Shown: positions 1 through 64,000 of the stretch, piece by piece
How the letters are laid out: every line of letters begins with the position of its first letter
How positions within the stretch are numbered: the first letter of the stretch is position 1
Assembly: GCA_963795855.1 (NCBI GenBank)
Contig: CAWCIZ010000003.1
Span: 672,001-736,000 of the forward strand
Origin: Vulcanimicrobiota bacterium
GTDB taxonomy: Bacteria > Vulcanimicrobiota > Vulcanimicrobiia > Vulcanimicrobiales > Vulcanimicrobiaceae
Length of the DNA: 64,000 nucleotides
Direction: 5' to 3'
Program-made: the position numbers and the translations under genes
The notes under the pieces: model-generated
The model's database searches: none
Told to the model about the DNA's origin: nothing
The model's input: only the letters and a program-made list of their open reading frames with translations

Positions 1-2107
1 GGCTCGACGCACCCATTGCGCCGGCGGCAAAAATCGGATGCACGATGCCCACCGCGGCTAACGGCACGAGCACGATGTTGTAGGCGAACGCCCAGAACAG
101 ATTTTGTTTGATCGTGCGCAGCGTCGCGCGCGAGAGTTCGATGCCCGCGGCAACCGCGCGCGGATCGTTCGAGAGCACCGCGACATGTGCGGTTTCTATC
201 GCGATTTCCGTACCGCCGCCCATCGCCAGACCCACGTCCGCGCTTGCAAGTGCGGGCGCATCGTTGATGCCGTCGCCGACGAATGCGACGCGTGCGTTCT
301 CATTGCGAAGGCGAGCGACGATCTCGGCTTTACCTTCGGGCGAAACGCGCGCGTGCCAGCCGTCGAGGTGCAGCCGCTCCGCCAAGTCTTGCGTGGGCGC
401 CGGTGCATCGCCGCTCACGATTTGCACGGCGATGCCGTCGGTTTGCAGCCGCGAGACCGCTTCGAGGGCTTCGGGCCTAACGGCGTCGCCCAGGTCGATT
501 GCGCCGAGTAACGAGCCGGCGTCGGCAACGTACACGCGCGTGTCGTCCGCAGCCCCCAGACCATCGCTGCCGATTCCGCGCGCGGCGAGAAACGCTTCAT
601 TTCCAACGTAAAACCGGCGACCGTCGATCGTACCGGCAATGCCGCCGCCGCGCTGGGCGACCACGTCGGTTGCAGACGCGCTCTGAACGATCCGGTCGTG
701 CGCCGCGCGGACGATCGCTGCGGCGAGCGGATGGGTCGACGCGCGTTCCAAAGCGGCAGCCGCGGCGAGAACTTCAACATCGGTGCGATTAGCGGCCGGA
801 TGCACCGCAAGAACTTCCGGTTTGCCGATCGTCAGCGTGCCGGTCTTGTCGAACAATACAGTGCGCACCCCACCAAGCCGCTCGACGGCGTCGGCGTCGC
901 GGAAGAGCAAACCGCGGCGCGCCGCCGTTCCAACCGCGACCATTATTGCCGTCGGCGTTGCCAAACCGAGCGCGCAAGGGCACGCGACGACCAGCACGGC
1001 AACTGCGGCGATGAACGCGTGCGCGAGCGGATGATGCGCTAGGAGCCAGCCGGCGAACGTCAGCGCCGCAATCGCGAGAATGCTCGGAACGAATACGCCG
1101 GCGGCGGAATCGGCTAAACGCTGCACGCGCGGCGTGCTTCCCTGGGCGCGTCGAACGACTTCGACGATCTTAGCGAGCGTCGTGCCCGCGCCGACCGCTT
1201 GCGCGCGAACGAACAGCGCGCCATCCCCGTTGAGCGAGCCTTGTTTCACGTTTTCGCCGGCTGCGACGGCAACCGGAATCGGCTCGCCGGTCAGCATCGA
1301 GGCGTCGATTGCGCTCGTTCCCTCGACGACGACGCCGTCCACGGGAATGCGTTCGCCTGCGGGGACGAGCAGCTCTTGTCCGACTTGCACCGAATCGACC
1401 GCGATGCTGCGTACGGTTCCATCCGGTTCGCGCAGCAGCGCAAGCATCGGACGCAAATCCAAAAGCGCGCGAATGGCGCGATTGCTTCGGCCGCGCGCCG
1501 CTGCTTCCAAATATTTTCCGGCGAACACGAGCGTGACGATGGCACTCGCGGTTTCGTAGTACGACGGCTGTGCGGAGAGCGTGCCGTAGATCGAAAAGCC
1601 GAACGCGGCGGTCGATCCCAGCGAAACGAGCGTGTCCATGTTCGTCGTCCCGTGACGCAGCGAGGCGAGCGCGCCGCGATGAAATTCACCGCCCACGATC
1701 GCCCACACCGGAAGCGTGAGCGCGAACATCACCCAATCTTTGTACGGAAACGTGGCGGGCGTCATACCGAGCGCCAGCGTCGGCACGAACAGCACCGCCG
1801 CGAAGATCAGCAGCGCGCGTTTACGCCGGACTTCCGCATCGCGCCGGCGAGCATCTTCGTCGGGCATGTCGTCGCGTACGACGGACGCGCCATAGCCGGC
1901 CGCTTCGATCGCCGCGACGAGCGCTTGCGTTGCTACGGCGGCGTCGTGCGTTACGGCGGCGCGCTCGGTCGCCAGGTTGACTTGCGCTTCGGAAACGCCC
2001 GGCACTTTGCGAAGCGCGCGTCCGACGTGGGCGACGCACGATGCGCAGGTCATGCCGGAAACCGCCAGCTCGGTAACGACCCAGACGGGCGAACCTGTCG
2101 TGGTCAC
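1..2107 (-). CDS. copA: Copper-translocating P1B-type ATPase (3' end runs off the window start)
   Basis: Read manually on the minus strand: N-terminal GMTCASC metal-binding domain, VACPCALG transmembrane motif, DKTGT phosphorylation site, GDGINDAPALA hinge. GTG start overlaps the copZ stop (GTGA). Confidence 0.93.
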   Translation of the reverse strand, partial: MTTTGSPVWVVTELAVSGMTCASCVAHVGRALRKVPGVSEAQVNLATERAAVTHDAAVATQALVAAIEAAGYGASVVRDDMPDEDARRRDAEVRRKRALLIFAAVLFVPTLALGMTPATFPYKDWVMFALTLPVWAIVGGEFHRGALASLRHGTTNMDTLVSLGSTAAFGFSIYGTLSAQPSYYETASAIVTLVFAGKYLEAAARGRSNRAIRALLDLRPMLALLREPDGTVRSIAVDSVQVGQELLVPAGERIPVDGVVVEGTSAIDASMLTGEPIPVAVAAGENVKQGSLNGDGALFVRAQAVGAGTTLAKIVEVVRRAQGSTPRVQRLADSAAGVFVPSILAIAALTFAGWLLAHHPLAHAFIAAVAVLVVACPCALGLATPTAIMVAVGTAARRGLLFRDADAVERLGGVRTVLFDKTGTLTIGKPEVLAVHPAANRTDVEVLAAAAALERASTHPLAAAIVRAAHDRIVQSASATDVVAQRGGGIAGTIDGRRFYVGNEAFLAARGIGSDGLGAADDTRVYVADAGSLLGAIDLGDAVRPEALEAVSRLQTDGIAVQIVSGDAPAPTQDLAERLHLDGWHARVSPEGKAEIVARLRNENARVAFVGDGINDAPALASADVGLAMGGGTEIAIETAHVAVLSNDPRAVAAGIELSRATLRTIKQNLFWAFAYNIVLVPLAAVGIVHPIFAAGAMGASS

Positions 2108-2304
2108 GCCAGTTCGTAGCCCGCTTCGGTGAGCGCCGCGCCCAGATCAGGGCGTTCGATCGGGCGCTCGGCATCGATCCGCGCCGTCCCGGCTTTCAGA
2201 TCGACCTCGACCGAACGGACGCCCGGTACGGCCGTCAGAGCTTGGGTGACGTGCCGCACGCAATTTTGACAGGTCATGCCCGTCACACTAATGGTCTGAA
2301 TCAT
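2104..2304 (-). CDS. copZ: Copper chaperone (HMA domain)
   Basis: 66 aa, MIQTISVTGMTCQNCVRHV (GMTCxxC); AAGGAA RBS; directly upstream of copA. Confidence 0.9.
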   Translation of the reverse strand: MIQTISVTGMTCQNCVRHVTQALTAVPGVRSVEVDLKAGTARIDAERPIERPDLGAALTEAGYELA

Positions 2305-2443
2305 GTTCCTTGGTTTACGATGGTTGCGGGACGGCCCCCGCATCAGCTGGAACCCTCCCTTGCGCAGGCGCGTTGCATTCAGGCAACGGTCTGCCGATAG
2401 ATTGTTGTATAGGACAGCTTTGAAAGCGAGGTTTCACCCTCCC

Positions 2444-3766
2444 ATGCATTGGCGTTTACGCCGTTGGGCTTTGGCGATCGCCCTCATCGTTGCGCTCCCG
2501 GTAACCATTGGTGCGGCTCCGGCCACGAACCCGTCGGAAGATTTGCGGCAGAGTTACGAACTTCTGACGACTACGTATTATTCGAAGGTTGATGCGCAGC
2601 GATTGCTCGACGGCGCGCGACAAGCGCTGATTGACGACGCCTCCAAACACCACGCTCACGTCAGCGTTCCCGCGGTTCACGACGCCGGCAGTTTGGACGG
2701 CAACGTCGACGCCTTGCTTTCATCAATCACGCGCGTCGGGTCGGCGCTGCACCTCTCGCAAACCCAACTGACGTACGACGCGATCGACGGTATGGCGAAA
2801 TCGCTCGGCGATCGGTACACCACGTTTTTCACCCCGGAAGAATATCGCCAGTTCAACGACGCGCTCGATCCGGAAAAGATTTCCGGCATCGGCGTGATCG
2901 TGCGCGCAGATGAAGCCAGCAAATACATTCAGGCGGAATACGTCGTCCCGGGAACGCCCGCGGACAAAGCGGGCCTGCAAACCGGCGATCTCTTCGCGAG
3001 CGTCGACGGCAAATCGCTGAAAGGCCTCACTGCCGACCAAGCCAGCGAAATGCTTCGCGGTAAACCGGGGTCGATGGTGCGCGTTCAAGCACTTCGCGAC
3101 GGCAAAGCGCTTGCGACGATGAACATTACGCGCTCGGAGGTGCAGCCCCCCACCGTCATCTACAAGATGCTTCCGCAGCACGTCGGGTACATTTACATCT
3201 TGGCGTTCGGCCGCGACACGCCGGACGAATTCGCGCTCGCGCTGGATCGCTTGCAGAAGAGCGACGTGCGCGCGTACGTCATCGATCTGCGCGACGACGG
3301 CGGCGGGTATGTGAATTCCGCGCTCGACATCAGCTCGAAGTTCATCAACGGCGATCCCCTGCTCACGATTGAGGAGCGCGGTTCGCATACCACCACCGTG
3401 GATGCGGGCGTCGATGCGCTGCCGCGCAAACCGATGGCGATTCTGGTGAACCGCTACACCGCTTCGGCGTCGGAAATCACCGCGGGAGCGCTGCAGGACA
3501 ACGGCGTCGGCGTGCTCGTGGGCGAGAAAACGTTCGGCAAAGGCGTGATGCAGTCGCTCACGCCGCTGCCCGACGGGGCCGCCATCAAGATTACGACGGC
3601 GCACTATCTGACGCCGAAAAATCACGACATCAACCTCAAGGGCATCGAGCCCGACTATGTCGTGATGGAGAACAAAGACGCGCGCTTGGGCGATCTGGGG
3701 CACGATGCGCAGCTGCAAGCCGCCATTGGCATTCTCACCAAGAAAATCGCCGACGCGCGAAACTAA
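2444..3766 (+). CDS. ctpA: S41 family C-terminal processing peptidase with PDZ domain
   Basis: Signal peptide, PDZ (GIGV...PADKAGLQTGD), DLRDDGGG, TASASEI catalytic Ser, TFGKG, KITTAHYLTP. Start set at ATG 2444. Confidence 0.9.
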   Translation: MHWRLRRWALAIALIVALPVTIGAAPATNPSEDLRQSYELLTTTYYSKVDAQRLLDGARQALIDDASKHHAHVSVPAVHDAGSLDGNVDALLSSITRVGSALHLSQTQLTYDAIDGMAKSLGDRYTTFFTPEEYRQFNDALDPEKISGIGVIVRADEASKYIQAEYVVPGTPADKAGLQTGDLFASVDGKSLKGLTADQASEMLRGKPGSMVRVQALRDGKALATMNITRSEVQPPTVIYKMLPQHVGYIYILAFGRDTPDEFALALDRLQKSDVRAYVIDLRDDGGGYVNSALDISSKFINGDPLLTIEERGSHTTTVDAGVDALPRKPMAILVNRYTASASEITAGALQDNGVGVLVGEKTFGKGVMQSLTPLPDGAAIKITTAHYLTPKNHDINLKGIEPDYVVMENKDARLGDLGHDAQLQAAIGILTKKIADARN

Positions 3767-4128
3767 TCCATTCGTTTAACGAGGCGGACGCGGGTGCCGC
3801 CTCGTGAATACGAGATGTCGTTCATCAGCGTGCGCATGATGATCGTCCCGAAGCGGCTCGCTCCGCCTTCTTGCGGGTCGCTGCCGCTGCTCTGAATCTC
3901 GATTTGCAGTTCGCGCTCCGCAAAAGTGCATAAAACGGAATAGCCGCCGCCGCGTTTGCTGCGGCTATGCTCGGCTGCAGTAATGAGCGCTTCCCCTGCT
4001 CCCGTCGCAATGTCGGCGACTTGGTCGGCAGAAAAACCGCAGAGCTTCGCAAAGCCCGCAATCGCCGAGCGCGCAAGCGCGATGCTTCGCGGGTCGCTGG
4101 TAAACGTGCCATGGTAAGTGGGCGGCAA
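3763..4128 (-). CDS. Anti-sigma factor / HATPase_c ATP-binding protein (RsbW-like)
   Basis: DIATGAGEALITAAEH N-box-like, FGTIIMRTLMNDISY..GGTRVRLVK G-box-like; motifs degenerate. Confidence 0.75.
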   Translation of the reverse strand: MPPTYHGTFTSDPRSIALARSAIAGFAKLCGFSADQVADIATGAGEALITAAEHSRSKRGGGYSVLCTFAERELQIEIQSSGSDPQEGGASRFGTIIMRTLMNDISYSRGGTRVRLVKRMD

Positions 4129-4327
4129 TGTAGCATGAGTTTAGCGAAAGCCGGGCGTTCGCGAATCAGGCCGCCGGCTCCATCGTCTAGGGCCGGGAGG
4201 CCTGCCCGCGGCGCCTACGCCGCCCTCGCTGTGCCGCCAAGCGAGGCGAGCAATATGGCGTCCGTCCCGTGCGCTTTCGAATGTGCGTGGGTACCCTCTG
4301 GCAGCACTTGCAGAAAGGGCTTCGCAC

Positions 4328-4744
4328 ATGGCTCTAGAGGACGACAGACCGCAACATGAAGGCATCGCTGCGGCGGTAAAGCAGCTCTCGGAAGATCTCG
4401 GATTACTGGTTCGCAAAGAGCTCGAACTTGCGCGCGCCGAGATGACGGACAAGGCCAAAACCGTCGGCGCCGGCGCGGGAATGTTAAGCGGTTCCGCCGT
4501 CACGGGCCTTCTTACGTTAGGTTCGCTGACGGCATTACTCATCATTGCAATTTCTCTCGCATTGCCGACGTGGCTTTCCGCGTTGATCGTTACGGTCATG
4601 TGGGGTGCCGTTACTGCGGTTCTCGCACTTGCCGGTAAGAACAAAATTCAAAACGCCGGCCCGCTCGTGCCGGAGCAGACGATACAAAACGTCAAGGAAG
4701 ACGTCGAATGGGCGAAGGACGGCCTGAAATCAGGGAGAGAGTAG
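4328..4744 (+). CDS. Holin-X / phage_holin_3_6-like membrane protein (chromosomal type)
   Basis: LVRKELELARAEM, two TM helices, PEQTIQNVKEDVEWAK C-terminus typical of the family. Confidence 0.8.
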   Translation: MALEDDRPQHEGIAAAVKQLSEDLGLLVRKELELARAEMTDKAKTVGAGAGMLSGSAVTGLLTLGSLTALLIIAISLALPTWLSALIVTVMWGAVTAVLALAGKNKIQNAGPLVPEQTIQNVKEDVEWAKDGLKSGRE

Positions 4745-4746
4745 CG

Positions 4747-5238
4747 ATGAAAACATCACAGCTCCTGGCCGGCCTCGGGTCGGCGACGCTAGCCCTTGCG
4801 CTCCTCGGCGCTACCCCGCACGCGGCCAAGCCGGCGCCTCATCACACGTCTGCGTCACATTTGATCACGATCCGCATGGATCTGGATTTTCGGCCGCACA
4901 AGCGCTCTTCATTCGGAAAAATTCGAGGATACGATCCGGCGGAAGTGCACGTTCACATGGGCGACAAGATTCAATGGGTCAATCCGGATGACGAAGCGCA
5001 CACCGCAACGGGTATGGCGTATACCGGGCAATCAGCGCCCGCGAATTATAAGTTCCAGGGCGACTTCACGAAACCGCACGGACGCATCATCGATGCGAGC
5101 GAATGGAGTACGGGCAACGTACGCGCACATGGCGGTAAATCGCCCGTCTTTGTCGCGAAGCGCGTCGGACACTACTTCTACGGCTGCGGTTATCATTTGG
5201 GCGTCGGGCAGATTGGCGTCATCGTCGTAGGACCCTAA
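4747..5238 (+). CDS. Secreted cupredoxin (plastocyanin/azurin-like)
   Basis: Signal peptide; GDKIQWVN..AHTATG and GHYFYGCGYHLGVGQIGVIVVG type-1 copper loop. Confidence 0.75.
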   Translation: MKTSQLLAGLGSATLALALLGATPHAAKPAPHHTSASHLITIRMDLDFRPHKRSSFGKIRGYDPAEVHVHMGDKIQWVNPDDEAHTATGMAYTGQSAPANYKFQGDFTKPHGRIIDASEWSTGNVRAHGGKSPVFVAKRVGHYFYGCGYHLGVGQIGVIVVGP

Positions 5239-5246
5239 GCGAGATC

Positions 5247-6266
5247 CTACGGCTGCAGAACGAGAAGCGCGAACGTACCGGGCACCACGTGATAACGGTC
5301 CCGGTACGTCGTTGCTTTCGGATTGATCAGCAACTTCGCCGTTACCAAAAAGACATCACCGGTGGTTGGATCGAGCGCCATCGTGCGCGCTCCCGCTTCC
5401 GTTTTTGCATTTTGCGCGAGCGCGAAGTTGTCCGGCGCAGCTTCATGAATGACCGTAAGCGTTGCATCTCGGCCGTTTGATGCGAACGCGAGGTTGCTAT
5501 TCGGGTCGAAGCGTGTCGCGTCGGTTCCCGCACCGGTCGCGATGGTCGTCACGACACGTCCCGTGTCCGCATCGACGATACCCATCTGCCCTTCACATGC
5601 CGTGAACAACCGGCGGTTCTTCGTATCCATCGAAATACCCGACGGGCTTTGACACCTTCCAAGCGGCCAGCGCGCGTTGACGGCGGCTTTCGCCGCGTCG
5701 ATCGCAACGATTTCGCTCGTGCTCTCCAAGTTGTCGTACACCATGCCGCGGCCGTCGGCAACGGCGAATTCGGGACGGCCGTTCAACGGAATCGTGGCGA
5801 CGACCGCGTTGGTCTGCGCGTCGATGACGGTGGCGTCGTTTCCGCCTCCGTTAAACGTAAGAACGCGTTTGCTGACCGGTTCGTACACGATCGCGTCGGG
5901 ATTCTTCGCGCTGGTATGAATTGTCGTCTGCGTTTTCAACGTGCGCAGATCGAAGACGGTTACCGTACCGTCGCGCCCGTTTGACGTAAAGCCCTTCCCG
6001 AGTTCTTGCGCCAGCGCGATGCCGTGCACGCCCGGCGTGTCCGGAATATCGCCGAGCACGTGGCCGGTGAGCGGATCGACAACCATCACGTGCGTGCCGC
6101 GCGAGATGAATAAGCGCTTTCCCGCGGCGTCGTACGTGAGATAGTCCCAGCCGCCATCGCCGCCCAGCAAGAACCGGTGCGTCAGATGGTAATTCGGCGG
6201 CGTTTGCGCGGCGCCAAGCGCGGTCGCGGCAAGCGCAAGCACGGCAGCAAGTACGATCTTCATCAC
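5247..6266 (-). CDS. YncE-like secreted beta-propeller protein
   Basis: Signal peptide; GGDGGWDYL, GVHGIALA, NPDAIVYEP, GARTMALDP blade repeats. Confidence 0.85.
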   Translation of the reverse strand: MMKIVLAAVLALAATALGAAQTPPNYHLTHRFLLGGDGGWDYLTYDAAGKRLFISRGTHVMVVDPLTGHVLGDIPDTPGVHGIALAQELGKGFTSNGRDGTVTVFDLRTLKTQTTIHTSAKNPDAIVYEPVSKRVLTFNGGGNDATVIDAQTNAVVATIPLNGRPEFAVADGRGMVYDNLESTSEIVAIDAAKAAVNARWPLGRCQSPSGISMDTKNRRLFTACEGQMGIVDADTGRVVTTIATGAGTDATRFDPNSNLAFASNGRDATLTVIHEAAPDNFALAQNAKTEAGARTMALDPTTGDVFLVTAKLLINPKATTYRDRYHVVPGTFALLVLQP

Positions 6267-6308
6267 GCACGCTTCGACCGTTCGGCAAGCGGCCCTGGCG
6301 CCGGGAAC

Positions 6309-7022
6309 TTAGTGAACCGCGATCGGCACCATGATGCTGTTGCCCGCTTCATCGTGAATCACTGCCGAACACGTTCCGGGCCCGATCGGCTTCACCGAAT
6401 ACGTGGCGGCAGCCTCGCCGGATGCCGCCAGTGAAATCGATGCAATGCCCTTGCACGTGTCGCGCTCGGAAAAGGCGGCGACCTTCGCGCTGCTCAGCGC
6501 CATGAAGAGATGCGACTCGGCGTTGCTGTCTATGCTGACGCTCTGCGGCGTGGCGCTTAGCGGATTGCTTGCGGCAGGCGCGGGCGCGGAGATCGCCGCT
6601 TCACCGCGGCGCCATTCGCTGCCGTCGGTGAACGTCACCGACTGCACGTGACAGGTAATTTTCGGTGCAACGAATTGCGGCAAGACGAACGCCTGGCCGG
6701 CACCGTTCGTATAACGGTGCGTAATCTCTACGCCCGGCGAAAACGTGCCGACGTCGCGAATGACGAACGTGTCGCCGTTCGAGTTCACCGCAAAATTGAT
6801 GAGATTTGCAGTCTTCGACGATTCGTTCGTAAACTGAATTTTGATGCCCGAACTGCTGGAAGCAACGGGCACGCCGAAGAGCGTTTGCGTGTTGTTGTTA
6901 TTGAGCATCGGACCGCAGGCATTGACGACTACCGGCGCAGTGCCCGCGCCTTGCGCAAAAACGGCGGGCGTCATGGCGCCGAAGAGCGCCGCAATTGCGG
7001 CCGCAAACAAGCATTTGTTCAT
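6309..7022 (-). CDS. Hypothetical secreted protein
   Basis: GAGG RBS, signal peptide MNKCLFAAAIAALF, beta-rich domains with Cys pairs. Confidence 0.75.
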   Translation of the reverse strand: MNKCLFAAAIAALFGAMTPAVFAQGAGTAPVVVNACGPMLNNNNTQTLFGVPVASSSSGIKIQFTNESSKTANLINFAVNSNGDTFVIRDVGTFSPGVEITHRYTNGAGQAFVLPQFVAPKITCHVQSVTFTDGSEWRRGEAAISAPAPAASNPLSATPQSVSIDSNAESHLFMALSSAKVAAFSERDTCKGIASISLAASGEAAATYSVKPIGPGTCSAVIHDEAGNSIMVPIAVH

Positions 7023-7119
7023 TGCTGCACCTCGGTCATACCGTACCATACTTTCGACGATCGACGCACCGTCTTGCGGCGATAATAGGAACGGAGCCGT
7101 GCACGCCTAAGCACCCGGG

Positions 7120-8904
7120 ATGCGATATGCTGCCATCGCTTGCATTCTCGCGGCCGCCCTTGCCGGCTGCACGATGGTTCGTGCCGCACCTTCTGCGCCG
7201 GCTGCACCCGCCGATAGTGCGGTGCGCGGCGACCGCGCTGAAGGCTGGCTTCAGCAGAGCCGCTCGCCGGTACTCGCGCGCAACGGCATGGTTACCACGA
7301 GTCAACCGCTCGCGGCGCAGGCGGGGCTTCGAATTCTAATGCAAGGCGGCAATGCGATCGACGCTGCCGTCGCAACGGTCGCGACATTGAACGTCACCGA
7401 ACCGATGATGGTCGGGATGGGCGGCGACGTTTTTGCGATCGTCTACATTGCGAAAGATCGTAAGTACTACGTTCTGAACGCGAGCGGCGTGGCGCCGAGC
7501 GGTGCAACGGTCGCGCATCTCAATGCACTCGGATACAAATACGATCCGGCAAACTGGGGCCCCGGTTCCGGCATGCCGCCCGGTGGTATACTCGACGTCA
7601 CCGTGCCGGGATCGGTATGGGGCTGGGATGAAGTGCTTCGGCGATTCGGCACGATGAAGTTCGATCGCGTGCTTGCTCCGGCAATCGAGTACGCACAGAA
7701 CGGGTTCCCCGTCTCGGAGCGAATCGCTCACGATTGGCGTTTGCCGAACGCACTTCCGCTCCGCGGATGCTGCACGCTACTCGATCCGGATTCCGTGCGG
7801 ACGTGGTACGTCAACGGCGTGCCGCCGCGGGCGGGACAGATATTCCGCAATCGCGATCTCGCGCGCTCCTTTCGGCTGCTGCAGAAATACGGGCGCGACG
7901 TGTTTTACCGCGGTGAAATTGCACGAGCAATCGTTGCGAAATCGCGCGCGCTGGGCGGAACGATGACGCTTTCCGATCTCGCGCATTATCGCGGCGAATG
8001 GGTGCGCCCTATTGATACGCCCTATCACGGCTCGCATTTGCTCGAGCTGCCGCCGCCGTCGCAAGGATTCGCAGCGAATGAGGCGCTGAACATCTTGGCC
8101 CAATGCGTGCCGAAATTGGTGCCGGGCGAATCGCTGGCCTCACTTGGACCGGCGAATCCGCAGTACTGGCACTTGCTGGTCGAAGCGAAAAAACTTGCGT
8201 ACGCCGATCTCTATCGGTTCAACGCCGATCCGGACGTCGTACACGTTCCGGTCGCGAATCTCGTCTCAGCGCAGCACGCTGCGTCGATGTGCTCGAAGAT
8301 CGATCCGAATCGCGCCTCGACACCGGCCGCGCCCGCTGCGGATACCGGCATCAGCGATACGATCGTGCTCTCGACTGCAGATCGGTGGGGCAACATGGTT
8401 TCGTGGGTCAATAGCAATTACGACGAATTCGGTTCGGGTATCACCGTGCCGGCTTACGGGTTCATTCTTCACGATCGCGGCGGGTTGTTTACCCTGGATC
8501 CGAAAAGTCCGAACGCGATTGCTCCGCACAAGCGCCCGTTCAACACCCTTGCGGCTGGATTTATTGCGCAAGGCGGACGCCCGTTGATGACGCTCGGTCT
8601 CATGGGCGGCGACATGCAAGCGCAAGGGCACGAACAAATCGCCGTCGACGTGATCGATTTGCACGCCAACGTGCAGCAGGCCGGCGACATGGCGCGGTTT
8701 CGTCATTCCGAAATCTCGAACGCGCTGTATTTGGAGTCGCCGCTTTATCAGCTCGTCGGCGCGCGTCTGAAAGCCATGGGTCATAACGTGCGTTCGAGCG
8801 ATCGGGCGCCGATGGGCGGCTATCAGGCGATCATGGTGCTGTCGAACGGCGCTTATGCAGGGGGCTCCGATTTCGGAAAAGACGGCGAAGCCGTTGGCTG
8901 GTAG
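7120..8904 (+). CDS. ggt: Gamma-glutamyltransferase family protein (lipoprotein signal)
   Basis: GGNAIDAAVA, GMGGDVF, nucleophile DT in SDTIVLSTADRWGN, KRPFNTL, MGGDMQAQG; LAGC lipobox. Confidence 0.92.
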   Translation: MRYAAIACILAAALAGCTMVRAAPSAPAAPADSAVRGDRAEGWLQQSRSPVLARNGMVTTSQPLAAQAGLRILMQGGNAIDAAVATVATLNVTEPMMVGMGGDVFAIVYIAKDRKYYVLNASGVAPSGATVAHLNALGYKYDPANWGPGSGMPPGGILDVTVPGSVWGWDEVLRRFGTMKFDRVLAPAIEYAQNGFPVSERIAHDWRLPNALPLRGCCTLLDPDSVRTWYVNGVPPRAGQIFRNRDLARSFRLLQKYGRDVFYRGEIARAIVAKSRALGGTMTLSDLAHYRGEWVRPIDTPYHGSHLLELPPPSQGFAANEALNILAQCVPKLVPGESLASLGPANPQYWHLLVEAKKLAYADLYRFNADPDVVHVPVANLVSAQHAASMCSKIDPNRASTPAAPAADTGISDTIVLSTADRWGNMVSWVNSNYDEFGSGITVPAYGFILHDRGGLFTLDPKSPNAIAPHKRPFNTLAAGFIAQGGRPLMTLGLMGGDMQAQGHEQIAVDVIDLHANVQQAGDMARFRHSEISNALYLESPLYQLVGARLKAMGHNVRSSDRAPMGGYQAIMVLSNGAYAGGSDFGKDGEAVGW

Positions 8905-8978
8905 GAGCGCGCGGTCGTGCGCTCAGTAAGCACTGCGCGAATGCGGACTACGCGGCCTACCCGCCACGGGGCCTATCT

Positions 8979-10079
8979 TCAGTGATGCGGTACGAGCAAG
9001 AACCCGTGCGGGATACCGTTTAGCGTCCCCGTCCCCACGATCTCGCCGCTGTCGTTGACGTCTTGCGCGTTCGTCAGTACCCACTGCGAGCAGCTGGCCG
9101 GAATCAATGTATTGAGATCTTTTAATGTCCCGGAGACCCACACGAAGGCGCGCGAGGATTTCGTGCCGGCGTAGTTTCCGACGACGACGTCGGCGTTATT
9201 GATGGCATTGCCGATGATCGATGCGTATTGCTGCGCAACAGGCGAATCGATCTCTTGTGCACTGCTGCCGTTCGAAACGAACGTTGCCGTATTGTTCGTG
9301 TTCGTTATCGGGGAGAAGCCGACGACGTGCCCGGCATCGTTCATATCTGTGATGGCGCTGCCATCCCCGTAGATCGTGCCGGCGGGACCAACTTCGTCTA
9401 GGGAAAGGTTCGACGACGTCGCGATGCCTTTGCCGCCTGGATAGTAAAAAGGCGCCAGTGTGCCTGCACAGCCGGGTCCCCCGTTTTGGCTGAATCCGCC
9501 GAGCGCGAGGAAGCCGCTATTATTGATTGCCAGCGAGAGTGCCTGAGGCAGACCTACAGGCGGCGCGCTAACGGAAAACTCCAGCGCGAGTGCAGTGCAA
9601 AATCCCGCAATGCCGCTTTGGTACGTGATCGCCGCGACGGTTCCGGCGTTGTTTATGTGCGCATCGCTGATCGCGAGGTTCGGATCCGTTCCCACGTTGA
9701 GTGGCGTAATCGTTCCATTCGACTGGTATTCGGCAAAGGTGCTTGTGCTAAAACCAACGGCGACGCCTGCGTCGTTGACGTCGTCCAGTTCGCTGCCCGG
9801 ATACCGCGTGAGGCTTCCGTTGCGGTAGAAGAATACGCCGTTTGCAACGTTCCCGACCACCGTCCCCGAGCTGTTTATTGCGCTCGGTTGGACGTTCGCA
9901 CCCAAATCGACGAGATCGTAGAGCGCCGGAATAACAGAAGAACCGCTGTGCGCAGCGGGCGCGCCGGCATTCGGCGCCGGTTGGGTGGACGGAAGCGATC
10001 CGCTTCCGGAACCGCCGCCTCCGCAAGCGGCAAGGCTGAACACCAACAAAACCGCCGGTAGCGATGGCGATACTCGCAT
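8979..10079 (-). CDS. HAF-repeat extracellular lipoprotein
   Basis: LAAC lipobox; repeated AINxxGxVVG units, RAFVW..DLNTLIP, HGFLLVP C-terminus. Confidence 0.8.
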   Translation of the reverse strand: MRVSPSLPAVLLVFSLAACGGGGSGSGSLPSTQPAPNAGAPAAHSGSSVIPALYDLVDLGANVQPSAINSSGTVVGNVANGVFFYRNGSLTRYPGSELDDVNDAGVAVGFSTSTFAEYQSNGTITPLNVGTDPNLAISDAHINNAGTVAAITYQSGIAGFCTALALEFSVSAPPVGLPQALSLAINNSGFLALGGFSQNGGPGCAGTLAPFYYPGGKGIATSSNLSLDEVGPAGTIYGDGSAITDMNDAGHVVGFSPITNTNNTATFVSNGSSAQEIDSPVAQQYASIIGNAINNADVVVGNYAGTKSSRAFVWVSGTLKDLNTLIPASCSQWVLTNAQDVNDSGEIVGTGTLNGIPHGFLLVPHH

Positions 10080-10228
10080 AAAGACTCCTCGCGGACGCTG
10101 CTTTCGCAAAAATCATGCAGCGACATCAAGGCCGGAGCATCGCCCAGTCAGGCACACATCGAGGGGACTTTTGGGTACTTGGGCTGACCTCCGTAGTGCT
10201 TTCGTCCGCCTGGGTACAAACGCCGCAA

Positions 10229-10798
10229 ATGTCGACGAACGCGCTCGGCGCAATTGCAATCGTCCTGATGATCGCCATGGTAGTGACGCGAGTCGCGCTT
10301 CTCGCACGCCGCGGTATCGCAGCGATGAAGTTCGGCGGAACCGACAAAACCGATTTCGTAATTCTGCCTTTCGTGCTTTTTTATCTCTACCTGGTATTTG
10401 CGGGCGCGCTGCACTGGCCGACGGTGATACATTCGACGCTCTTTACGGTACCGTCGCTTTCATGGATCGGTGTAGCTTTATGCGCTGCGGCGCTCGTGCT
10501 GATGCTTGTGACGCTCGTCTCATTCGGCGCGAGCTTCCGCGTAGGGATCGACACGGAACGACCGGACAAACTCGTCACGTCGGGCGTCTTCGCGGTCACG
10601 AGAAACCCAATCTACGTCGCATTCGCCTCGATGCTAATCGGCGAGTTCTTGATACTTCCAAGTTGGATTCTGCTGCTTTACCTGATCGCGGGCGGAGCGC
10701 TTTTTCACCGGCAAGTCTTGCGCGAAGAAGCGTATCTAAGTCTTCACTATGGCGAAGCGTTTTGTAGTTATTGCCGGCGCGTGCGCAGATATCTCTAA
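10229..10798 (+). CDS. Isoprenylcysteine carboxylmethyltransferase / PEMT family membrane protein
   Basis: LVTSGVFAVTRNPIY and REEAYL..YG..F..YC.RVRRYL motifs; start uncertain. Confidence 0.85.
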   Translation: MSTNALGAIAIVLMIAMVVTRVALLARRGIAAMKFGGTDKTDFVILPFVLFYLYLVFAGALHWPTVIHSTLFTVPSLSWIGVALCAAALVLMLVTLVSFGASFRVGIDTERPDKLVTSGVFAVTRNPIYVAFASMLIGEFLILPSWILLLYLIAGGALFHRQVLREEAYLSLHYGEAFCSYCRRVRRYL

Positions 10799-10936
10799 CG
10801 CACGCACCGCAAAGGTATTACGCCGCCGGCCTCGTTGTTTTTACGGCATGCGAAGATGACGATCCCGACGAAGGCGCACCTTGTCAACGACGGTGATGGC
10901 GGCAGCGGCCTAGCCGGATCGATCAGCGACTTCAAT

Positions 10937-11581
10937 TTAATCTCTGATTCGTTCGCGAAACGCTAATTCGTGCCCGTACCTCGGCAATGCGCGCCGCCGA
11001 TGGCGGATCGCGCGAAGCGTCATCTTGCACAAAAGTGATGGTCCGATGCCGAGCAGCGCATAGACCGAGAACCCTTCCGGCGTCGTTGCATTTTGCCGCA
11101 TGAAACCGAACCGTTCCAGTAGGCGCGCGCCCTGAGGCGAAAACGCAACGGCACAAATGTTGGCCCCGAGCGGAGCCTTCGAGCGTTCGATTCCGGACCG
11201 CAGTGCGCGTTTCATCAATCCTCGCAACACGGCGGCGGATCGGTGTTCGGGGCGAATGACTATACCGGAAACGTACCAGTACTTGCAGCCCCGGACGTCA
11301 TCACGCGAGTGGAAGTCGTCAAGCGCGAGCGACCATCCTCCGCTCAAGATGCGCGCAAAGGCGCCGCGATGCAGAGGCCATGAAGTAATTCCTCCAACGA
11401 CGGCGCTCTGAAAAAGCAGCACGTGAACCGCGTCCGGATAGCGGCGCCACCAGCGCGCGTACGCCTCGAATTTTAGCGCGCCCTCACCGTAAAGCGTGCG
11501 GTTGACGTGCCAGAGTTCCTGCAGCCGCGTTTCATCGCGAACGGGTTCGACCGTATATCCCAGGGGAAGGCGCTCGTGCAA
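10937..11581 (-). CDS. GNAT-fold hypothetical protein
   Basis: YVSGIVIRPEHR (motif A-like) and AFSPQGARLLERFGF (motif B-like). Confidence 0.6.
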   Translation of the reverse strand: MHERLPLGYTVEPVRDETRLQELWHVNRTLYGEGALKFEAYARWWRRYPDAVHVLLFQSAVVGGITSWPLHRGAFARILSGGWSLALDDFHSRDDVRGCKYWYVSGIVIRPEHRSAAVLRGLMKRALRSGIERSKAPLGANICAVAFSPQGARLLERFGFMRQNATTPEGFSVYALLGIGPSLLCKMTLRAIRHRRRALPRYGHELAFRERIRD

Positions 11582-11651
11582 GAGCCGCGCGGCGATCGCG
11601 GCAACGCAGCGGAGTGACCCGGCAAGAAGCGCGCGTGAAAGGCGGTTTACG

Positions 11652-11825
11652 TTAGCACTTTCCGGGCGTGTCGGCGCCGGGTGGACAGAAGTCCTTGCCG
11701 CTGTCCGTCGTCAAATCGCCAATCGACGCATCGCTTTGGAATCCGCGGCCGTCGGTGTAGAGTCGAGGAACGAGGTAGGTGCATACAATAGCGGGCGCGC
11801 TGTACGTCATGATTTGATCGCTCAT
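11652..11825 (-). CDS. 57-aa peptide, RiPP-precursor-like
   Basis: MSDQIMTYSAPAIVCTYLVPRLYTDGRGFQSDASIGDLTTDSGKDFCPPGADTPGKC; YxxPxI leader-like motif; TATCAT -10 box 6 nt before the ATG. Confidence 0.5.
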   Translation of the reverse strand: MSDQIMTYSAPAIVCTYLVPRLYTDGRGFQSDASIGDLTTDSGKDFCPPGADTPGKC

Positions 11826-12034
11826 TGCCACATGATACAAGGGAAGTGACCTTTCGCCATGATGCCGCTGTCCGTGCCCGTTGGCCCTAGCACGGTCCGG
11901 GAACGCGTCCGCCGGGCGCCGAGCGTAGGTCATTCATACTACCGCGTGATGGTCCGATATTCTTACGGCACTCCCACGGCACGACCGCGACGTACAGTAC
12001 GCATGCGAAGTGCTTTCGTGAAGGAGTTTCTACT

Positions 12035-12232
12035 ATGCGAACCCTCAGCCGAAACCTCAACCTCTTGGCAGCCGTAGCGTTTTTCGCCAGCGCGGCACTG
12101 CCGTGCACGGCACAGACTCCGCCGCCGGGCGACGCGACTGCCGCCGATCATCCCGCAAACGACCGGCCGTCCGCCGATCAACAAAATCATCGTGATGCGC
12201 GTGCCGCTCAACAATGGATGCAATGTCGGTAG
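12035..12232 (+). CDS. Short or truncated secreted protein
   Basis: AAGGAG RBS and a clear signal peptide but only 65 aa. Confidence 0.4.
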   Translation: MRTLSRNLNLLAAVAFFASAALPCTAQTPPPGDATAADHPANDRPSADQQNHRDARAAQQWMQCR

Positions 12233-12318
12233 TAGCGGCCAAGCGCTTCCGTATCAGCCGGCGCCAAGCCACCATCTGGCTCATGGCTCCTGGAATGTTG
12301 TCGTGATAGGGTGAGCTC

Positions 12319-12849
12319 ATGAAAAACACCATCGGTCACGCAATGCTCCTTAGCTTTGCGACGGTTGCGCTGGTCCTGTCCAGCTCGCAGCCAGGTGTCT
12401 CCGCGATGCCTACGCCGATTCCCGGCGGCGCAAATCAACTTCGAGGCGTAAGCGGAAGTCTTTCGTCTACGTTATTCAACGGCAAAATTCGGATCCGAAA
12501 GATGGCGTTACGGGCCTCCACGGCGGCCGAATACACGCCCGCGGATGGCCAGCGCGGAATAGTGCTGTCCTGGTTAGTTTCCAACGGCACAAAGTCAGAA
12601 CGCACCGGCTATTTTGCGGCATCGCTCGCCGATGCAGACGGCGTGGTCGTCAATGGTAAGCCGGTGACCGTGTACAGCGCATACTACTCGCTGCAACCGG
12701 GCGCGGCTGCGCGGCAAACTATGCAATTCGTATTACCGGCCGCTTATTCACCGACGAAAATTTTGCTTGTCGATCAGGGTGGCCCGGCCGGTCCGGCCTT
12801 TCGCATCGAACTGAAGAGCTCGGACATTCCGTCGCCGGCCGCACCTTAG
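12319..12849 (+). CDS. Hypothetical secreted protein (DUF4352-like Ig fold)
   Basis: Signal peptide; VSNGT..ASLADADG..LQPGAAARQTMQFVLP pattern. Confidence 0.7.
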   Translation: MKNTIGHAMLLSFATVALVLSSSQPGVSAMPTPIPGGANQLRGVSGSLSSTLFNGKIRIRKMALRASTAAEYTPADGQRGIVLSWLVSNGTKSERTGYFAASLADADGVVVNGKPVTVYSAYYSLQPGAAARQTMQFVLPAAYSPTKILLVDQGGPAGPAFRIELKSSDIPSPAAP

Positions 12850-12911
12850 CGTCAACGGCGGTAGATTCGTTGTTCTTGCGGAGAGACGAGCGCTGAAAAC
12901 GAGGAAGACTA

Positions 12912-13238
12912 ATGCGTAAGACATTTTCTATTGGGATCTTTGCGTTCGTGCTGCTGCTCCAGTCTCAAAGCTGGGCCGGCTCCATGGGCAATGGCTCTGC
13001 CACCAGCGGCATGCAAGGCGTTAGCCTTCAACAATTTCGCAATGAATCCGACGCGAAGAAGCATTGCCCGGGCGATACGGTTGTTTGGGGTAGCAGCGCA
13101 AATCGCGGCATCTTTTTCACGAGCGGCGCCGGCCCTTATTCTTCTAGAGCCGGACAGCAAGTGCGCATCGGCGGCTTCTACGCTTGTGAGGCTGATGTGA
13201 AGAAGGCCCCCCGGTTAAAGATCAATTCCGGCGGCTGA
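12912..13238 (+). CDS. Small secreted protein with Cys pair
   Basis: GAGGA RBS, signal peptide, AKKHCPGDTVVW...YACEAD. Confidence 0.7.
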   Translation: MRKTFSIGIFAFVLLLQSQSWAGSMGNGSATSGMQGVSLQQFRNESDAKKHCPGDTVVWGSSANRGIFFTSGAGPYSSRAGQQVRIGGFYACEADVKKAPRLKINSGG

Positions 13239-13385
13239 TCGCGCCGGTTGAAACCTAGGGCAAATGATGCGCCGGCAACAGCAGTTCGCTTGGACCGCAG
13301 ATGGGCTGTGGGAGCTTACGCCTGCTCCGGCATGGCTCGCCGGCGTCAAACGCATTGATGGGTCGTTGATCCGTTTATAGCGAGT

Positions 13386-14105
13386 CTACACAATCAAAGT
13401 TGGACTGCAGCGGCTTTCGTAGGCGTTCGCCAAATCGTGAAGTTCGTGCTTGGCGTCGCCCGTGAACGCCGGTGCATGCATGAGCGCCATGCAAGAAATG
13501 TCGAGGTCGGCCAGTGAGCGGATGGTGGGCGCGGTCACAGCGGTAAGAGCGGTCGCACCAAAGCGATCCTCTGCCTGCATCGCCGGTTCGATTAGACCGT
13601 TTTCGGTCACGGGCGCCGTTCGGCCCGTGCACGTAAAGAGGTCACCGGCAAATAGAGTGCGCGTCGTTTCTTCGTAGATGACCCCGGCGTCCCAACCGTG
13701 GGGAACGTGTGGCGTCGCGATGTAGCGAATGCATTTGCCGCCTAAATCAATCGTTTGCGAACTCTTCATGGGACGCGCCGGGCGGATCGCCTGATCGTTG
13801 ACCGAGACCATGACGCCAATTGCGCCGTGCGCTACAGTTGAGGCCGGTGCTAGTGAAAGCCACTCGTTCATCGCGCCGCATTCGTCCGCTTCATAGTGGC
13901 CGAACATAATCCATCGCAATCTCGATGGCGTCAGGACTTGTGCGACTTGTTCGGCGACCACCGGAAATAACGCCCGCATGCCGGTGTGAAATAGCAGCGG
14001 TTCTTCCGCGTCGATCAAAAACTGGTTGAACACCATACCGGCCTGTGGAACGTATGTCGAAATGCGGTAAATCTGCGGCGCAATCTCATCGAGGCGTGTT
14101 TCCAT
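13386..14105 (-). CDS. MBL-fold metallo-hydrolase, flavodiiron/ODP-like
   Basis: FNQFLI..EEPLLFHTG, GHYEADECG, TPHVPHGWD, LFAGDLF. Confidence 0.85.
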   Translation of the reverse strand: METRLDEIAPQIYRISTYVPQAGMVFNQFLIDAEEPLLFHTGMRALFPVVAEQVAQVLTPSRLRWIMFGHYEADECGAMNEWLSLAPASTVAHGAIGVMVSVNDQAIRPARPMKSSQTIDLGGKCIRYIATPHVPHGWDAGVIYEETTRTLFAGDLFTCTGRTAPVTENGLIEPAMQAEDRFGATALTAVTAPTIRSLADLDISCMALMHAPAFTGDAKHELHDLANAYESRCSPTLIV

Positions 14106-14279
14106 ACGTCAGCACGTTCGACGCTTCGTCGAAATGGCCTTAATTGTCGATAAGGCAAGCAATTGGAAGCAAGCGGCATCGTCACGCTTTGGACATTGTC
14201 CACGCGGTCAGTCGAAACGACCATGAAGGCTAAGCGCGGAGCCGCGGACAAGCTAGGCTGTCCGAAAAACCTTTGAAGA

Positions 14280-14327
14280 AACAAGCCACGGGCGATTAGC
14301 TCAGCTGGGAGAGCGCCTCCCTTACAA
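14280..14327 (+). repeat. Direct repeat: 10-nt leader plus 5' half of tRNA-Val (left att-like site)
   Basis: AACAAGCCACGGGCGATTAGCTCAGCTGGGAGAGCGCCTCCCTTACAA matches 18171-18219 except for one indel; it stops at the end of the anticodon loop. Confidence 0.93.
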
Positions 14328-14871
14328 ATAGGCTTTCGCTATTTTGGCCGCTTCGAGAGAGCGCCGTTTCCTCGCGAAATGGGTGCTTTTTTGTGTCCCT
14401 GAGTGCCGTTTAGTGATCGCAAATGCAGCGAAATGCACCAGCGACAAGGGTAGAAACGAGGGTCAAGAAAAGGTTTCGGCGCTGCGAGTTTGTTAGCCGG
14501 TCATGAAAAGAGTGAACCACGCTAAGTCAGCGTTGTGCACTCAAAAACTTGTTGTGCCATCGCTCCCGCCTGCGAAAACAACGCTGGCAACAAGCGGTCG
14601 GCGCCATTCACTTCATAGCGTTTCATTGCGGTGTTGGTAACACCATGATCTATAGTATGGCGCCGATGGCGCACGTGCCCAAGCTGCTCAGAATAGTCAG
14701 CGTCTCTCGTGTGCGGTTCAGTCGGGTGCGCTGGGGACGCGCATGGTACGCTCCGCTGTGTGTGACGCCTTTCCCTTTCCGACATAATCAAACCAGGCGT
14801 GAAACATCACAAATGTCGCGTCATTACGGACGCGCGTGACGTAAGAGTATTTTGCCTGTCTCGATGGCAGA

Positions 14872-14929
14872 TTGACAACCCGCGCCATTTGTGATTCACT
14901 TGGTTTGTTTTTCAAACTAATTTGAAGTG
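14872..14929 (+). promoter_or_regulatory. Sigma70 -35 (TTGACA) with palindromic operator(s)
   Basis: TTGACA at 14872-14877; GTTTG-N5-CAAAC and TTCAAA-N4-TTTGAA inverted repeats just before the 14927 start. Confidence 0.55.
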
Positions 14930-15511
14930 GAGACGTACTCTGTGGACCCCGAAGAGGCACAGCAGCATCTCTTAATGGTCGACACCATTCTGAGGCGCAA
15001 CGATACACGATCGCGCGCCGCTGCAGCCGCATATATTTTGTGGGGCGTGGGAAGCGCGCTGTACTACGTCTGGTTCATTCAGGCGTTTCGCGCGTTTCTC
15101 GGAATCTGGATCTTTAACGTCGCCTTTGCTGTGACGCTTGCAGCACTCGCGGCTAGCGTGTGGACGTTTCGCCTAGGTGTTCGAGATCGCGTGACGGTCG
15201 CGGATCGTCAGGCTCTCGCAGCCTTTGCGGGCGTCACCGTCGCCATGGTTCTGCTGAAATTGATATGGAATACAAACGGGCTGGTGCCAGGCCCGGCATA
15301 CGGCATCGTGTGGACATTTGGTTTCGCGGTAGCGCTTACGCTGCTCGGTTCCGGCGGCCAGCCAATCCTATTCATGGGCGGCATCGCGCTTTTCTGCGGA
15401 ATTTTCTTCGGTAGTTTGGTTCCTTCGCAACTGGCGGTCGTATTGTTCTTGGCGAATCTCACCGGCATAGCCGGACCCGGCATCTATTTTGCGTTGCGCC
15501 GTAGTCGTTGA
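14927..15511 (+). CDS. Hypothetical multi-pass membrane protein
   Basis: About 6 hydrophobic segments; stop overlaps the next start. Confidence 0.75.
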   Translation: METYSVDPEEAQQHLLMVDTILRRNDTRSRAAAAAYILWGVGSALYYVWFIQAFRAFLGIWIFNVAFAVTLAALAASVWTFRLGVRDRVTVADRQALAAFAGVTVAMVLLKLIWNTNGLVPGPAYGIVWTFGFAVALTLLGSGGQPILFMGGIALFCGIFFGSLVPSQLAVVLFLANLTGIAGPGIYFALRRSR

Positions 15512-15807
15512 TGGATGAAACTCTTCTGTCGAACATCCGGCTGTCAATCATCTCGGAATTGCTCACAAGCACGTGGGTTTCATTTCCCGAGCTCCTTAAG
15601 GCAACCGGCGCCACGAACGGAAACCTTAGCACGCATTTAGCCAAACTCGTCGACGCCGCTTATATCCGCGAAGACAAATCCATTGCCGGCCGCAGGCCGC
15701 TCACGAGATATAGCATGACGCCTGCGGGACGGCGCGCCTTCTTCAACCACTTAGAGGAACTAGAAGCGATTGCGCGCGCAGCGCGCTCCCATAAACGTCG
15801 TCGATAA
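15508..15807 (+). CDS. Winged-helix transcriptional regulator (HTH_34/ArsR-like)
   Basis: RLSIISEL..SFPEL..TGATNGNLSTHLAKL..GRRPLTRYSMTPAGRRAF. Confidence 0.88.
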   Translation: MMDETLLSNIRLSIISELLTSTWVSFPELLKATGATNGNLSTHLAKLVDAAYIREDKSIAGRRPLTRYSMTPAGRRAFFNHLEELEAIARAARSHKRRR

Positions 15808-15822
15808 TCGGCAAAAGGAATC

Positions 15823-16887
15823 ATGAATATCATCATTCGATCGGCTCTAGCCACATCGCTCAGTTTTCTCATCCTCGCCGCTAAGGCGAACGCAGCGCCA
15901 CCAGCAACACCGCCGCTGGTGCCATTTTCTGTGAGCTTCAACCACTTCGACCATCACTGGTTCGAATGGATGCCGAACAACCGCAAATACGAAGCAATCG
16001 AAGCAATGGTTTCCGATGCATCGGACGGCAGCCATGGAATCATCGTTTTCGAAACCGAACGGGCAGCGCCGAAACGGCAAGTATTTTACACCAACGACCG
16101 CGCTTTTGCCGCGACCGGATTTGCGCTGTATCGCGACATTTCCTACCAAGTTGACGGCACAGCCACGGCGCCCCTAAGCATGCATGTGCATCTGCTCGAC
16201 CGGGACGGCGCCCCTGTAGACTGGTCGATTTCGTTCGCATCGGGTTCGGCTCTAGAATCCAAATACGCCGGCTTAACGAATCAAAGCGGGCATAGCGGCT
16301 CCCGGCTCTTCATGCTGTTCTATCGAGAAAAAGACGCTATAACAACGGACAATCATCTCACAATCGGCTCAACGGATTACACCCTGTCCCCAGCGCAGAT
16401 CGCAAAGCTCCCGTTCGGGCCCGCATATCACTCGAATGTCTTTATCGCAACGCTTCCATACGGCAGCGAACACGTTGCGATCCCTGACGCCGGTCATTTC
16501 AATCTCGGAAACGAAGTATATGCAAAGACGCAGAATCCCGATGGTTCAATCGACTGGCACGCTCGCCCGTATCCCGGACATGCCGTTACGCTTCACTTAG
16601 TCAACGGAGGGATCAGGACGTATGCGGTCGAGTCGTATGGTCACAGGTTTGCCGTGACGTTCTCTTCCGCGCTGACACCGCGGCCCGGCGCTACATGCTC
16701 GTTTTCCTTTTCGTTCGACGCGTTCACGAATCTCATGCACGGTACAATCGCAGTTGCGGGGTCCAACTCCGCGCCCCGGGTTGTGTGGATCATCGATTCG
16801 GCGTGGGCGAAAAATCGCCGTTTAGTCACAGAGTATTCAGGCCTTACGCCCTCAGGCTACACGTTCGACTTTAAGACGTTGCCGTAA
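15823..16887 (+). CDS. Hypothetical secreted protein
   Basis: AAGGA RBS, signal peptide, 354-aa beta-rich ORF; no family recognised. Confidence 0.75.
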   Translation: MNIIIRSALATSLSFLILAAKANAAPPATPPLVPFSVSFNHFDHHWFEWMPNNRKYEAIEAMVSDASDGSHGIIVFETERAAPKRQVFYTNDRAFAATGFALYRDISYQVDGTATAPLSMHVHLLDRDGAPVDWSISFASGSALESKYAGLTNQSGHSGSRLFMLFYREKDAITTDNHLTIGSTDYTLSPAQIAKLPFGPAYHSNVFIATLPYGSEHVAIPDAGHFNLGNEVYAKTQNPDGSIDWHARPYPGHAVTLHLVNGGIRTYAVESYGHRFAVTFSSALTPRPGATCSFSFSFDAFTNLMHGTIAVAGSNSAPRVVWIIDSAWAKNRRLVTEYSGLTPSGYTFDFKTLP

Positions 16888-17352
16888 CCGAAGTTGCACG
16901 TTACTGCGAGCACGCTGAGGCGTTGAAAGGATGCGCCCGAGGTACAACGACAATCGAATTGTGCATTCGCCGTTCGCTAAAGCCGTGAAACAAACTGCGG
17001 CTCTGAACGTTGGCGATATTCTTGAGGAGCGCCGATCGTTATCGGCATGTTCCAATCGCTGTACGTTTTGACGTACGCGTCTTGCATGCTGATTGGAGCC
17101 GCCGCCGCGCCGTCGGTCTCATACCATTTTCCTAATACCTTGAGGACTGCTCCGGGTGGCCTGAACCATCGCCCGTAAGTCGCGAACGTGACACTCTTGA
17201 CGCAGGCGAGCGAGACGGACCCGCGCCCCGAAAGCCGCCTGCGTTTCAGGCTTAGCAACCGCGCCGGGACTCTGCGGGGACGGGCGTCTGTTACCCTTCG
17301 AGCACATCACAGGCTCGAGTCGTCCGGCGACTCGTGCTCATTGGAGGTAGCA

Positions 17353-17907
17353 ATGATATTTACTCCAGTAATTTTTGCCTTGGCGACAATCCTTAGTCCT
17401 CAATCCAAAAACGGCGCACCAAATTCGATCTCCAAAGCGAACGCGAGCACCGGGTACGATCGTTACGGCTTCCCCATCCTCAAGCCGGGACTCTGGCTCG
17501 TCACCACTACCGTCAGGGTACCGAAACTAGTCTCGGAAGGGCATCGCTACTGCGTGCCGCAGGCCGATGCCGCGCGAAACCTGATAGTACAGTTTCTGGC
17601 AGCACAGCCGGACGGAGGCTACAAATGTCAGCTTTCGGGGGGCGCCAACGGCTCCGGCAGCGCATCTTGTAGCAGACTCTCGCAATCGTACACGGGCATG
17701 ACGACGATCGCGAATCTCACGTGGACTGCCATGGCGAACCGCCTGCAGACGAGCTTCCAAACGAACGTCGTCGGCAACGTGAAGTTCAGTTCAGCCGATC
17801 CGCGGCAGCCCTCGGGTGAAGTGCCGTTTGATGAAATGATTCTCGGCTGGTATCAAGGGTCATGCATCCCCACACCCCAGCCGACCGAGACAGCGACACC
17901 ACGCTAG
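17353..17907 (+). CDS. Secreted protein, DUF3617-like
   Basis: GGAGG RBS; LKPGLWLVTT...YCV...C...C...WYQGSC pattern. Confidence 0.65.
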   Translation: MIFTPVIFALATILSPQSKNGAPNSISKANASTGYDRYGFPILKPGLWLVTTTVRVPKLVSEGHRYCVPQADAARNLIVQFLAAQPDGGYKCQLSGGANGSGSASCSRLSQSYTGMTTIANLTWTAMANRLQTSFQTNVVGNVKFSSADPRQPSGEVPFDEMILGWYQGSCIPTPQPTETATPR

Positions 17908-18180
17908 CGACACCACGCTATCGATGACATTCAACGCTCTTTAGTTGCGGCGCTCGCGCTGAACAACGCGCGCTAGGGCTGCATGAATCAATGGCGTCTG
18001 CGCGCCCAAGCCACTATCTGGCCCATTGCTTCTACAATGCGGTGCTGATACGGTGAGTGAAGCTGATCCGGGTTGGTGGACTGCGGCAGCCACTTCATTT
18101 AAGAAGGATAACCACCAGCGCGAGGGCCAAAGGGCAGTGCAGACGTCGCGTGACGAAAAAAGTCCGTCTGAACAAGCCAC

Positions 18181-18257
18181 GGGCGATTAGCTCAGACTGG
18201 GAGAGCGCCTCCCTTACAAGGAGGATGTCGGCGGTTCGAGCCCGTCATCGCCCACCA
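18181..18257 (+). tRNA. tRNA-Val (anticodon TAC)
   Basis: Acceptor GGGCGAT/ATCGCCC, D-arm GCTC/GAGC, anticodon stem CCTCC/GGAGG with loop CTTACAA, GGTTCGAG T-loop, encoded CCA. Confidence 0.98.
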
Positions 18258-18269
18258 CTTACCACCTCT

Positions 18270-19085
18270 ATGGATTTGCAAGAACGCACGTACCGAGTTC
18301 ATCACACCAGCGCCTCCGAGAGCGGCGGCATCGCCGTCGTGACGATGGCCGGCCCGAGAAGCGCAACGCGCTCTCGCTCGAACTGATGCGCGAACTCATC
18401 GATGCGTTCCGCGCGATCGGCGCCGATCGCGCCGTTCAAGTCGTCATCCTCCGCGGTGAAGGCCAGGCCTTCAGCGCGGGCCACGATCTGCGCGAGACTG
18501 CAGTGCCGCGACGTCGCCGCCTACCGCGAGATCTTCGACACGTGCGTGGAGTTGATGGAAACCATCCAGTCGATTCCCCAGCCGGTCATCGCCGAAGTCG
18601 CAACGATCGCGACGGCCGCGGGATGCCAGCTGGTGGCAACGTGCGATCTGGCGGTTGCCGCGCAAGAGGCGCGATTCGCCACGCCCGGCGTGCGCATCGG
18701 CCTGTTCTGCACGACGCCGATGGTGGCGCTCTCGCGCAGTATCGGCCGCAAGCGCGCGATGGAGATGCTGCTCACGGGCGACTTCATCGATGCGGCCACG
18801 GCGGCGGAATGGGGCCTGGTTAACCGCGTTGTTCCCGCGGACCGGCTGACTGCGGAAACGCTGGCACTTGCCGGCAAGATCGCCGAGGCAAGCCCCGCGG
18901 TCGTCGGCCTCGGAAAGCAGGCCTACTACGTGCAAATCGACCTCGAGCAAGGCGCCGCCTACGGGTATGCTAAGGAAGTCATGACGCTCAACGCCATGGA
19001 CGGCGACGCGCAGGAGGGTATCTCTGCGTTCGTCGGACGGCGGAAGCCCACGTGGCGGCAAAAAAGACATTCTGTTAATATTTAG
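18270..19085 (+). CDS. Enoyl-CoA hydratase/isomerase family (frameshifted near the 5' end, probably sequencing error)
   Basis: AFSAGHDL, IPQPVIAEV..ATAAGCQLVATCDL, FATPGVRIGLFC, DAQEGISAF. Confidence 0.88.
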
Positions 19086-19135
19086 GTATAAGTCGACCTA
19101 CGCGAAGGGGTCTGCGGCAAGGCCGCTAAACGAAC

Positions 19136-19265
19136 GGGTACTCCGGCACATCTGTGGGCAGTGTCGCGAGGATTACAATAAAAGCGTCGCCCACACCCGG
19201 TATGCGGGAAACCGCATACGCGACGGCAGTGAGGGCTCGCTTTCGGCGGGCCTTCCTGTTTTTTG
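19136..19265 (+). ncRNA. Candidate structured leader RNA / sRNA
   Basis: Several stems, a GAAA tetraloop hairpin and an intrinsic terminator in the intergenic region; no known family recognised. Confidence 0.45.
19231..19265 (+). terminator. Intrinsic terminator ahead of DUF5693
   Basis: GAGGGCTCGC-TTTCG-GCGGGCCTTC stem followed by CTGTTTTTTG. Confidence 0.7.
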
Positions 19266-19283
19266 CTCGAAAGGCGCCAGCCC

Positions 19284-21330
19284 GTGAACCGGATCGATCC
19301 TCGAACGCGCTTTGCCGCGTTCTTGCTTTTGCTGGCGCTCGTCGCGTGCGCTTTTCGTTGCCGTCAGCCGCGTGCGCATCGAGCAGCAAACGCGCCGCGT
19401 CGAGATCGCGATGGACTACAACGATTTCCTCGCGTTCGCGCGATCGTACAACTATAATCCGGCCGCGTTTCTGGTCGAACTGCGCCGCGCAGGCTTGACC
19501 TCGCTGGCGCTGACCGAAGAACTGGGCGGCTCGCTCACGGGCTCGACCAGCAGCGATGCATACCGCCATCTCCGGCCTCGGCCTGCTCGACTCCGGCGCG
19601 CTTAGCGCCGGTTGCCGAATCCGACGCTCGCTGCACTGGTTCGCGAGCACGCGTGCGCCCCGGCGCCGTTTATCTGCTCGTGTACGACAAACCGACGTTC
19701 GAGCGGTACATGCGGCAGTTGCCGCTGCATTTCGAGCGCTCGAGCATTCGCGTGCTGCACGCGATCGGCGCCATACGTGATCGCGATTGCGCACGCAAAT
19801 CGATTACTTCAACACGAGCACGCTCGGCATTCCGGCCGATCAGATCGCGCTCGCGCGCAGACTCGGCTTCTTCATCATTCCGCGCTTTCAGAACGACGAG
19901 CGCCTGCAGGACGGGCAGATCGCCGCGATGTTCGACGACGTGCACGCCGGCAAATGGGTTTCGACCGTCATTTTTTTCGGGCTGCGCAACCAGGTGCTCG
20001 GATTTCCCGATCACGTGCGGGACACCGCCGCGGTGTTCAAAACGCACAAGTCCGTCGAACTATCGGCGAGATCGAAACCTACGACGCGAGCCAAGTGCAG
20101 AAGGGTAACGTCGAACTCGCGCGGCTCGATTCCCGGGCGCACCGTTCGCGTGCAAGCGATCGGCAAAGTCGAACTGGACAAACTGACCGTCCCGGAGATC
20201 GTCGCGCGATACGAATTGGGCGTGCGCGAGCGAAACGTGCGCGTCGTCTATCTGCGCCCGTTCCCGCACGAATACAACGGCCTTTCGATCGAACAGACCA
20301 ACGTCGAGATGGTTCGCCAGATCGCGACCGATCTGCGCGAGCACGGCTTCCGGCTCGGGCGCGCCACGCCGATTCCGCTCTATCGCGGCAACAACGCGCA
20401 TTCGCAGTCGGCATCGCTGCACTTGCCGTTCCGTCGATCTTCGTGCTGCTGCTCGGCTGGTACGGCTGGTACCGTCCGTCGTGGGCGATCGCTGCGTACG
20501 CGCTGACGATCGCAGTGTACGTCGGCGGCTACGTCGTCGCATCACGATCTGCTCGGCCGCTCGATCATCGCGCTTGCCGGAGCGCTGCTCTTTGCGACCG
20601 CGGCGTTCACCGTGCTCGGTCCGGCGTTTTACGAAGAGCCGACGCCGCGCATGGGCGCGCAGATCGTGCGCAGTCTGCGCTGGACGCTGATTGCAACGGG
20701 CGTCGCGCTGCTCGGCGCGCTCGTCGTCGTCGGCATCATGAGCTCGCCGCTGATGATGGAAGAAGTCGAAGCGTTCCGCGGCGTGAAGCTCGTTCTGGCG
20801 CTGCCGCCGCTCATCGCGCTTGCGCTGTACCTCTTTACCGATCGCTTCGACTCGGGCATCGCGCAGTCCGCGCGAAGCGTTCGCCGCGCCGATCCGCATC
20901 TATCAGCTGCTGCTGGCGTGCGTCGTGCTCGGCGGCGGCGCGCTGGTGCTCGTGCGCAGCGGCAACCAAAGCGACATCGCGCCCTCCGCACTTCGAACTG
21001 TCGCTGCGCCATCACCTCACCGCGCTGCTCAGCGTGCGCCCGCGCTTCAAAGAGTTCGTCATCGGCTTTCCGTGCATGATGCTGCTGCCGGCGCTGCGCC
21101 GGCGCGATCGGCGCGCCGTGGGCATTCTGCTCGTCGCTTGGCATCGGCATCGGCATCGGCGACGTCATCGACACGTTCTCGCATCTGCACACGCCGCTGC
21201 TGATCTCGATCATGCGCGTGTTCAACGGCCTGGTGCTCGGCGTCGATCATCGGCGCGATCGTCATCGCGCTCTACCGCCGTTCGCGCGTCCGCGGCGTCG
21301 TGCCGAGTCACGTTCGCAAAGTCGGGCGAC
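19284..21330 (+). CDS. DUF5693 family membrane protein (multiple frameshifts; end approximate)
   Basis: RVRIEQQTRRVEIAMDY, GVRERNVRVVYLRP, FRGVKLVLALPP, VRPRFKEFVIGFP, DTFSHLHTP fragments across frames. Confidence 0.8.
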
Positions 21331-22450
21331 GTGCGCGTTCCTGCTCTCGCGGCTACTACGGATTCGGAAACCTGGGCGATGAGGCGCTGCTCGAAGTAAT
21401 CGTCTCGCAACTCAAGACGCGCTATCCGTACGCGCGAAATCGACGTGCTTTCCGCAACACCCGGAGCAGACGGCGCACGATCTGCGCGTCGAAGCAACGC
21501 CGCGCTGGGACGCGAAAGCCGTCCGCCGCGCGATCGATCGCGCCGACGTCGTGCTCTCCGGCGGCGGCGGTTTGCTGCAGAATGCGACCAGCCTGCGCAG
21601 CCTGATCTATTATGCCGGCATCATTCGCGCCGCCGGCGCGCGCGAACCGCAAAGCGATGATCTTCGCGCAGTCGATCGGCCCGCTCGACTTTTGGGGCAC
21701 GCGCGCTCGTCAAAGATTGGTGCAAAGGCGTCGCCGCGGCGACCGTGCGCGACGCGCGCTCCACGCAGTTGCTGGCGTCGCTTCTGCCCGCCGGTACGCG
21801 CGTGGAACAAACCGCCGATCCGGTGTTTCTGTACGACGCGCCGGAAGAAGACTCGATCTCTCAGCCGAAGGTCTCGGTCCGCAAAGCGATCCGCTCGTCG
21901 TCGTCAGCGTGCGCAAAGCGACCGGCATGAAGGACCGCCTCGACGTCGTCGCCCGCGCCGTCGACCGGCTTGCGCAAGTGCACGGCGCGCGCGTGGCATT
22001 TCTGCCGCTCGGCGGCGCGCCGGATGCGGAAGTCTCGACGCTGGTCATTCGCAAATGCAAGACGCGCGCCGGTGCTGCTGCCGGAATGCTCGCTCGCAGC
22101 GCGCGGCCAACATCATTCGCCGCGCCGACGCCGTCGTCGGCATGCGTTTGCACGCGCTGATACTCGCCGCGCGCTACGCCGTGCCGTTTCTGGCGATTCC
22201 GTACGATCCGAAGGTGGCGGCGCTGTGCGAAGATCTGGCGTATCCGCTGCCGCCGCTTTTCACGCTCGACCCGCCCGGCCCGAAGCCGCGAACCGGAGCG
22301 ATCGATGCGCTGGTCGACCGGTTGTGGACGCGAGCGCGACGCGCTTGTCCGCGCACTTGAGCGCGCGCGGCGAGCGCCTGCGCGCGCTCGCGCTGCGCGA
22401 AATTTCGAGGTCTTGCGACGCAGCTGCTCGCGCGAAAAGCCGTCGTCCCC

Positions 22451-22454
<4 letters not shown>
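21331..22454 (+). CDS. csaB: Polysaccharide pyruvyl transferase (frameshifted; ends approximate)
   Basis: GYYGFGNLGDEA, SGGGGLLQNATS.RSL.YY, AQSIGPL, GMRLHALILA, YDPKV. Confidence 0.88.
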
Positions 22455-25243
<2,789 letters not shown>

Positions 25244-25516
25244 TCAGCGCCGGCGCGGACGCTTGGGCGGCCTGTCGGATGCGCGAATGACGGTGAGCGG
25301 CTTTCCGTCGATTTCGAAAAGATTGAAGGCTTTGATCGCCGCGTCGGCCGACGGTTCGTCTGTGACGTTGACGTACGCATAGCCCTTCTTGCGGCGGCTG
25401 CGGCGATCGCGCGGAAACGTCACGTCCGCATCGCATGCGCCGAACTGCCGAAAGAGCGCGAGCAGGTCGTCCTTGGTCGCTTCACGCGGATACCCCGCGA
25501 CGAACAATCGAATCAT
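25244..25516 (-). CDS. RRM RNA-binding protein
   Basis: RNP2-like LFVAGY, RNP1 [12 protein letters not shown] overlap with the tgt stop. Confidence 0.85.
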
Positions 25517-26623
25517 GTACGGGCTTCTCCCAGAACGCTATCGCGAAACGCCGGCCACGCACCTGCTTCGATGGCTTCGCGCGCCTCACGCATCAGCGCG
25601 TTCAGCACGTAAACGTTGTGATATGACAAGAGCCGCGGACCGAGCATTTCTGCGGATCTGAACAGATGCGCCAGATACGCGCGCGAGTAGGTCGTACAAA
25701 CGTAACAGCCGCACTGCCGAATCGACCGGCGTGAAGTCCCGCGTATACGCCGCGTTTCGAATCGCAAATTCGCCCTGCCGCGTCATGGCGCGGCCGTTGC
25801 GGCCGCAGCGCGTGGGATACACGCAGTCGAACATGTCGATTCCGCAATCGACCGCCATGAGCACATCCCGCACAGTGCCGACACCCATGAGGTAGCGCGG
25901 TTTGTCTTCAGGCAGCAGCGAGGCCGAAAGCCGCGCGAAACGATACATTTCCTCGCGCGTTTCGCCGACGGAGAGACCGCCGATCGCATACCCGGGCAGG
26001 CCGAGATCGACGATCGATTCTGCGCTGCGCTCGCGCGCGGCTTCGTCGAGGCCGCCTTGCATGATTGCGAAGAGCGCGGTGCGATCCGGTTGCGCTCGTG
26101 CCGCTGCGCTTCTCCTCGCCCACTCCGCCGACAGACGCACCGATCGATCGACCGCTTCGGCAGAAGCGGGAAGTTTCACGCACACGTCGAGCTGCATCGC
26201 GACGTCCACGCCGATCGTTTCCTGAAACGCGAGCACGTTTTCAGGCGTGAAGCGATGGGCGCTGCCGTCCAAATGCGAGGCAAACGTAACGCCGTCGTCG
26301 TCCAGCGTCCGCCGGGACTCCAAACTGAAGACCTGAAATCCGCCGCTGTCGGTGAGAATCGGGCCGTGCCACTGCATGAAGTCGTGCAGGCCGCCCGCTT
26401 CGACCAGCAAATGCAATCCCGGGCGCAGCCAAAGGTGATATGTGTTCGCCAAAATGATCTGCGAATGAGCGCTGCGCACTTCGTCCGGCGTCAAGCCCTT
26501 CACCGTTCCCGCCGTCCCAACCGGCATGAAGGTCGGCGTTTCGACGTTTCCGTGCGTGAGTCGCAGCGTGCCGCGCCGCGCGCTCTCGCTCGTGTTGTGA
26601 AGCGTGAAGATCGAATCGGTCAC
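25513..26623 (-). CDS. tgt: tRNA-guanine transglycosylase (one frameshift near 25715)
   Basis: [53 protein letters not shown]. Confidence 0.95.
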
Positions 26624-27520
26624 ACCGCGCCGCCGCGCAAAAGCGCTTTCGCGGCCGCGTATTCGGGCGGCGGTTCCGACTGGAATTCCATGTCGCGTCC
26701 GCTGCGCGGATGCCGGAACGACAGGCGCCACGCGTGCAGCGCTTGGCCGGGAAGATCGAAGCGCGGATCGGTTTTACCGTAGATCGGATCGTTGACGAGC
26801 GGATGGCCGAGTGCCGCCATGTGCACGCGGATCTGATGCGTTCGCCCCGTTTCCAACCGAAAGAGCACTTCGGCAGTATTTTTCAAACGTTCGCGTACTT
26901 CGTAATGCGTGACGGCGGGTTTTCCGTCCGCCGTAATTGCGTAGCGCAAACGGTTTTGCGGATCGCGGCCGATCTGCGCCGTCGATCGTGCCTTTGGCGT
27001 GTATCGGGATGCCGGCCGCAAGCCCAAGATATTCGCGCGAAATATAGCGCGCTTTCATCGCTTTGCCGAGCGCGCTGAGCGCCGCATCGGTCTTTGCGAC
27101 GACGAGCAAGCCCGACGTGTCGCGGTCGAGCCGGTGAACCAGCCCGGCCCGCACCGCTTCGCCCGGAAGCGATGCGACGTGAGCAAGCAGCGCGTTTACC
27201 AGCGTGCCGCTGGTCGCGCCGTGCGCCGGGTGCGTCACCATGCCCGCCGGCTTGTCGACGACGAGCACGTCGTCATCCTCGAAGACTATCGTGAGATCGA
27301 TCGCTTCAGGATCCACCGCGAGCGGCGGCCTTTCGATGAGATGCGCTTCCAGCACGTCTCCTTCGGCGACCAAATGGCTGCCCTTCACGGCTGCGCCGTT
27401 CACGCGCACGTCGCCGCGGCGCACCGCTTCCGCAACGAGCGACCTGGAAAAGCCGGTGTGGTGCGCGATGAGGACGTCGGCGCGTTTCCCGGCTTCGTCA
27501 GGCGTGACGACGACGTGCAA
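26620..27520 (-). CDS. rluD: RluA/RluD family pseudouridine synthase (frameshift near 26980)
   Basis: S4 domain, VDKPAGMVTHP, VHRLDRDTSG, LETGRTHQIRVH, QALHAWRL. Confidence 0.9.
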
Positions 27521-27952
27521 GGCTCGCGAGGATGAGAAGGATGACGCCGATCGTGATGCACGCGTCGGCGACGTTGAAAATGTTGGGCCAGATCCGATAG
27601 AAATCCACGAAATCGACGACGTAGCGGTAATGCACGCGATCGAGAATGTTGCCGATCGCGCCGCCGAGGATCATGCCGAAGGCGATGCGCACGAGCAGCG
27701 AATGCCGCGCTTGATCGCGGAACGAGTACCAAAAGATCAGCAGCACGATCAGTGCCATGAGGATTAGCAAAAACGGCGACGAGCCGAATAAGCCGAACGC
27801 TCCGTGCTCGTTCTGTTCGTACGTCCACTTCAAAAGATGCGGGATCACGAAACGGCTTTCGCCCGGCAGAAAATGCGCCGCAATCAGATGCTTCGTGTAC
27901 TGATCGAGCGCGACGACGATCGCCGCTACTCCGAAAAGTTGGACGGCCTCAA
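27498..27952 (-). CDS. lspA: Lipoprotein signal peptidase II (start approximate)
   Basis: LDQYTK, NEHGAFG, GGAIGNILDR, VVDF, FNVADACITIG. Confidence 0.92.
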
Positions 27953-28689
27953 AGCTTCGGCTGCGGGACAAATTGATAGAACCAGCCGGCGATTCGTAAG
28001 AACGAGTTGGTAACAAGAACGACTCCCGTTGCGATCATGAAGGCTCCCGCGGCAAATTCGATCGCCGGCAAGAAGCGCTTGATTCGATTCAGCGCGGGCA
28101 GAACCGCGCCAATTGCGAGGGCCGTTACCAGGAACGGCACGGCCAAGCCCATGGAATAGACGAAAAGCAGCCACGCTCCCTGCCAAACGCCGTTCGCCTG
28201 CGAAGCGAGCGCGAGAATAGCGGCAAGAATGGGGCCGATGCAAGGCGACCAGCCGGCGGCGAACGCGAGGCCGACGATAACCGAGGCGACGAGCGACCGT
28301 TGGCCGGTCTGTACCTGCACGCGCGTGTCCCGAGCAAGCAGCCGCCACCGGAGCACGCCCATCATCTGCAGCCCCAGCACGATGACGATGACACCGCCGA
28401 TGCGCGAAATCAGCACCTGATTCTCGCGCAGCGCTCCGCCGATCGCGCTCGCTGAAGCGCCGAGTGCGACGAAAACGAGTGTAAATCCGGCGATGAAAGC
28501 GACGGCGTGCGCGACCACGCGCGCGCGGGCGTCCGCAGTGAGCGCGCCGCGCAGTTCTTCCACGCTCGAACCCGTGAGGAACGATAGGTACGCCGGAACC
28601 AGCGGGAGGACGCAGGGAGAGACAAAGGAAACGAGCCCCGCCAGGAAGGCGATCCCGACGGTGAGGTGCGCACTGGCCACACCGCTCAT
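27949..28689 (-). CDS. ccdA: Cytochrome c biogenesis thiol-disulfide transporter
   Basis: SFVSPCVLPLVPAYL and GWSPCIGPIL motifs. Confidence 0.92.
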   Translation of the reverse strand: MSGVASAHLTVGIAFLAGLVSFVSPCVLPLVPAYLSFLTGSSVEELRGALTADARARVVAHAVAFIAGFTLVFVALGASASAIGGALRENQVLISRIGGVIVIVLGLQMMGVLRWRLLARDTRVQVQTGQRSLVASVIVGLAFAAGWSPCIGPILAAILALASQANGVWQGAWLLFVYSMGLAVPFLVTALAIGAVLPALNRIKRFLPAIEFAAGAFMIATGVVLVTNSFLRIAGWFYQFVPQPKL

Positions 28690-28733
28690 TTAGACGGTGC
28701 CTCGCGTTGTCATGCCTGCCCCCGAAAGTGCTT

Positions 28734-29603
28734 ATGCAACAGTGGTTTACCTACCCTAACATTAACCCCATCGCGATTCATTTGGGTCCGATCAGCGTTC
28801 ATTGGTACGGCATTTCGTATTTGGTCGGATTCATTGCGGTCTACTTTTGGATGAGCCGTCCCGCGGGGCGCCGGCGCTTGGGTCTGACTCGCGAAGAGAT
28901 TCAAGATTTTCTCGTTTACGCGCTCGTCGGGGTGCTGGTGGGCGGCCGCACGTTCTTCGTGATCAACGACATGATCAGCAAGCACGACGCGGGCAGTTAC
29001 TTCCAAAATCCGATCAATTTCATCGCGGTTTGGAACGGCGGTATGGCGTTTCACGGCGGCCTCGTCGGCGTCATCATCGCGATCTTTCTGTTTTTGCGCA
29101 AGCATCCGGGGCTGACGTACAAGGTGCTCGGCGACGAAGTCGTGGTGCTTCTTCCCGTCGGCATCACGCTTACGCGTCTGGTAAATTTCATCAACGACGA
29201 GCTGTGGGGCGACATCTGTCGCCCAAACCACCCGTGGTGCATGGTGCCCGGAAACACTTCGGATTGGGGTTACGCGCCGCGTCATCCCTCGCAACTGTAC
29301 GAAGCGATCCTCGACGCGCTCACACTGCCGATCGTGCTCTTCATCTATAAGAAACGTCCGCCGGACGGCGTCGTCGGGTGGTCGTGGTTCACGATCTACG
29401 GCATCACGCGTTCGATCGCCGAAACGTGGCGGCATGCGGACTTCATGTGGCACGGAATCACCGGCGGGCAACTCTACGCGCTGCCGATGATTCCCATCGG
29501 TCTCGCCGGCGTGTATTTTTGCTGGCGTTCGCGCATCCGAACCGAGGACCGAACGGCTTGCGAGCCGGGCGCGAAGGCGCCGGTGAAGACGTCGACGACG
29601 TGA
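28734..29603 (+). CDS. lgt: Prolipoprotein diacylglyceryl transferase
   Basis: HWYG, GGMAFHGGL, RLVNFINDELWG, RHPSQLYE. Confidence 0.95.
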   Translation: MQQWFTYPNINPIAIHLGPISVHWYGISYLVGFIAVYFWMSRPAGRRRLGLTREEIQDFLVYALVGVLVGGRTFFVINDMISKHDAGSYFQNPINFIAVWNGGMAFHGGLVGVIIAIFLFLRKHPGLTYKVLGDEVVVLLPVGITLTRLVNFINDELWGDICRPNHPWCMVPGNTSDWGYAPRHPSQLYEAILDALTLPIVLFIYKKRPPDGVVGWSWFTIYGITRSIAETWRHADFMWHGITGGQLYALPMIPIGLAGVYFCWRSRIRTEDRTACEPGAKAPVKTSTT

Positions 29604-30271
29604 GCGTCGCCGGGCGGTACGCCGAACTGCGTGCTGCGGTTCCGGCCGGCGTCACCATCGTCGCCGTCACGAAATTTCAGCCGCTCGAAGCGGTGCGGGA
29701 AGCGCTGGAAGCGGGCGTTACCGACATCGGCGAAAATTACGTGCAGGAAGCGCGGCGCAAGTTCGAAGCGCTCCCGCCCGATTCCGCGCGCAAGCACTTT
29801 ATCGGTCACGTGCAGAGCAATAAGGCCCGCGCCATCGCCGCGGCCTTTGACGTCGTGCAAAGTGTCGATCGAGCCGACGCAGCGGCGGCGCTCGCAAAAG
29901 CGGCAGACGCCCTGCACAAGCGATTGCCCGTTCTGCTGCAGGTCAACGTCTGCGCGTCCGACCGTTTCGGCTGCCCGCCGCGGGCGTCGGAGCAGCTCGC
30001 GGACTTCATGCGTTCGCTCCCGTCGCTGGATCTGCAGGGCGTAATGGCGATCGGACCCATAACCGAGGACCGCTCGGAGATCGCCGCATCCTTCGACCTG
30101 GCCGCGAAGGTGTTCGGGCGCGTGGGCGGCACGACGCTTTCGCTCGGCATGTCCGGGGACTGGCCCGTCGCCGTTGCCGCCGGCTCGACGATGATTCGGG
30201 TCGGAAGCACTATTTTCGGACCAAGACCGGCGCGGCCGGTGTCGAAGAACGCCTTAACGCCCTCACCGTGA
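29600..30271 (+). CDS. yggS: PLP homeostasis protein
   Basis: VAVTK, IGENYVQE, HFIGHVQSNK, LSLGMSGD, GSTMIRVGSTIFG. Confidence 0.93.
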   Translation: MSVAGRYAELRAAVPAGVTIVAVTKFQPLEAVREALEAGVTDIGENYVQEARRKFEALPPDSARKHFIGHVQSNKARAIAAAFDVVQSVDRADAAAALAKAADALHKRLPVLLQVNVCASDRFGCPPRASEQLADFMRSLPSLDLQGVMAIGPITEDRSEIAASFDLAAKVFGRVGGTTLSLGMSGDWPVAVAAGSTMIRVGSTIFGPRPARPVSKNALTPSP

Positions 30272-30280
30272 GGTGGCCTA

Positions 30281-30700
30281 ATGAGTATGTTCAACAAAGT
30301 GCGCTCGTTTTTCTCGATGGATGACGACGCCGAGGAACTGTACGGGGAAGAACCCGGAGCATCGCGCAACGTGGTGCCGCTCGACCAGCGCGCCGCGCGC
30401 CGCGGCGGAACGGAAGTCAGCGTTTACGCCCCGCGCGCTTTCGCGGACGTGACCGAGATTGCGGACGCGTTGCGAAACCGCCAAGTCGTCATCGTCAATC
30501 TGCAGAACGCGGATCGTTCGCTGCTTCAGCGCGTCGTCGACTTCACGTCCGGCGTCGCGTACACCATCGACGGTAAAATCCAAAAACTCGCCGAGGCGAT
30601 TTACCTCATCGTTCCCGCAGGCATCATGGTCAACGCGCAAGGTCTGCGAGATTCTATGAGCGCGGACGGCTCGCTCGATTTTCTTTCGAACAGAGGGTAG
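30281..30700 (+). CDS. sepF: Cell division protein SepF
   Basis: VIVNL..RVVDFTSGVAYTIDGKIQK; yggS-sepF-divIVA synteny. Confidence 0.93.
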   Translation: MSMFNKVRSFFSMDDDAEELYGEEPGASRNVVPLDQRAARRGGTEVSVYAPRAFADVTEIADALRNRQVVIVNLQNADRSLLQRVVDFTSGVAYTIDGKIQKLAEAIYLIVPAGIMVNAQGLRDSMSADGSLDFLSNRG

Positions 30701-30703
30701 CCC

Positions 30704-31220
30704 ATGCAGAAGATCACGCCTATCGACATTCAGCACAAAACTTTCAAGAAGGCGCTGCAGGGCTACGATCGCGCGGAAGTCGATCAGTTCCTTGACGAGC
30801 TGATCGAAACGCTCGAAGACGACGCGCAGCACATCGCGGCGCTTCAAGCGGAAATCAACGATCTCAAGGAACGCATCAGTCATTTCAAAGCGATGGAAGA
30901 ATCGCTGCAGAATACGCTCGTGCTCGCGCAGCGTACGGCGGACGAAGTGAAGGCGTCCGCGCACAAGGAAGCGGACCTCATCAAAGAACGGGCGCGCATC
31001 GCGGCGGAGCGTGAAATTTCCACGTTCACCGACGCCGCCGCCGATGCGCGGCGCGAACATCAACGTGCGACAGAAGACTGCGGAAAAGGCGCGCAGCGAA
31101 CTGCGCAGTTTGCTGATGACGCATCTCTCGCTGCTCGATAAAACGCTGACGCCGGGAACGGCGCTCCGGTGCGCGAGGAGACGACGCACAGAGAAGAATT
31201 CCCCGCAACCACGGACCTAG
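30704..31220 (+). CDS. divIVA: DivIVA domain protein (frameshift near 31070; end approximate)
   Basis: ITPIDIQHKTFKKALQGYDRAEVDQFLD plus coiled coil. Confidence 0.9.
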
Positions 31221-31267
31221 CGGACACGAACCGGATTACGGTGTACTAGACGCGAACGCCCGGCATC

Positions 31268-32341
31268 ATGCCGACGATCGCAGTTTTGCCCGGTGACGGC
31301 ATCGGGCCTGAAGTCACGCGCGCCGCGGTGCGCGTGCTCCACACGGTGCGGCCCGACTTGGACTGCCTGGAAACGCCCATCGGCGGCGACGCGTTGCAAG
31401 CCGGGAAACCCGCGCTTCCCGACGACGCGCGTCGACTCTGCGAGCGCAGCGCCGGCATTCTCTTCGGTGCGGTCGGCTTGCCGGAATACGACGGCAAACC
31501 GCTCGCGGAGCGGCCCGAGTACGCGCTTTTCATCTTGCGCCGCGATTTCGAACTCTATGCGAACGTGCGCCCGGTTCGCGTATTTTCCGGTTTGGAAGAA
31601 GCCTCGTCGCTGTTGCCGCAGCTGGTCAAGGGCTTGGATCTGGTCGTCGTGCGGGAATTGACCGGCGGCATCTACTTCGGCAAACCGAAAGAGCAGCGCA
31701 CCGGCGAAGGCGGCGTTGAAGAAGCCGTCGATACGATGATTTACCGCGCCCCCGAAATCGAACGGATCACGCGCGTCGCCTTCGAACTAGCCCGCAAACG
31801 GCGCAAGCGGCTGACGTCGATCGACAAGCAGAATATTTTGGAGACGTCGCGGCTTTGGCGGCGCGTCGTGGATCGCATCGCGCCAGAGTATCCGGACGTG
31901 CAACTGGAACATTTGCTGGTCGACAACGCGGCGATGCAACTCGTGCGCCGGCCTGCGGAGTTTGACGTTCTTCTCACCGAGAACATGTTCGGCGATATCC
32001 TTTCGGACGAGGCCGCTATTCTGACCGGATCCATCGGCAATCTGCCGAGCGCGAGTTTGGGTACACAGATGACCGAATTCGGCCAATTCGGTTTGTACGA
32101 ACCGATCAGCGGATCCGCTCCCGACATAGCGGGACGAGGCATCGCGAACCCGACCGCCGCGATTCTTTCGGCAGCGATGCTGCTTCGGCACAGCTTGCGC
32201 GATGAGGCGGGTGCGCACCGGATCGAAAAAGCGGTCGAAAGCGCGTTCGCACAGGGCGCTCGTACGCGCGAGCTCGCGCCCGCAGGAAAGGATTTTCTCT
32301 ACACGCAGCAATTCACGGACGTGGTCATCGCGCAACTATGA
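31268..32341 (+). CDS. leuB: 3-isopropylmalate dehydrogenase
   Basis: LPGDGIGPEV, VRELTGGIYFG, NMFGDILSDEA, GSAPDIAG.IANP. Confidence 0.95.
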   Translation: MPTIAVLPGDGIGPEVTRAAVRVLHTVRPDLDCLETPIGGDALQAGKPALPDDARRLCERSAGILFGAVGLPEYDGKPLAERPEYALFILRRDFELYANVRPVRVFSGLEEASSLLPQLVKGLDLVVVRELTGGIYFGKPKEQRTGEGGVEEAVDTMIYRAPEIERITRVAFELARKRRKRLTSIDKQNILETSRLWRRVVDRIAPEYPDVQLEHLLVDNAAMQLVRRPAEFDVLLTENMFGDILSDEAAILTGSIGNLPSASLGTQMTEFGQFGLYEPISGSAPDIAGRGIANPTAAILSAAMLLRHSLRDEAGAHRIEKAVESAFAQGARTRELAPAGKDFLYTQQFTDVVIAQL

Positions 32342-33330
32342 GAGACGCCGCGCTGCGTGCGCCGGTTCGGGCTGCGGCCGTCGGGATGTATGCGCCGCAG
32401 CGATTGATCACGAACGACGATCTTTCGAAAATCGTGGAGACGTCGGACGAGTGGATACTGCAGCGCACCGGCATTCGAACCAGGCATCGCGTGGCCGAAA
32501 ACGAATTCGCGAGCGACCTTGCGGTAAACGCCGTCGAAGATTTACTGCGCGCGAATCCGGAAGTCGACGTGCGGTCGATCGACTTCGTGCTCGTTTCTTC
32601 GACGACGCCGGACTACGTGTATCCGAGCATCGCCGCGATCCTGCAGGATCGCTTCGGAATGCTCAAGAGCACCGGTGCGCTCGACATCAGCGCTGCCTGC
32701 GCGGGATTTTGCTCGGCGCTCAATCTCGGCGCCGCGCTCATCGCATCCGGTCAGGCGCGCACCGTGCTGCTGATAGCAACGGAAGCATTGACGCGCTCCG
32801 TCGATTACACCGATCGTTCCACCTGCGTGCTTTTCGGCGACGGCGCCGCGGCGATGCTGATCGTGCGCGACGAGCGCTGCGCGCTTTCCGGAATGGATTC
32901 CGGCTCGGACGGCAGCGCGGGTCCGTCGCTGTACCGCACCGCCATGCGCGGCGACATCGGCGGCGTGCAGGACGGCAGCGGATTTCTTCGCCAAGTCGGC
33001 CGCGACGTGTACCGCTGGGTGCTCGAAAACATTCCGGCGACGATCGATCGCATTCTCGATCGATCCGGGATGAGCTTGTCGGACGTCGACTGGTTCGTGC
33101 CGCACAGCGCCAACATGCGCATGATCGAAGCTTTGTGCAAACGCATCGATTTTCCGCTCGAGCGAACGCTGACGAGCATCGCTGAGTACGGGAACACGTC
33201 TGCAGTCAGCATTCCGCTCGCGTTCATTCCCGCGGTTCGCGACGGCATTGTGAAAAGCGGCGACCGTTTGCTGCTGATCGGATTCGGAGGCGGATTGGTG
33301 AGTGCGGGGGCAGTGCTGACGTGGTTGTGA
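32338..33330 (+). CDS. fabH: 3-oxoacyl-ACP synthase III
   Basis: TSDEWI..RTGI, AACAGF, LFGDGA, PHSAN, GNTSA, GFGGGL. Confidence 0.93.
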   Translation: MRDAALRAPVRAAAVGMYAPQRLITNDDLSKIVETSDEWILQRTGIRTRHRVAENEFASDLAVNAVEDLLRANPEVDVRSIDFVLVSSTTPDYVYPSIAAILQDRFGMLKSTGALDISAACAGFCSALNLGAALIASGQARTVLLIATEALTRSVDYTDRSTCVLFGDGAAAMLIVRDERCALSGMDSGSDGSAGPSLYRTAMRGDIGGVQDGSGFLRQVGRDVYRWVLENIPATIDRILDRSGMSLSDVDWFVPHSANMRMIEALCKRIDFPLERTLTSIAEYGNTSAVSIPLAFIPAVRDGIVKSGDRLLLIGFGGGLVSAGAVLTWL

Positions 33331-33337
33331 AAACGTG

Positions 33338-36206
33338 CTACACGAACGGCGCGGGACCGACTACGTCGCAGGCGCGTGCCAGAAGATCCGCGACCGATTC
33401 GCGAGAACCGGCCGCGGCAATCGCCGCGAACTCCGCGTCACCGAGCGCGCTGCGCACGCCCGACAGTTTCGCGGCATAACGCGTCTCCAAAACCGGCGGA
33501 CGCGGGACGCGGCGCTCGAGGCGGTACGACTCGATGAAGCCGTGAATGCGAGCGGCGTCCAGCATGCGGCCGCTGCCGGCCGCAAAAAAGACGACGGCGT
33601 CCATGCATTCCGTGAAATGTTCGGGGTCGTCCGTGAGAATGTCGCCGCAGATCGCGAGCGCTTCCTGTAAAACGCCGGCTGCCTCGTCGCGGCGGCCGAG
33701 TTCCGTCGCATAGACGCCCAGCCAGTACAGCCACACCGCTTCCTGCTGGCGCGCGCCCAACGAGTGCGCCGTTTCGACGCTTCGGCGGCTGAGCGTATAC
33801 GCGTCGTCGTTGCGTCCCTGCGTGTAGGCGAGTTGCGCCATGTTCCCGAGGATGATGCCCTCGATGCCCTTCTTGCCTGCGCTTCGCGCGCTCGCCAGCG
33901 CCTGTTCCAGAAGCTCTTGCGCGCGATCCAACCGGCTCGAGTCGAAATTGATCAGCACGTTCGCCAAATTCACGCGCATCAGCGATGCGTTCTCGGAGTT
34001 GAGTTCGTCGTAAATCGTCGCGCTCTCTTGATACGCGCGTTCGGCTTGATCCGCGTCCCCGAGCGAAAGATGCGCGTTGCCGGCGGCGCCGAGCGCTTGC
34101 GCGGTCAAGCGGCGATCTCGCGTTTGCCGCGAGAGCTCGACGGCAATGGACGCGCTTTCGAGTGCGAGCACCGGATCGCTGAACAAAAGCATGCACGCAT
34201 TCGCAAAACGAATCGCTGCCCGGTGCTCGACCTTCATGGCCTCTTCCAGCGCGATGAGTTTTGCGAGGTACTCGCGTCCGGTGCGAAGCTGCGTGTAGTG
34301 GAACCAGTAGTGCGTGAGGTCCTCACCGATCGTGACGGCCGTTTCGAGGTCTTGCCCGTCGAGCGCCCAATCGAACGCGGCGTAGACGTTGTCGATGTCG
34401 AGTTTGAGCTGCTCGAATCCCACGTCGTATCGGCCGGCAACCGGATTGCGCGTCACTTGATGCGCGAGAGTGCGATAATACGCCGCGTGGCGCCGTGCGA
34501 GATCGTCGAGATAGGCCGGAGAGGACCGGCTGCGTGCGTAGACGCGTCCGGTTTCGAGCAGCCGGAATCGCTGGCCGTACGTACCGGCTTCGGTTTGCAC
34601 GAGCGATTTGTCGACGAGGTGCCCCATCAATCCTACGACTTCGTCGTCGCCCAGGTCGTCCGCGCTGCAGATCGACGCTGCCGCGTCGAGTGTGAACGTC
34701 GTCGGAAAAATCGCCAGTCGCGCGAACACGGCTTGCTCCGCGGACGAAAGCATTTCGTAACTCCAGTCCAGCATCGCTCGCAGCGTCTGGCGTCCGGGCA
34801 GCGCGCCGCGTTCGCCTTCCGCCAGCGTTTGAAAGACGTTTTCGATCCGCCGCGCGAGATCCGCCGGCGAAAAAACGCGCAAGCGCGCTGCCGCGAGTTC
34901 GATCGCGAACGGAATTCCGTCGAGATGTCCAACGACTTGCGCGAGTTCGGCTTCGCATTCGGAGAACGAAAGATGCGGCGCGACGTCTTGCGCGCGTTCC
35001 CGGAAGAGTGCAGCGCCTGATCCTGCGTAAGCGCCGGAACCTCATATACCGCCTCGCCTGCAGCGGCCAGCCGCTCGCGGCTGGTAGCAACAATCCGCAG
35101 GGTCGGAGAACTGCGCAACAAATCGGTTGCAACGCTTGCCACCGCTGCGACGACGTGTTCGCAGTTGTCCAGGATCAGTAAGATCGTTCTCTCGGCAATC
35201 GACTCGACGAGGTTGCGCAGCTGCGTCTTGCCGGCCGTTTGCGGCGCGCCGAGCGCCGCGGCGATCGATCCGAGCACGTCGGACTCGTTCTTAGCGCTCG
35301 TCAGATCGACGATCCATGCACCGCCGCCGAAATGCGCTGCAGTTGGGATGCGGCACGAATCGCAAGACGCGATTTGCCGATGCCGCCGGGACCTTTGATG
35401 CAAATCAAACGGCGGCCGGCAAGCAGATCGCCGACCCGCTCCAATTCGCGTTCGCGTCCGACCAGCGGCGAAAGATCGTGCGGCAGATTTCCAAGTGCGA
35501 GCCCGCCGGCATGCGGCGAGGGCGCAAGCAATCCGGGCTGCAGCACCGCAAGCGCGAGTCCCGCCGACTGCGCAAGCGCCATAACTGTTTGGCGGTCGTC
35601 CGCGTCAAGTTGCTCGATCGATGCGGCGAGCAGCAAAAAGCCGACGAGTTCTCCGCGCGCAAGCATCGGGCAGGCCATCGCGCCGCCCGTTTGTGCGGCA
35701 TACTCGTCGGCATTGACCGGCGCCGAAGCGGTGCGCAAGTTCGTTATCAGCACATCGCCGGACGTTACGTCCGGCGGAGTTTGCACGAAGGACGACGCCG
35801 CGGGCCGGTATTCTCCGCTCTTCAAATACACGGCGCTTCCGCCGCCGCCGACGCACTCGTCGATCGCTGCGACGATCCGGTCGAGCAGTTCGTTTGCATC
35901 GCGGAAATCCGTGACGGTTCGCGCTAGGGTGAACAGTTTTTTCCGCGCCTCTCGCCGCCGCTTCGTGAACGCCTGTTCCACGGCGCCTTCCATGCGCTGG
36001 TGAATGGGGCGGAACGCAAAGGCGATGAAGATTGCGACGGCGAGTTCGGAGAGCGTGCTGGCTGCACGGGACGCGTGCGAAAGCATGTGCGCGACGTCCC
36101 ATTCCGCGAGCGTGAGAATGAGGACGATGCCGAAGGTTACAAGAGCATACAGAGCGGCTCGCATGCGAGCGCTCGAACGGTCTTGGGCGAGCAGCGCACT
36201 CGACAT
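33338..36206 (-). CDS. Membrane-anchored GAF + STAND ATPase + TPR protein (frameshifts near 35360 and 34900-35000)
   Basis: Two TM helices, GAF-like segment, [11 protein letters not shown], Walker A GPGGIGKS, Walker [31 protein letters not shown] repeats. Confidence 0.8.
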
Positions 36207-36335
36207 TAGGCCTCCGTACGTTCTGAAATTCGAGCTTAGGTACTTTAGGCCCCGCCGTCTAGGCACTTTGTAAGGTGCCGTCTTGCCGTTGCGCGAGTAA
36301 GCTTACGCTTAAGTGCGCAACTGGGGGACTGCAGA

Positions 36336-37457
36336 ATGAGACGACCTGCTCTCGGACTCGTCATCTCGATACTATTGCTTACGGCTTGCAGCGGCGGCGC
36401 GTCTTCGCCGAGCTCGACGCCGCCTATGACCAATCCGAGCACGCCGCCGACGACCAACCCGGGGCCGCCGCCGCAAACGAGCTCGACGCAAGTCATCGAG
36501 TTTCCCTCGAGCGCAACGCTGCTCGGCGGCTTGGCTTTAGGTTCCGACGGCAACGTGTACTTCAGTACGACGACCGAAATCGGCGTGTTCTCGCCGAAAA
36601 CCGGCCGGTACACGTTGACGGCGTCGCGCGTCCCCGATACGTGGCCCGTCATTCCGACCCTTCAGCCGCGGGGTGCCGTCGCCAGCGCCGACGGAGTCGT
36701 CAGCGCGATCGCGATGAACGACACGTCCTCACCTGCGCCGCAGCAGGCGATGACCGCTGACACGTTCTGCTGCACGCCGGCACTCGTGCGTTTGACGATC
36801 GCGAACGGGTCCTTTACGGAGAACTACGGCCCGCCGAACGACGTCTTCGAGGACGTGACGATGACGCCCGACGGGACTCCCTGGGTGACTGCGAATCAGC
36901 CGACTCCGGCGGGGTTGCTGGGCTTCATCTACACCACGAAAGCCGGCTGCTCCACGGCGCTGCTTCCCGATGCCATCAATAGCATCACGCTGGGCGCGGA
37001 CGGGTTTATTTGGCTCGCGAGCGATCCGCAATTGAACAACACGACGGAGTCGCAGATCTTTCGCGTCGATCCGTCCAACGGAAACGTCGTGCACACGTAT
37101 CGGCTCGGAACCGGTTCGCTCGTAACCGGTTTGACCGCCGGTCCCGACGGCGCGCTGTGGTTTACCGACCAGGGCTTGAACGAGATCGGACGGCTCGGCA
37201 GCGACGGAACCATCAGCTACTTTTCGATTCCGACGGCTGCGAGCGGTCTTGCGGCCATCACCACCGGATGCGACGGCGCGCTGTGGTTTACGGAACAGCA
37301 GGCGAACAAGATCGGCCGCATCACGACTGCCGGTAAGGTGAGCGAGTATGCCGTTCCGACGCCGAATGCGGGCGTCGGCGACATCGCGGGCTGCCTCGGC
37401 GGCGCGATTTTCTTCACCGAAAAGCACGCGATTGGTGAGGTCGTCGTCAAGCCCTGA
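36336..37457 (+). CDS. Vgb (streptogramin lyase)-like beta-propeller lipoprotein
   Basis: LTAC lipobox; repeated GPDGALWFT..N.IGR blades. Confidence 0.85.
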   Translation: MRRPALGLVISILLLTACSGGASSPSSTPPMTNPSTPPTTNPGPPPQTSSTQVIEFPSSATLLGGLALGSDGNVYFSTTTEIGVFSPKTGRYTLTASRVPDTWPVIPTLQPRGAVASADGVVSAIAMNDTSSPAPQQAMTADTFCCTPALVRLTIANGSFTENYGPPNDVFEDVTMTPDGTPWVTANQPTPAGLLGFIYTTKAGCSTALLPDAINSITLGADGFIWLASDPQLNNTTESQIFRVDPSNGNVVHTYRLGTGSLVTGLTAGPDGALWFTDQGLNEIGRLGSDGTISYFSIPTAASGLAAITTGCDGALWFTEQQANKIGRITTAGKVSEYAVPTPNAGVGDIAGCLGGAIFFTEKHAIGEVVVKP

Positions 37458-37461
37458 CGGG

Positions 37462-37831
37462 TCACACGCGGGCGGAAGCCGCGTAAATCTCCTTGCCGTA
37501 ATAATCGCGCATACTTAAACGCAACAGCGCGTGCTTGTGCGGATGCGCGTTCGTCCACACGCTTTCCCAGCGTTTGAGCGCGTCGGCTTTCATCGCGCCC
37601 TCGGCGTCTTCGTCCATCGAATACAAATTGTCGACGTCGACATAAACGAACAACGTCCGGTCTTTCACGTCCGTTCCCTGCACGATGTCCTTGTACTTCG
37701 TTTTGAGCGTCGCGACGGCGTTCTGCTCTTTTGCCAGCGCCGCATCTTGCGGAGTCCCCGCAGGCTGCGAGCACGCGGCGAGGGCGCACGCCAAGGCGGC
37801 GATGGCAAAGGAGTCTGCGAAGCGATGACAT
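37462..37831 (-). CDS. Small hypothetical lipoprotein (start requires one indel; approximate)
   Basis: AIAALACALAACS lipobox followed by a ~100-aa soluble domain. Confidence 0.6.
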
Positions 37832-37875
37832 AGCCTGGTAAAAATTCGGCCATAGCCGCCGTCTATCATGCGTGC

Positions 37876-38478
37876 ATGGATGGCATTGGATGGGCGGCCG
37901 GCGCGATGAGCGCCGCAAGAACGCGGCTGGACGTGGCGGCCGAAAATCTGGCGAATGCATCGACGGACGGCTTTCGAAAAACGGACGTGCGCGGCTTTCT
38001 TTCGGCGGCGGGCATCAGCATGCGAACCGAGCGCAGCGCGGTGCAAGGGCCGCTTAGGCGCACGGGCCGGTCGTACGATCTCGCGATTGCGGGCAGCGGT
38101 ACGTTTCGCGTTCGGAACGCCGCCGGGCGCGTCTTCGCCACGCGCAACGGCGCTTTTCGACGGGACCGGTTCGATAGGCTCGTCGACGACGCGGGACGCG
38201 TGCTGCTGGGAACGCGCGGGCCGCTTTGCGTACCGGACGGCGCGCAGATCGACGCGAGCGGAACCGTTTCTCGCAACGGCGTTACGCTCAACCGCATCGC
38301 GCTTCCCAACGGCTCGAGCCTGCGGACCGGCTTCCTCGAAGGATCGAACGTCGACGCTATCGGCGGGATGATCGACGTGCTGACGGCGCAGCGCTCGTTC
38401 GAAACGGCGCAAAAAGTGCTCTCGGCGATCGACCAAACGCGCGAACGCGCGGACACGCAAGTCGCGGAGTTGAAATAG
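37876..38478 (+). CDS. flgF: Flagellar basal-body rod protein, FlgF-like (short)
   Basis: AENLANASTDGF, TGRSYDLAIAG.G.F, TRNGAF, LEGSNVD..MI...QRSFE. Confidence 0.75.
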   Translation: MDGIGWAAGAMSAARTRLDVAAENLANASTDGFRKTDVRGFLSAAGISMRTERSAVQGPLRRTGRSYDLAIAGSGTFRVRNAAGRVFATRNGAFRRDRFDRLVDDAGRVLLGTRGPLCVPDGAQIDASGTVSRNGVTLNRIALPNGSSLRTGFLEGSNVDAIGGMIDVLTAQRSFETAQKVLSAIDQTRERADTQVAELK

Positions 38479-38481
38479 CCG

Positions 38482-39209
38482 ATGAACAAAGCTTGTACGC
38501 TGCAGCGAGCGGAATGGCCGCGCAGCAGCAAAATCTCGAAATCATTTCGGAAAACCTTTCCAATGCCGACGTTGCCGGCTTCAAAGGCGCCGCAGCAACG
38601 TTTACGGACGTCGCGTCACCTGACGGCGGAACGCTCGGAACGACGGCGATTGGAACGCACGCCGTGTTCACGCAAGGCAAACTGATGCGCAGCGGCGGGC
38701 CATTCGATCTCGCAATCGACGGCGCCGGGTTCTTTGCGGTAATCGACGCGCGCGGACAACGGGCGTACACACGCAACGGAGAGTTCGCGCGCTCGGCAGA
38801 CGGCACGCTGCGCAACGCCCAAGGCTGGCGGCTCGAGGGCGTGGAGATTCCCGCAGATGCGCTCACCGCGACCGTTTCCGAAGACGGCACGCTCACCGTT
38901 ACGACGCAAAAAGGAAAGGCTGCACGCGGACGCATTCGGCTGACGGAATTCGCCGCGCCGGAGTATTTGGAATCCGCGGGCGGCTCGCTCTTCTACGCGA
39001 CGCACGAATCCGGCAAGCCGCGCAGCATCGAAGCCGGCTCGCCTGACGGGCCGTGTATTCGCTTCGGTATGCTCGAGAAATCGAACGTGACGATCGTCGA
39101 CGCGATGATGCAGATCCTTGCAACGCAGCGGGCGTACGAAGCAAACGCTAAAGGCGTACAAGCAGCGGACGAGATGATGCGCATCGCGGACAATTTGCAG
39201 CGATCGTAG
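38482..39209 (+). CDS. flgG: Flagellar basal-body distal rod protein FlgG (indel just after the start)
   Basis: LYAAASGMAAQQ..ISENLSNA, DLAIDGAGFF, YTRNGEF, LEKSNV, QRAYEANAKGVQAADEM. Confidence 0.85.
39147..39197 (+). repeat. Direct repeat copy 1 (flgG 3' end)
   Basis: 51 bp, 46/51 identical to 39982-40032, with a 27-bp perfect core GAGATGATGCGCATCGCGGACAATTTG. Confidence 0.93.
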
Positions 39210-39237
39210 AACGTCTCGCCTCTATCCTGTGACTGCT

Positions 39238-39300
39238 TGCCGAGGTCTTCAGCCAATGCGATCATAATGCCCTCGGGGCCGCGGAGATAAGACGAGCCGG
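39238..39300 (-). pseudogene. C-terminal fragment of a VOC/glyoxalase protein
   Basis: YLRGPEGIMIALAEDLG resembles a VOC C-terminus; the N-terminal part is absent. Confidence 0.5.
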
Positions 39301-39496
39301 TACATGTCCTCGTCTTGTGCAATGTCGCTACGAGTCGGCATCCAGCTCGGACGCGCTGATGCGTGTGGCAGACAACCTCAACGACTTTGACAAAAGCTTT
39401 AGCCTTCAACCGCTTTTCGCATATATCGAAAGGTGCTCTGCCTGCGTCGCCTCGCGTTTAGTGTTGTGAAAGTTGGCAGGTAATATTTTCCAGTGG

Positions 39497-39845
39497 TCAC
39501 CGCTCGCGAACAGTAGGACACTCGCGATGCTCAGAGACGATTCCTTTTACAGGTCCTGACGGGATGTCGATCCGTGAGTGGACGATAGCGAGCAGTGCGC
39601 TCGGCGTAATCGTACGAACGCTTTGAATGCTGAACGCGACGCTGCTGGCTTCGTACGGACCGTGAAAAATCTTCTCGTGCAGTCCCACGACCGGCACGCC
39701 GGCCTTTTACGTGCATCCCGAGCAAGTTAGTAAAATCGACATCATCGGTGCACCACTGGGCGAAGGCTTCGCCATCGCCCTGTTCCCAAGCATCGCTCAA
39801 CGCAGTGAACGTTGTCTGCAGTTGTTCGGCTGTCGTGTCGTCCAT
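39497..39845 (-). pseudogene. SnoaL-like / SgcJ-EcaC (NTF2 fold) protein, frameshifted and apparently C-terminally truncated
   Basis: AWEQGDGEAFAQWCTDDVDFTNLLGMHVKGR then HEKIFHGPYEASS in another frame. Confidence 0.65.
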
Positions 39846-39981
39846 AAGGCGGTTTCCTTTTGATGACGATCCGGTAACAATCGGACGGTAGCATCCCCGT
39901 ATGGAATACGTTCTCCGCAGCCGTACATTTCCCGCCGGCAACACCGCCGCACGCTTAGTTCAGCCGCTTTTTGTGTGCACC

Positions 39982-40032
39982 GCAAAAGGTGTTCAGGCAG
40001 CGGATGAGATGATGCGCATCGCGGACAATTTG
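39982..40032 (+). repeat. Direct repeat copy 2 (orphan flgG 3' end)
   Basis: Encodes AKGVQAADEMMRIADNL followed by SRD-stop. Confidence 0.93.
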
Positions 40033-40036
40033 AGCC

Positions 40037-40189
40037 GTGATTAGCGCACCTGCGCAGCGCGTACGCGCCGAGTTCGAGGCGTTGATGCTGGAGCCGATCT
40101 TGGAGCCGATCGAAGCGGCGTTCGGCGAGTACGGCGAGATCGCGGTGCAATCGTTCGCGCAGACGCTGGCAGGGACGCTTCCGGCATGA
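40037..40189 (+). CDS. 50-aa FlgJ rod-binding-like protein (below the ORF-track cutoff)
   Basis: GTG start; MISAPAQRVRAEFEALMLEPILEPIEAAFGEYGEIAVQSFAQTLAGTLPA; ATGA overlap with fliA. Confidence 0.55.
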   Translation: MISAPAQRVRAEFEALMLEPILEPIEAAFGEYGEIAVQSFAQTLAGTLPA

Positions 40190-40848
40190 CGCGTGAGGCG
40201 CAGATTCGCGAGCTGTTTCCGCTCGTAAAGAAGATCGCGGGGCGCGTGCACCGGTTGCTTCCGGGCAGCGATCGCGGCGATCTCGTCGGCGAGGGAAGCC
40301 TCGGGCTCATTCGAGCGGTCGATTCGTTCGACCCGGCGCGCGGCCCGTCACTCGAACAATACGCCGCGCGAATCATTGCGGGCGCGATGCTGAACGGTTT
40401 GCGCAAACTCGATCCGGTTTCCGAACGCGTGCGCCGCGAAGTGCGCGAAGCCGATCGCGAACGCTACGCGCTCGCAACGGAGATCGGCGCGCTTCCGACG
40501 CAGCAGCAAATGGAAATGCGTCGCCCCGCGCTTCGCCGCGCGGCAACGCATGCGTACCGCTATACGCCGCTTTCACTCGACGGACCGTTGCCGCCGTGCG
40601 AGCGGCTTTCCGGCGATTGGTCGGCCGATCCGGGCGCGATTGCGGTTCAGCGCAACGAGTGCGAACTGGTGCGGGCGGCTCTGCACCGGCTTTCCACGCG
40701 GCATCAGCGCGTCATCGCGCTGCACTATTTCCGCGGCAAAACGCTTCATCAAATCGGCGAGGCGCTCGCGATATCGCCGCAGCGCGCTTCCCAGCTGCAT
40801 CAGGCCGCAATCCGAAATCTGCGCAAGGTGCTGCATGGCGCGTATTGA
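40186..40848 (+). CDS. fliA: FliA/WhiG-family sigma factor
   Basis: DLVGEGSLGLIRAVDSFDPARG, IAGAMLNGLRKLD, TLHQIGEALAISPQRASQLH; flagellar context. Confidence 0.8.
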   Translation: MTREAQIRELFPLVKKIAGRVHRLLPGSDRGDLVGEGSLGLIRAVDSFDPARGPSLEQYAARIIAGAMLNGLRKLDPVSERVRREVREADRERYALATEIGALPTQQQMEMRRPALRRAATHAYRYTPLSLDGPLPPCERLSGDWSADPGAIAVQRNECELVRAALHRLSTRHQRVIALHYFRGKTLHQIGEALAISPQRASQLHQAAIRNLRKVLHGAY

Positions 40849-41131
40849 TCCGGATACGAATCCCGCGGTCTACGTGCCGGTTCCGCAGAGCCGCGCGATT
40901 CTGCCTCTGCTGCCCGACGACGAACTGGAGACGCCGCCGCTTCCGCGCGAACATCCGAAGTGGGTCAAGGACGCGCTGGCCGTTTCCCAGCGCGCACGCC
41001 GCATCATCGCGCAGCTCAAACCCGTCGTTATTCGCGTGCTGACGTTCTGGGACCATCAGGTGCGCGGCATCACCGTCGGCGGACGCGAATTAACCGTCGA
41101 CGTCAGCGGAAGCTATCGCGTCGAGACGTGA
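40835..41131 (+). CDS. Hypothetical protein
   Basis: 98-aa ORF overlapping the fliA end. Confidence 0.55.
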   Translation: MARIDPDTNPAVYVPVPQSRAILPLLPDDELETPPLPREHPKWVKDALAVSQRARRIIAQLKPVVIRVLTFWDHQVRGITVGGRELTVDVSGSYRVET

Positions 41132-41682
41132 ACTCGGCGATAAGCGGAACGCGCTAAGCGAAACATCAGGATCGCCGCGAGCAGGCAAAGCACGGCGGCG
41201 GCGAACGGAGCGGCAAACGCGAGCACGACAATGGCCGCTGCGCTAATGTCCTCAAAAACGCTGATGAACGGATTGGCGATTCCCACGGTGGTGGCCGTCG
41301 AGACGACGCGAACCGAAGACGTAAACGTGTGAATGCCGAGCGCGTTCAACGCGCCGATCACCATTAAACCGATGAGTGCGTCATGACTCTGCGGATGCGT
41401 GACGCCGCCCGTGAGAATCGCCGCGGCCGCAGGTTTCGTAACGACTTGCGCCACGTGCAACACGTGATCGAGGAACGGAACTTTCTCGGCGAGCACTTCC
41501 AAGAGCGCCATACCGACGAGAACGAGGGTCACGACGGTTGAACCGAGCCATGCAAAGGTTGCGGGCGTGTGAACGTAACCGAAATGCACCGCAATCGATA
41601 CGAGCGCGAGGGGAAGCAAAGCACGGATTCCGGCGCTCGTAGTGAGCGCATAAGCTAAGGCGTACTGTGCCGCACTGTCCAT
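41113..41682 (-). CDS. DUF4126 family membrane protein
   Basis: SAGIRALLPL, EVLAEKVPFLDH, NPFISVFED. Confidence 0.85.
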   Translation of the reverse strand: MDSAAQYALAYALTTSAGIRALLPLALVSIAVHFGYVHTPATFAWLGSTVVTLVLVGMALLEVLAEKVPFLDHVLHVAQVVTKPAAAAILTGGVTHPQSHDALIGLMVIGALNALGIHTFTSSVRVVSTATTVGIANPFISVFEDISAAAIVVLAFAAPFAAAVLCLLAAILMFRLARSAYRRVHVSTR

Positions 41683-41804
41683 CCCCCTCTCCCTTGCGTG
41701 CTATGGCCATCGAAGCATAGCACCGCGCGGTCTCGGAACCGTCCCGCGGCTTCTGCATGAAGCGAGCGAGCGCAGGGCGAACTTCCGCACCGACGAGGTA
41801 TCTG

Positions 41805-43091
41805 ATGCGCAAGGTTTTACTCGCCGGCATTGCATGCGTGGTGCTGTCGGCATGTTCGCAAGGAGAGCGCGCCGACGTCGGATCTGCGGCTTGGACGATG
41901 TATCAAGGCGCATCCGATCGGAACGCGGTCATCTCGCGTCCAGGCTTCGCCGTTAGGTGGAAGTTCGACAGCGGTGCAAAGATCAACGGCGGATTGGCGC
42001 TCGCCGGTCAGACGCTGTTCGTCGACACGTTCAAGAACGATCTCATCGCGTTGGACGTGCGCACCGGCGCGGAGATCTGGCACGCGCACGCGCGCAACGT
42101 GCTGATGTCTACACCAGTTCTCGCGAACGGACTTGTATACGTCGGGTCGGGCCGGGACGGATTTTTGATAGCCAAAGCCACGCATCAACCCGTGATGTCC
42201 GCGCGCGCCGGCCACATTTGGGGCGAGCAGAAGGGCGATGATTTCCTCGCAATCGATGCCGCGACCGGAGCGGCGCGGTGGTCGTACCGCACGGTAGGTC
42301 AGAACATGCCTTCGCCGGTGTTGGAAGCCGGCGCAGTGATTTTCGCCAACGGCGACGGACATGCATACGCGCTGAATGCCGGCTCCGGAAAAGTACTTTG
42401 GACGCAGCTGCTCCGCGGCATTTCTACGATGGCCTCCGCTAATGCGGGAGGCGGCCGCGTCTTCATTTCGACGTGTCATTATCGCAGCGAGCCGACGCCA
42501 TGTGAAACGGACGCTTTCGATCCGCGCACGGGCACGCTGCTCTGGACCTCGCCGTATGGAAACGCCGACGCCGCGCCCGCGTATGCGGCGGGGCGTGTTT
42601 TCGTGAGCGGGTTGATACGGCATAGAACCTATTTGGGCGGACGCGGCGTCGTCGCGTCTCTGGATGCTCGCACGGGCCGGCCGATTTGGATTTATCGCAC
42701 GCCGACGATCGGCGTGTTGACGGCGGTCGGATCCGGCGAGGTCGCGGTCGCGGGCACGTATGGCGGCGGCACGTATTATCAAGCGATCCCGACGCAAGAC
42801 GAATTCATTGCTTTTGACGCGCGCACCGGGCGAATTCGTTGGGTGCACCGGTCCATGGCGCCGATCAAAATGAGCGCAATCGTCAAAGACGGAAAAGTCT
42901 ACGTCGGCGATACCGCCGGAATTTTGTACGTACTCGATGCAGCGAGCGGATCAACGCTGAACATGACGCTGTCGCGCGAGCCGTTCTCTACCTCGCCGCC
43001 GGTGCTCGTCGGAGAGACGCTGCTGTTCGTAAACGGGCAAAGTGTTTACGCCGTTCCGCTTTCACAGTTGCCGGTAAAAGGCGGGCTATAA
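41805..43091 (+). CDS. PQQ-binding-like (BamB-like) beta-propeller lipoprotein
   Basis: LSAC lipobox; repeated ALDxxTGxxxW blades. Confidence 0.85.
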   Translation: MRKVLLAGIACVVLSACSQGERADVGSAAWTMYQGASDRNAVISRPGFAVRWKFDSGAKINGGLALAGQTLFVDTFKNDLIALDVRTGAEIWHAHARNVLMSTPVLANGLVYVGSGRDGFLIAKATHQPVMSARAGHIWGEQKGDDFLAIDAATGAARWSYRTVGQNMPSPVLEAGAVIFANGDGHAYALNAGSGKVLWTQLLRGISTMASANAGGGRVFISTCHYRSEPTPCETDAFDPRTGTLLWTSPYGNADAAPAYAAGRVFVSGLIRHRTYLGGRGVVASLDARTGRPIWIYRTPTIGVLTAVGSGEVAVAGTYGGGTYYQAIPTQDEFIAFDARTGRIRWVHRSMAPIKMSAIVKDGKVYVGDTAGILYVLDAASGSTLNMTLSREPFSTSPPVLVGETLLFVNGQSVYAVPLSQLPVKGGL

Positions 43092-43107
43092 AAGCGCAAG
43101 CGCTTTG

Positions 43108-43863
43108 CTAGAGGCGTTCCAGCAAACCGTCAAGGAGTGCGGCAAGACGCGGCGCGGCGCTTTTTGCGACGTCCGTCACTTCCGAGTGCGATGTTTCGGG
43201 GGCCGCGACCGCGTTCGTGATGAGGCTCACGCCGAACACGTCGAGCCCTTTGGCGCGCGCGGCAATCGTTTCAAGTACCGTCGACATACCGACGGCGTCG
43301 GCACCGATGGCGCGCAGATAACGCGCTTCGGCCGGCGTTTCGTACGTGGGCCCCATGAGACCGGCGTATACGCCTTCGCGCAAATTCGGGTCGAGCGAAT
43401 GCGCGAGCTTCCGCAGCGTCGGACTGTACGCGTCCGTCATGTTGACGAACGGGTTTGCGATGCCGGAACCGACGAGCGGATTCATGCCGGTGAGGTTGAT
43501 GTGATCGCCGATGAGCATCAGGTCGCCCGCCGCAAACTGCGGGTTCAGCGCGCCCGCGGCGTTCGTGAGCAGTAACGTCTTCGCGCCGCGTTCGGCTGCG
43601 ATTGCAACGTTGCGCGTAACGTCTCGCGCGGCAAAGCCTTGATAGCCATGCACGCGTCCCGCAAACGCCAGCACGCGTTTTCCGTGCCAGCGGCCGATGA
43701 GCGCGTGGCCCGCATGGCCGGCCAACTGCGCGACCGGCATGCCGATCTCCGCATACGCGACGCGGCTGAAGAGCGCGCGCTCGGCCCACTCCTCGCCGCC
43801 GAGCAGCTCGGAAAGGCCGCTGCCGAGCACGATGGCCGCGTCGAGTTCGCCGATTTTATCCAC
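43108..43863 (-). CDS. punA: Purine-nucleoside phosphorylase (trimeric type)
   Basis: IVLGSGL, GRVHGYQG, TNAAG, GPTYETPAE, GADAVGMSTVLE. Confidence 0.92.
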   Translation of the reverse strand: MDKIGELDAAIVLGSGLSELLGGEEWAERALFSRVAYAEIGMPVAQLAGHAGHALIGRWHGKRVLAFAGRVHGYQGFAARDVTRNVAIAAERGAKTLLLTNAAGALNPQFAAGDLMLIGDHINLTGMNPLVGSGIANPFVNMTDAYSPTLRKLAHSLDPNLREGVYAGLMGPTYETPAEARYLRAIGADAVGMSTVLETIAARAKGLDVFGVSLITNAVAAPETSHSEVTDVAKSAAPRLAALLDGLLERL

Positions 43864-45394
43864 GGATCGACAAATCCGAGCCGGTCATTTTTTCCGGAAC
43901 CGGCAAATCCATGATGCGCAGCAGCGTCGGCGCTACGTCGCCCAATTTACCACCGCTCCGAAGCTTGCCGTTCGGACTATTGCCCACCAGGAGCAGCGGA
44001 ACCGGATTCGTCGTGTGCGCGGTCAGCGGGTTGCCGTCCGCGTCGATCTTCTCTTCCGCATTGCCGTGATCTGCCGTGATGACCAGCAAGCCGCCGGCCG
44101 CGAGAACGGCATCGCTCAAACGCTGCAGACACCCATCCAGAATCTGCACGCTCTCGATTGTCGGCGCCCACTTCCCGGTGTGGCCGACCATGTCCGCATT
44201 TGCATAATTCATGATGATGACGTCGTACGTGCCGGCTTGGATCTGCTCGACTGCGTAGTCGGTGATTTCCCTCGCGCGCATCTGCGGAGCCAAGTCATAC
44301 GTCGCCACCGTGCGATCGGACGGGATGAGTTTGCGGTCTTCGCCTTCGAACACGTCTTCGCGTCCGCCGTTGAAAAAGTACGTGACGTGCGCGTACTTCT
44401 CGGTTTCCGCCAAGCGCAGCTGACGCAGCCCTTCGCGCGAAACGATTTCGCCGAAGGTATCGAACTGGGGCCGCGGCCCGAACAGCACCGGGTTCGCAAA
44501 CGTTTCCTCGTACTTCGTCATCGTCGCGAAAACGAAATTCTGGAAGCGCTCCACCGGGAACGGCACGGGACTTTCACCGCTGGGCGCCGGCGAAAACGCC
44601 AACGTCATCTGACGCGCGCGGTCCGGGCGAAAGTTGAAGAAGATGCACGCATCGCCGCTTCGCACGGGGCGCGGCGCGCCGACGATGGTGGGCTGCACGA
44701 ACTCGTCGTTTTCGCCGCGCGCGTACCCCGCTTCGAGCGCTTGCAGCGCGGTCGCGGCATGAAAAGGCGCCTTCGCAAGCGCGATCGCGTCGTACGCAAC
44801 CTGCGTGCGTTCCCAACGCTTGTCGCGATCCATCGCATAATAGCGGCCGATTACCGTTCGCACCGCCTGGGATTCTCCGACTGGTTCAACTCGTCTTGAA
44901 TCTGCCCCAGATACTTCGCGGCGGAGCGCGGCGGCGTATCGCGGCCGTCGAGAAATGCGTGAACGGCGAAGCGCGAGCCCTCCGCGTGAGCGCACGCGAT
45001 CATTTCCAGCAAGTGATCGAGCGAACTGTGCACTTTGCCGTCGGAGACCAAGCCCAGGAAGTGCAGCGTCCCGCCGCCGGCTTTGACGTGATCGATGCAG
45101 GCATTGAGCACCGCATTTTTTGCAAACTCGCCCGATGCGATATCCGCATCGATGATCACGACGCCTTGCGGAACGACGCGTCCGCTGCCCAAATTCATGT
45201 GGCCCACTTCGCTGTTGCCCATGATGCCCTTGGGTAAGCCGACGTCTTCGCCGCTGGCTTCCAGCATCGTCCACGGATACTTTTCGAAAAAGGCATTCCA
45301 ATGCGGCGTGCGAGCCGCCGCGATCGCGTTGCCGTGCGTTTTTTCGCTGCACCCCCACCCGTCGAGCACCGCGAGAACGATGGGGCGGTAGTTC
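43856..45394 (-). CDS. gpmI: 2,3-BPG-independent phosphoglycerate mutase (frameshift near 44865)
   Basis: VLDGWG, MGNSEVGH, DGRDTPP, GRYYAMDRD, AETEKYAHVT, TADHGNAE. Confidence 0.95.
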   Translation of the reverse strand, partial: ELPPHRSRGARRVGVQRKNARQRDRGGSHAALECLFRKVSVDDAGSQRRRRRLTQGHHGQQRSGPHEFGQRTRRSARRRDHRCGYRIGRVCKKCGAQCLHRSRQSRRRDAALPGLGLRRQSAQFARSLAGNDRVRSRGGLALRRSRISRRPRYAAALRREVSGADSRRVEPVGESQAVRTVIGRYYAMDRDKRWERTQVAYDAIALAKAPFHAATALQALEAGYARGENDEFVQPTIVGAPRPVRSGDACIFFNFRPDRARQMTLAFSPAPSGESPVPFPVERFQNFVFATMTKYEETFANPVLFGPRPQFDTFGEIVSREGLRQLRLAETEKYAHVTYFFNGGREDVFEGEDRKLIPSDRTVATYDLAPQMRAREITDYAVEQIQAGTYDVIIMNYANADMVGHTGKWAPTIESVQILDGCLQRLSDAVLAAGGLLVITADHGNAEEKIDADGNPLTAHTTNPVPLLLVGNSPNGKLRSGGKLGDVAPTLLRIMDLPVPEKMTGSDLSIRG

Positions 45395-46160
45395 ATGCGT
45401 CTCCCGTAGCCGCAGCCGCGGCGAGCGCGTAGAAACTCTCCGGATCGAGTGAGGCGCCCCCTACCAATCCGCCGTCGATGTCAGGCTGCGCGGTGTACGC
45501 CGCCATGTTTTCGGGCTTCACGCTGCCGCCATAAAGAATCGGAACGTCATGCAACCCGCGCACGCATCCGCGAATCGCGCGCATGACCTCGTTCGCCTCT
45601 ACGGGATCGCAGTTATGGCCGGTGCCGATCGCCCAAATCGGTTCGTATGCAAGGACGACGTTTGCAATCGCATCTTCGTCGAGCCCGTTCAGCGCGGCGC
45701 GGGTTTGCGCCAGCACATGACTTTCCGTCGCGCCTTGTTTGCGGATTTCTAGGCTTTCCCCGACGGCGACAATGGGCGTCAGCCCGGCTGCTATCGCAGC
45801 CGCCGTCTTCAACCGCACGGTCTCGTCGGTTTCACCGAAATACCGGCGCCGCTCGGAGTGACCCAAAATAACGTAGGCCACCCCGATTTCTAGAAGCATC
45901 GGCGCGGATATCTCGCCGGTGAATGCACCGCTGCGCTCCCAGTGCATATTCTGCGCGCCGAGTTTTACGCGTCCGCCGCCGCCTTGCGCCGCATCCAGTG
46001 AAGCCGCGACGGTTTGCAGCGCGGTGAACGGCGGGCACAGCACGAGGTCGACATCGGACGGAATCGACGCCGCCGACGGCATGAAACGTGCGACGAACGC
46101 GGCGGCTTCCACATTCGTCTTGTTCATCTTCCAATTTGCCACGCAAATGCGTTTCCTCAC
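45393..46160 (-). CDS. tpiA: Triosephosphate isomerase
   Basis: NWKMNK, GHSERR, AYEPIWAIGTG, YGGSV, LVGGASL. Confidence 0.97.
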   Translation of the reverse strand: MRKRICVANWKMNKTNVEAAAFVARFMPSAASIPSDVDLVLCPPFTALQTVAASLDAAQGGGGRVKLGAQNMHWERSGAFTGEISAPMLLEIGVAYVILGHSERRRYFGETDETVRLKTAAAIAAGLTPIVAVGESLEIRKQGATESHVLAQTRAALNGLDEDAIANVVLAYEPIWAIGTGHNCDPVEANEVMRAIRGCVRGLHDVPILYGGSVKPENMAAYTAQPDIDGGLVGGASLDPESFYALAAAAATGDA

Positions 46161-47377
46161 CAGCGCTGATCCTCACGCATGCGCGCTTTCGCGTCTTCGA
46201 GCGCCTTGATGCCCGGCAACTCTTTGCCTTCGAGGAATTCGAGCGTCGCGCCGCCCCCCGTGCTCACGTGAGTGACGTGTTCCGCAAATTTGAGCTCTTC
46301 CGCAGCGGCCGCGGCGTCGCCGCCGCCAACGATCGTGGTCGCCCCTGCTTGCGTCGCCTTTTTCATGGCCTCGCCGATTGCGCGCGTGCCCTCACGATAC
46401 GGCGTTTTCTCGTACACGCCCATCGGCCCGTTGAAGACGATCGTCTTCGCCGTTTCGATCACGGTGGCGTATTCTTGCGCGGTTTTAGGTCCGATGTCCA
46501 GAATCATCTGATCGCCGACTTGCGGCAGATCTACGGCGTGAGCGCCTTCGTCGTTGTCGAAACTCGTCGATACGATCGCGTCCACCGGCAGCAGAAGCGA
46601 GACGTCGCGAGTACGCGCGAGATCGAGAATCGCTTTCGCCGGTTCCAGATCGTCGTCGCGCAGCGATTTTCCCACGTCGACGCCGCGGGCGGCAAGAAAC
46701 GTGTTTGCCATACCGCCGCCGATGCAGAACGCGTGAACCTTTTCCATCAATTTGGTGAAAACGCCGACTTTGTCTTTGACCTTCGCGCCGCCGATGACGC
46801 ACACGTACGGTTGTTCCGGATCGTGGATCAGCTTACCGAGTGCGGCGATCTCCGACTGCATCAAGAACCCGGCAGCACTCGGAAGGTAGTGTGCCACCGC
46901 TTCGGTGGAAGCATGCGCGCGGTGCGCCGTTCCGAACGCGTCGTTGACGTAAAAGTCGGCAAGTTCGGCGAGTTTACGTGCAAAGACCGGATCGTTCTGC
47001 TCTTCTCCCGGATCGAAGCGTACGTTTTCGAGCATCACGATGTCGCCGTCGTGCATGCCGCTTATCGCTTGATGTGCGGCCGGGCCGACGGTATCGCTCG
47101 CGAACGTCACGTCGATGTGCAGACGGCTGGAGAGCGCGTTGGCAACCGGTTTCAGCGAGTACCTCGCGTCGGGCTTTCCGTCCGGGCGGCCGAGATGCGA
47201 GCAGACGATCACCTTCGCGCCATGATCGGAAAGATAGCGCAGCGTTTCGAGCGAGGCATCGATGCGCTTGTAGTCCAGGATGTCGCCCTCTTTCATCGGG
47301 ACGTTCAAGTCCTCGCGCACGAGCACACGCTTGCCCTTGACGTTGATTTCCTTGAGCGTGCGAAACGGAAAAACCAT
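46157..47377 (-). CDS. pgk: Phosphoglycerate kinase
   Basis: DLNVP, SHLGRP, NDAFGTAHRAHAS, HVSTGGGA. Confidence 0.97.
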   Translation of the reverse strand: MVFPFRTLKEINVKGKRVLVREDLNVPMKEGDILDYKRIDASLETLRYLSDHGAKVIVCSHLGRPDGKPDARYSLKPVANALSSRLHIDVTFASDTVGPAAHQAISGMHDGDIVMLENVRFDPGEEQNDPVFARKLAELADFYVNDAFGTAHRAHASTEAVAHYLPSAAGFLMQSEIAALGKLIHDPEQPYVCVIGGAKVKDKVGVFTKLMEKVHAFCIGGGMANTFLAARGVDVGKSLRDDDLEPAKAILDLARTRDVSLLLPVDAIVSTSFDNDEGAHAVDLPQVGDQMILDIGPKTAQEYATVIETAKTIVFNGPMGVYEKTPYREGTRAIGEAMKKATQAGATTIVGGGDAAAAAEELKFAEHVTHVSTGGGATLEFLEGKELPGIKALEDAKARMREDQRW

Positions 47378-47389
47378 GACCGAACTCTC

Positions 47390-49348
47390 CTACTTCACGT
47401 ATTTCGCAATCCAGCCGACCCAGTAACGGTACACGTCGACGGTTCGCACGGGATCCCCGGGAAAGTGACCGTGAACCGGCCACTCGTAGAATTCGACGGG
47501 AACGCCGTTGTCGTGCAGCGCGTGATAGAACGCATACGACTGCGCCGCCGGGACGCGCACGTCATACGTGTCGGAAAGAATGAGCGTCGGCGTCTTCACG
47601 TTGCGGTAATACGTAAGCGGAGAAACCGCGCGATACGTTTGCATCAGGTTGCCGGTGAAGGGCGAGCCGGGCATCGACAGCCGATCCGCGCCGATGTCGT
47701 CCGCGAGCGAATAGTCGTATACCAGATCGTCGACTGCCGCGCCCGCGACGGCGCACGCCCAGCGACGATCCTGCGTGATCAGCCACGACGTCATCATGCC
47801 GCCGTAAGACCATCCCGACACGCAGATGCTGCGCGGATCGATCGGCACGGTGCGCTCGACGGCACTAACGCCGGCCAAGATATCGCGTCCGGGGCCGCGC
47901 GTTGCATCGATGTAAATCGCGTGCTGATACGCGTTGCCCAGATTGTCGCTGCCGCGATAATTCGGGCGAAGCACGAACCAGCCGCGAGCCGCCATCACCT
48001 GCGCCAATTCGTCGAAAGTCGTTGTCGATGCGCTGGTCGGTCCGCCGTGAATCAGCAGCACGAGCGGATAGCGCTTGGACCGCTCGAATTGGGCGGGATA
48101 CGTCAGAACGCCGTCTTCGTGGAAGCCGTCGTTGCGCCAATCGATCGAAGTGACGTTGCCGAGCGTTTTTTCGGCAATGGCGGCGTTGTAGTCCGTCAGC
48201 CGCGTGAGCTTTCCGGATGCGGATCGGTAATAAATTTCTCCGGGATGGTGCGGCGTCGTGCCGACGAACGCGATGGCTCCGTCGCGCGCGATGCTGCCTG
48301 CGAAGTCGCCGATGGCGTTGACGTCGCCGAGCTGCAGGCGCTGGGCGCGCCCGGTGCGAGAGACGCGCCAGAGAACGCTGCGCGTGCCGAAGTTTCCTTG
48401 AACGAGCAATGCGGACGAGTTCGGATACCACGCGTAGTTCGTCGTGTTCGCGTCCAAACCGATGCGCGTCAGATCGAAGCCGGTGCCGCGTCCGGTCGAA
48501 AGAAAGATGTCCGCCTCGTTCATTGCATCGCCGCCGCGCGCATAGGTGTACGCAATGCTGCTGCCGTCGGGCGAATATCGCGGGTTGAATTCGAAGCGCG
48601 TGCGTCCCGTCAGTCCGACGCTGCGTTTCGCCGCGACGTCGAACTTCTCCACCACCGAGCGTTCGGCATCGCCGAGCAATGCGTTCGGCAGGCGAACGTA
48701 GAGCAGATACTTCGCATCGGGTGACCAGGAGAGCGTCGATTCCGCGTCGCCGGCCGCGACGCTCCACGTTCCGCTCGTCAGGCGGTTTTGCGTGCCGTCG
48801 ACGTCGATGAGCCATAGATGCGCCGGCGGGAACGGGCCCGGATCCAGATACGCGTTATCGGTGACGCGATACGCGTCTTGCCAACGCGCAATGCCGGTAC
48901 GCTGCGGCACTTCGTCCGACGCGAGATACGCCAGCGCTTTGCCGTCAGGACGCCACGCGAACTGTTCGACGCCCGTTTTGGAGTGCGTGAGTTGCAGCGG
49001 CTGCGCATCGTGCGGAACCGTCAGCCAGATCTGCGCGTGCCGATCGGTATCGTCCGCGAGGAACGCGATGTGCGAACCGTCGGGCGACCATGCTGCGTCG
49101 TGCACGGTGCGATCCGTCTGGAGCGTATGCTGCTCGCGCGATTTGACGTCGAGCAGCACGAGCCGCGAGTTGCGCCGGTCATGCTCGAGGTCAACGCCGG
49201 AGCGCGTGAACAACAGCGTCGTTCCGTCGGGCGAGATGCGCGGCGACGAAACGCCGACGATTCGGTAGACGTCGTCGAGCGTGAAACGCGAATCGGCGGC
49301 GTTGGAGACGCCGCCGAGCAAAAGAGCGGATAAAATGACGTGAAACAA
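47390..49348 (-). CDS. S9 family (prolyl oligopeptidase/acylaminoacyl) peptidase
   Basis: Signal peptide, WSPDG propeller repeats, IHGGP, GWSYGG, DVRV, HGH; TTG start. Confidence 0.9.
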   Translation of the reverse strand: MFHVILSALLLGGVSNAADSRFTLDDVYRIVGVSSPRISPDGTTLLFTRSGVDLEHDRRNSRLVLLDVKSREQHTLQTDRTVHDAAWSPDGSHIAFLADDTDRHAQIWLTVPHDAQPLQLTHSKTGVEQFAWRPDGKALAYLASDEVPQRTGIARWQDAYRVTDNAYLDPGPFPPAHLWLIDVDGTQNRLTSGTWSVAAGDAESTLSWSPDAKYLLYVRLPNALLGDAERSVVEKFDVAAKRSVGLTGRTRFEFNPRYSPDGSSIAYTYARGGDAMNEADIFLSTGRGTGFDLTRIGLDANTTNYAWYPNSSALLVQGNFGTRSVLWRVSRTGRAQRLQLGDVNAIGDFAGSIARDGAIAFVGTTPHHPGEIYYRSASGKLTRLTDYNAAIAEKTLGNVTSIDWRNDGFHEDGVLTYPAQFERSKRYPLVLLIHGGPTSASTTTFDELAQVMAARGWFVLRPNYRGSDNLGNAYQHAIYIDATRGPGRDILAGVSAVERTVPIDPRSICVSGWSYGGMMTSWLITQDRRWACAVAGAAVDDLVYDYSLADDIGADRLSMPGSPFTGNLMQTYRAVSPLTYYRNVKTPTLILSDTYDVRVPAAQSYAFYHALHDNGVPVEFYEWPVHGHFPGDPVRTVDVYRYWVGWIAKYVK

Positions 49349-49350
49349 CG

Positions 49351-50364
49351 TTATACGCCGGCCGGAATCTTCTCCAGCACCATCGCGGTCAAATCCGCGA
49401 GGCGGCACGAGTAGCCCCACTCGTTGTCGTACCACGCGGCGATTTGCACGAGGTCGCCGTTTGCGCCGGTCAGTCCGGCGTCGATTATCGAACTGTACGG
49501 CGAGCGCTTGAAGTCGCTCGAGACGAGCTCCACGTCCGAATACCGAACGTACTCCTTCAAGTCGCCGTTCGCGGCGTTCTTGAGAATGCCGTTGAGTTCG
49601 TCCTTGGTCGTCTCTTTCTTGACTTGCGCGACGAGATAGATCATGGACACGGTCGGCGTCGGCACGCGCAAAGCAAACCCGTCGAACGTTCCCTTCACTT
49701 CGGGAATCGTCAGATACAGCGCCTTGGCCGCACCGGTCGAAGTCGGAATGATGTTCGTTGCGGCGTTGCGTGCGCGGCGCAAATCTTTGTGCGGCGCATC
49801 CAGAATATTCTGGTCGTTCGTATACGAGTGAATCGTCGACATGAAGCCCTTCACCCAACCGAGGTTGTCGACGATCGGTTTGACGGCCGTCGCCAAACAA
49901 TTCGTGGTGCAGGACGCGTTGGAGATGATTTGATGCTTTTCCGGATCGTACTGCGCGTGATTGACGCCGAGGACGACCGTGATGTCTTCACCTTTCGCGG
50001 GCGCTGAAATCAGCACTTTCTTCGCGCCGCCCCCGTCGATGTGCGCGCGCGCCTTGCTCGCGTCGGTGAAAAGGCCCGTCGACTCGATGACGACGTCGAC
50101 GCCGAGATCCTTCCACGGCAACTTGCCCGGATCGCGCTCCGCGAGCACGCGTATTTTCTGCTTGTCGATAGCGATGGTGTCGCCGTCCGCCGACACGCTG
50201 CCCTCGTACTCTCCGTAATTCGAGTCGTATCTGAAGAGATGCGCGCATTCTGCGGCGCTCGTCAAATCGTTGACGGCGGCGATTTCTATGCCGGGGTGAC
50301 GCTCGAGCAGCGCTTTCGCGAAGTTTCGTCCGATGCGGCCAAAGCCGTTGATGCCGATACGCAT
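49351..50364 (-). CDS. gap: Glyceraldehyde-3-phosphate dehydrogenase
   Basis: [27 protein letters not shown]. Confidence 0.98.
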
Positions 50365-50384
50365 AAGCTCTCCTTACGAGTTCT

Positions 50385-51234
50385 TCAGGCCGGTTTCCCT
50401 CGAAGCCGCTTGGCCAATCGTGCGAGCGCCATGAGCCGGCTATTGACCGTCGGTTTGGCGATCGGGGGATTGCAGCGGCGGCCCAGTTCGGTCAGACTTT
50501 CGTCGGGGTAACGCAGCCGCAATTGCGCGATTTCGCGCAGTGCGGGCGAGAGATGCTGCAATCCGTACGCGCTTGCGAGATAGTCTATGGTCTCCCGATG
50601 TCCGGCCGCCGCCGCCGCGGCACGCTCCAGGTTCGCCGCTTCGGTGTTGACTATGCGGTGGATGCGGTTCTTGGTCTCCTTGAGCGCCCGCACGTCTTCG
50701 AGCCGCAGCACCGCGCCATGCGCGCCGATGATCGTGAGCAGGCCCACGATGGCCTCGAAGTCCTTGTAGTACAGCACGAACCGGTGCTTTCGATACATGC
50801 TCTTGGGCGCGTCCGCGACCGCGCGAAGCATCCACGCCAGACGCGTTGCCTGCGCTTCTTCGGGCAGCACGAATTCAACGTGGTAACCCTGCACGCCGCC
50901 CGACACCGAACCGCACGCCAAGAACGCGGCGCGCGCTTCCATGACGCGATCGCAGCGGTGCACGGGTTTTCCCGGCGTTTCACGCAGCTCCGGCGGAAGA
51001 GCGATGCGGTACGAGGGAACGCGCCGCAATCGCGTGCCGGCGATCTTTTCGATGTGATGCGCGCGCAGCAGCGATCGCAACAGCCGCGCAACGGCATTTC
51101 GCTGCGTGACGAAGTACTGCGGAGTCTCGCGTGCGGCCGTACAGTGCCAGACCGCGAAGAAGAGCCTCGCGGCAATGCGCCGCTTCCGGAATCTCGCGCG
51201 CGAGCGCGTCTTTCGTATCCGCCGAAAGGCTCAA
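50385..51234 (-). CDS. whiA: DNA-binding protein WhiA (frameshift near 51110)
   Basis: AFLACGSV..GYHVEF, NRIHRIVNTEAANL, RLRYPDESLTELG, KPTVNSRL. Confidence 0.9.
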
Positions 51235-51506
51235 ATCCACTCCGGCGGTTCGTCTTTGCGCTGATCTAAAATCTCGTAGAGATCGGCGGGTTTGAGTCCC
51301 GGCATCATGCGCAGCGGCACCTCGCGCACGCGCACGGTGACGAATTTCGAAGCGTAGTGTATCTCCAAGACGTCGCCCGGTTTGACCTGATAGCCGGGTT
51401 TGAGCTCCTTGCCGTCTTTGGTGATGCGGCCGTGCACCAAAGCCTCGTGCGCTTCGGAGCGCCGCTTCGAGAGCCGCGAAACTTTCATGAACTTGTCCAG
51501 ACGCAT
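51231..51506 (-). CDS. S4-domain RNA-binding protein (YabO/RqcP/Hsp15-like)
   Basis: MRLDKFMKVSRLSKRRSEA..GRI..KPGD. Confidence 0.88.
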   Translation of the reverse strand: MRLDKFMKVSRLSKRRSEAHEALVHGRITKDGKELKPGYQVKPGDVLEIHYASKFVTVRVREVPLRMMPGLKPADLYEILDQRKDEPPEWI

Positions 51507-51567
51507 AGGCTGTTCGCAGTACTGCGCCGGACGGGAGCGGTTCCCTCGTCTGGCTAAAGGTGGCCCG

Positions 51568-52938
51568 ATGGCGCAAGCTGCGGCAAGTATCTTCGACGAG
51601 AGCCGTCCGATGTGGCGGCTCTTTCTCGTGTTTCTCATTCCGCTCATGCTGAGCAACGCGCTGCAGTCGGCGTCTCAAACGGTGGCAAGCATCTACTTGG
51701 GACGTCTGATCGGCGTGAACGCGCTTGCTGCAGTATCGGCCGTCTTTCCGATCATTTTTCTGCTGATCTCATTCATCATCGGTCTCTCGAGCGGCAGTAC
51801 CGTGCTTATCGGACAAGCGTTCGGAGCGAAGAATCCGCATGCCATGAAACGCGTCGCGGCGACGACGCTGACGGTCAGCTTGCTGCTCGGCGTCGTTCTC
51901 GGCCTCATTGGAGCGCTGGCGACGCGACCGATGCTCGAGCTCGTGCGAACGCCGGCGAACATTCTCAACGATTCCGTCTTGTATGCGCGTATTCTTTTTG
52001 CCTCGCTGCCCGTATTTTTTCCGTACATCGCGTACACGACGTTCTTACGCGGTATCGGCGATTCCAAGACGCCGTTCTACTTTCTGTTCATCAGCACGGC
52101 TATCACGATCGTGCTCACCCCCGCCCTGATCCTGGGATGGCTCGGGCCGCGCTGGGGCGTCGAGAGCGCCGCGGTTGCGGGGGTGGTGGCCAATACCGCC
52201 GCGTTCGTCGCGTTGCTGATCTACCTAAATGCGATTCGTCATCCGCTGCGTTTCGACGGCGAAATGCTGCGCGATTTGCGCATCGACTGGCGAATCTTGG
52301 CGACGGTCGTGCGTATCGGCGTGCCGACCGGCATTCAAGTGATCATGGTGGCGCTGGCGGAAATAGCGGTGATCTCGTTCGTCAATCATTTCGGGTCGCG
52401 AGCGACCGCGGCATACGGTGCGGTCAATCAGATCATCGGCTACGTGCAGTTCCCGGCGATCAGCATCGGCATCACCGCCTCGATTTTCGGAGCGCAGTGC
52501 ATCGGCGCGCGCCGCGAGGATAAGCTGCAAAGCGTCGTGCACTCCGGCGTCGCGTTGAACTATGCAATCGGCGGCGTCCTCATCGTGCTGTGCTATGCAT
52601 TTGCGTGGAACATTCTCGGATGGTTCATCACCGAGCAGCAGACGCTCGATATCGCCCACCAACTGCTGATGATCACGCTGTGGAGCTATTTGCTCTTCGG
52701 AAACAGCTCGGTGCTCAGCGGCGTCATGCGCAGCAGCGGGACGGTGTTTTGGCCAACCGCGATAGGCATTTTCGCGATTTGGGGCTTCGAAGTGCCGGCG
52801 GCGTATCTGCTGATGCGCCGCTTCGCGCTGGACGGCGTGTGGATGGGCTATCCGATCGCATACTTCGCGTCGCTCTGCCTCCAGTTGGCGTATTATGCGT
52901 TCGTGTGGAAGCGCAAGACGCACGAACGCTTGATCTGA
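51568..52938 (+). CDS. MATE family efflux transporter
   Basis: About 12 TM; LIGQAFGA, LRGIGDSKTP, GAQCIGA. Confidence 0.92.
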   Translation: MAQAAASIFDESRPMWRLFLVFLIPLMLSNALQSASQTVASIYLGRLIGVNALAAVSAVFPIIFLLISFIIGLSSGSTVLIGQAFGAKNPHAMKRVAATTLTVSLLLGVVLGLIGALATRPMLELVRTPANILNDSVLYARILFASLPVFFPYIAYTTFLRGIGDSKTPFYFLFISTAITIVLTPALILGWLGPRWGVESAAVAGVVANTAAFVALLIYLNAIRHPLRFDGEMLRDLRIDWRILATVVRIGVPTGIQVIMVALAEIAVISFVNHFGSRATAAYGAVNQIIGYVQFPAISIGITASIFGAQCIGARREDKLQSVVHSGVALNYAIGGVLIVLCYAFAWNILGWFITEQQTLDIAHQLLMITLWSYLLFGNSSVLSGVMRSSGTVFWPTAIGIFAIWGFEVPAAYLLMRRFALDGVWMGYPIAYFASLCLQLAYYAFVWKRKTHERLI

Positions 52939-52948
52939 GTTTGAAATG

Positions 52949-52976
52949 AAACGGGCGCCTTGCGGCGCCCGTTTTT
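52949..52976. terminator. Bidirectional intrinsic terminator
   Basis: AAACGGGCGCC-TTGC-GGCGCCCGTTTTT between convergent genes. Confidence 0.8.
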
Positions 52977-52977
52977 G

Positions 52978-53175
52978 CTACTTGCGGCAGTAGCCGTGCA
53001 CTTTCGTGCCGGACTTCGTCTTATAGCCTTTGACCCAGTGTTGACCCGCGGGACACGAATGCATATGCTTGCCCGTCATGGACTTCATCGAGGAATGCGC
53101 GAAGGCGCTTTGGCCGGCAAACGTAAATGCCAGCGCCATCGCCGCTGCTAAAAGACGCGGATAAAAACGATTCAT
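52978..53175 (-). CDS. Small secreted protein
   Basis: GGAGG RBS, signal peptide, CPAGQHWVKGYKTKSGTKVHGYCRK. Confidence 0.7.
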   Translation of the reverse strand: MNRFYPRLLAAAMALAFTFAGQSAFAHSSMKSMTGKHMHSCPAGQHWVKGYKTKSGTKVHGYCRK

Positions 53176-53236
53176 GAGAACCTCCATTGGAGAAAGAGGA
53201 TGCCCCTCTACTTGGGCGGCAGCCTCGCGCGCGCCT

Positions 53237-53634
53237 CTAAGCCCGCTTCTTTTCCTTGGGCGTCACGCACGTTCCGAGGCGCGGCAAACGGTTACCGGCT
53301 CGCTGAGGACGTCCGCCGCACTCTCGTTTACTTGCGGGCGCGCGGCGATGACTTTGCGCGCTTCGAAGCGCATTTTGCGCGACGTCGTACCGACGCTTTC
53401 AATCCAGCCTTCGGCTTCGACGTAGTCCCCGGCGTAGACTGGAGCCAGAAACTCGACGCTGTCGTACGCGACGAAGAGGCCCTCGTCGCCGTCCATGCGG
53501 ATGAGCAGCTCCGTGGCGACGTCGCCGAACAGCGCGAGGATGCGCGCGCCGTCGACCAAGTTTCCGCCGTAGTGTGCGTCGTGCGCGCTCATGCGAAGCC
53601 GGATTACGCTGCTTGCGTCTTTGCCAGTTGCCAC
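53237..53634 (-). CDS. kal: Hotdog-fold protein, 3-aminobutyryl-CoA ammonia-lyase-like (indel near 53275)
   Basis: [63 protein letters not shown]. Confidence 0.8.
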
Positions 53635-54804
53635 AGTTCCTCGAGTTCGTCGATGCTCATGTCGGAAAGCGATTTGCCGTCTTTGGCCGCCCGCTGTTCC
53701 ATGAAGCTGAAGCGTTTGTAGAATTTTTCGTTCGCCTCGCGCATGGCGGTTTCCGCGTCGATGCCGATCGCGCGTGAAAGATTCACGAGCGTAAAAAAGA
53801 CGTCGCCGAGCTCTTCCCGCACGTGCGGATCGTCTTGCTTCTCGCGCCTGGCTTCCGCGAGCTCCGTGAGTTCTTCGTGCAGCTTGTCGAGAATGTCGCG
53901 CGCGCCCGGCCAGTCGAAGCCGACGCGCGACGCCTTTTCCTGCATGCGCTGCCCGCGCTGCAATGCGCCGAGATGTTTGGGAATACCGTCGAGCCGGCTT
54001 TTGCGCTTTTGACCCGTCGCCTCTTGGGCCTTGAGTTTCTCCCAGTTTTTCCACTGCGAGTCGACGTCTTCAATCACCGCGTCGCCGAAAACGTGCGGAT
54101 GACGGCGCACCATCTTGTTCGAAAGCGCGTCCACGACGTCGGCGACGGTGAACTTGCCGGTTTCGGAACCGAGCCTGCGCGTGAAAGACGATCTGCAGCA
54201 GCAAATCGCCGAGTTCCTCGCAAAGCGCCGCTTCGTCGTTTTGCTCGATCGCGTCGACGACTTCGTACGTCTCTTCGATGAGATACGGAACCAGCGTGCG
54301 ATGCGTTTGCTCGCGGTCCCACGGGCACGACGCGCGCAAGCGCGCCATGATTTCGATCAAATCGTCCCAACTGTGATGCGCCGATGCCGGCGGCAGCGGC
54401 ACGAGCGGCATCGTGATGGAAGCGGAAAGCGTGGCACGCGGCATGCCGGGCACGATTTCCGTGCGCACGCGCCGCCGTTCGAGCGCGCGCAAAAGCGGCG
54501 GCAAACCCGGAAAGTCTGAAAGCGGATTGCCCAGCACGCCGATGCCGATTCCGTCGTCGCCCGAGACGCGCTCGAAGACCGCGTCGGCGAATTGCTCGAT
54601 GATCTCGGTGCTGCCGCGAACGAGCAGCGGCGGATCGACGACGAGATCGCGCACGATGACGACGCCGTTTTCGGCGAGATATCTCGTCAAGTCCGGCGGC
54701 GCCAGCAGCGTCACCGCGCGGCCGATGCGGCGCAGCGCTTCAACGCTTCCGAGCGTGAGCAGTTGCGGGTCTCCCGGTCCGAGTCCGACGATGCGCACGA
54801 GCAT
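53604..54804 (-). CDS. mazG: MazG/YabN nucleoside triphosphate pyrophosphohydrolase with degenerate N-terminal methylase-like domain (frameshift near 54170)
   Basis: [51 protein letters not shown]. Confidence 0.92.
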
Positions 54805-54882
54805 GGTGCTCGCTGCTTCGCTACGAAAGCGCAAGGCCCCGGGTCGGATCCCGAGGCCTCGCGTCTCCATGTCCCGGCGGCG

Positions 54883-55843
54883 TTACTTGGTCGGCGCCGC
54901 GGTTGCCGTCCCGGCGTTCGGCGCGGCTTGCGTCGCTCCAGGCGGCGGCGTGGGGAAGAGTCCGTCGAACCGGTGATCGTCGATCTGAATTTTCGCGCTG
55001 CTTTGCAACTGTTGGTAGAACGGCTGCAGCAGCGGCGACTCTTGCTGCTGACGCAGCATCGTTTCGATCTGATCGTGCGTGCTTGCGAGCGTCGCCTTCT
55101 GTTCGGGTTTGCGCTCCTCGACTTGGATGATGTGATAGCCGTACGCCGATTTTACCGGCTGGCTGATCTTACCGATCGGCGCGCTGAACGCGTACGCATC
55201 GAATGAGGGCAGCATCGCGCCTTTGCGGAACCAGCCCAGCTCGCCGCCTTTCTCGCGGCTTCCGGGATCCGTCGAATACTGCTTGGCTTCGGCGGCGAAA
55301 TCTTTGCCGTTCTTCAAGTCGGCTTCGACTTTTTGCGCGGTCTTCAAATCGGGGACGAGTATGTGACGCGCGCGCGCTTCCGCCGGTTTGTCGAACTGCG
55401 CGTGGTTCTTGTCGAAGTAGTCCTTGATTTGTTTCTGGCCGATCGCGATGTTACCGCCCACCGCCTTGTCGATGATCAGCTGGCGGCGAATGAGATCCTG
55501 AACGTCCTGTTCGCTCAGTCCGCGAGCGGTGAGGAGTCTGATTCCACTGATCGCCCGGATATTGCGCCTTGTACTGGTCTTCGACTTTGTTGATCTCGTT
55601 TTGGCTGACCGTGATGTGATGCTGCTGCGCGTATTGATCGATGAGCATGCTCATCACCAGGTTTTGCAGCACGCCCCGCGCGGCGGGGCTGCCTTCGAGC
55701 TTGCTGTCCAGCTCGCCGTGAGAGATGCTCTGGCCGTTCACGGTAGCGACTGCACCGCCGCCTCCGCCGCCGCCGCAAGCGGCGAGGGAAACGGTGAGCA
55801 GTGCGGTGACAATACCCGCTACGAGCCGGTGGGCTTTCGACAT
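54883..55843 (-). CDS. prsA: Parvulin-type PPIase lipoprotein (frameshift near 55530)
   Basis: LAAC lipobox, ARHILV, STDPGS..GGELG, SAYGYHIIQV. Confidence 0.88.
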
Positions 55844-55932
55844 TCTACGCTCCAAATCAAGGGGAATAACCGCCGCCCGATTCGCTCTGTGCGCGCTCGG
55901 TCCTCCGTAGGAGGATTCCCCTTTGCGGCGTA

Positions 55933-56217
55933 TTGGCCGACGCGATGCTGAGGGTCGAACTTTCGGGCGACATCGATCTCGCCGTCAAGGACGAACTGCG
56001 CGAACGGCTGGATGCGGCGGCGCAAGAGTCCGACAGCATCGACATCGATCTCTCGAAAGTCGAATATGCCGATTCGACGGCGCTGGGGCTCATCATCGGT
56101 CTGCGCAACAAATTGCGCGAGCGCGGCGGAACCGTTCGCCTGGTCGCGCCTTCCGTGCGCATGCGCAAACTGCTCAATTACGCCGGCTTGGACAAGGCGT
56201 TCGAGGTAGTAGACTAA
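55933..56217 (+). CDS. STAS-domain anti-sigma factor antagonist
   Basis: LSGDIDL, IDLSKVEYADSTALG. Confidence 0.85.
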   Translation: MADAMLRVELSGDIDLAVKDELRERLDAAAQESDSIDIDLSKVEYADSTALGLIIGLRNKLRERGGTVRLVAPSVRMRKLLNYAGLDKAFEVVD

Positions 56218-56230
56218 TCTCCGCAACGCG

Positions 56231-59200
56231 CTACATCGCGAGAAGTAGGCCGCGCAGCAGCGGCATCCAAATTTCTTCCGCGCGCTGATTGGTCCGAAGC
56301 GGCGGCAAATCCACCAACACTTTGCCTTCCGCGAAACGGAAGCGGTTCTTCGTGAGCGACTGCAGTTTCGGAATCGCGCTGGGCTGCAATTCGAATCCGG
56401 TTCCAACGCCGAGCGTAAGGCGTTTTTCATCGACGACCACACGCGTGACGTGCTTTTGCAGCGCTATCGTGCGCAGCTTCGTGAGTTCTACGAGATTTTC
56501 CAGCGGCTGCGGCAGCGGTCCGAACCGATCGCGAACTCCCGCCGCGATCTCCTCCACGTCCGCGCGGCTGCGCGACTTCGCGAGCTGCTGATACACCGCG
56601 ATTTTCTGCGAAACTTGCGGGATGTAGTCGTTCGGCACGTAGGCGTCGATCTTCACGTCGATGACGGCTTCACGCTGCTCCTCGAGCGCGGCTTGCCGGC
56701 CTTTTCGCTGCGCGATCGCTTCCGCGAGCAGCTGACAATACGTATCGAACCCAACCGACGCGATAAAGCCGGACTGCGCCGATCCCGAGCAAGTTGCCCG
56801 CGCCTCGGATCTCCAAGTCGCGCATGGCGATCTGCAGGCCGCTTCCCAAGTGCGTGAATTCGCGAATGGCTTCGAGCCGCGCCTTCGCCTCTTCCGTCAG
56901 CGCCTTGTGCGCTTGATAGAGAAGATACGCGTACGCCTGATGATTCGACCGGCCGACGCGGCCGCGCAGTTGGTAGAGTTGCGCGAGACCGAATTTATCC
57001 GCGTCGTTTACGACGATCGTGTTGACGTTCGGGATGTCGATCCCGTTTTCGATGATCGTCGTCGAAACGAGCACGTCGATGTCGCCCTCGATGAACGACT
57101 GCATGATCGGCTCGAGTTCGTGCTCTCGCATTTGTCCGTGGCCGACTGCTACGCGCGCGCGCGGAACTAGCCGCTCGAGCGCATTCTTGACGGCGTAGAT
57201 CGACTCGATGCGGTTGTGCAGGTAATACACCTGTCCGCCGCGATCGAGTTCCGCAGCGAGGGCATGCTGGACGACTGCGTCGCTTGCCGGCACCACGACC
57301 GTCTTGATGGACATGCGGTTTTTGGGAGCGGTCTGAATCAGCGAGAGATCGCGCACGCCCATCAGCGACATGTGCAGCGTGCGCGGAATCGGCGTGGCGG
57401 AGAGCGTGAGGACGTCGACGCTCGCGCGCAGCTGTTTGAGCCGCTCTTTGTGCATCACGCCGAATCGCTGCTCCTCGTCGACGATGATGAGGCCGAGGTC
57501 CGCGAAGGCAATGTCTTTCTGCAGCAGCCGGTGCGTGCCGATGACGATGTCGACCTTACCTTCCGCGACGTCGCGAACCGTCGCTTTCTGTTCCGCTTTG
57601 GTTTTGAAGCGAGAGAGCTCTTCGATGCGAATCGGGAAGCCCGCGAAGCGGGCGCTGAAGTTGCGGTAATGCTGGTCGGCCAAAAGCGTCGTCGGGACGA
57701 GGATGGCAACCTGTTTTTTGTCCGCAATCGCTTTGAACGCCGCACGGATCGCCACTTCCGTTTTGCCGTAGCCGACGTCGCCGCATACGACACGGTCCAT
57801 CGGGCGCGCACGTTCCATGTCGCCTTTCACGTCGACGATTGCTTTCAACTGATCCGGCGTCTCGTCGTAAGGGAACGCCTCTTCGAGTTCCGCTTGCCAA
57901 GGCGTATCCTCTGCGAACGGGTGCCCTTTCGCGAGCTCGCGCTCGGCGTACAACTCGACCAAACCTTCGGCGATCTTCGCCAGCGATTCGGAAACGCGCG
58001 TTTTCGTGCGCGCCCAATCCGCGCCGCCCATTTTCGAAAGGCGCGGCGTGCCGCCTTCGCCGGCGCCGTACTTGGTGACTTGGTGCATCTGCGTAACCGG
58101 CACCAGCATGCGATCGGTTCCGGCGTACTTGAGATCGAGATAATCTTGCGTCGCGCCCAGAATCGTTTCCGTTCGCAGGCCTAGATATTGGCCGATGCCG
58201 TGCACCGCGTGGACCACGTAATCGCCGACTTTCAAATCCGCGAGTGTGACGGGCACGCCTTCTTTGACGGCGCGCATCTTGACGCGCTTGGCGGGTTGTC
58301 CGTAAATCTCGCGATCGCCCAGCACACGCAGGCGCAGATCGGGAATCGTGAATCCCGCTTCGATGCTGCCGTGATCGATGAAGACGCGCCCGTCGCGCGC
58401 GCCCAAATGCATGTGCGGGCCGGCCGTCCGATGCGCTTCCAAACCTGCGGCGCGCACGACGTCCGCGGTGCGTCCCGCGCCGGAGGTGACGAGCAGCACC
58501 GTATCGCCCGCTGCAACCCATTCGCGCAACGCTTGCGTGAACAGTTCTATCTGCCGGTTGAAGTGATCGGCGGGCTGCGCTTGGAGCACGCCTGATTCCG
58601 CTGCGTGCGGCAGCCAGTCCAGCGAATGCGCGCTCTCGATTCCGCCGGGAAATATCAGTGAAGGGCGGCGTGCGAACGCCGGCGCCAGATCGGCAAGGCG
58701 CGGATACGGCGCCGAGACTTCCGCGAGCAGTGCCTCACTGACGTCGTCGTCGCGAACGGACAACTCGCCCGACTCGACACCCGCGAGCAGCACGCTCTCT
58801 TCGCGCGATCGCTCTTCGTCGAGCGCGCGTTCGATCGTGCCAAGCATTCCGGGCTCATCGATGACCAGCGTTGCGCGTTCCGAGAGATAGTCGAGCGCCG
58901 TTTCGCGCTCGTCGAACGCCAGCGAAAGCCAGGGTTCGGGAATATCGGCGCCGGATTCGAGATACGCGCGCAGCGCTTGCGCCACGTTCCGCGGCCCGCT
59001 GAAACGCTCCGCGATCCGCGCGCGCAGCGAGTCGTCGCGCGGTATCTCCGTCCACGGAATGAGTTCGAGCGATTCGGCCGCGCCCTCGCTGCGCTGCGAT
59101 TCCAAATCGAAGGGACGTATGCTCTCGATCGTATCGCCGAAAAATTCGATGCGCGCCGGCTTGTCGGCGCAAGCCGAAAACACGTCGAGAATGCCGCCGC

Positions 59201-59780
59201 GTACCGCGTACTCGCCCGCCGCGCTGACGACGTCGCAGCGCCGGTAACCGAGACGATAGAGGCGCTCAATCGTCGCGTCCCATCCGGCGTCTTCGTTGAG
59301 CCGCAGCGTGAAGCGGGCGGATTGGAAGAATCTTCGCGGCGCGACGTATTGGCGCAACGCGTTGAGCGGCGCGAGAACGATGCCCGGCACGCCGTCCGCG
59401 AGCTCCGCGAGCAGCATCATGCGCGCGCTTCGCTCCGACGGTGATTCTATCGCACCGACGGTGTCCTCGCGCGAACGCAGCAGCCGCACCGTGCGCGGTT
59501 CGTCCTCTTCGAGGAAATACAGCAGGTCGGCAAACATCCGCTCCGCGACGTCCGCAGTGGGAACGGTCACGAATATCTGGCCGCCCAGCGCGCGATACAA
59601 CGATGCGACGAGCGCCGCCCGCGCCGCCGGAATCGTTTCATGCAGGGCATATGCGCCCACGCCGCGTCGCAGGAGTTCGAGCGCAGATGCAAGCGGGCGG
59701 CTGGAAGCCGGAAGCGCGCGGACCAGCGGCCCAGCCACGGTTCGGCGGGAGGCAGTCGAGTCCGCGATGAGGGTGGTCAC
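56231..59780 (-). CDS. mfd: Transcription-repair coupling factor (frameshift near 56780)
   Basis: RGGILDVF, GDYVVH..HGIG, CGDVGYGKTEVA, DEEQRFG, QLRGRVGRS, TRCF C-terminus. Confidence 0.96.
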
Positions 59781-59839
59781 AGCCTTACGATGATAACCGG
59801 TGGGCGCAACCTGTTCGCGGACCAGGGGTGTTTTTAGAA

Positions 59840-59866
59840 TTAGCAGTCTTGACAATCGAGTGCTAA
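59840..59866. promoter_or_regulatory. CIRCE operator (HrcA site) enclosing a TTGACA -35 box
   Basis: TTAGCAGTC-TTGACAATC-GAGTGCTAA versus consensus TTAGCACTC-N9-GAGTGCTAA; upstream of hsp20. Confidence 0.92.
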
Positions 59867-59903
59867 TTTTACTATTTTTCTGTCCAGGAGGTCTTTCAAC
59901 ACT

Positions 59904-60290
59904 ATGACGAGTCTTGTGAATCGTGACCGCTCGGGCGAGAACGGCTTGCTTGCTCGCCCCTTCAGCGATCTGTGGAACTTCGATCCGATGCGGGTCTTTT
60001 CGGGCGCCCAATCCTACGGGATTGAGATAAACCGGACCGAGGGCGGCTACACCGTCGAGGTCCCGGTGCCCGGCTACAGGCCGGAACAAATCGAAGTCAC
60101 CCTCGAAGACGGCGTGCTGACCGTGAAGGGCAAGAACGAGCGGCGCAGTTTCAGCCGTGCGTTCACCATACCGGAGGACGTCGATCACGAGGGCATCGAC
60201 GCCAAGGTAGAGCACGGGATGCTCACGCTGACGCTGGCACTCGTGCCGAAGGCGCAGCCCAAGCGCATTTCCGTGAAGAGCGCTCCGTAG
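59904..60290 (+). CDS. Small heat-shock protein (Hsp20/alpha-crystallin)
   Basis: AGGAGG RBS; VPG..EQIEV..DGVLTVKG, FSRAFTIP, A..EHGMLTLTL. Confidence 0.92.
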   Translation: MTSLVNRDRSGENGLLARPFSDLWNFDPMRVFSGAQSYGIEINRTEGGYTVEVPVPGYRPEQIEVTLEDGVLTVKGKNERRSFSRAFTIPEDVDHEGIDAKVEHGMLTLTLALVPKAQPKRISVKSAP

Positions 60291-60310
60291 TAGGCGCCAC
60301 CACCCGCAGT

Positions 60311-60340
60311 CAAAAGCCGCGCCGCCGTGCGCGGCTTTTG
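60311..60340. terminator. Intrinsic terminator after hsp20
   Basis: CAAAAGCCGCGC/GCGCGGCTTTTG perfect inverted repeat. Confidence 0.8.
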
Positions 60341-60355
60341 CGTTACTATTGCGTC

Positions 60356-60811
60356 ATGCTACTTCTTGCAGCGCTGCTCGCCGCGCCGTGCAACGCGCAC
60401 CCAGCGTACGCGGTTCAACCCTCGGTTTCGCGCGTTCGCGTGACGAGGGCGCCCGCCGGCTACATCGCGTCGGCTCTCATTCACTTCACATTGCGCAACA
60501 CGGAACCGGCGCTGATTCCAGCAGTGGATCCGGGCTTGCTCGAGCACGTGCAGGGACATGCGATCGTGGCGCAGCGCGTCGTGCGTTCCTCCGGCGGCAC
60601 GGTTCGAGCCAACGGCTCGAGCGCCGCACAGGCGCGCAGCCGACTGAATCAAACGATTGCGCGAATGCGCGCGGACCTGCAGAACGAACTCACCCGCGAA
60701 GAACGCGCTTACGATAACGTCACGGCGAATGGGGCGTCGCAAAGTCAGGGACCGGCGTACGGATTCCCCGGCGGTCCCGACGTGCATTCGCCGTGTGCGC
60801 GCCCAGGATGA
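60356..60811 (+). CDS. Hypothetical secreted protein
   Basis: Hydrophobic N-terminus; LLEHVQGH and YDNVTANG..QSQ motifs; start uncertain. Confidence 0.55.
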   Translation: MLLLAALLAAPCNAHPAYAVQPSVSRVRVTRAPAGYIASALIHFTLRNTEPALIPAVDPGLLEHVQGHAIVAQRVVRSSGGTVRANGSSAAQARSRLNQTIARMRADLQNELTREERAYDNVTANGASQSQGPAYGFPGGPDVHSPCARPG

Positions 60812-62075
60812 GCAGCGGAATGCCGATCTGCACTGCGACGATCGTCATGCTCAGCGACCGCGGCAGATCGGTTGTTGCGTCGGCGTAGTAGCGCACGCCG
60901 ATCAGCAGCGATGCGGCGATGAGCGCCCACGCTGCGCGTGACGGCCACGCGAGAAATGCGAGCGGAACAAGCCAAACCGCGTACCACGGATACGGATTCG
61001 GGATCGCGATCCAGAGTGCGAGCGCCCAATACGGAACGGCGTTTCGCGCATCGAGTTTCACGATCCAGGGCGCGGCGAGCAGAGCCGCGATCGCAGCGGC
61101 CGTCAGCGGAATCGAAATCGATTGCACGGAGAATTGCGGAAAGTAATGCCCCGCCGGCGCCAGATGCGCGCGGACGCCGTACTCGAGCGGAATCGCGAGC
61201 GCCGCTACGGCCGCGATACCCAGCGTCGCGCCCGACGCAGCGCTGCGAAAACGCGGCCGATCGTTCCACGATGCAACTGCGAGCGCGGCTGCGGCTGCGG
61301 CGCCCGGCGCTTTGATCAGCGCAGAAAGCGCCACGACGAGTGCGCCGGAAAACGGGCGCTTGGAGGCAACCAGTGCAAAGCCCGCGAGAACGATCGCGAG
61401 AGCCAACACGTCGTTGTGCCCTTCGGCGGCGCTCCATACCGCTAGCGGATTGAGCGCGATGCCCGCGGCGGCCGCAAGGCGCGCGGACGTTGAAAAACCG
61501 GAAAACGCCGCATATGCGAGCGGTGCGCACGCGACCAGAGCGGCGCACGCAAGGACGCGGAACGCCCAGAGCGTCGCTGCGGCGCCGAGGTGAAGAAAGA
61601 GCGCGACGATCGCGTGCGAGAGCGCCACGAATGCCGGTCCGTACACGCACATCGGCGGCGGATTACCCCACTGCCACAGCATCGCGTCGAGGAGCGGATC
61701 ACGAAGCGCGATGCGCGCATGCGAATACGCACTGATGCCGTGCATCGCCATGTCGCCGTATCCGGCATAGGCGTAGACGTCGCTGGAAAATACGACGGGA
61801 AAAGTCAGCGCGGCGGCACACGCCAGTGCGCTCGTCGCGGCGATCGCGGCAACGCTGCGGCAACGGCGCAGCGCAAGCACGTACCCAATCGACGCTATCG
61901 CAATCGCGATCGCAAACGCGATCCACATCTGTGCGCCGAACTGCTGCCAGTACGTGACGACGACGAGCGGCTGCGCGCGATCGACGGCGACGTCCGCGGG
62001 CGCATGCCGCAGCATAACGGCGCAGAGAGCCGCACCAGTAAGAAACCCAGCCGGAACCAGCAGCGCTATGCGCAT
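60720..62075 (-). CDS. GT-C membrane glycosyltransferase (MptB/GT87-like)
   Basis: FSSDVYAY, CVYGP, ALNPL..EGHND, YPWYAVW; multi-TM. Confidence 0.75.
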   Translation of the reverse strand: MRIALLVPAGFLTGAALCAVMLRHAPADVAVDRAQPLVVVTYWQQFGAQMWIAFAIAIAIASIGYVLALRRCRSVAAIAATSALACAAALTFPVVFSSDVYAYAGYGDMAMHGISAYSHARIALRDPLLDAMLWQWGNPPPMCVYGPAFVALSHAIVALFLHLGAAATLWAFRVLACAALVACAPLAYAAFSGFSTSARLAAAAGIALNPLAVWSAAEGHNDVLALAIVLAGFALVASKRPFSGALVVALSALIKAPGAAAAAALAVASWNDRPRFRSAASGATLGIAAVAALAIPLEYGVRAHLAPAGHYFPQFSVQSISIPLTAAAIAALLAAPWIVKLDARNAVPYWALALWIAIPNPYPWYAVWLVPLAFLAWPSRAAWALIAASLLIGVRYYADATTDLPRSLSMTIVAVQIGIPLLILGAHTANARRDRRGIRTPVPDFATPHSP

Positions 62076-63377
62076 GCTGGACGCACGCGTGCGGGTGCGG
62101 TGACTTCCGCCGCGGCGAGCGCCATCACGATCCACCATTCCGCGCCGACCTTCGGATAGAAGACCAGCAAGTCCACGATCTGGTGCAGCGCGAGCGCGAG
62201 GCTTGCGGCGAAGGCGGCAATGATGAACGGCGATTCCATCTGCTCTCGCGCGAACGTCGCAATCGACACGTAGACGAGCCACAGAGTAGCGGCGATCAGC
62301 GGAATGCCGCCCTCCGCTGAGAGCTTGCAAGTAGAGGCTGTTCGCATGCGTGCGCACGCCCTGCAGGCCCGTCATCGGAATGTCCAGTTCGAAGTTGCCG
62401 GCGCCCACGCCGAACACCGGGTGCTCGCGCCACAGCGTTATCGCGGCGCGCCAGAGCTCCGGCCTGGTTCCCACGCCGCCCGCGGGCGACGAATCGGAAT
62501 TCCACAGGCGCAGCACGGCGAGCGAATGCGTCACCAAAGCCCACGAGAACAGCACGGCCAATCCCGCCGCAATACCGGCGGTGATCGGAACGATTGCCGC
62601 GCGCAATTGCGAGCGTGAAGCAAACGCAACGGCGAGAATGGCGATTGCCGCGCCCGCGAGCCCGCCGCGCGAGAACGTCAGAATGTCGGTGCAGATAGCG
62701 GCGAACAGCGCGATGCGCGCGATGCCCGAACGTTCGCGCACAATAAATGCCAGCGCGAGCGGAATGGCCGCATCGAAGTAGCCGGCGAGCTGATTTGGTC
62801 CCTCGAGCGGACCGGTGATGCGCGGCAGCGTGTGTCCACTGACGAGGAGCACCGACGTCGAACCGGTTACTTCTTGCGCCAGCGCAAGCGCGCATACCGC
62901 GATCGTCGTCACGAATGCCGCGTTCGCGAGCGCGCGGCGGTCGGGATCGAGCCGGTACGCGGCAACCACGGCGCAAAAAATCAGCACGTACTCGGCGACT
63001 TTCAGCGTCTCACGAATGACCGGATCCGGGTGCGCAGCATGCACGAACGAAATGAGCATAGCGCAGAGTACCAGGATGCCTGCAACCAGAATGCGCCACG
63101 GCGCCTTCTCAGCCAGCGGCGCGAACGCGTCCCGATACGCCGAGAGTCCGAGCAGCACGCCGAGCAGCGCCGTCTTCTCCAGGGTGATCTCGGTTCCGAA
63201 CGCCTCCTGATAGAAGGCGAAGGGAACCACGGCGATCAGCACGCACGCGCCGTAAGCGGCTTTGCGCATCGTCAGCAGCGTCACGCCGATGAAGAAGGCG
63301 GCGTAGAACATCAGACCGATCGCATCGAGCGGCGGATACGCTGCCGGGCCCGGCTGGAAGTGGAGGAAATGCACCAC
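62066..63377 (-). CDS. O-antigen ligase (Wzy_C) family protein (frameshift near 62315)
   Basis: RITGPLEGPNQLAG, LTFSRGG, R..LW..A..LW.EHPVFGVGAGNF, HANSLYLQ. Confidence 0.85.
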
Positions 63378-63416
63378 GGCGGGCTTCGGTGCACGGGGAG
63401 CGAAATCCATGCCGCA

Positions 63417-64000
63417 ATGGACGAACAGGCGATGCGCCGGTGCATCGAACGCAAGCGCGACGGCGCCGAACTCTCGGCGCAAGAATGGGATGCCGTCATC
63501 GACGCGTTCATGAACGGCGAGGTCGATGAAGCGCAAATGGCCGCGCTTTGCATGGCTTGCCTGTGGCGCGGCATGTCGTTCGACGAGGCGTACGCGCTGA
63601 CGCGCGCGATGGTCGCAAGCGGGGAAACGATAGCGTTCGACGCTGCCGCCGGCATCGTCGTCGACAAGCACAGCAGCGGAGGGGTCAGCGACATCGTGTC
63701 GCTGGTTGCGGTCCCGTTAGCGGCTGCGGCAGGCGCCCGAGTCGCCAAACTTTCGGGGCGCGCGCTCGGACACACGGGCGGCACCATCGACAAACTCGAA
63801 ACCATTCCGGGGTTCAACGTTTCACTTCCCGTGCACGCGTTCGTCGAGCAGGTGCGGCGCATCGGCTGCGCGATCGCCGCGCAGACGCACGCGCTCGTTC
63901 CGGCTGACAAACGCATCTATCATCTGCGCGATCACACCGGCACGGTTCCGTCGATGGGGCTCATCGCGCCGTCGATCGTGTCGAAAAAGATTGCGGGCGG
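63417..64000 (+). CDS. pdp: Pyrimidine-nucleoside/thymidine phosphorylase (partial, runs off the window end)
   Basis: IERKRDG, DKHSSGGV.D, KLSGRALGHTGGTIDKLE.IPG, PADKRIY.LRD. Confidence 0.92.
   Translation, partial: MDEQAMRRCIERKRDGAELSAQEWDAVIDAFMNGEVDEAQMAALCMACLWRGMSFDEAYALTRAMVASGETIAFDAAAGIVVDKHSSGGVSDIVSLVAVPLAAAAGARVAKLSGRALGHTGGTIDKLETIPGFNVSLPVHAFVEQVRRIGCAIAAQTHALVPADKRIYHLRDHTGTVPSMGLIAPSIVSKKIAG

Follow-up and report, generated by a model that had tools for sequence, protein, structure and literature searches.

The 3892 bp that separate two anticodon loops of tRNA-Val(TAC) (positions 14328-18219 of the window analysed here, a stretch of 64,000 nucleotides from the genome, G000, of a soil bacterium of the Vulcanimicrobiaceae) are probably what is left of a tyrosine-integrase element that entered the tRNA gene, lost its integrase and has since decayed, probably becoming fixed. 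An initial annotation of the sequence had described an island bounded by a duplicated 5' half of tRNA-Val and lacking a recombinase, which was 'either decayed or mobilised in trans'; decay is now the better supported of the two, and present mobilisation in trans the less, given an eroded right arm and no integrase of the relevant clade. Since no integrase of the element family was found in this genome, decay to a CIME-like remnant is the likeliest account of the island.

The duplicated tRNA half and the empty site

The features on which the tRNA half and the left junction rest are as follows.

14290-14327, + strand: displaced 5' half of tRNA-Val(TAC), core side of attL (from the repeat, and from the start of divergence from G165 at 14328)
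14311-14337, + strand: inverted core-type half-sites on either side of the 7-bp loop (each with GA at positions 1-2 and CCT at 6-8)
14328-14470, + strand: left arm, ~143 bp, well preserved (nine copies, mean column identity 87%)
14361-14392, + strand: terminator-like hairpin and T run (z -3.1; 0 of 200 shuffles)
14444-14464, + strand: two direct arm-type repeats, consensus GACAAGGGTC; the pair also lies inside the 3' end of the G166 integrase gene
18181-18257, + strand: reconstituted tRNA-Val(TAC), with element 5' half to 18219 and host 3' half from 18220

The duplication of the tRNA 5' half up to the anticodon loop was reproduced at the coordinates first given for it: 48 nt at 14280-14327 recur on the same strand as 49 nt at 18171-18219 (BLAST E 8e-17 in the 3.06-Mb genome, where BLAST found no third copy), each copy comprising tRNA positions 1-38 plus 10 nt upstream and ending in the 7-nt anticodon loop. 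The intact gene does lie at the downstream end, where ARAGORN and Rfam place the window's only tRNA (18181-18257), which is also the sole Val(TAC) gene in the assembly. The one D-loop indel recorded between the copies is real, and can be assigned to the intact tRNA rather than to the fragment: an additional A at 18196 is missing from the fragment, which has the usual form, from all 26 relative loci that matched the D-loop pattern (29 were examined and three gave no match; the unpublished genomes G025 and G034 are among the 26), and from one contig of the sequencing run X1. The extra base is probably an assembly error. Many apparent frameshifts in downstream genes of the assembly, and odd one-base insertions in several of its tRNAs, might invite the view that the duplication itself reflects misassembly or a chance repeat; this is scarcely credible, given the E value of 8e-17, the recurrence of this junction in two metagenome contigs and five further genomes, and the match of both flanks to the orthologous locus in G165.

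That locus also provides the empty site for which the initial annotation had proposed to look in relatives. In G165, 977 bp match window positions 13365-14338 at 96.4% and then run straight into an intact tRNA-Val and the same downstream genes, the uninterrupted state by which a genomic island is recognised; the breakpoint falls directly after the anticodon loop, with divergence starting at 14328. G165 belongs to another genus and records the history of another lineage, not a direct ancestor, and its arm tip is slightly unlike that of the window. The island reading is thereby upheld, as is the proposal of a crossover in the anticodon loop: identity between the copies stops at the 7-nt loop and inverted core half-sites flank it on both sides, as in an A-site att, and the 7-bp overlap, with its putative cleavage positions, would be the loop at 14321-14327. 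By the definitions of the Islander survey, the locus presents an intact tDNA with a co-oriented end fragment, here a 5' fragment lying upstream, outside Pfam domains and other tRNAs, and its length of 3.9 kb is within the range of 2-200 kb.

The left arm could be aligned in nine copies (that of the window and eight others, from six genomes and one metagenome contig), of which the closest to the window's is in G012 (91.6% over 166 bp). Four of the five half-site positions are invariant among these left arms and the fifth is kept in eight of nine. The hairpin, in which 94% of cells are paired across the nine copies and covariation does not rise above shuffles (57/500), could end transcription from the displaced half-tRNA.

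The right arm and the DNA upstream of the tRNA

Right-arm remnants and the older DNA to the left are listed together, because the two meet at 14280-14289.

3763-4128, - strand: HATPase_c_2 (anti-sigma-type) gene, a conserved host gene and left boundary of the accretion zone (PF13581, E 8e-13)
4130-14279, no strand assigned: older accreted material with att ends mostly erased, which uninterrupted relatives lack in the interval from the anti-sigma gene to tRNA-Val
13365-14327, + strand: ODP-family gene (PF19583) and right end of an older element, the pre-insertion target (G165 match)
14205-14262, + strand: distal right-arm motif of the older element (best genome match of the right-arm profile, E 0.013)
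14280-14289, + strand: 10-nt arm tip, common to 18171-18180
18006-18057, + strand: orphan gene-leader pointing at the tRNA, paralogous to 12264-12315 (79% over 52 nt)
18122-18180, + strand: eroded right arm, with one degenerate arm repeat and neither the distal motif nor the -10-like hexamer
18267-19085, + strand: enoyl-CoA hydratase-family host gene (PF00378), the conserved right flank, after tRNA-Val in most relatives examined

The 10 nt shared by the two copies are indeed repeated, but they are not the host pre-tRNA leader for which they had been taken: right arms in G166, G005, G111 and G143 finish in similar tips, and each of the two copies is the tip of such an element arm, so that the upstream flank is the end of an older element rather than host DNA. 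When a right-arm DNA profile was built with window sequence left out, its three best sites in the genome were the three expected in the window. The eroded arm at 18122-18180 is third among them, at 8.3 bits against 68-89 bits for G105, G102 and G116, and with an E value of 2.7 genome-wide (0.018 in 20 kb) its match is weak when taken alone. The same is true of the reading of 14217-14258 as the last ~14 codons of a family integrase (protein match E 0.77, rank 2). A second arm type of 5' polarity exists in G116 and G105, and was not found in G000.

The claim that element-supplied sequence lies in front of the tRNA holds. Complete-element arms carry a -10-like hexamer, a putative promoter element, 13-14 nt before the tRNA; this copy has none, and the motif YARRRT at -13/-14, present in 11 of 17 relative ends, is absent from both window copies. 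A sigma-70 scan, uninformative at 2 sites against 2.5 expected, found no promoter on the + strand in 13900-18500. With neither an arm hexamer nor such a promoter, transcription of the tRNA from element DNA is deduced from geometry alone. The hexamer TACAAT at 18033-18038, in the orphan leader, is a candidate substitute promoter for tRNA-Val; this is a guess, because paralogs of the leader carry a different hexamer there.

DNA to the left of 14280 is the right end of an older member of this element family, with the ODP-family gene (13386-14105, - strand) in the same stretch. The pristine host junction lies ~10 kb farther left, at the anti-sigma-type gene, the start of which is ~110-135 bp from tRNA-Val at the uninterrupted host locus of G024, G364, G181 and G217; ~14 kb has accreted. 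Pieces of 4130-14279 are common to G005, G158 and G165 at 84-96%. Allowing up to 6 mismatches in 21 nt, a search of 4001-18200 gave no further tRNA half, and the host's original 5' half was not found near 4130.

The interior and the missing recombinase

The interior of the island has a G+C content of 55.9%, against 61-62% for the contigs, and encodes four cargo proteins.

14927-15511, + strand: 194-aa hydrophobic, probably membrane protein (from its translation; no Pfam/NCBIfam match)
15508-15807, + strand: winged-helix regulator HTH_34 (PF13601, E 1e-21)
15823-16887, + strand: 354-aa protein with a signal-peptide-like start (no Pfam/NCBIfam match)
17353-17907, + strand: DUF3617-like protein (PF12276, E 7e-5, just under the cut-off)

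A tocopherol-cyclase-like fold for the 354-aa protein is a weak lead (ESM Atlas features 0.91-0.93; recognition 1824, below the guide of 2300), and the DUF3617-like protein has a homolog, at 69-76%, elsewhere in G005.

That no recombinase lies inside was confirmed in three ways: none was found among the open reading frames by Pfam/NCBIfam, a profile of the integrase clade scored at best only -2.4 bits against the six frames of the island, and 454 related-element queries matched it by tblastn at the att arms alone. The wider search of the assembly that had been proposed, for integrases and for att copies, returned no clade integrase in G000 (the best match was partial, E 5e-7) and no third repeat copy. 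The nine other PF00589 matches in G000 fall outside the clade and were rejected as the family integrase; large serine recombinases (PF07508) were likewise rejected, with none in G000. A helper integrase may sit in the unassembled part, because the assembly is 86% complete. Conservation of the 3.9 kb as core DNA in relatives would have spoken against an island; at the tRNA-Val locus of 250 family genomes the interior was not found. A phage origin was rejected, with no junction match in viral contigs and integrases there just 27-30% identical; integrases in plasmids are 25-29% identical.

In its present state the island has lost both integration and transfer genes, as a CIME has, and keeps a whole attL and a whole attR core with an eroded arm (8.3 bits). 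It lacks the integrase and relaxase of its own that define an IME, both of which are present in the G166 relative, and no active neighbouring element that might mobilise it in cis was found in this assembly; it is presumably immobile.

The element family and a model for accretion

The junction pattern occurs seven times in six of 301 family genomes (a reversed control gave one), and in two metagenome contigs. G166 holds a complete 21.8-kb member with the same left arm, encoding NgoMIV-type restriction-modification, NikA, a MobA/VirD2 relaxase, an HTH_17 Xis-like gene and an integrase; with integrase and relaxase, and no T4SS seen, it is an IME. The integrase (PF00589) is a single, unsplit frame of 401 aa that ends 28 bp before the tRNA, and its gene encodes arm repeats. 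All four genomes with integrases or fragments of the clade (G166, G012, G111 and G102) have them upstream of tRNA-Val(TAC) and co-oriented with it, at 28 bp to 7.1 kb; in the last three, integrase and right arm do not adjoin. Fourteen full-length clade proteins form one group in a quick tree (SH-aLRT 100), and a search of genome contigs with a single integrase as query returned itself and two distant matches. For distant kin, 27 loci comprise 20 that are convergent on the 3' side of a tRNA, one that is co-oriented on that side and six that have no tRNA in the locus; none lies upstream. An origin of the clade by a flip from the integrase of the unpublished genome G059, which lies 3' of tRNA-Val(TAC), was rejected, as the quick tree did not place the two as sisters.

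These arrangements suggest how the locus may have formed. The family attP would run from the integrase 3' end with its arm repeats through a -10-like hexamer, the tRNA 5' half, the 7-bp loop and a terminator-like hairpin to further arm repeats. A crossover in the loop, catalysed by an integrase of the G166 type, would shift the resident 5' half leftwards together with the DNA upstream of it (attL, then the terminator), and at attR would rebuild the tRNA from the element 5' half and the host 3' half, so that the gene takes the element's upstream DNA. Elements would stack upstream because each newcomer lands at the intact tRNA. Here the target would have been an older family member, at its right end, in a locus with ~14 kb now accreted, and the window copy would later have lost its xis, int and mob genes and most of its right arm, probably becoming fixed.

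Integrase-less units with both ends are also known in G143 (4.8 kb), in G005 (13 kb) and at a non-tRNA site in G012 (3.4 kb), a genome that carries such a unit and an integrase alike. They raise the alternative that the island arrived without an integrase, as a still-mobile, non-autonomous cassette with standard ends that is moved in trans by rare complete elements. Integrase-tail remnants start at roughly one and the same motif in G005, G111, G012 (twice), G143, G105, L079 and the window (14205-14262), as expected if that part of the arm is needed; the ODP module is 96% identical between genera that share only 66-76% in flanking core DNA; and the left arm here is intact. However, the right arm has lost both its distal motif and one of its repeats (it scores 8 bits, where full arms reach 68-89), the assembly has no clade integrase, and the cargo was not found near tRNA-Val in 250 genomes, all of which make this quite unlikely.

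Very improbable is a mosaic without any discrete element, in which ends from different events would have been joined when tRNA halves and arm repeats in neighbouring relics recombined, whether by homology or illegitimately. One contig of X1 (a distant strain mix, whose contigs leave 14340-17011 uncovered) does join 18131, in the eroded arm repeat, to 13369, at a depth of 5 with a short side of 74 letters and a likeness of 85, which is weak evidence; the paralogy of the orphan leader with 12264-12315 and the composite look of the G012 island point the same way. Against this, the break on the left falls exactly at the loop and has the form of attL that is standard in the family, and a mosaic interior would leave the origin of the ends unchanged.

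The decayed remnant, although itself an ordinary one with cargo of uncertain value, belongs to a family for which complete, decayed, tandem and empty states are all on record. A broader reading, which we regard as unlikely, is that tRNA-Val(TAC) of Vulcanimicrobiaceae anchors an upstream-growing array of small integrase-less cassettes, moved between genera by rare complete IMEs, and that every cassette on arrival swaps the tRNA promoter; the host then could not lose the newest right end, as the tRNA is single-copy. If true, the array would amount to gene capture of an integron-like kind, with retention built in. Its units would keep a left end that bears a terminator and a standard right end of ~150 bp, made up of a -10 box, arm repeats and the final codons of the integrase.

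Comparison with known systems

The 5'-half polarity stands, as the rarer of two known orientations: uncommon, yet published. In the available part of the Islander report (PMC4383910), 159 of 3919 islands have a 5' fragment and 2083 an A site, and a review, after Williams 2002, describes 5'-half att sites as seldom met in bacteria (PMC8371274, in part). Islander's 5'-fragment, A-site islands resemble the present one in their co-oriented end fragment, upstream 5' fragment and anticodon-loop crossover; Islander requires an integrase inside, which the window island lacks and by which the G166 element would qualify. No published description of the element family, nor of promoter replacement at a bacterial tRNA, was found in the literature covered (largely outside subscription journals and, for the family, the Islander lists and supplements, where members may already figure), and the word Eremiobacterota is absent from the papers listed. 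The family offers a precisely mapped integrase-att pair whose 5'-replacing polarity is uncommon, and does so in a phylum of which few members are in culture. It makes testable both the switch of a tyrosine integrase's polarity at a symmetric tRNA site and the way in which a tRNA keeps its transcription under repeated promoter replacement, and the G166 integrase is a candidate integration tool for the phylum.

Stacking has its own parallels. CIMEs in tandem accretion have likewise lost integration and transfer genes and stacked at a tRNA gene by repeated site-specific integration, and they keep their att ends (PMC5704250); the examples in the available part of that review are from Firmicutes and at 3' ends of genes, whereas the window's stack grows upstream and its right arm is eroded. 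In Tycheposon-seeded islands of Prochlorococcus, as far as the account available describes them (bioRxiv 10.1101/2020.12.28.424599), the tRNA is also where newcomers enter, displacing older elements and relics into an island that keeps growing; hosts and cargo differ, and the analogy extends to island growth only.

For replacement of the target's 5' end, the accessible accounts provide two precedents. The pTN3-like archaeal integrases (PMC8371274) also have their att in the tRNA 5' half, and in their case it is element DNA from which the rebuilt tRNA is expressed; with the att inside the integrase gene, these suicidal integrases are split by integration, unlike the G166 integrase, which is whole and ends 28 bp before the tRNA. 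The dusA-associated integrase islands (PMC4482086) replace the 5' end of their target, leave the old 5' end to mark the far boundary, and supply putative -10/-35 elements to the target; that target is a protein gene and is adjoined by the integrase gene's 5' end, whereas in G166 it is the 3' end of the integrase gene that adjoins the tRNA.

Island ends and the empty site

The features that define the 3.9-kb island, which lies between two tRNA-Val anticodon loops (14328-18219), and its immediate surroundings are:

13386-14105 (- strand), ODP-family gene, in the pre-insertion target together with an older element's probable right end
14205-14262, right-arm profile match (E = 0.013)
14280-14327, displaced tRNA half: 10 nt plus tRNA positions 1-38, anticodon loop at the end; same-strand repeat of 18171-18219
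14328-14470, left arm, whose repeats match the right-arm profile (E = 0.88)
18122-18180, right arm, also a profile match (E = 2.7)
18181-18257, intact tRNA-Val(TAC)

The same-strand duplication of the tRNA-Val 5' half up to the end of the anticodon loop, as proposed in the initial annotation, was borne out by these coordinates and by a search of the 3.06-Mb source assembly (E = 8e-17), in which no third copy was found and the intact gene is the sole Val(TAC) among 48 tRNA calls. The D-loop indel reported with it is present, and can now be placed as an additional A carried by the intact gene. Because this base is absent from 26 of 26 relative loci fitting the D-loop pattern (29 were examined; the 26 include two unpublished genomes, G025 and G034) and from one contig of a distant strain mix (read run X1), and because other tRNAs of the assembly carry comparable odd insertions, it is likely to be an assembly error. 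An IleRS-like gene and other conserved genes are split into many short frames at 19500-25000, which suggests that the window's assembly is an indel-rich long-read product.

The proposed search for an empty site succeeded in G165, a genome of a different genus, where 977 bp that are 96.4% alike to window 13365-14338 lead into an intact tRNA-Val; the match stops at 14328, the first base past the anticodon loop, and downstream genes are common to both loci. By this comparison the island is confirmed as an insertion. The G165 locus is empty for the island, yet is not the pristine host state: in four relatives (G024, G364, G181 and G217) tRNA-Val lies approximately 110-135 bp from an anti-sigma-type gene beside an S41 peptidase, counterparts of which are found at 2303-4128 in the window, which amounts to about 14 kb of accretion upstream of the tRNA, with the island as the newest layer. 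G158 (L127:5880-6090) retains the host's original displaced 5' half in mutated form, at a distance of about 125 bp from the anti-sigma gene. A TAGAAT hexamer precedes this half; after it come a truncated left arm and an ODP gene that shares 95% identity with that of the window.

Left arm and core site

The junction of the tRNA half with the first arm bases occurs seven times in 6 of 301 genomes of the host family (Ca. Baltobacteraceae, equivalent to Vulcanimicrobiaceae), the window counted, against one occurrence of a reversed control, and also in two metagenome contigs, one apparently identical to the G003 locus. In an alignment of nine left arms of about 143 bp, mean column identity is 87%, and the arms finish with a pair of direct repeats (consensus GACAAGGGTC). 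The ten bases on either side of the loop are inverted partners (GA at 1-2, CCT at 6-8), these half-site positions being invariant or nearly so across left arms, and the tRNA's own 3' side is likewise an inverted partner of the bases left of the loop. The arrangement is consistent with a tyrosine-recombinase core whose 7-bp overlap is the anticodon loop, a layout set out in PMC8371274.

A hairpin with a T run (14361-14392; z -3.1) is kept in all nine arms with 94% of cells paired, although covariation among them is not above shuffles (57/500); it could plausibly serve to stop transcription from the stranded half-tRNA.

Another type of 5'-polarity element occupies the same tRNA-Val(TAC) loop in G116 (L121:3738-3960 and 5947-6170) and G105 (L122:12520-12749). 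Its left arm is different, bears G-rich repeats and is 75% alike across its three copies; the two in G116 are in tandem, the first adjoining the anti-sigma gene.

A complete element and its integrase

In G166 the same left arm is followed by 21.8 kb of element, encoding an NgoMIV-type restriction-modification set, Vsr, an OLD/UvrD pair, NikA, a MobA/VirD2 relaxase, an HTH_17 Xis-like gene and a 401-aa PF00589 integrase. The integrase is co-oriented with tRNA-Val(TAC) and ends 28 bp before it, its last codons encoding the repeat pair of the left arm; from this position and the shared repeats, an integrase of this type would act on these att sites.

At least 17 proteins match it at E = 1e-20 or better (43-100% identity; best 8000 candidates scored), and the 14 full-length ones among them form one group in a quick tree (SH-aLRT 100). 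A profile search of 385 genomes of the class gave 30 matches, three of the clade (G166, G012 and G111); a fourth is a fragment in G102. All four lie upstream of, and co-oriented with, tRNA-Val(TAC), at 28 bp, 7.1 kb, 1.3 kb and 2.6 kb (G166, G012, G111 and G102, respectively), versus none of the other 27 loci, of which 20 (including unpublished G059) are convergent on the tRNA 3' side, one is co-oriented on that side, and six have no tRNA found within flanks of about 1.5 kb. The reversed polarity thus looks like a trait of the clade. The G012 integrase (L044:11199-12744), 7 kb away from its right arm, has a frame break, real or an assembly error, that separates the N-terminal arm-binding region from the remainder of the protein.

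The source genome has small islands with the usual polarity, marked by ordinary 3' tRNA fragments that lie downstream of tRNA-Asp (two) and of tRNA-Glu (one), at C1:325640-326330 and C3:656212-656246.

Right arm and target

A right-arm profile built from seven relatives, window DNA excluded, has its top three genome matches all in the window. The strongest (14205-14262) lies left of the tRNA fragment and resembles the integrase's last codons (at the protein level with E = 0.77 only, rank 2), which argues that the island inserted into what was already an older family member's right end. By the same match, the 10 nt initially described as pre-tRNA leader are arm DNA in both copies.

Among 150 listed matches to a G166 arm-plus-tRNA query, 17 (10 genera, the query and source genomes included) reach at least 16 nt upstream of the tRNA, and the profile matched 9 of 20 subsequently fetched loci, most picked for such extension (one match being a training sequence). 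The site is thus visited across the host family, yet most genomes lack this element family there.

Island interior and state of the copy

The interior (55.9% G+C versus 61-62%) holds four co-oriented genes, encoding a hydrophobic protein of 194 aa, an HTH_34 regulator, a probably secreted 354-aa protein and a DUF3617-like protein. As originally claimed, it contains no recombinase, and no remnant of one was found. Only one of 250 family genomes matches it (G005; the DUF3617 homolog alone, 69-76%, far from tRNA-Val). A 14-bp tandem duplication spans the stop of the DUF3617-like gene (17894-17921), one copy being missing in an X1 contig.

The initial annotation left the element as either decayed or mobilised in trans. 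Units that lack an integrase but have both ends occur in G143 and G005 and, outside any tRNA, in G012. Their integrase-tail remnants share roughly the same starting motif, and identity between genera is 96% for the ODP module versus 66-76% for core flanks; non-autonomous mobility within the family is therefore credible. That the window copy itself still moves in this way is improbable: its right arm is eroded to some 60 bp, in which a single degenerate repeat is left (8.3 bits versus 68-89 for G105, G102 and G116), and no helper integrase of the clade was found in the 86%-complete assembly (best E = 5e-7, partial). A fixed, decayed remnant is the strongly favoured reading. The G012 unit (L045:12280-15760; 3.4 kb, both arms) lies 1.1 Mb from tRNA-Val and, in contrast to the tRNA insertions, its exchange point seems to be displaced from the loop by about 10 bp to the right.

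Transcription of the rebuilt tRNA

The insertion geometry forces the rebuilt tRNA-Val to depend on element-side DNA for transcription, in agreement with the original proposal. In 11 of 17 relative ends, a YARRRT hexamer precedes the tRNA start by 13-14 nt (background 0.0013 per site), the pattern having been derived from sequences seen earlier, with three of seven later-fetched ends matching; it is plausible as a -10 element because, on reading by eye, several host tRNAs of the source genome are preceded by TAnnnT hexamers at 17-26 nt. It is absent from both window copies, and a sigma-70 scan gave no site on the + strand of 13900-18500. Candidate substitutes are TACAAT at 18033-18038, within an orphan leader paralogous to 12264-12315, and read-through from the cargo; the scan found no terminator between either and the tRNA. 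In G007 and G004 (L049 and L051), only about 50 nt, resembling a tyrosine-integrase C-terminus, separate a terminator from tRNA-Val, whose promoter must lie within this integrase-like relic.

Relation to known elements

Islander lists a 5' fragment in 159 of 3919 islands (PMC4383910), remnants and stacking are already known from CIMEs and tandem accretion (PMC5704250), promoter replacement at a tRNA is known from pTN3-like archaeal elements and rare in bacteria (PMC8371274), and dusA islands share features with the island (PMC4482086). The CIME/accretion, pTN3-like and dusA literature together covers each island feature. The island is thus judged real and well mapped, a remnant of CIME-like kind from a 5'-polarity IME family. 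No literature on this family was found in a search of main texts that reached few subscription journals, and it is seemingly undescribed.

Downstream, in the intergenic gap behind an enoyl-CoA hydratase gene, lies a conserved structured non-coding stretch:

19100-19265 (+), near-invariant core of about 45 nt with a tetraloop hairpin and a covarying terminator

It is present in 15 of 15 aligned copies (fold z -3.5). Rfam gave no match with E of 1 or lower, and ARAGORN found no tmRNA in the assembly. The stretch is a candidate for a small RNA that has escaped annotation, or for a regulatory leader, in the host family.
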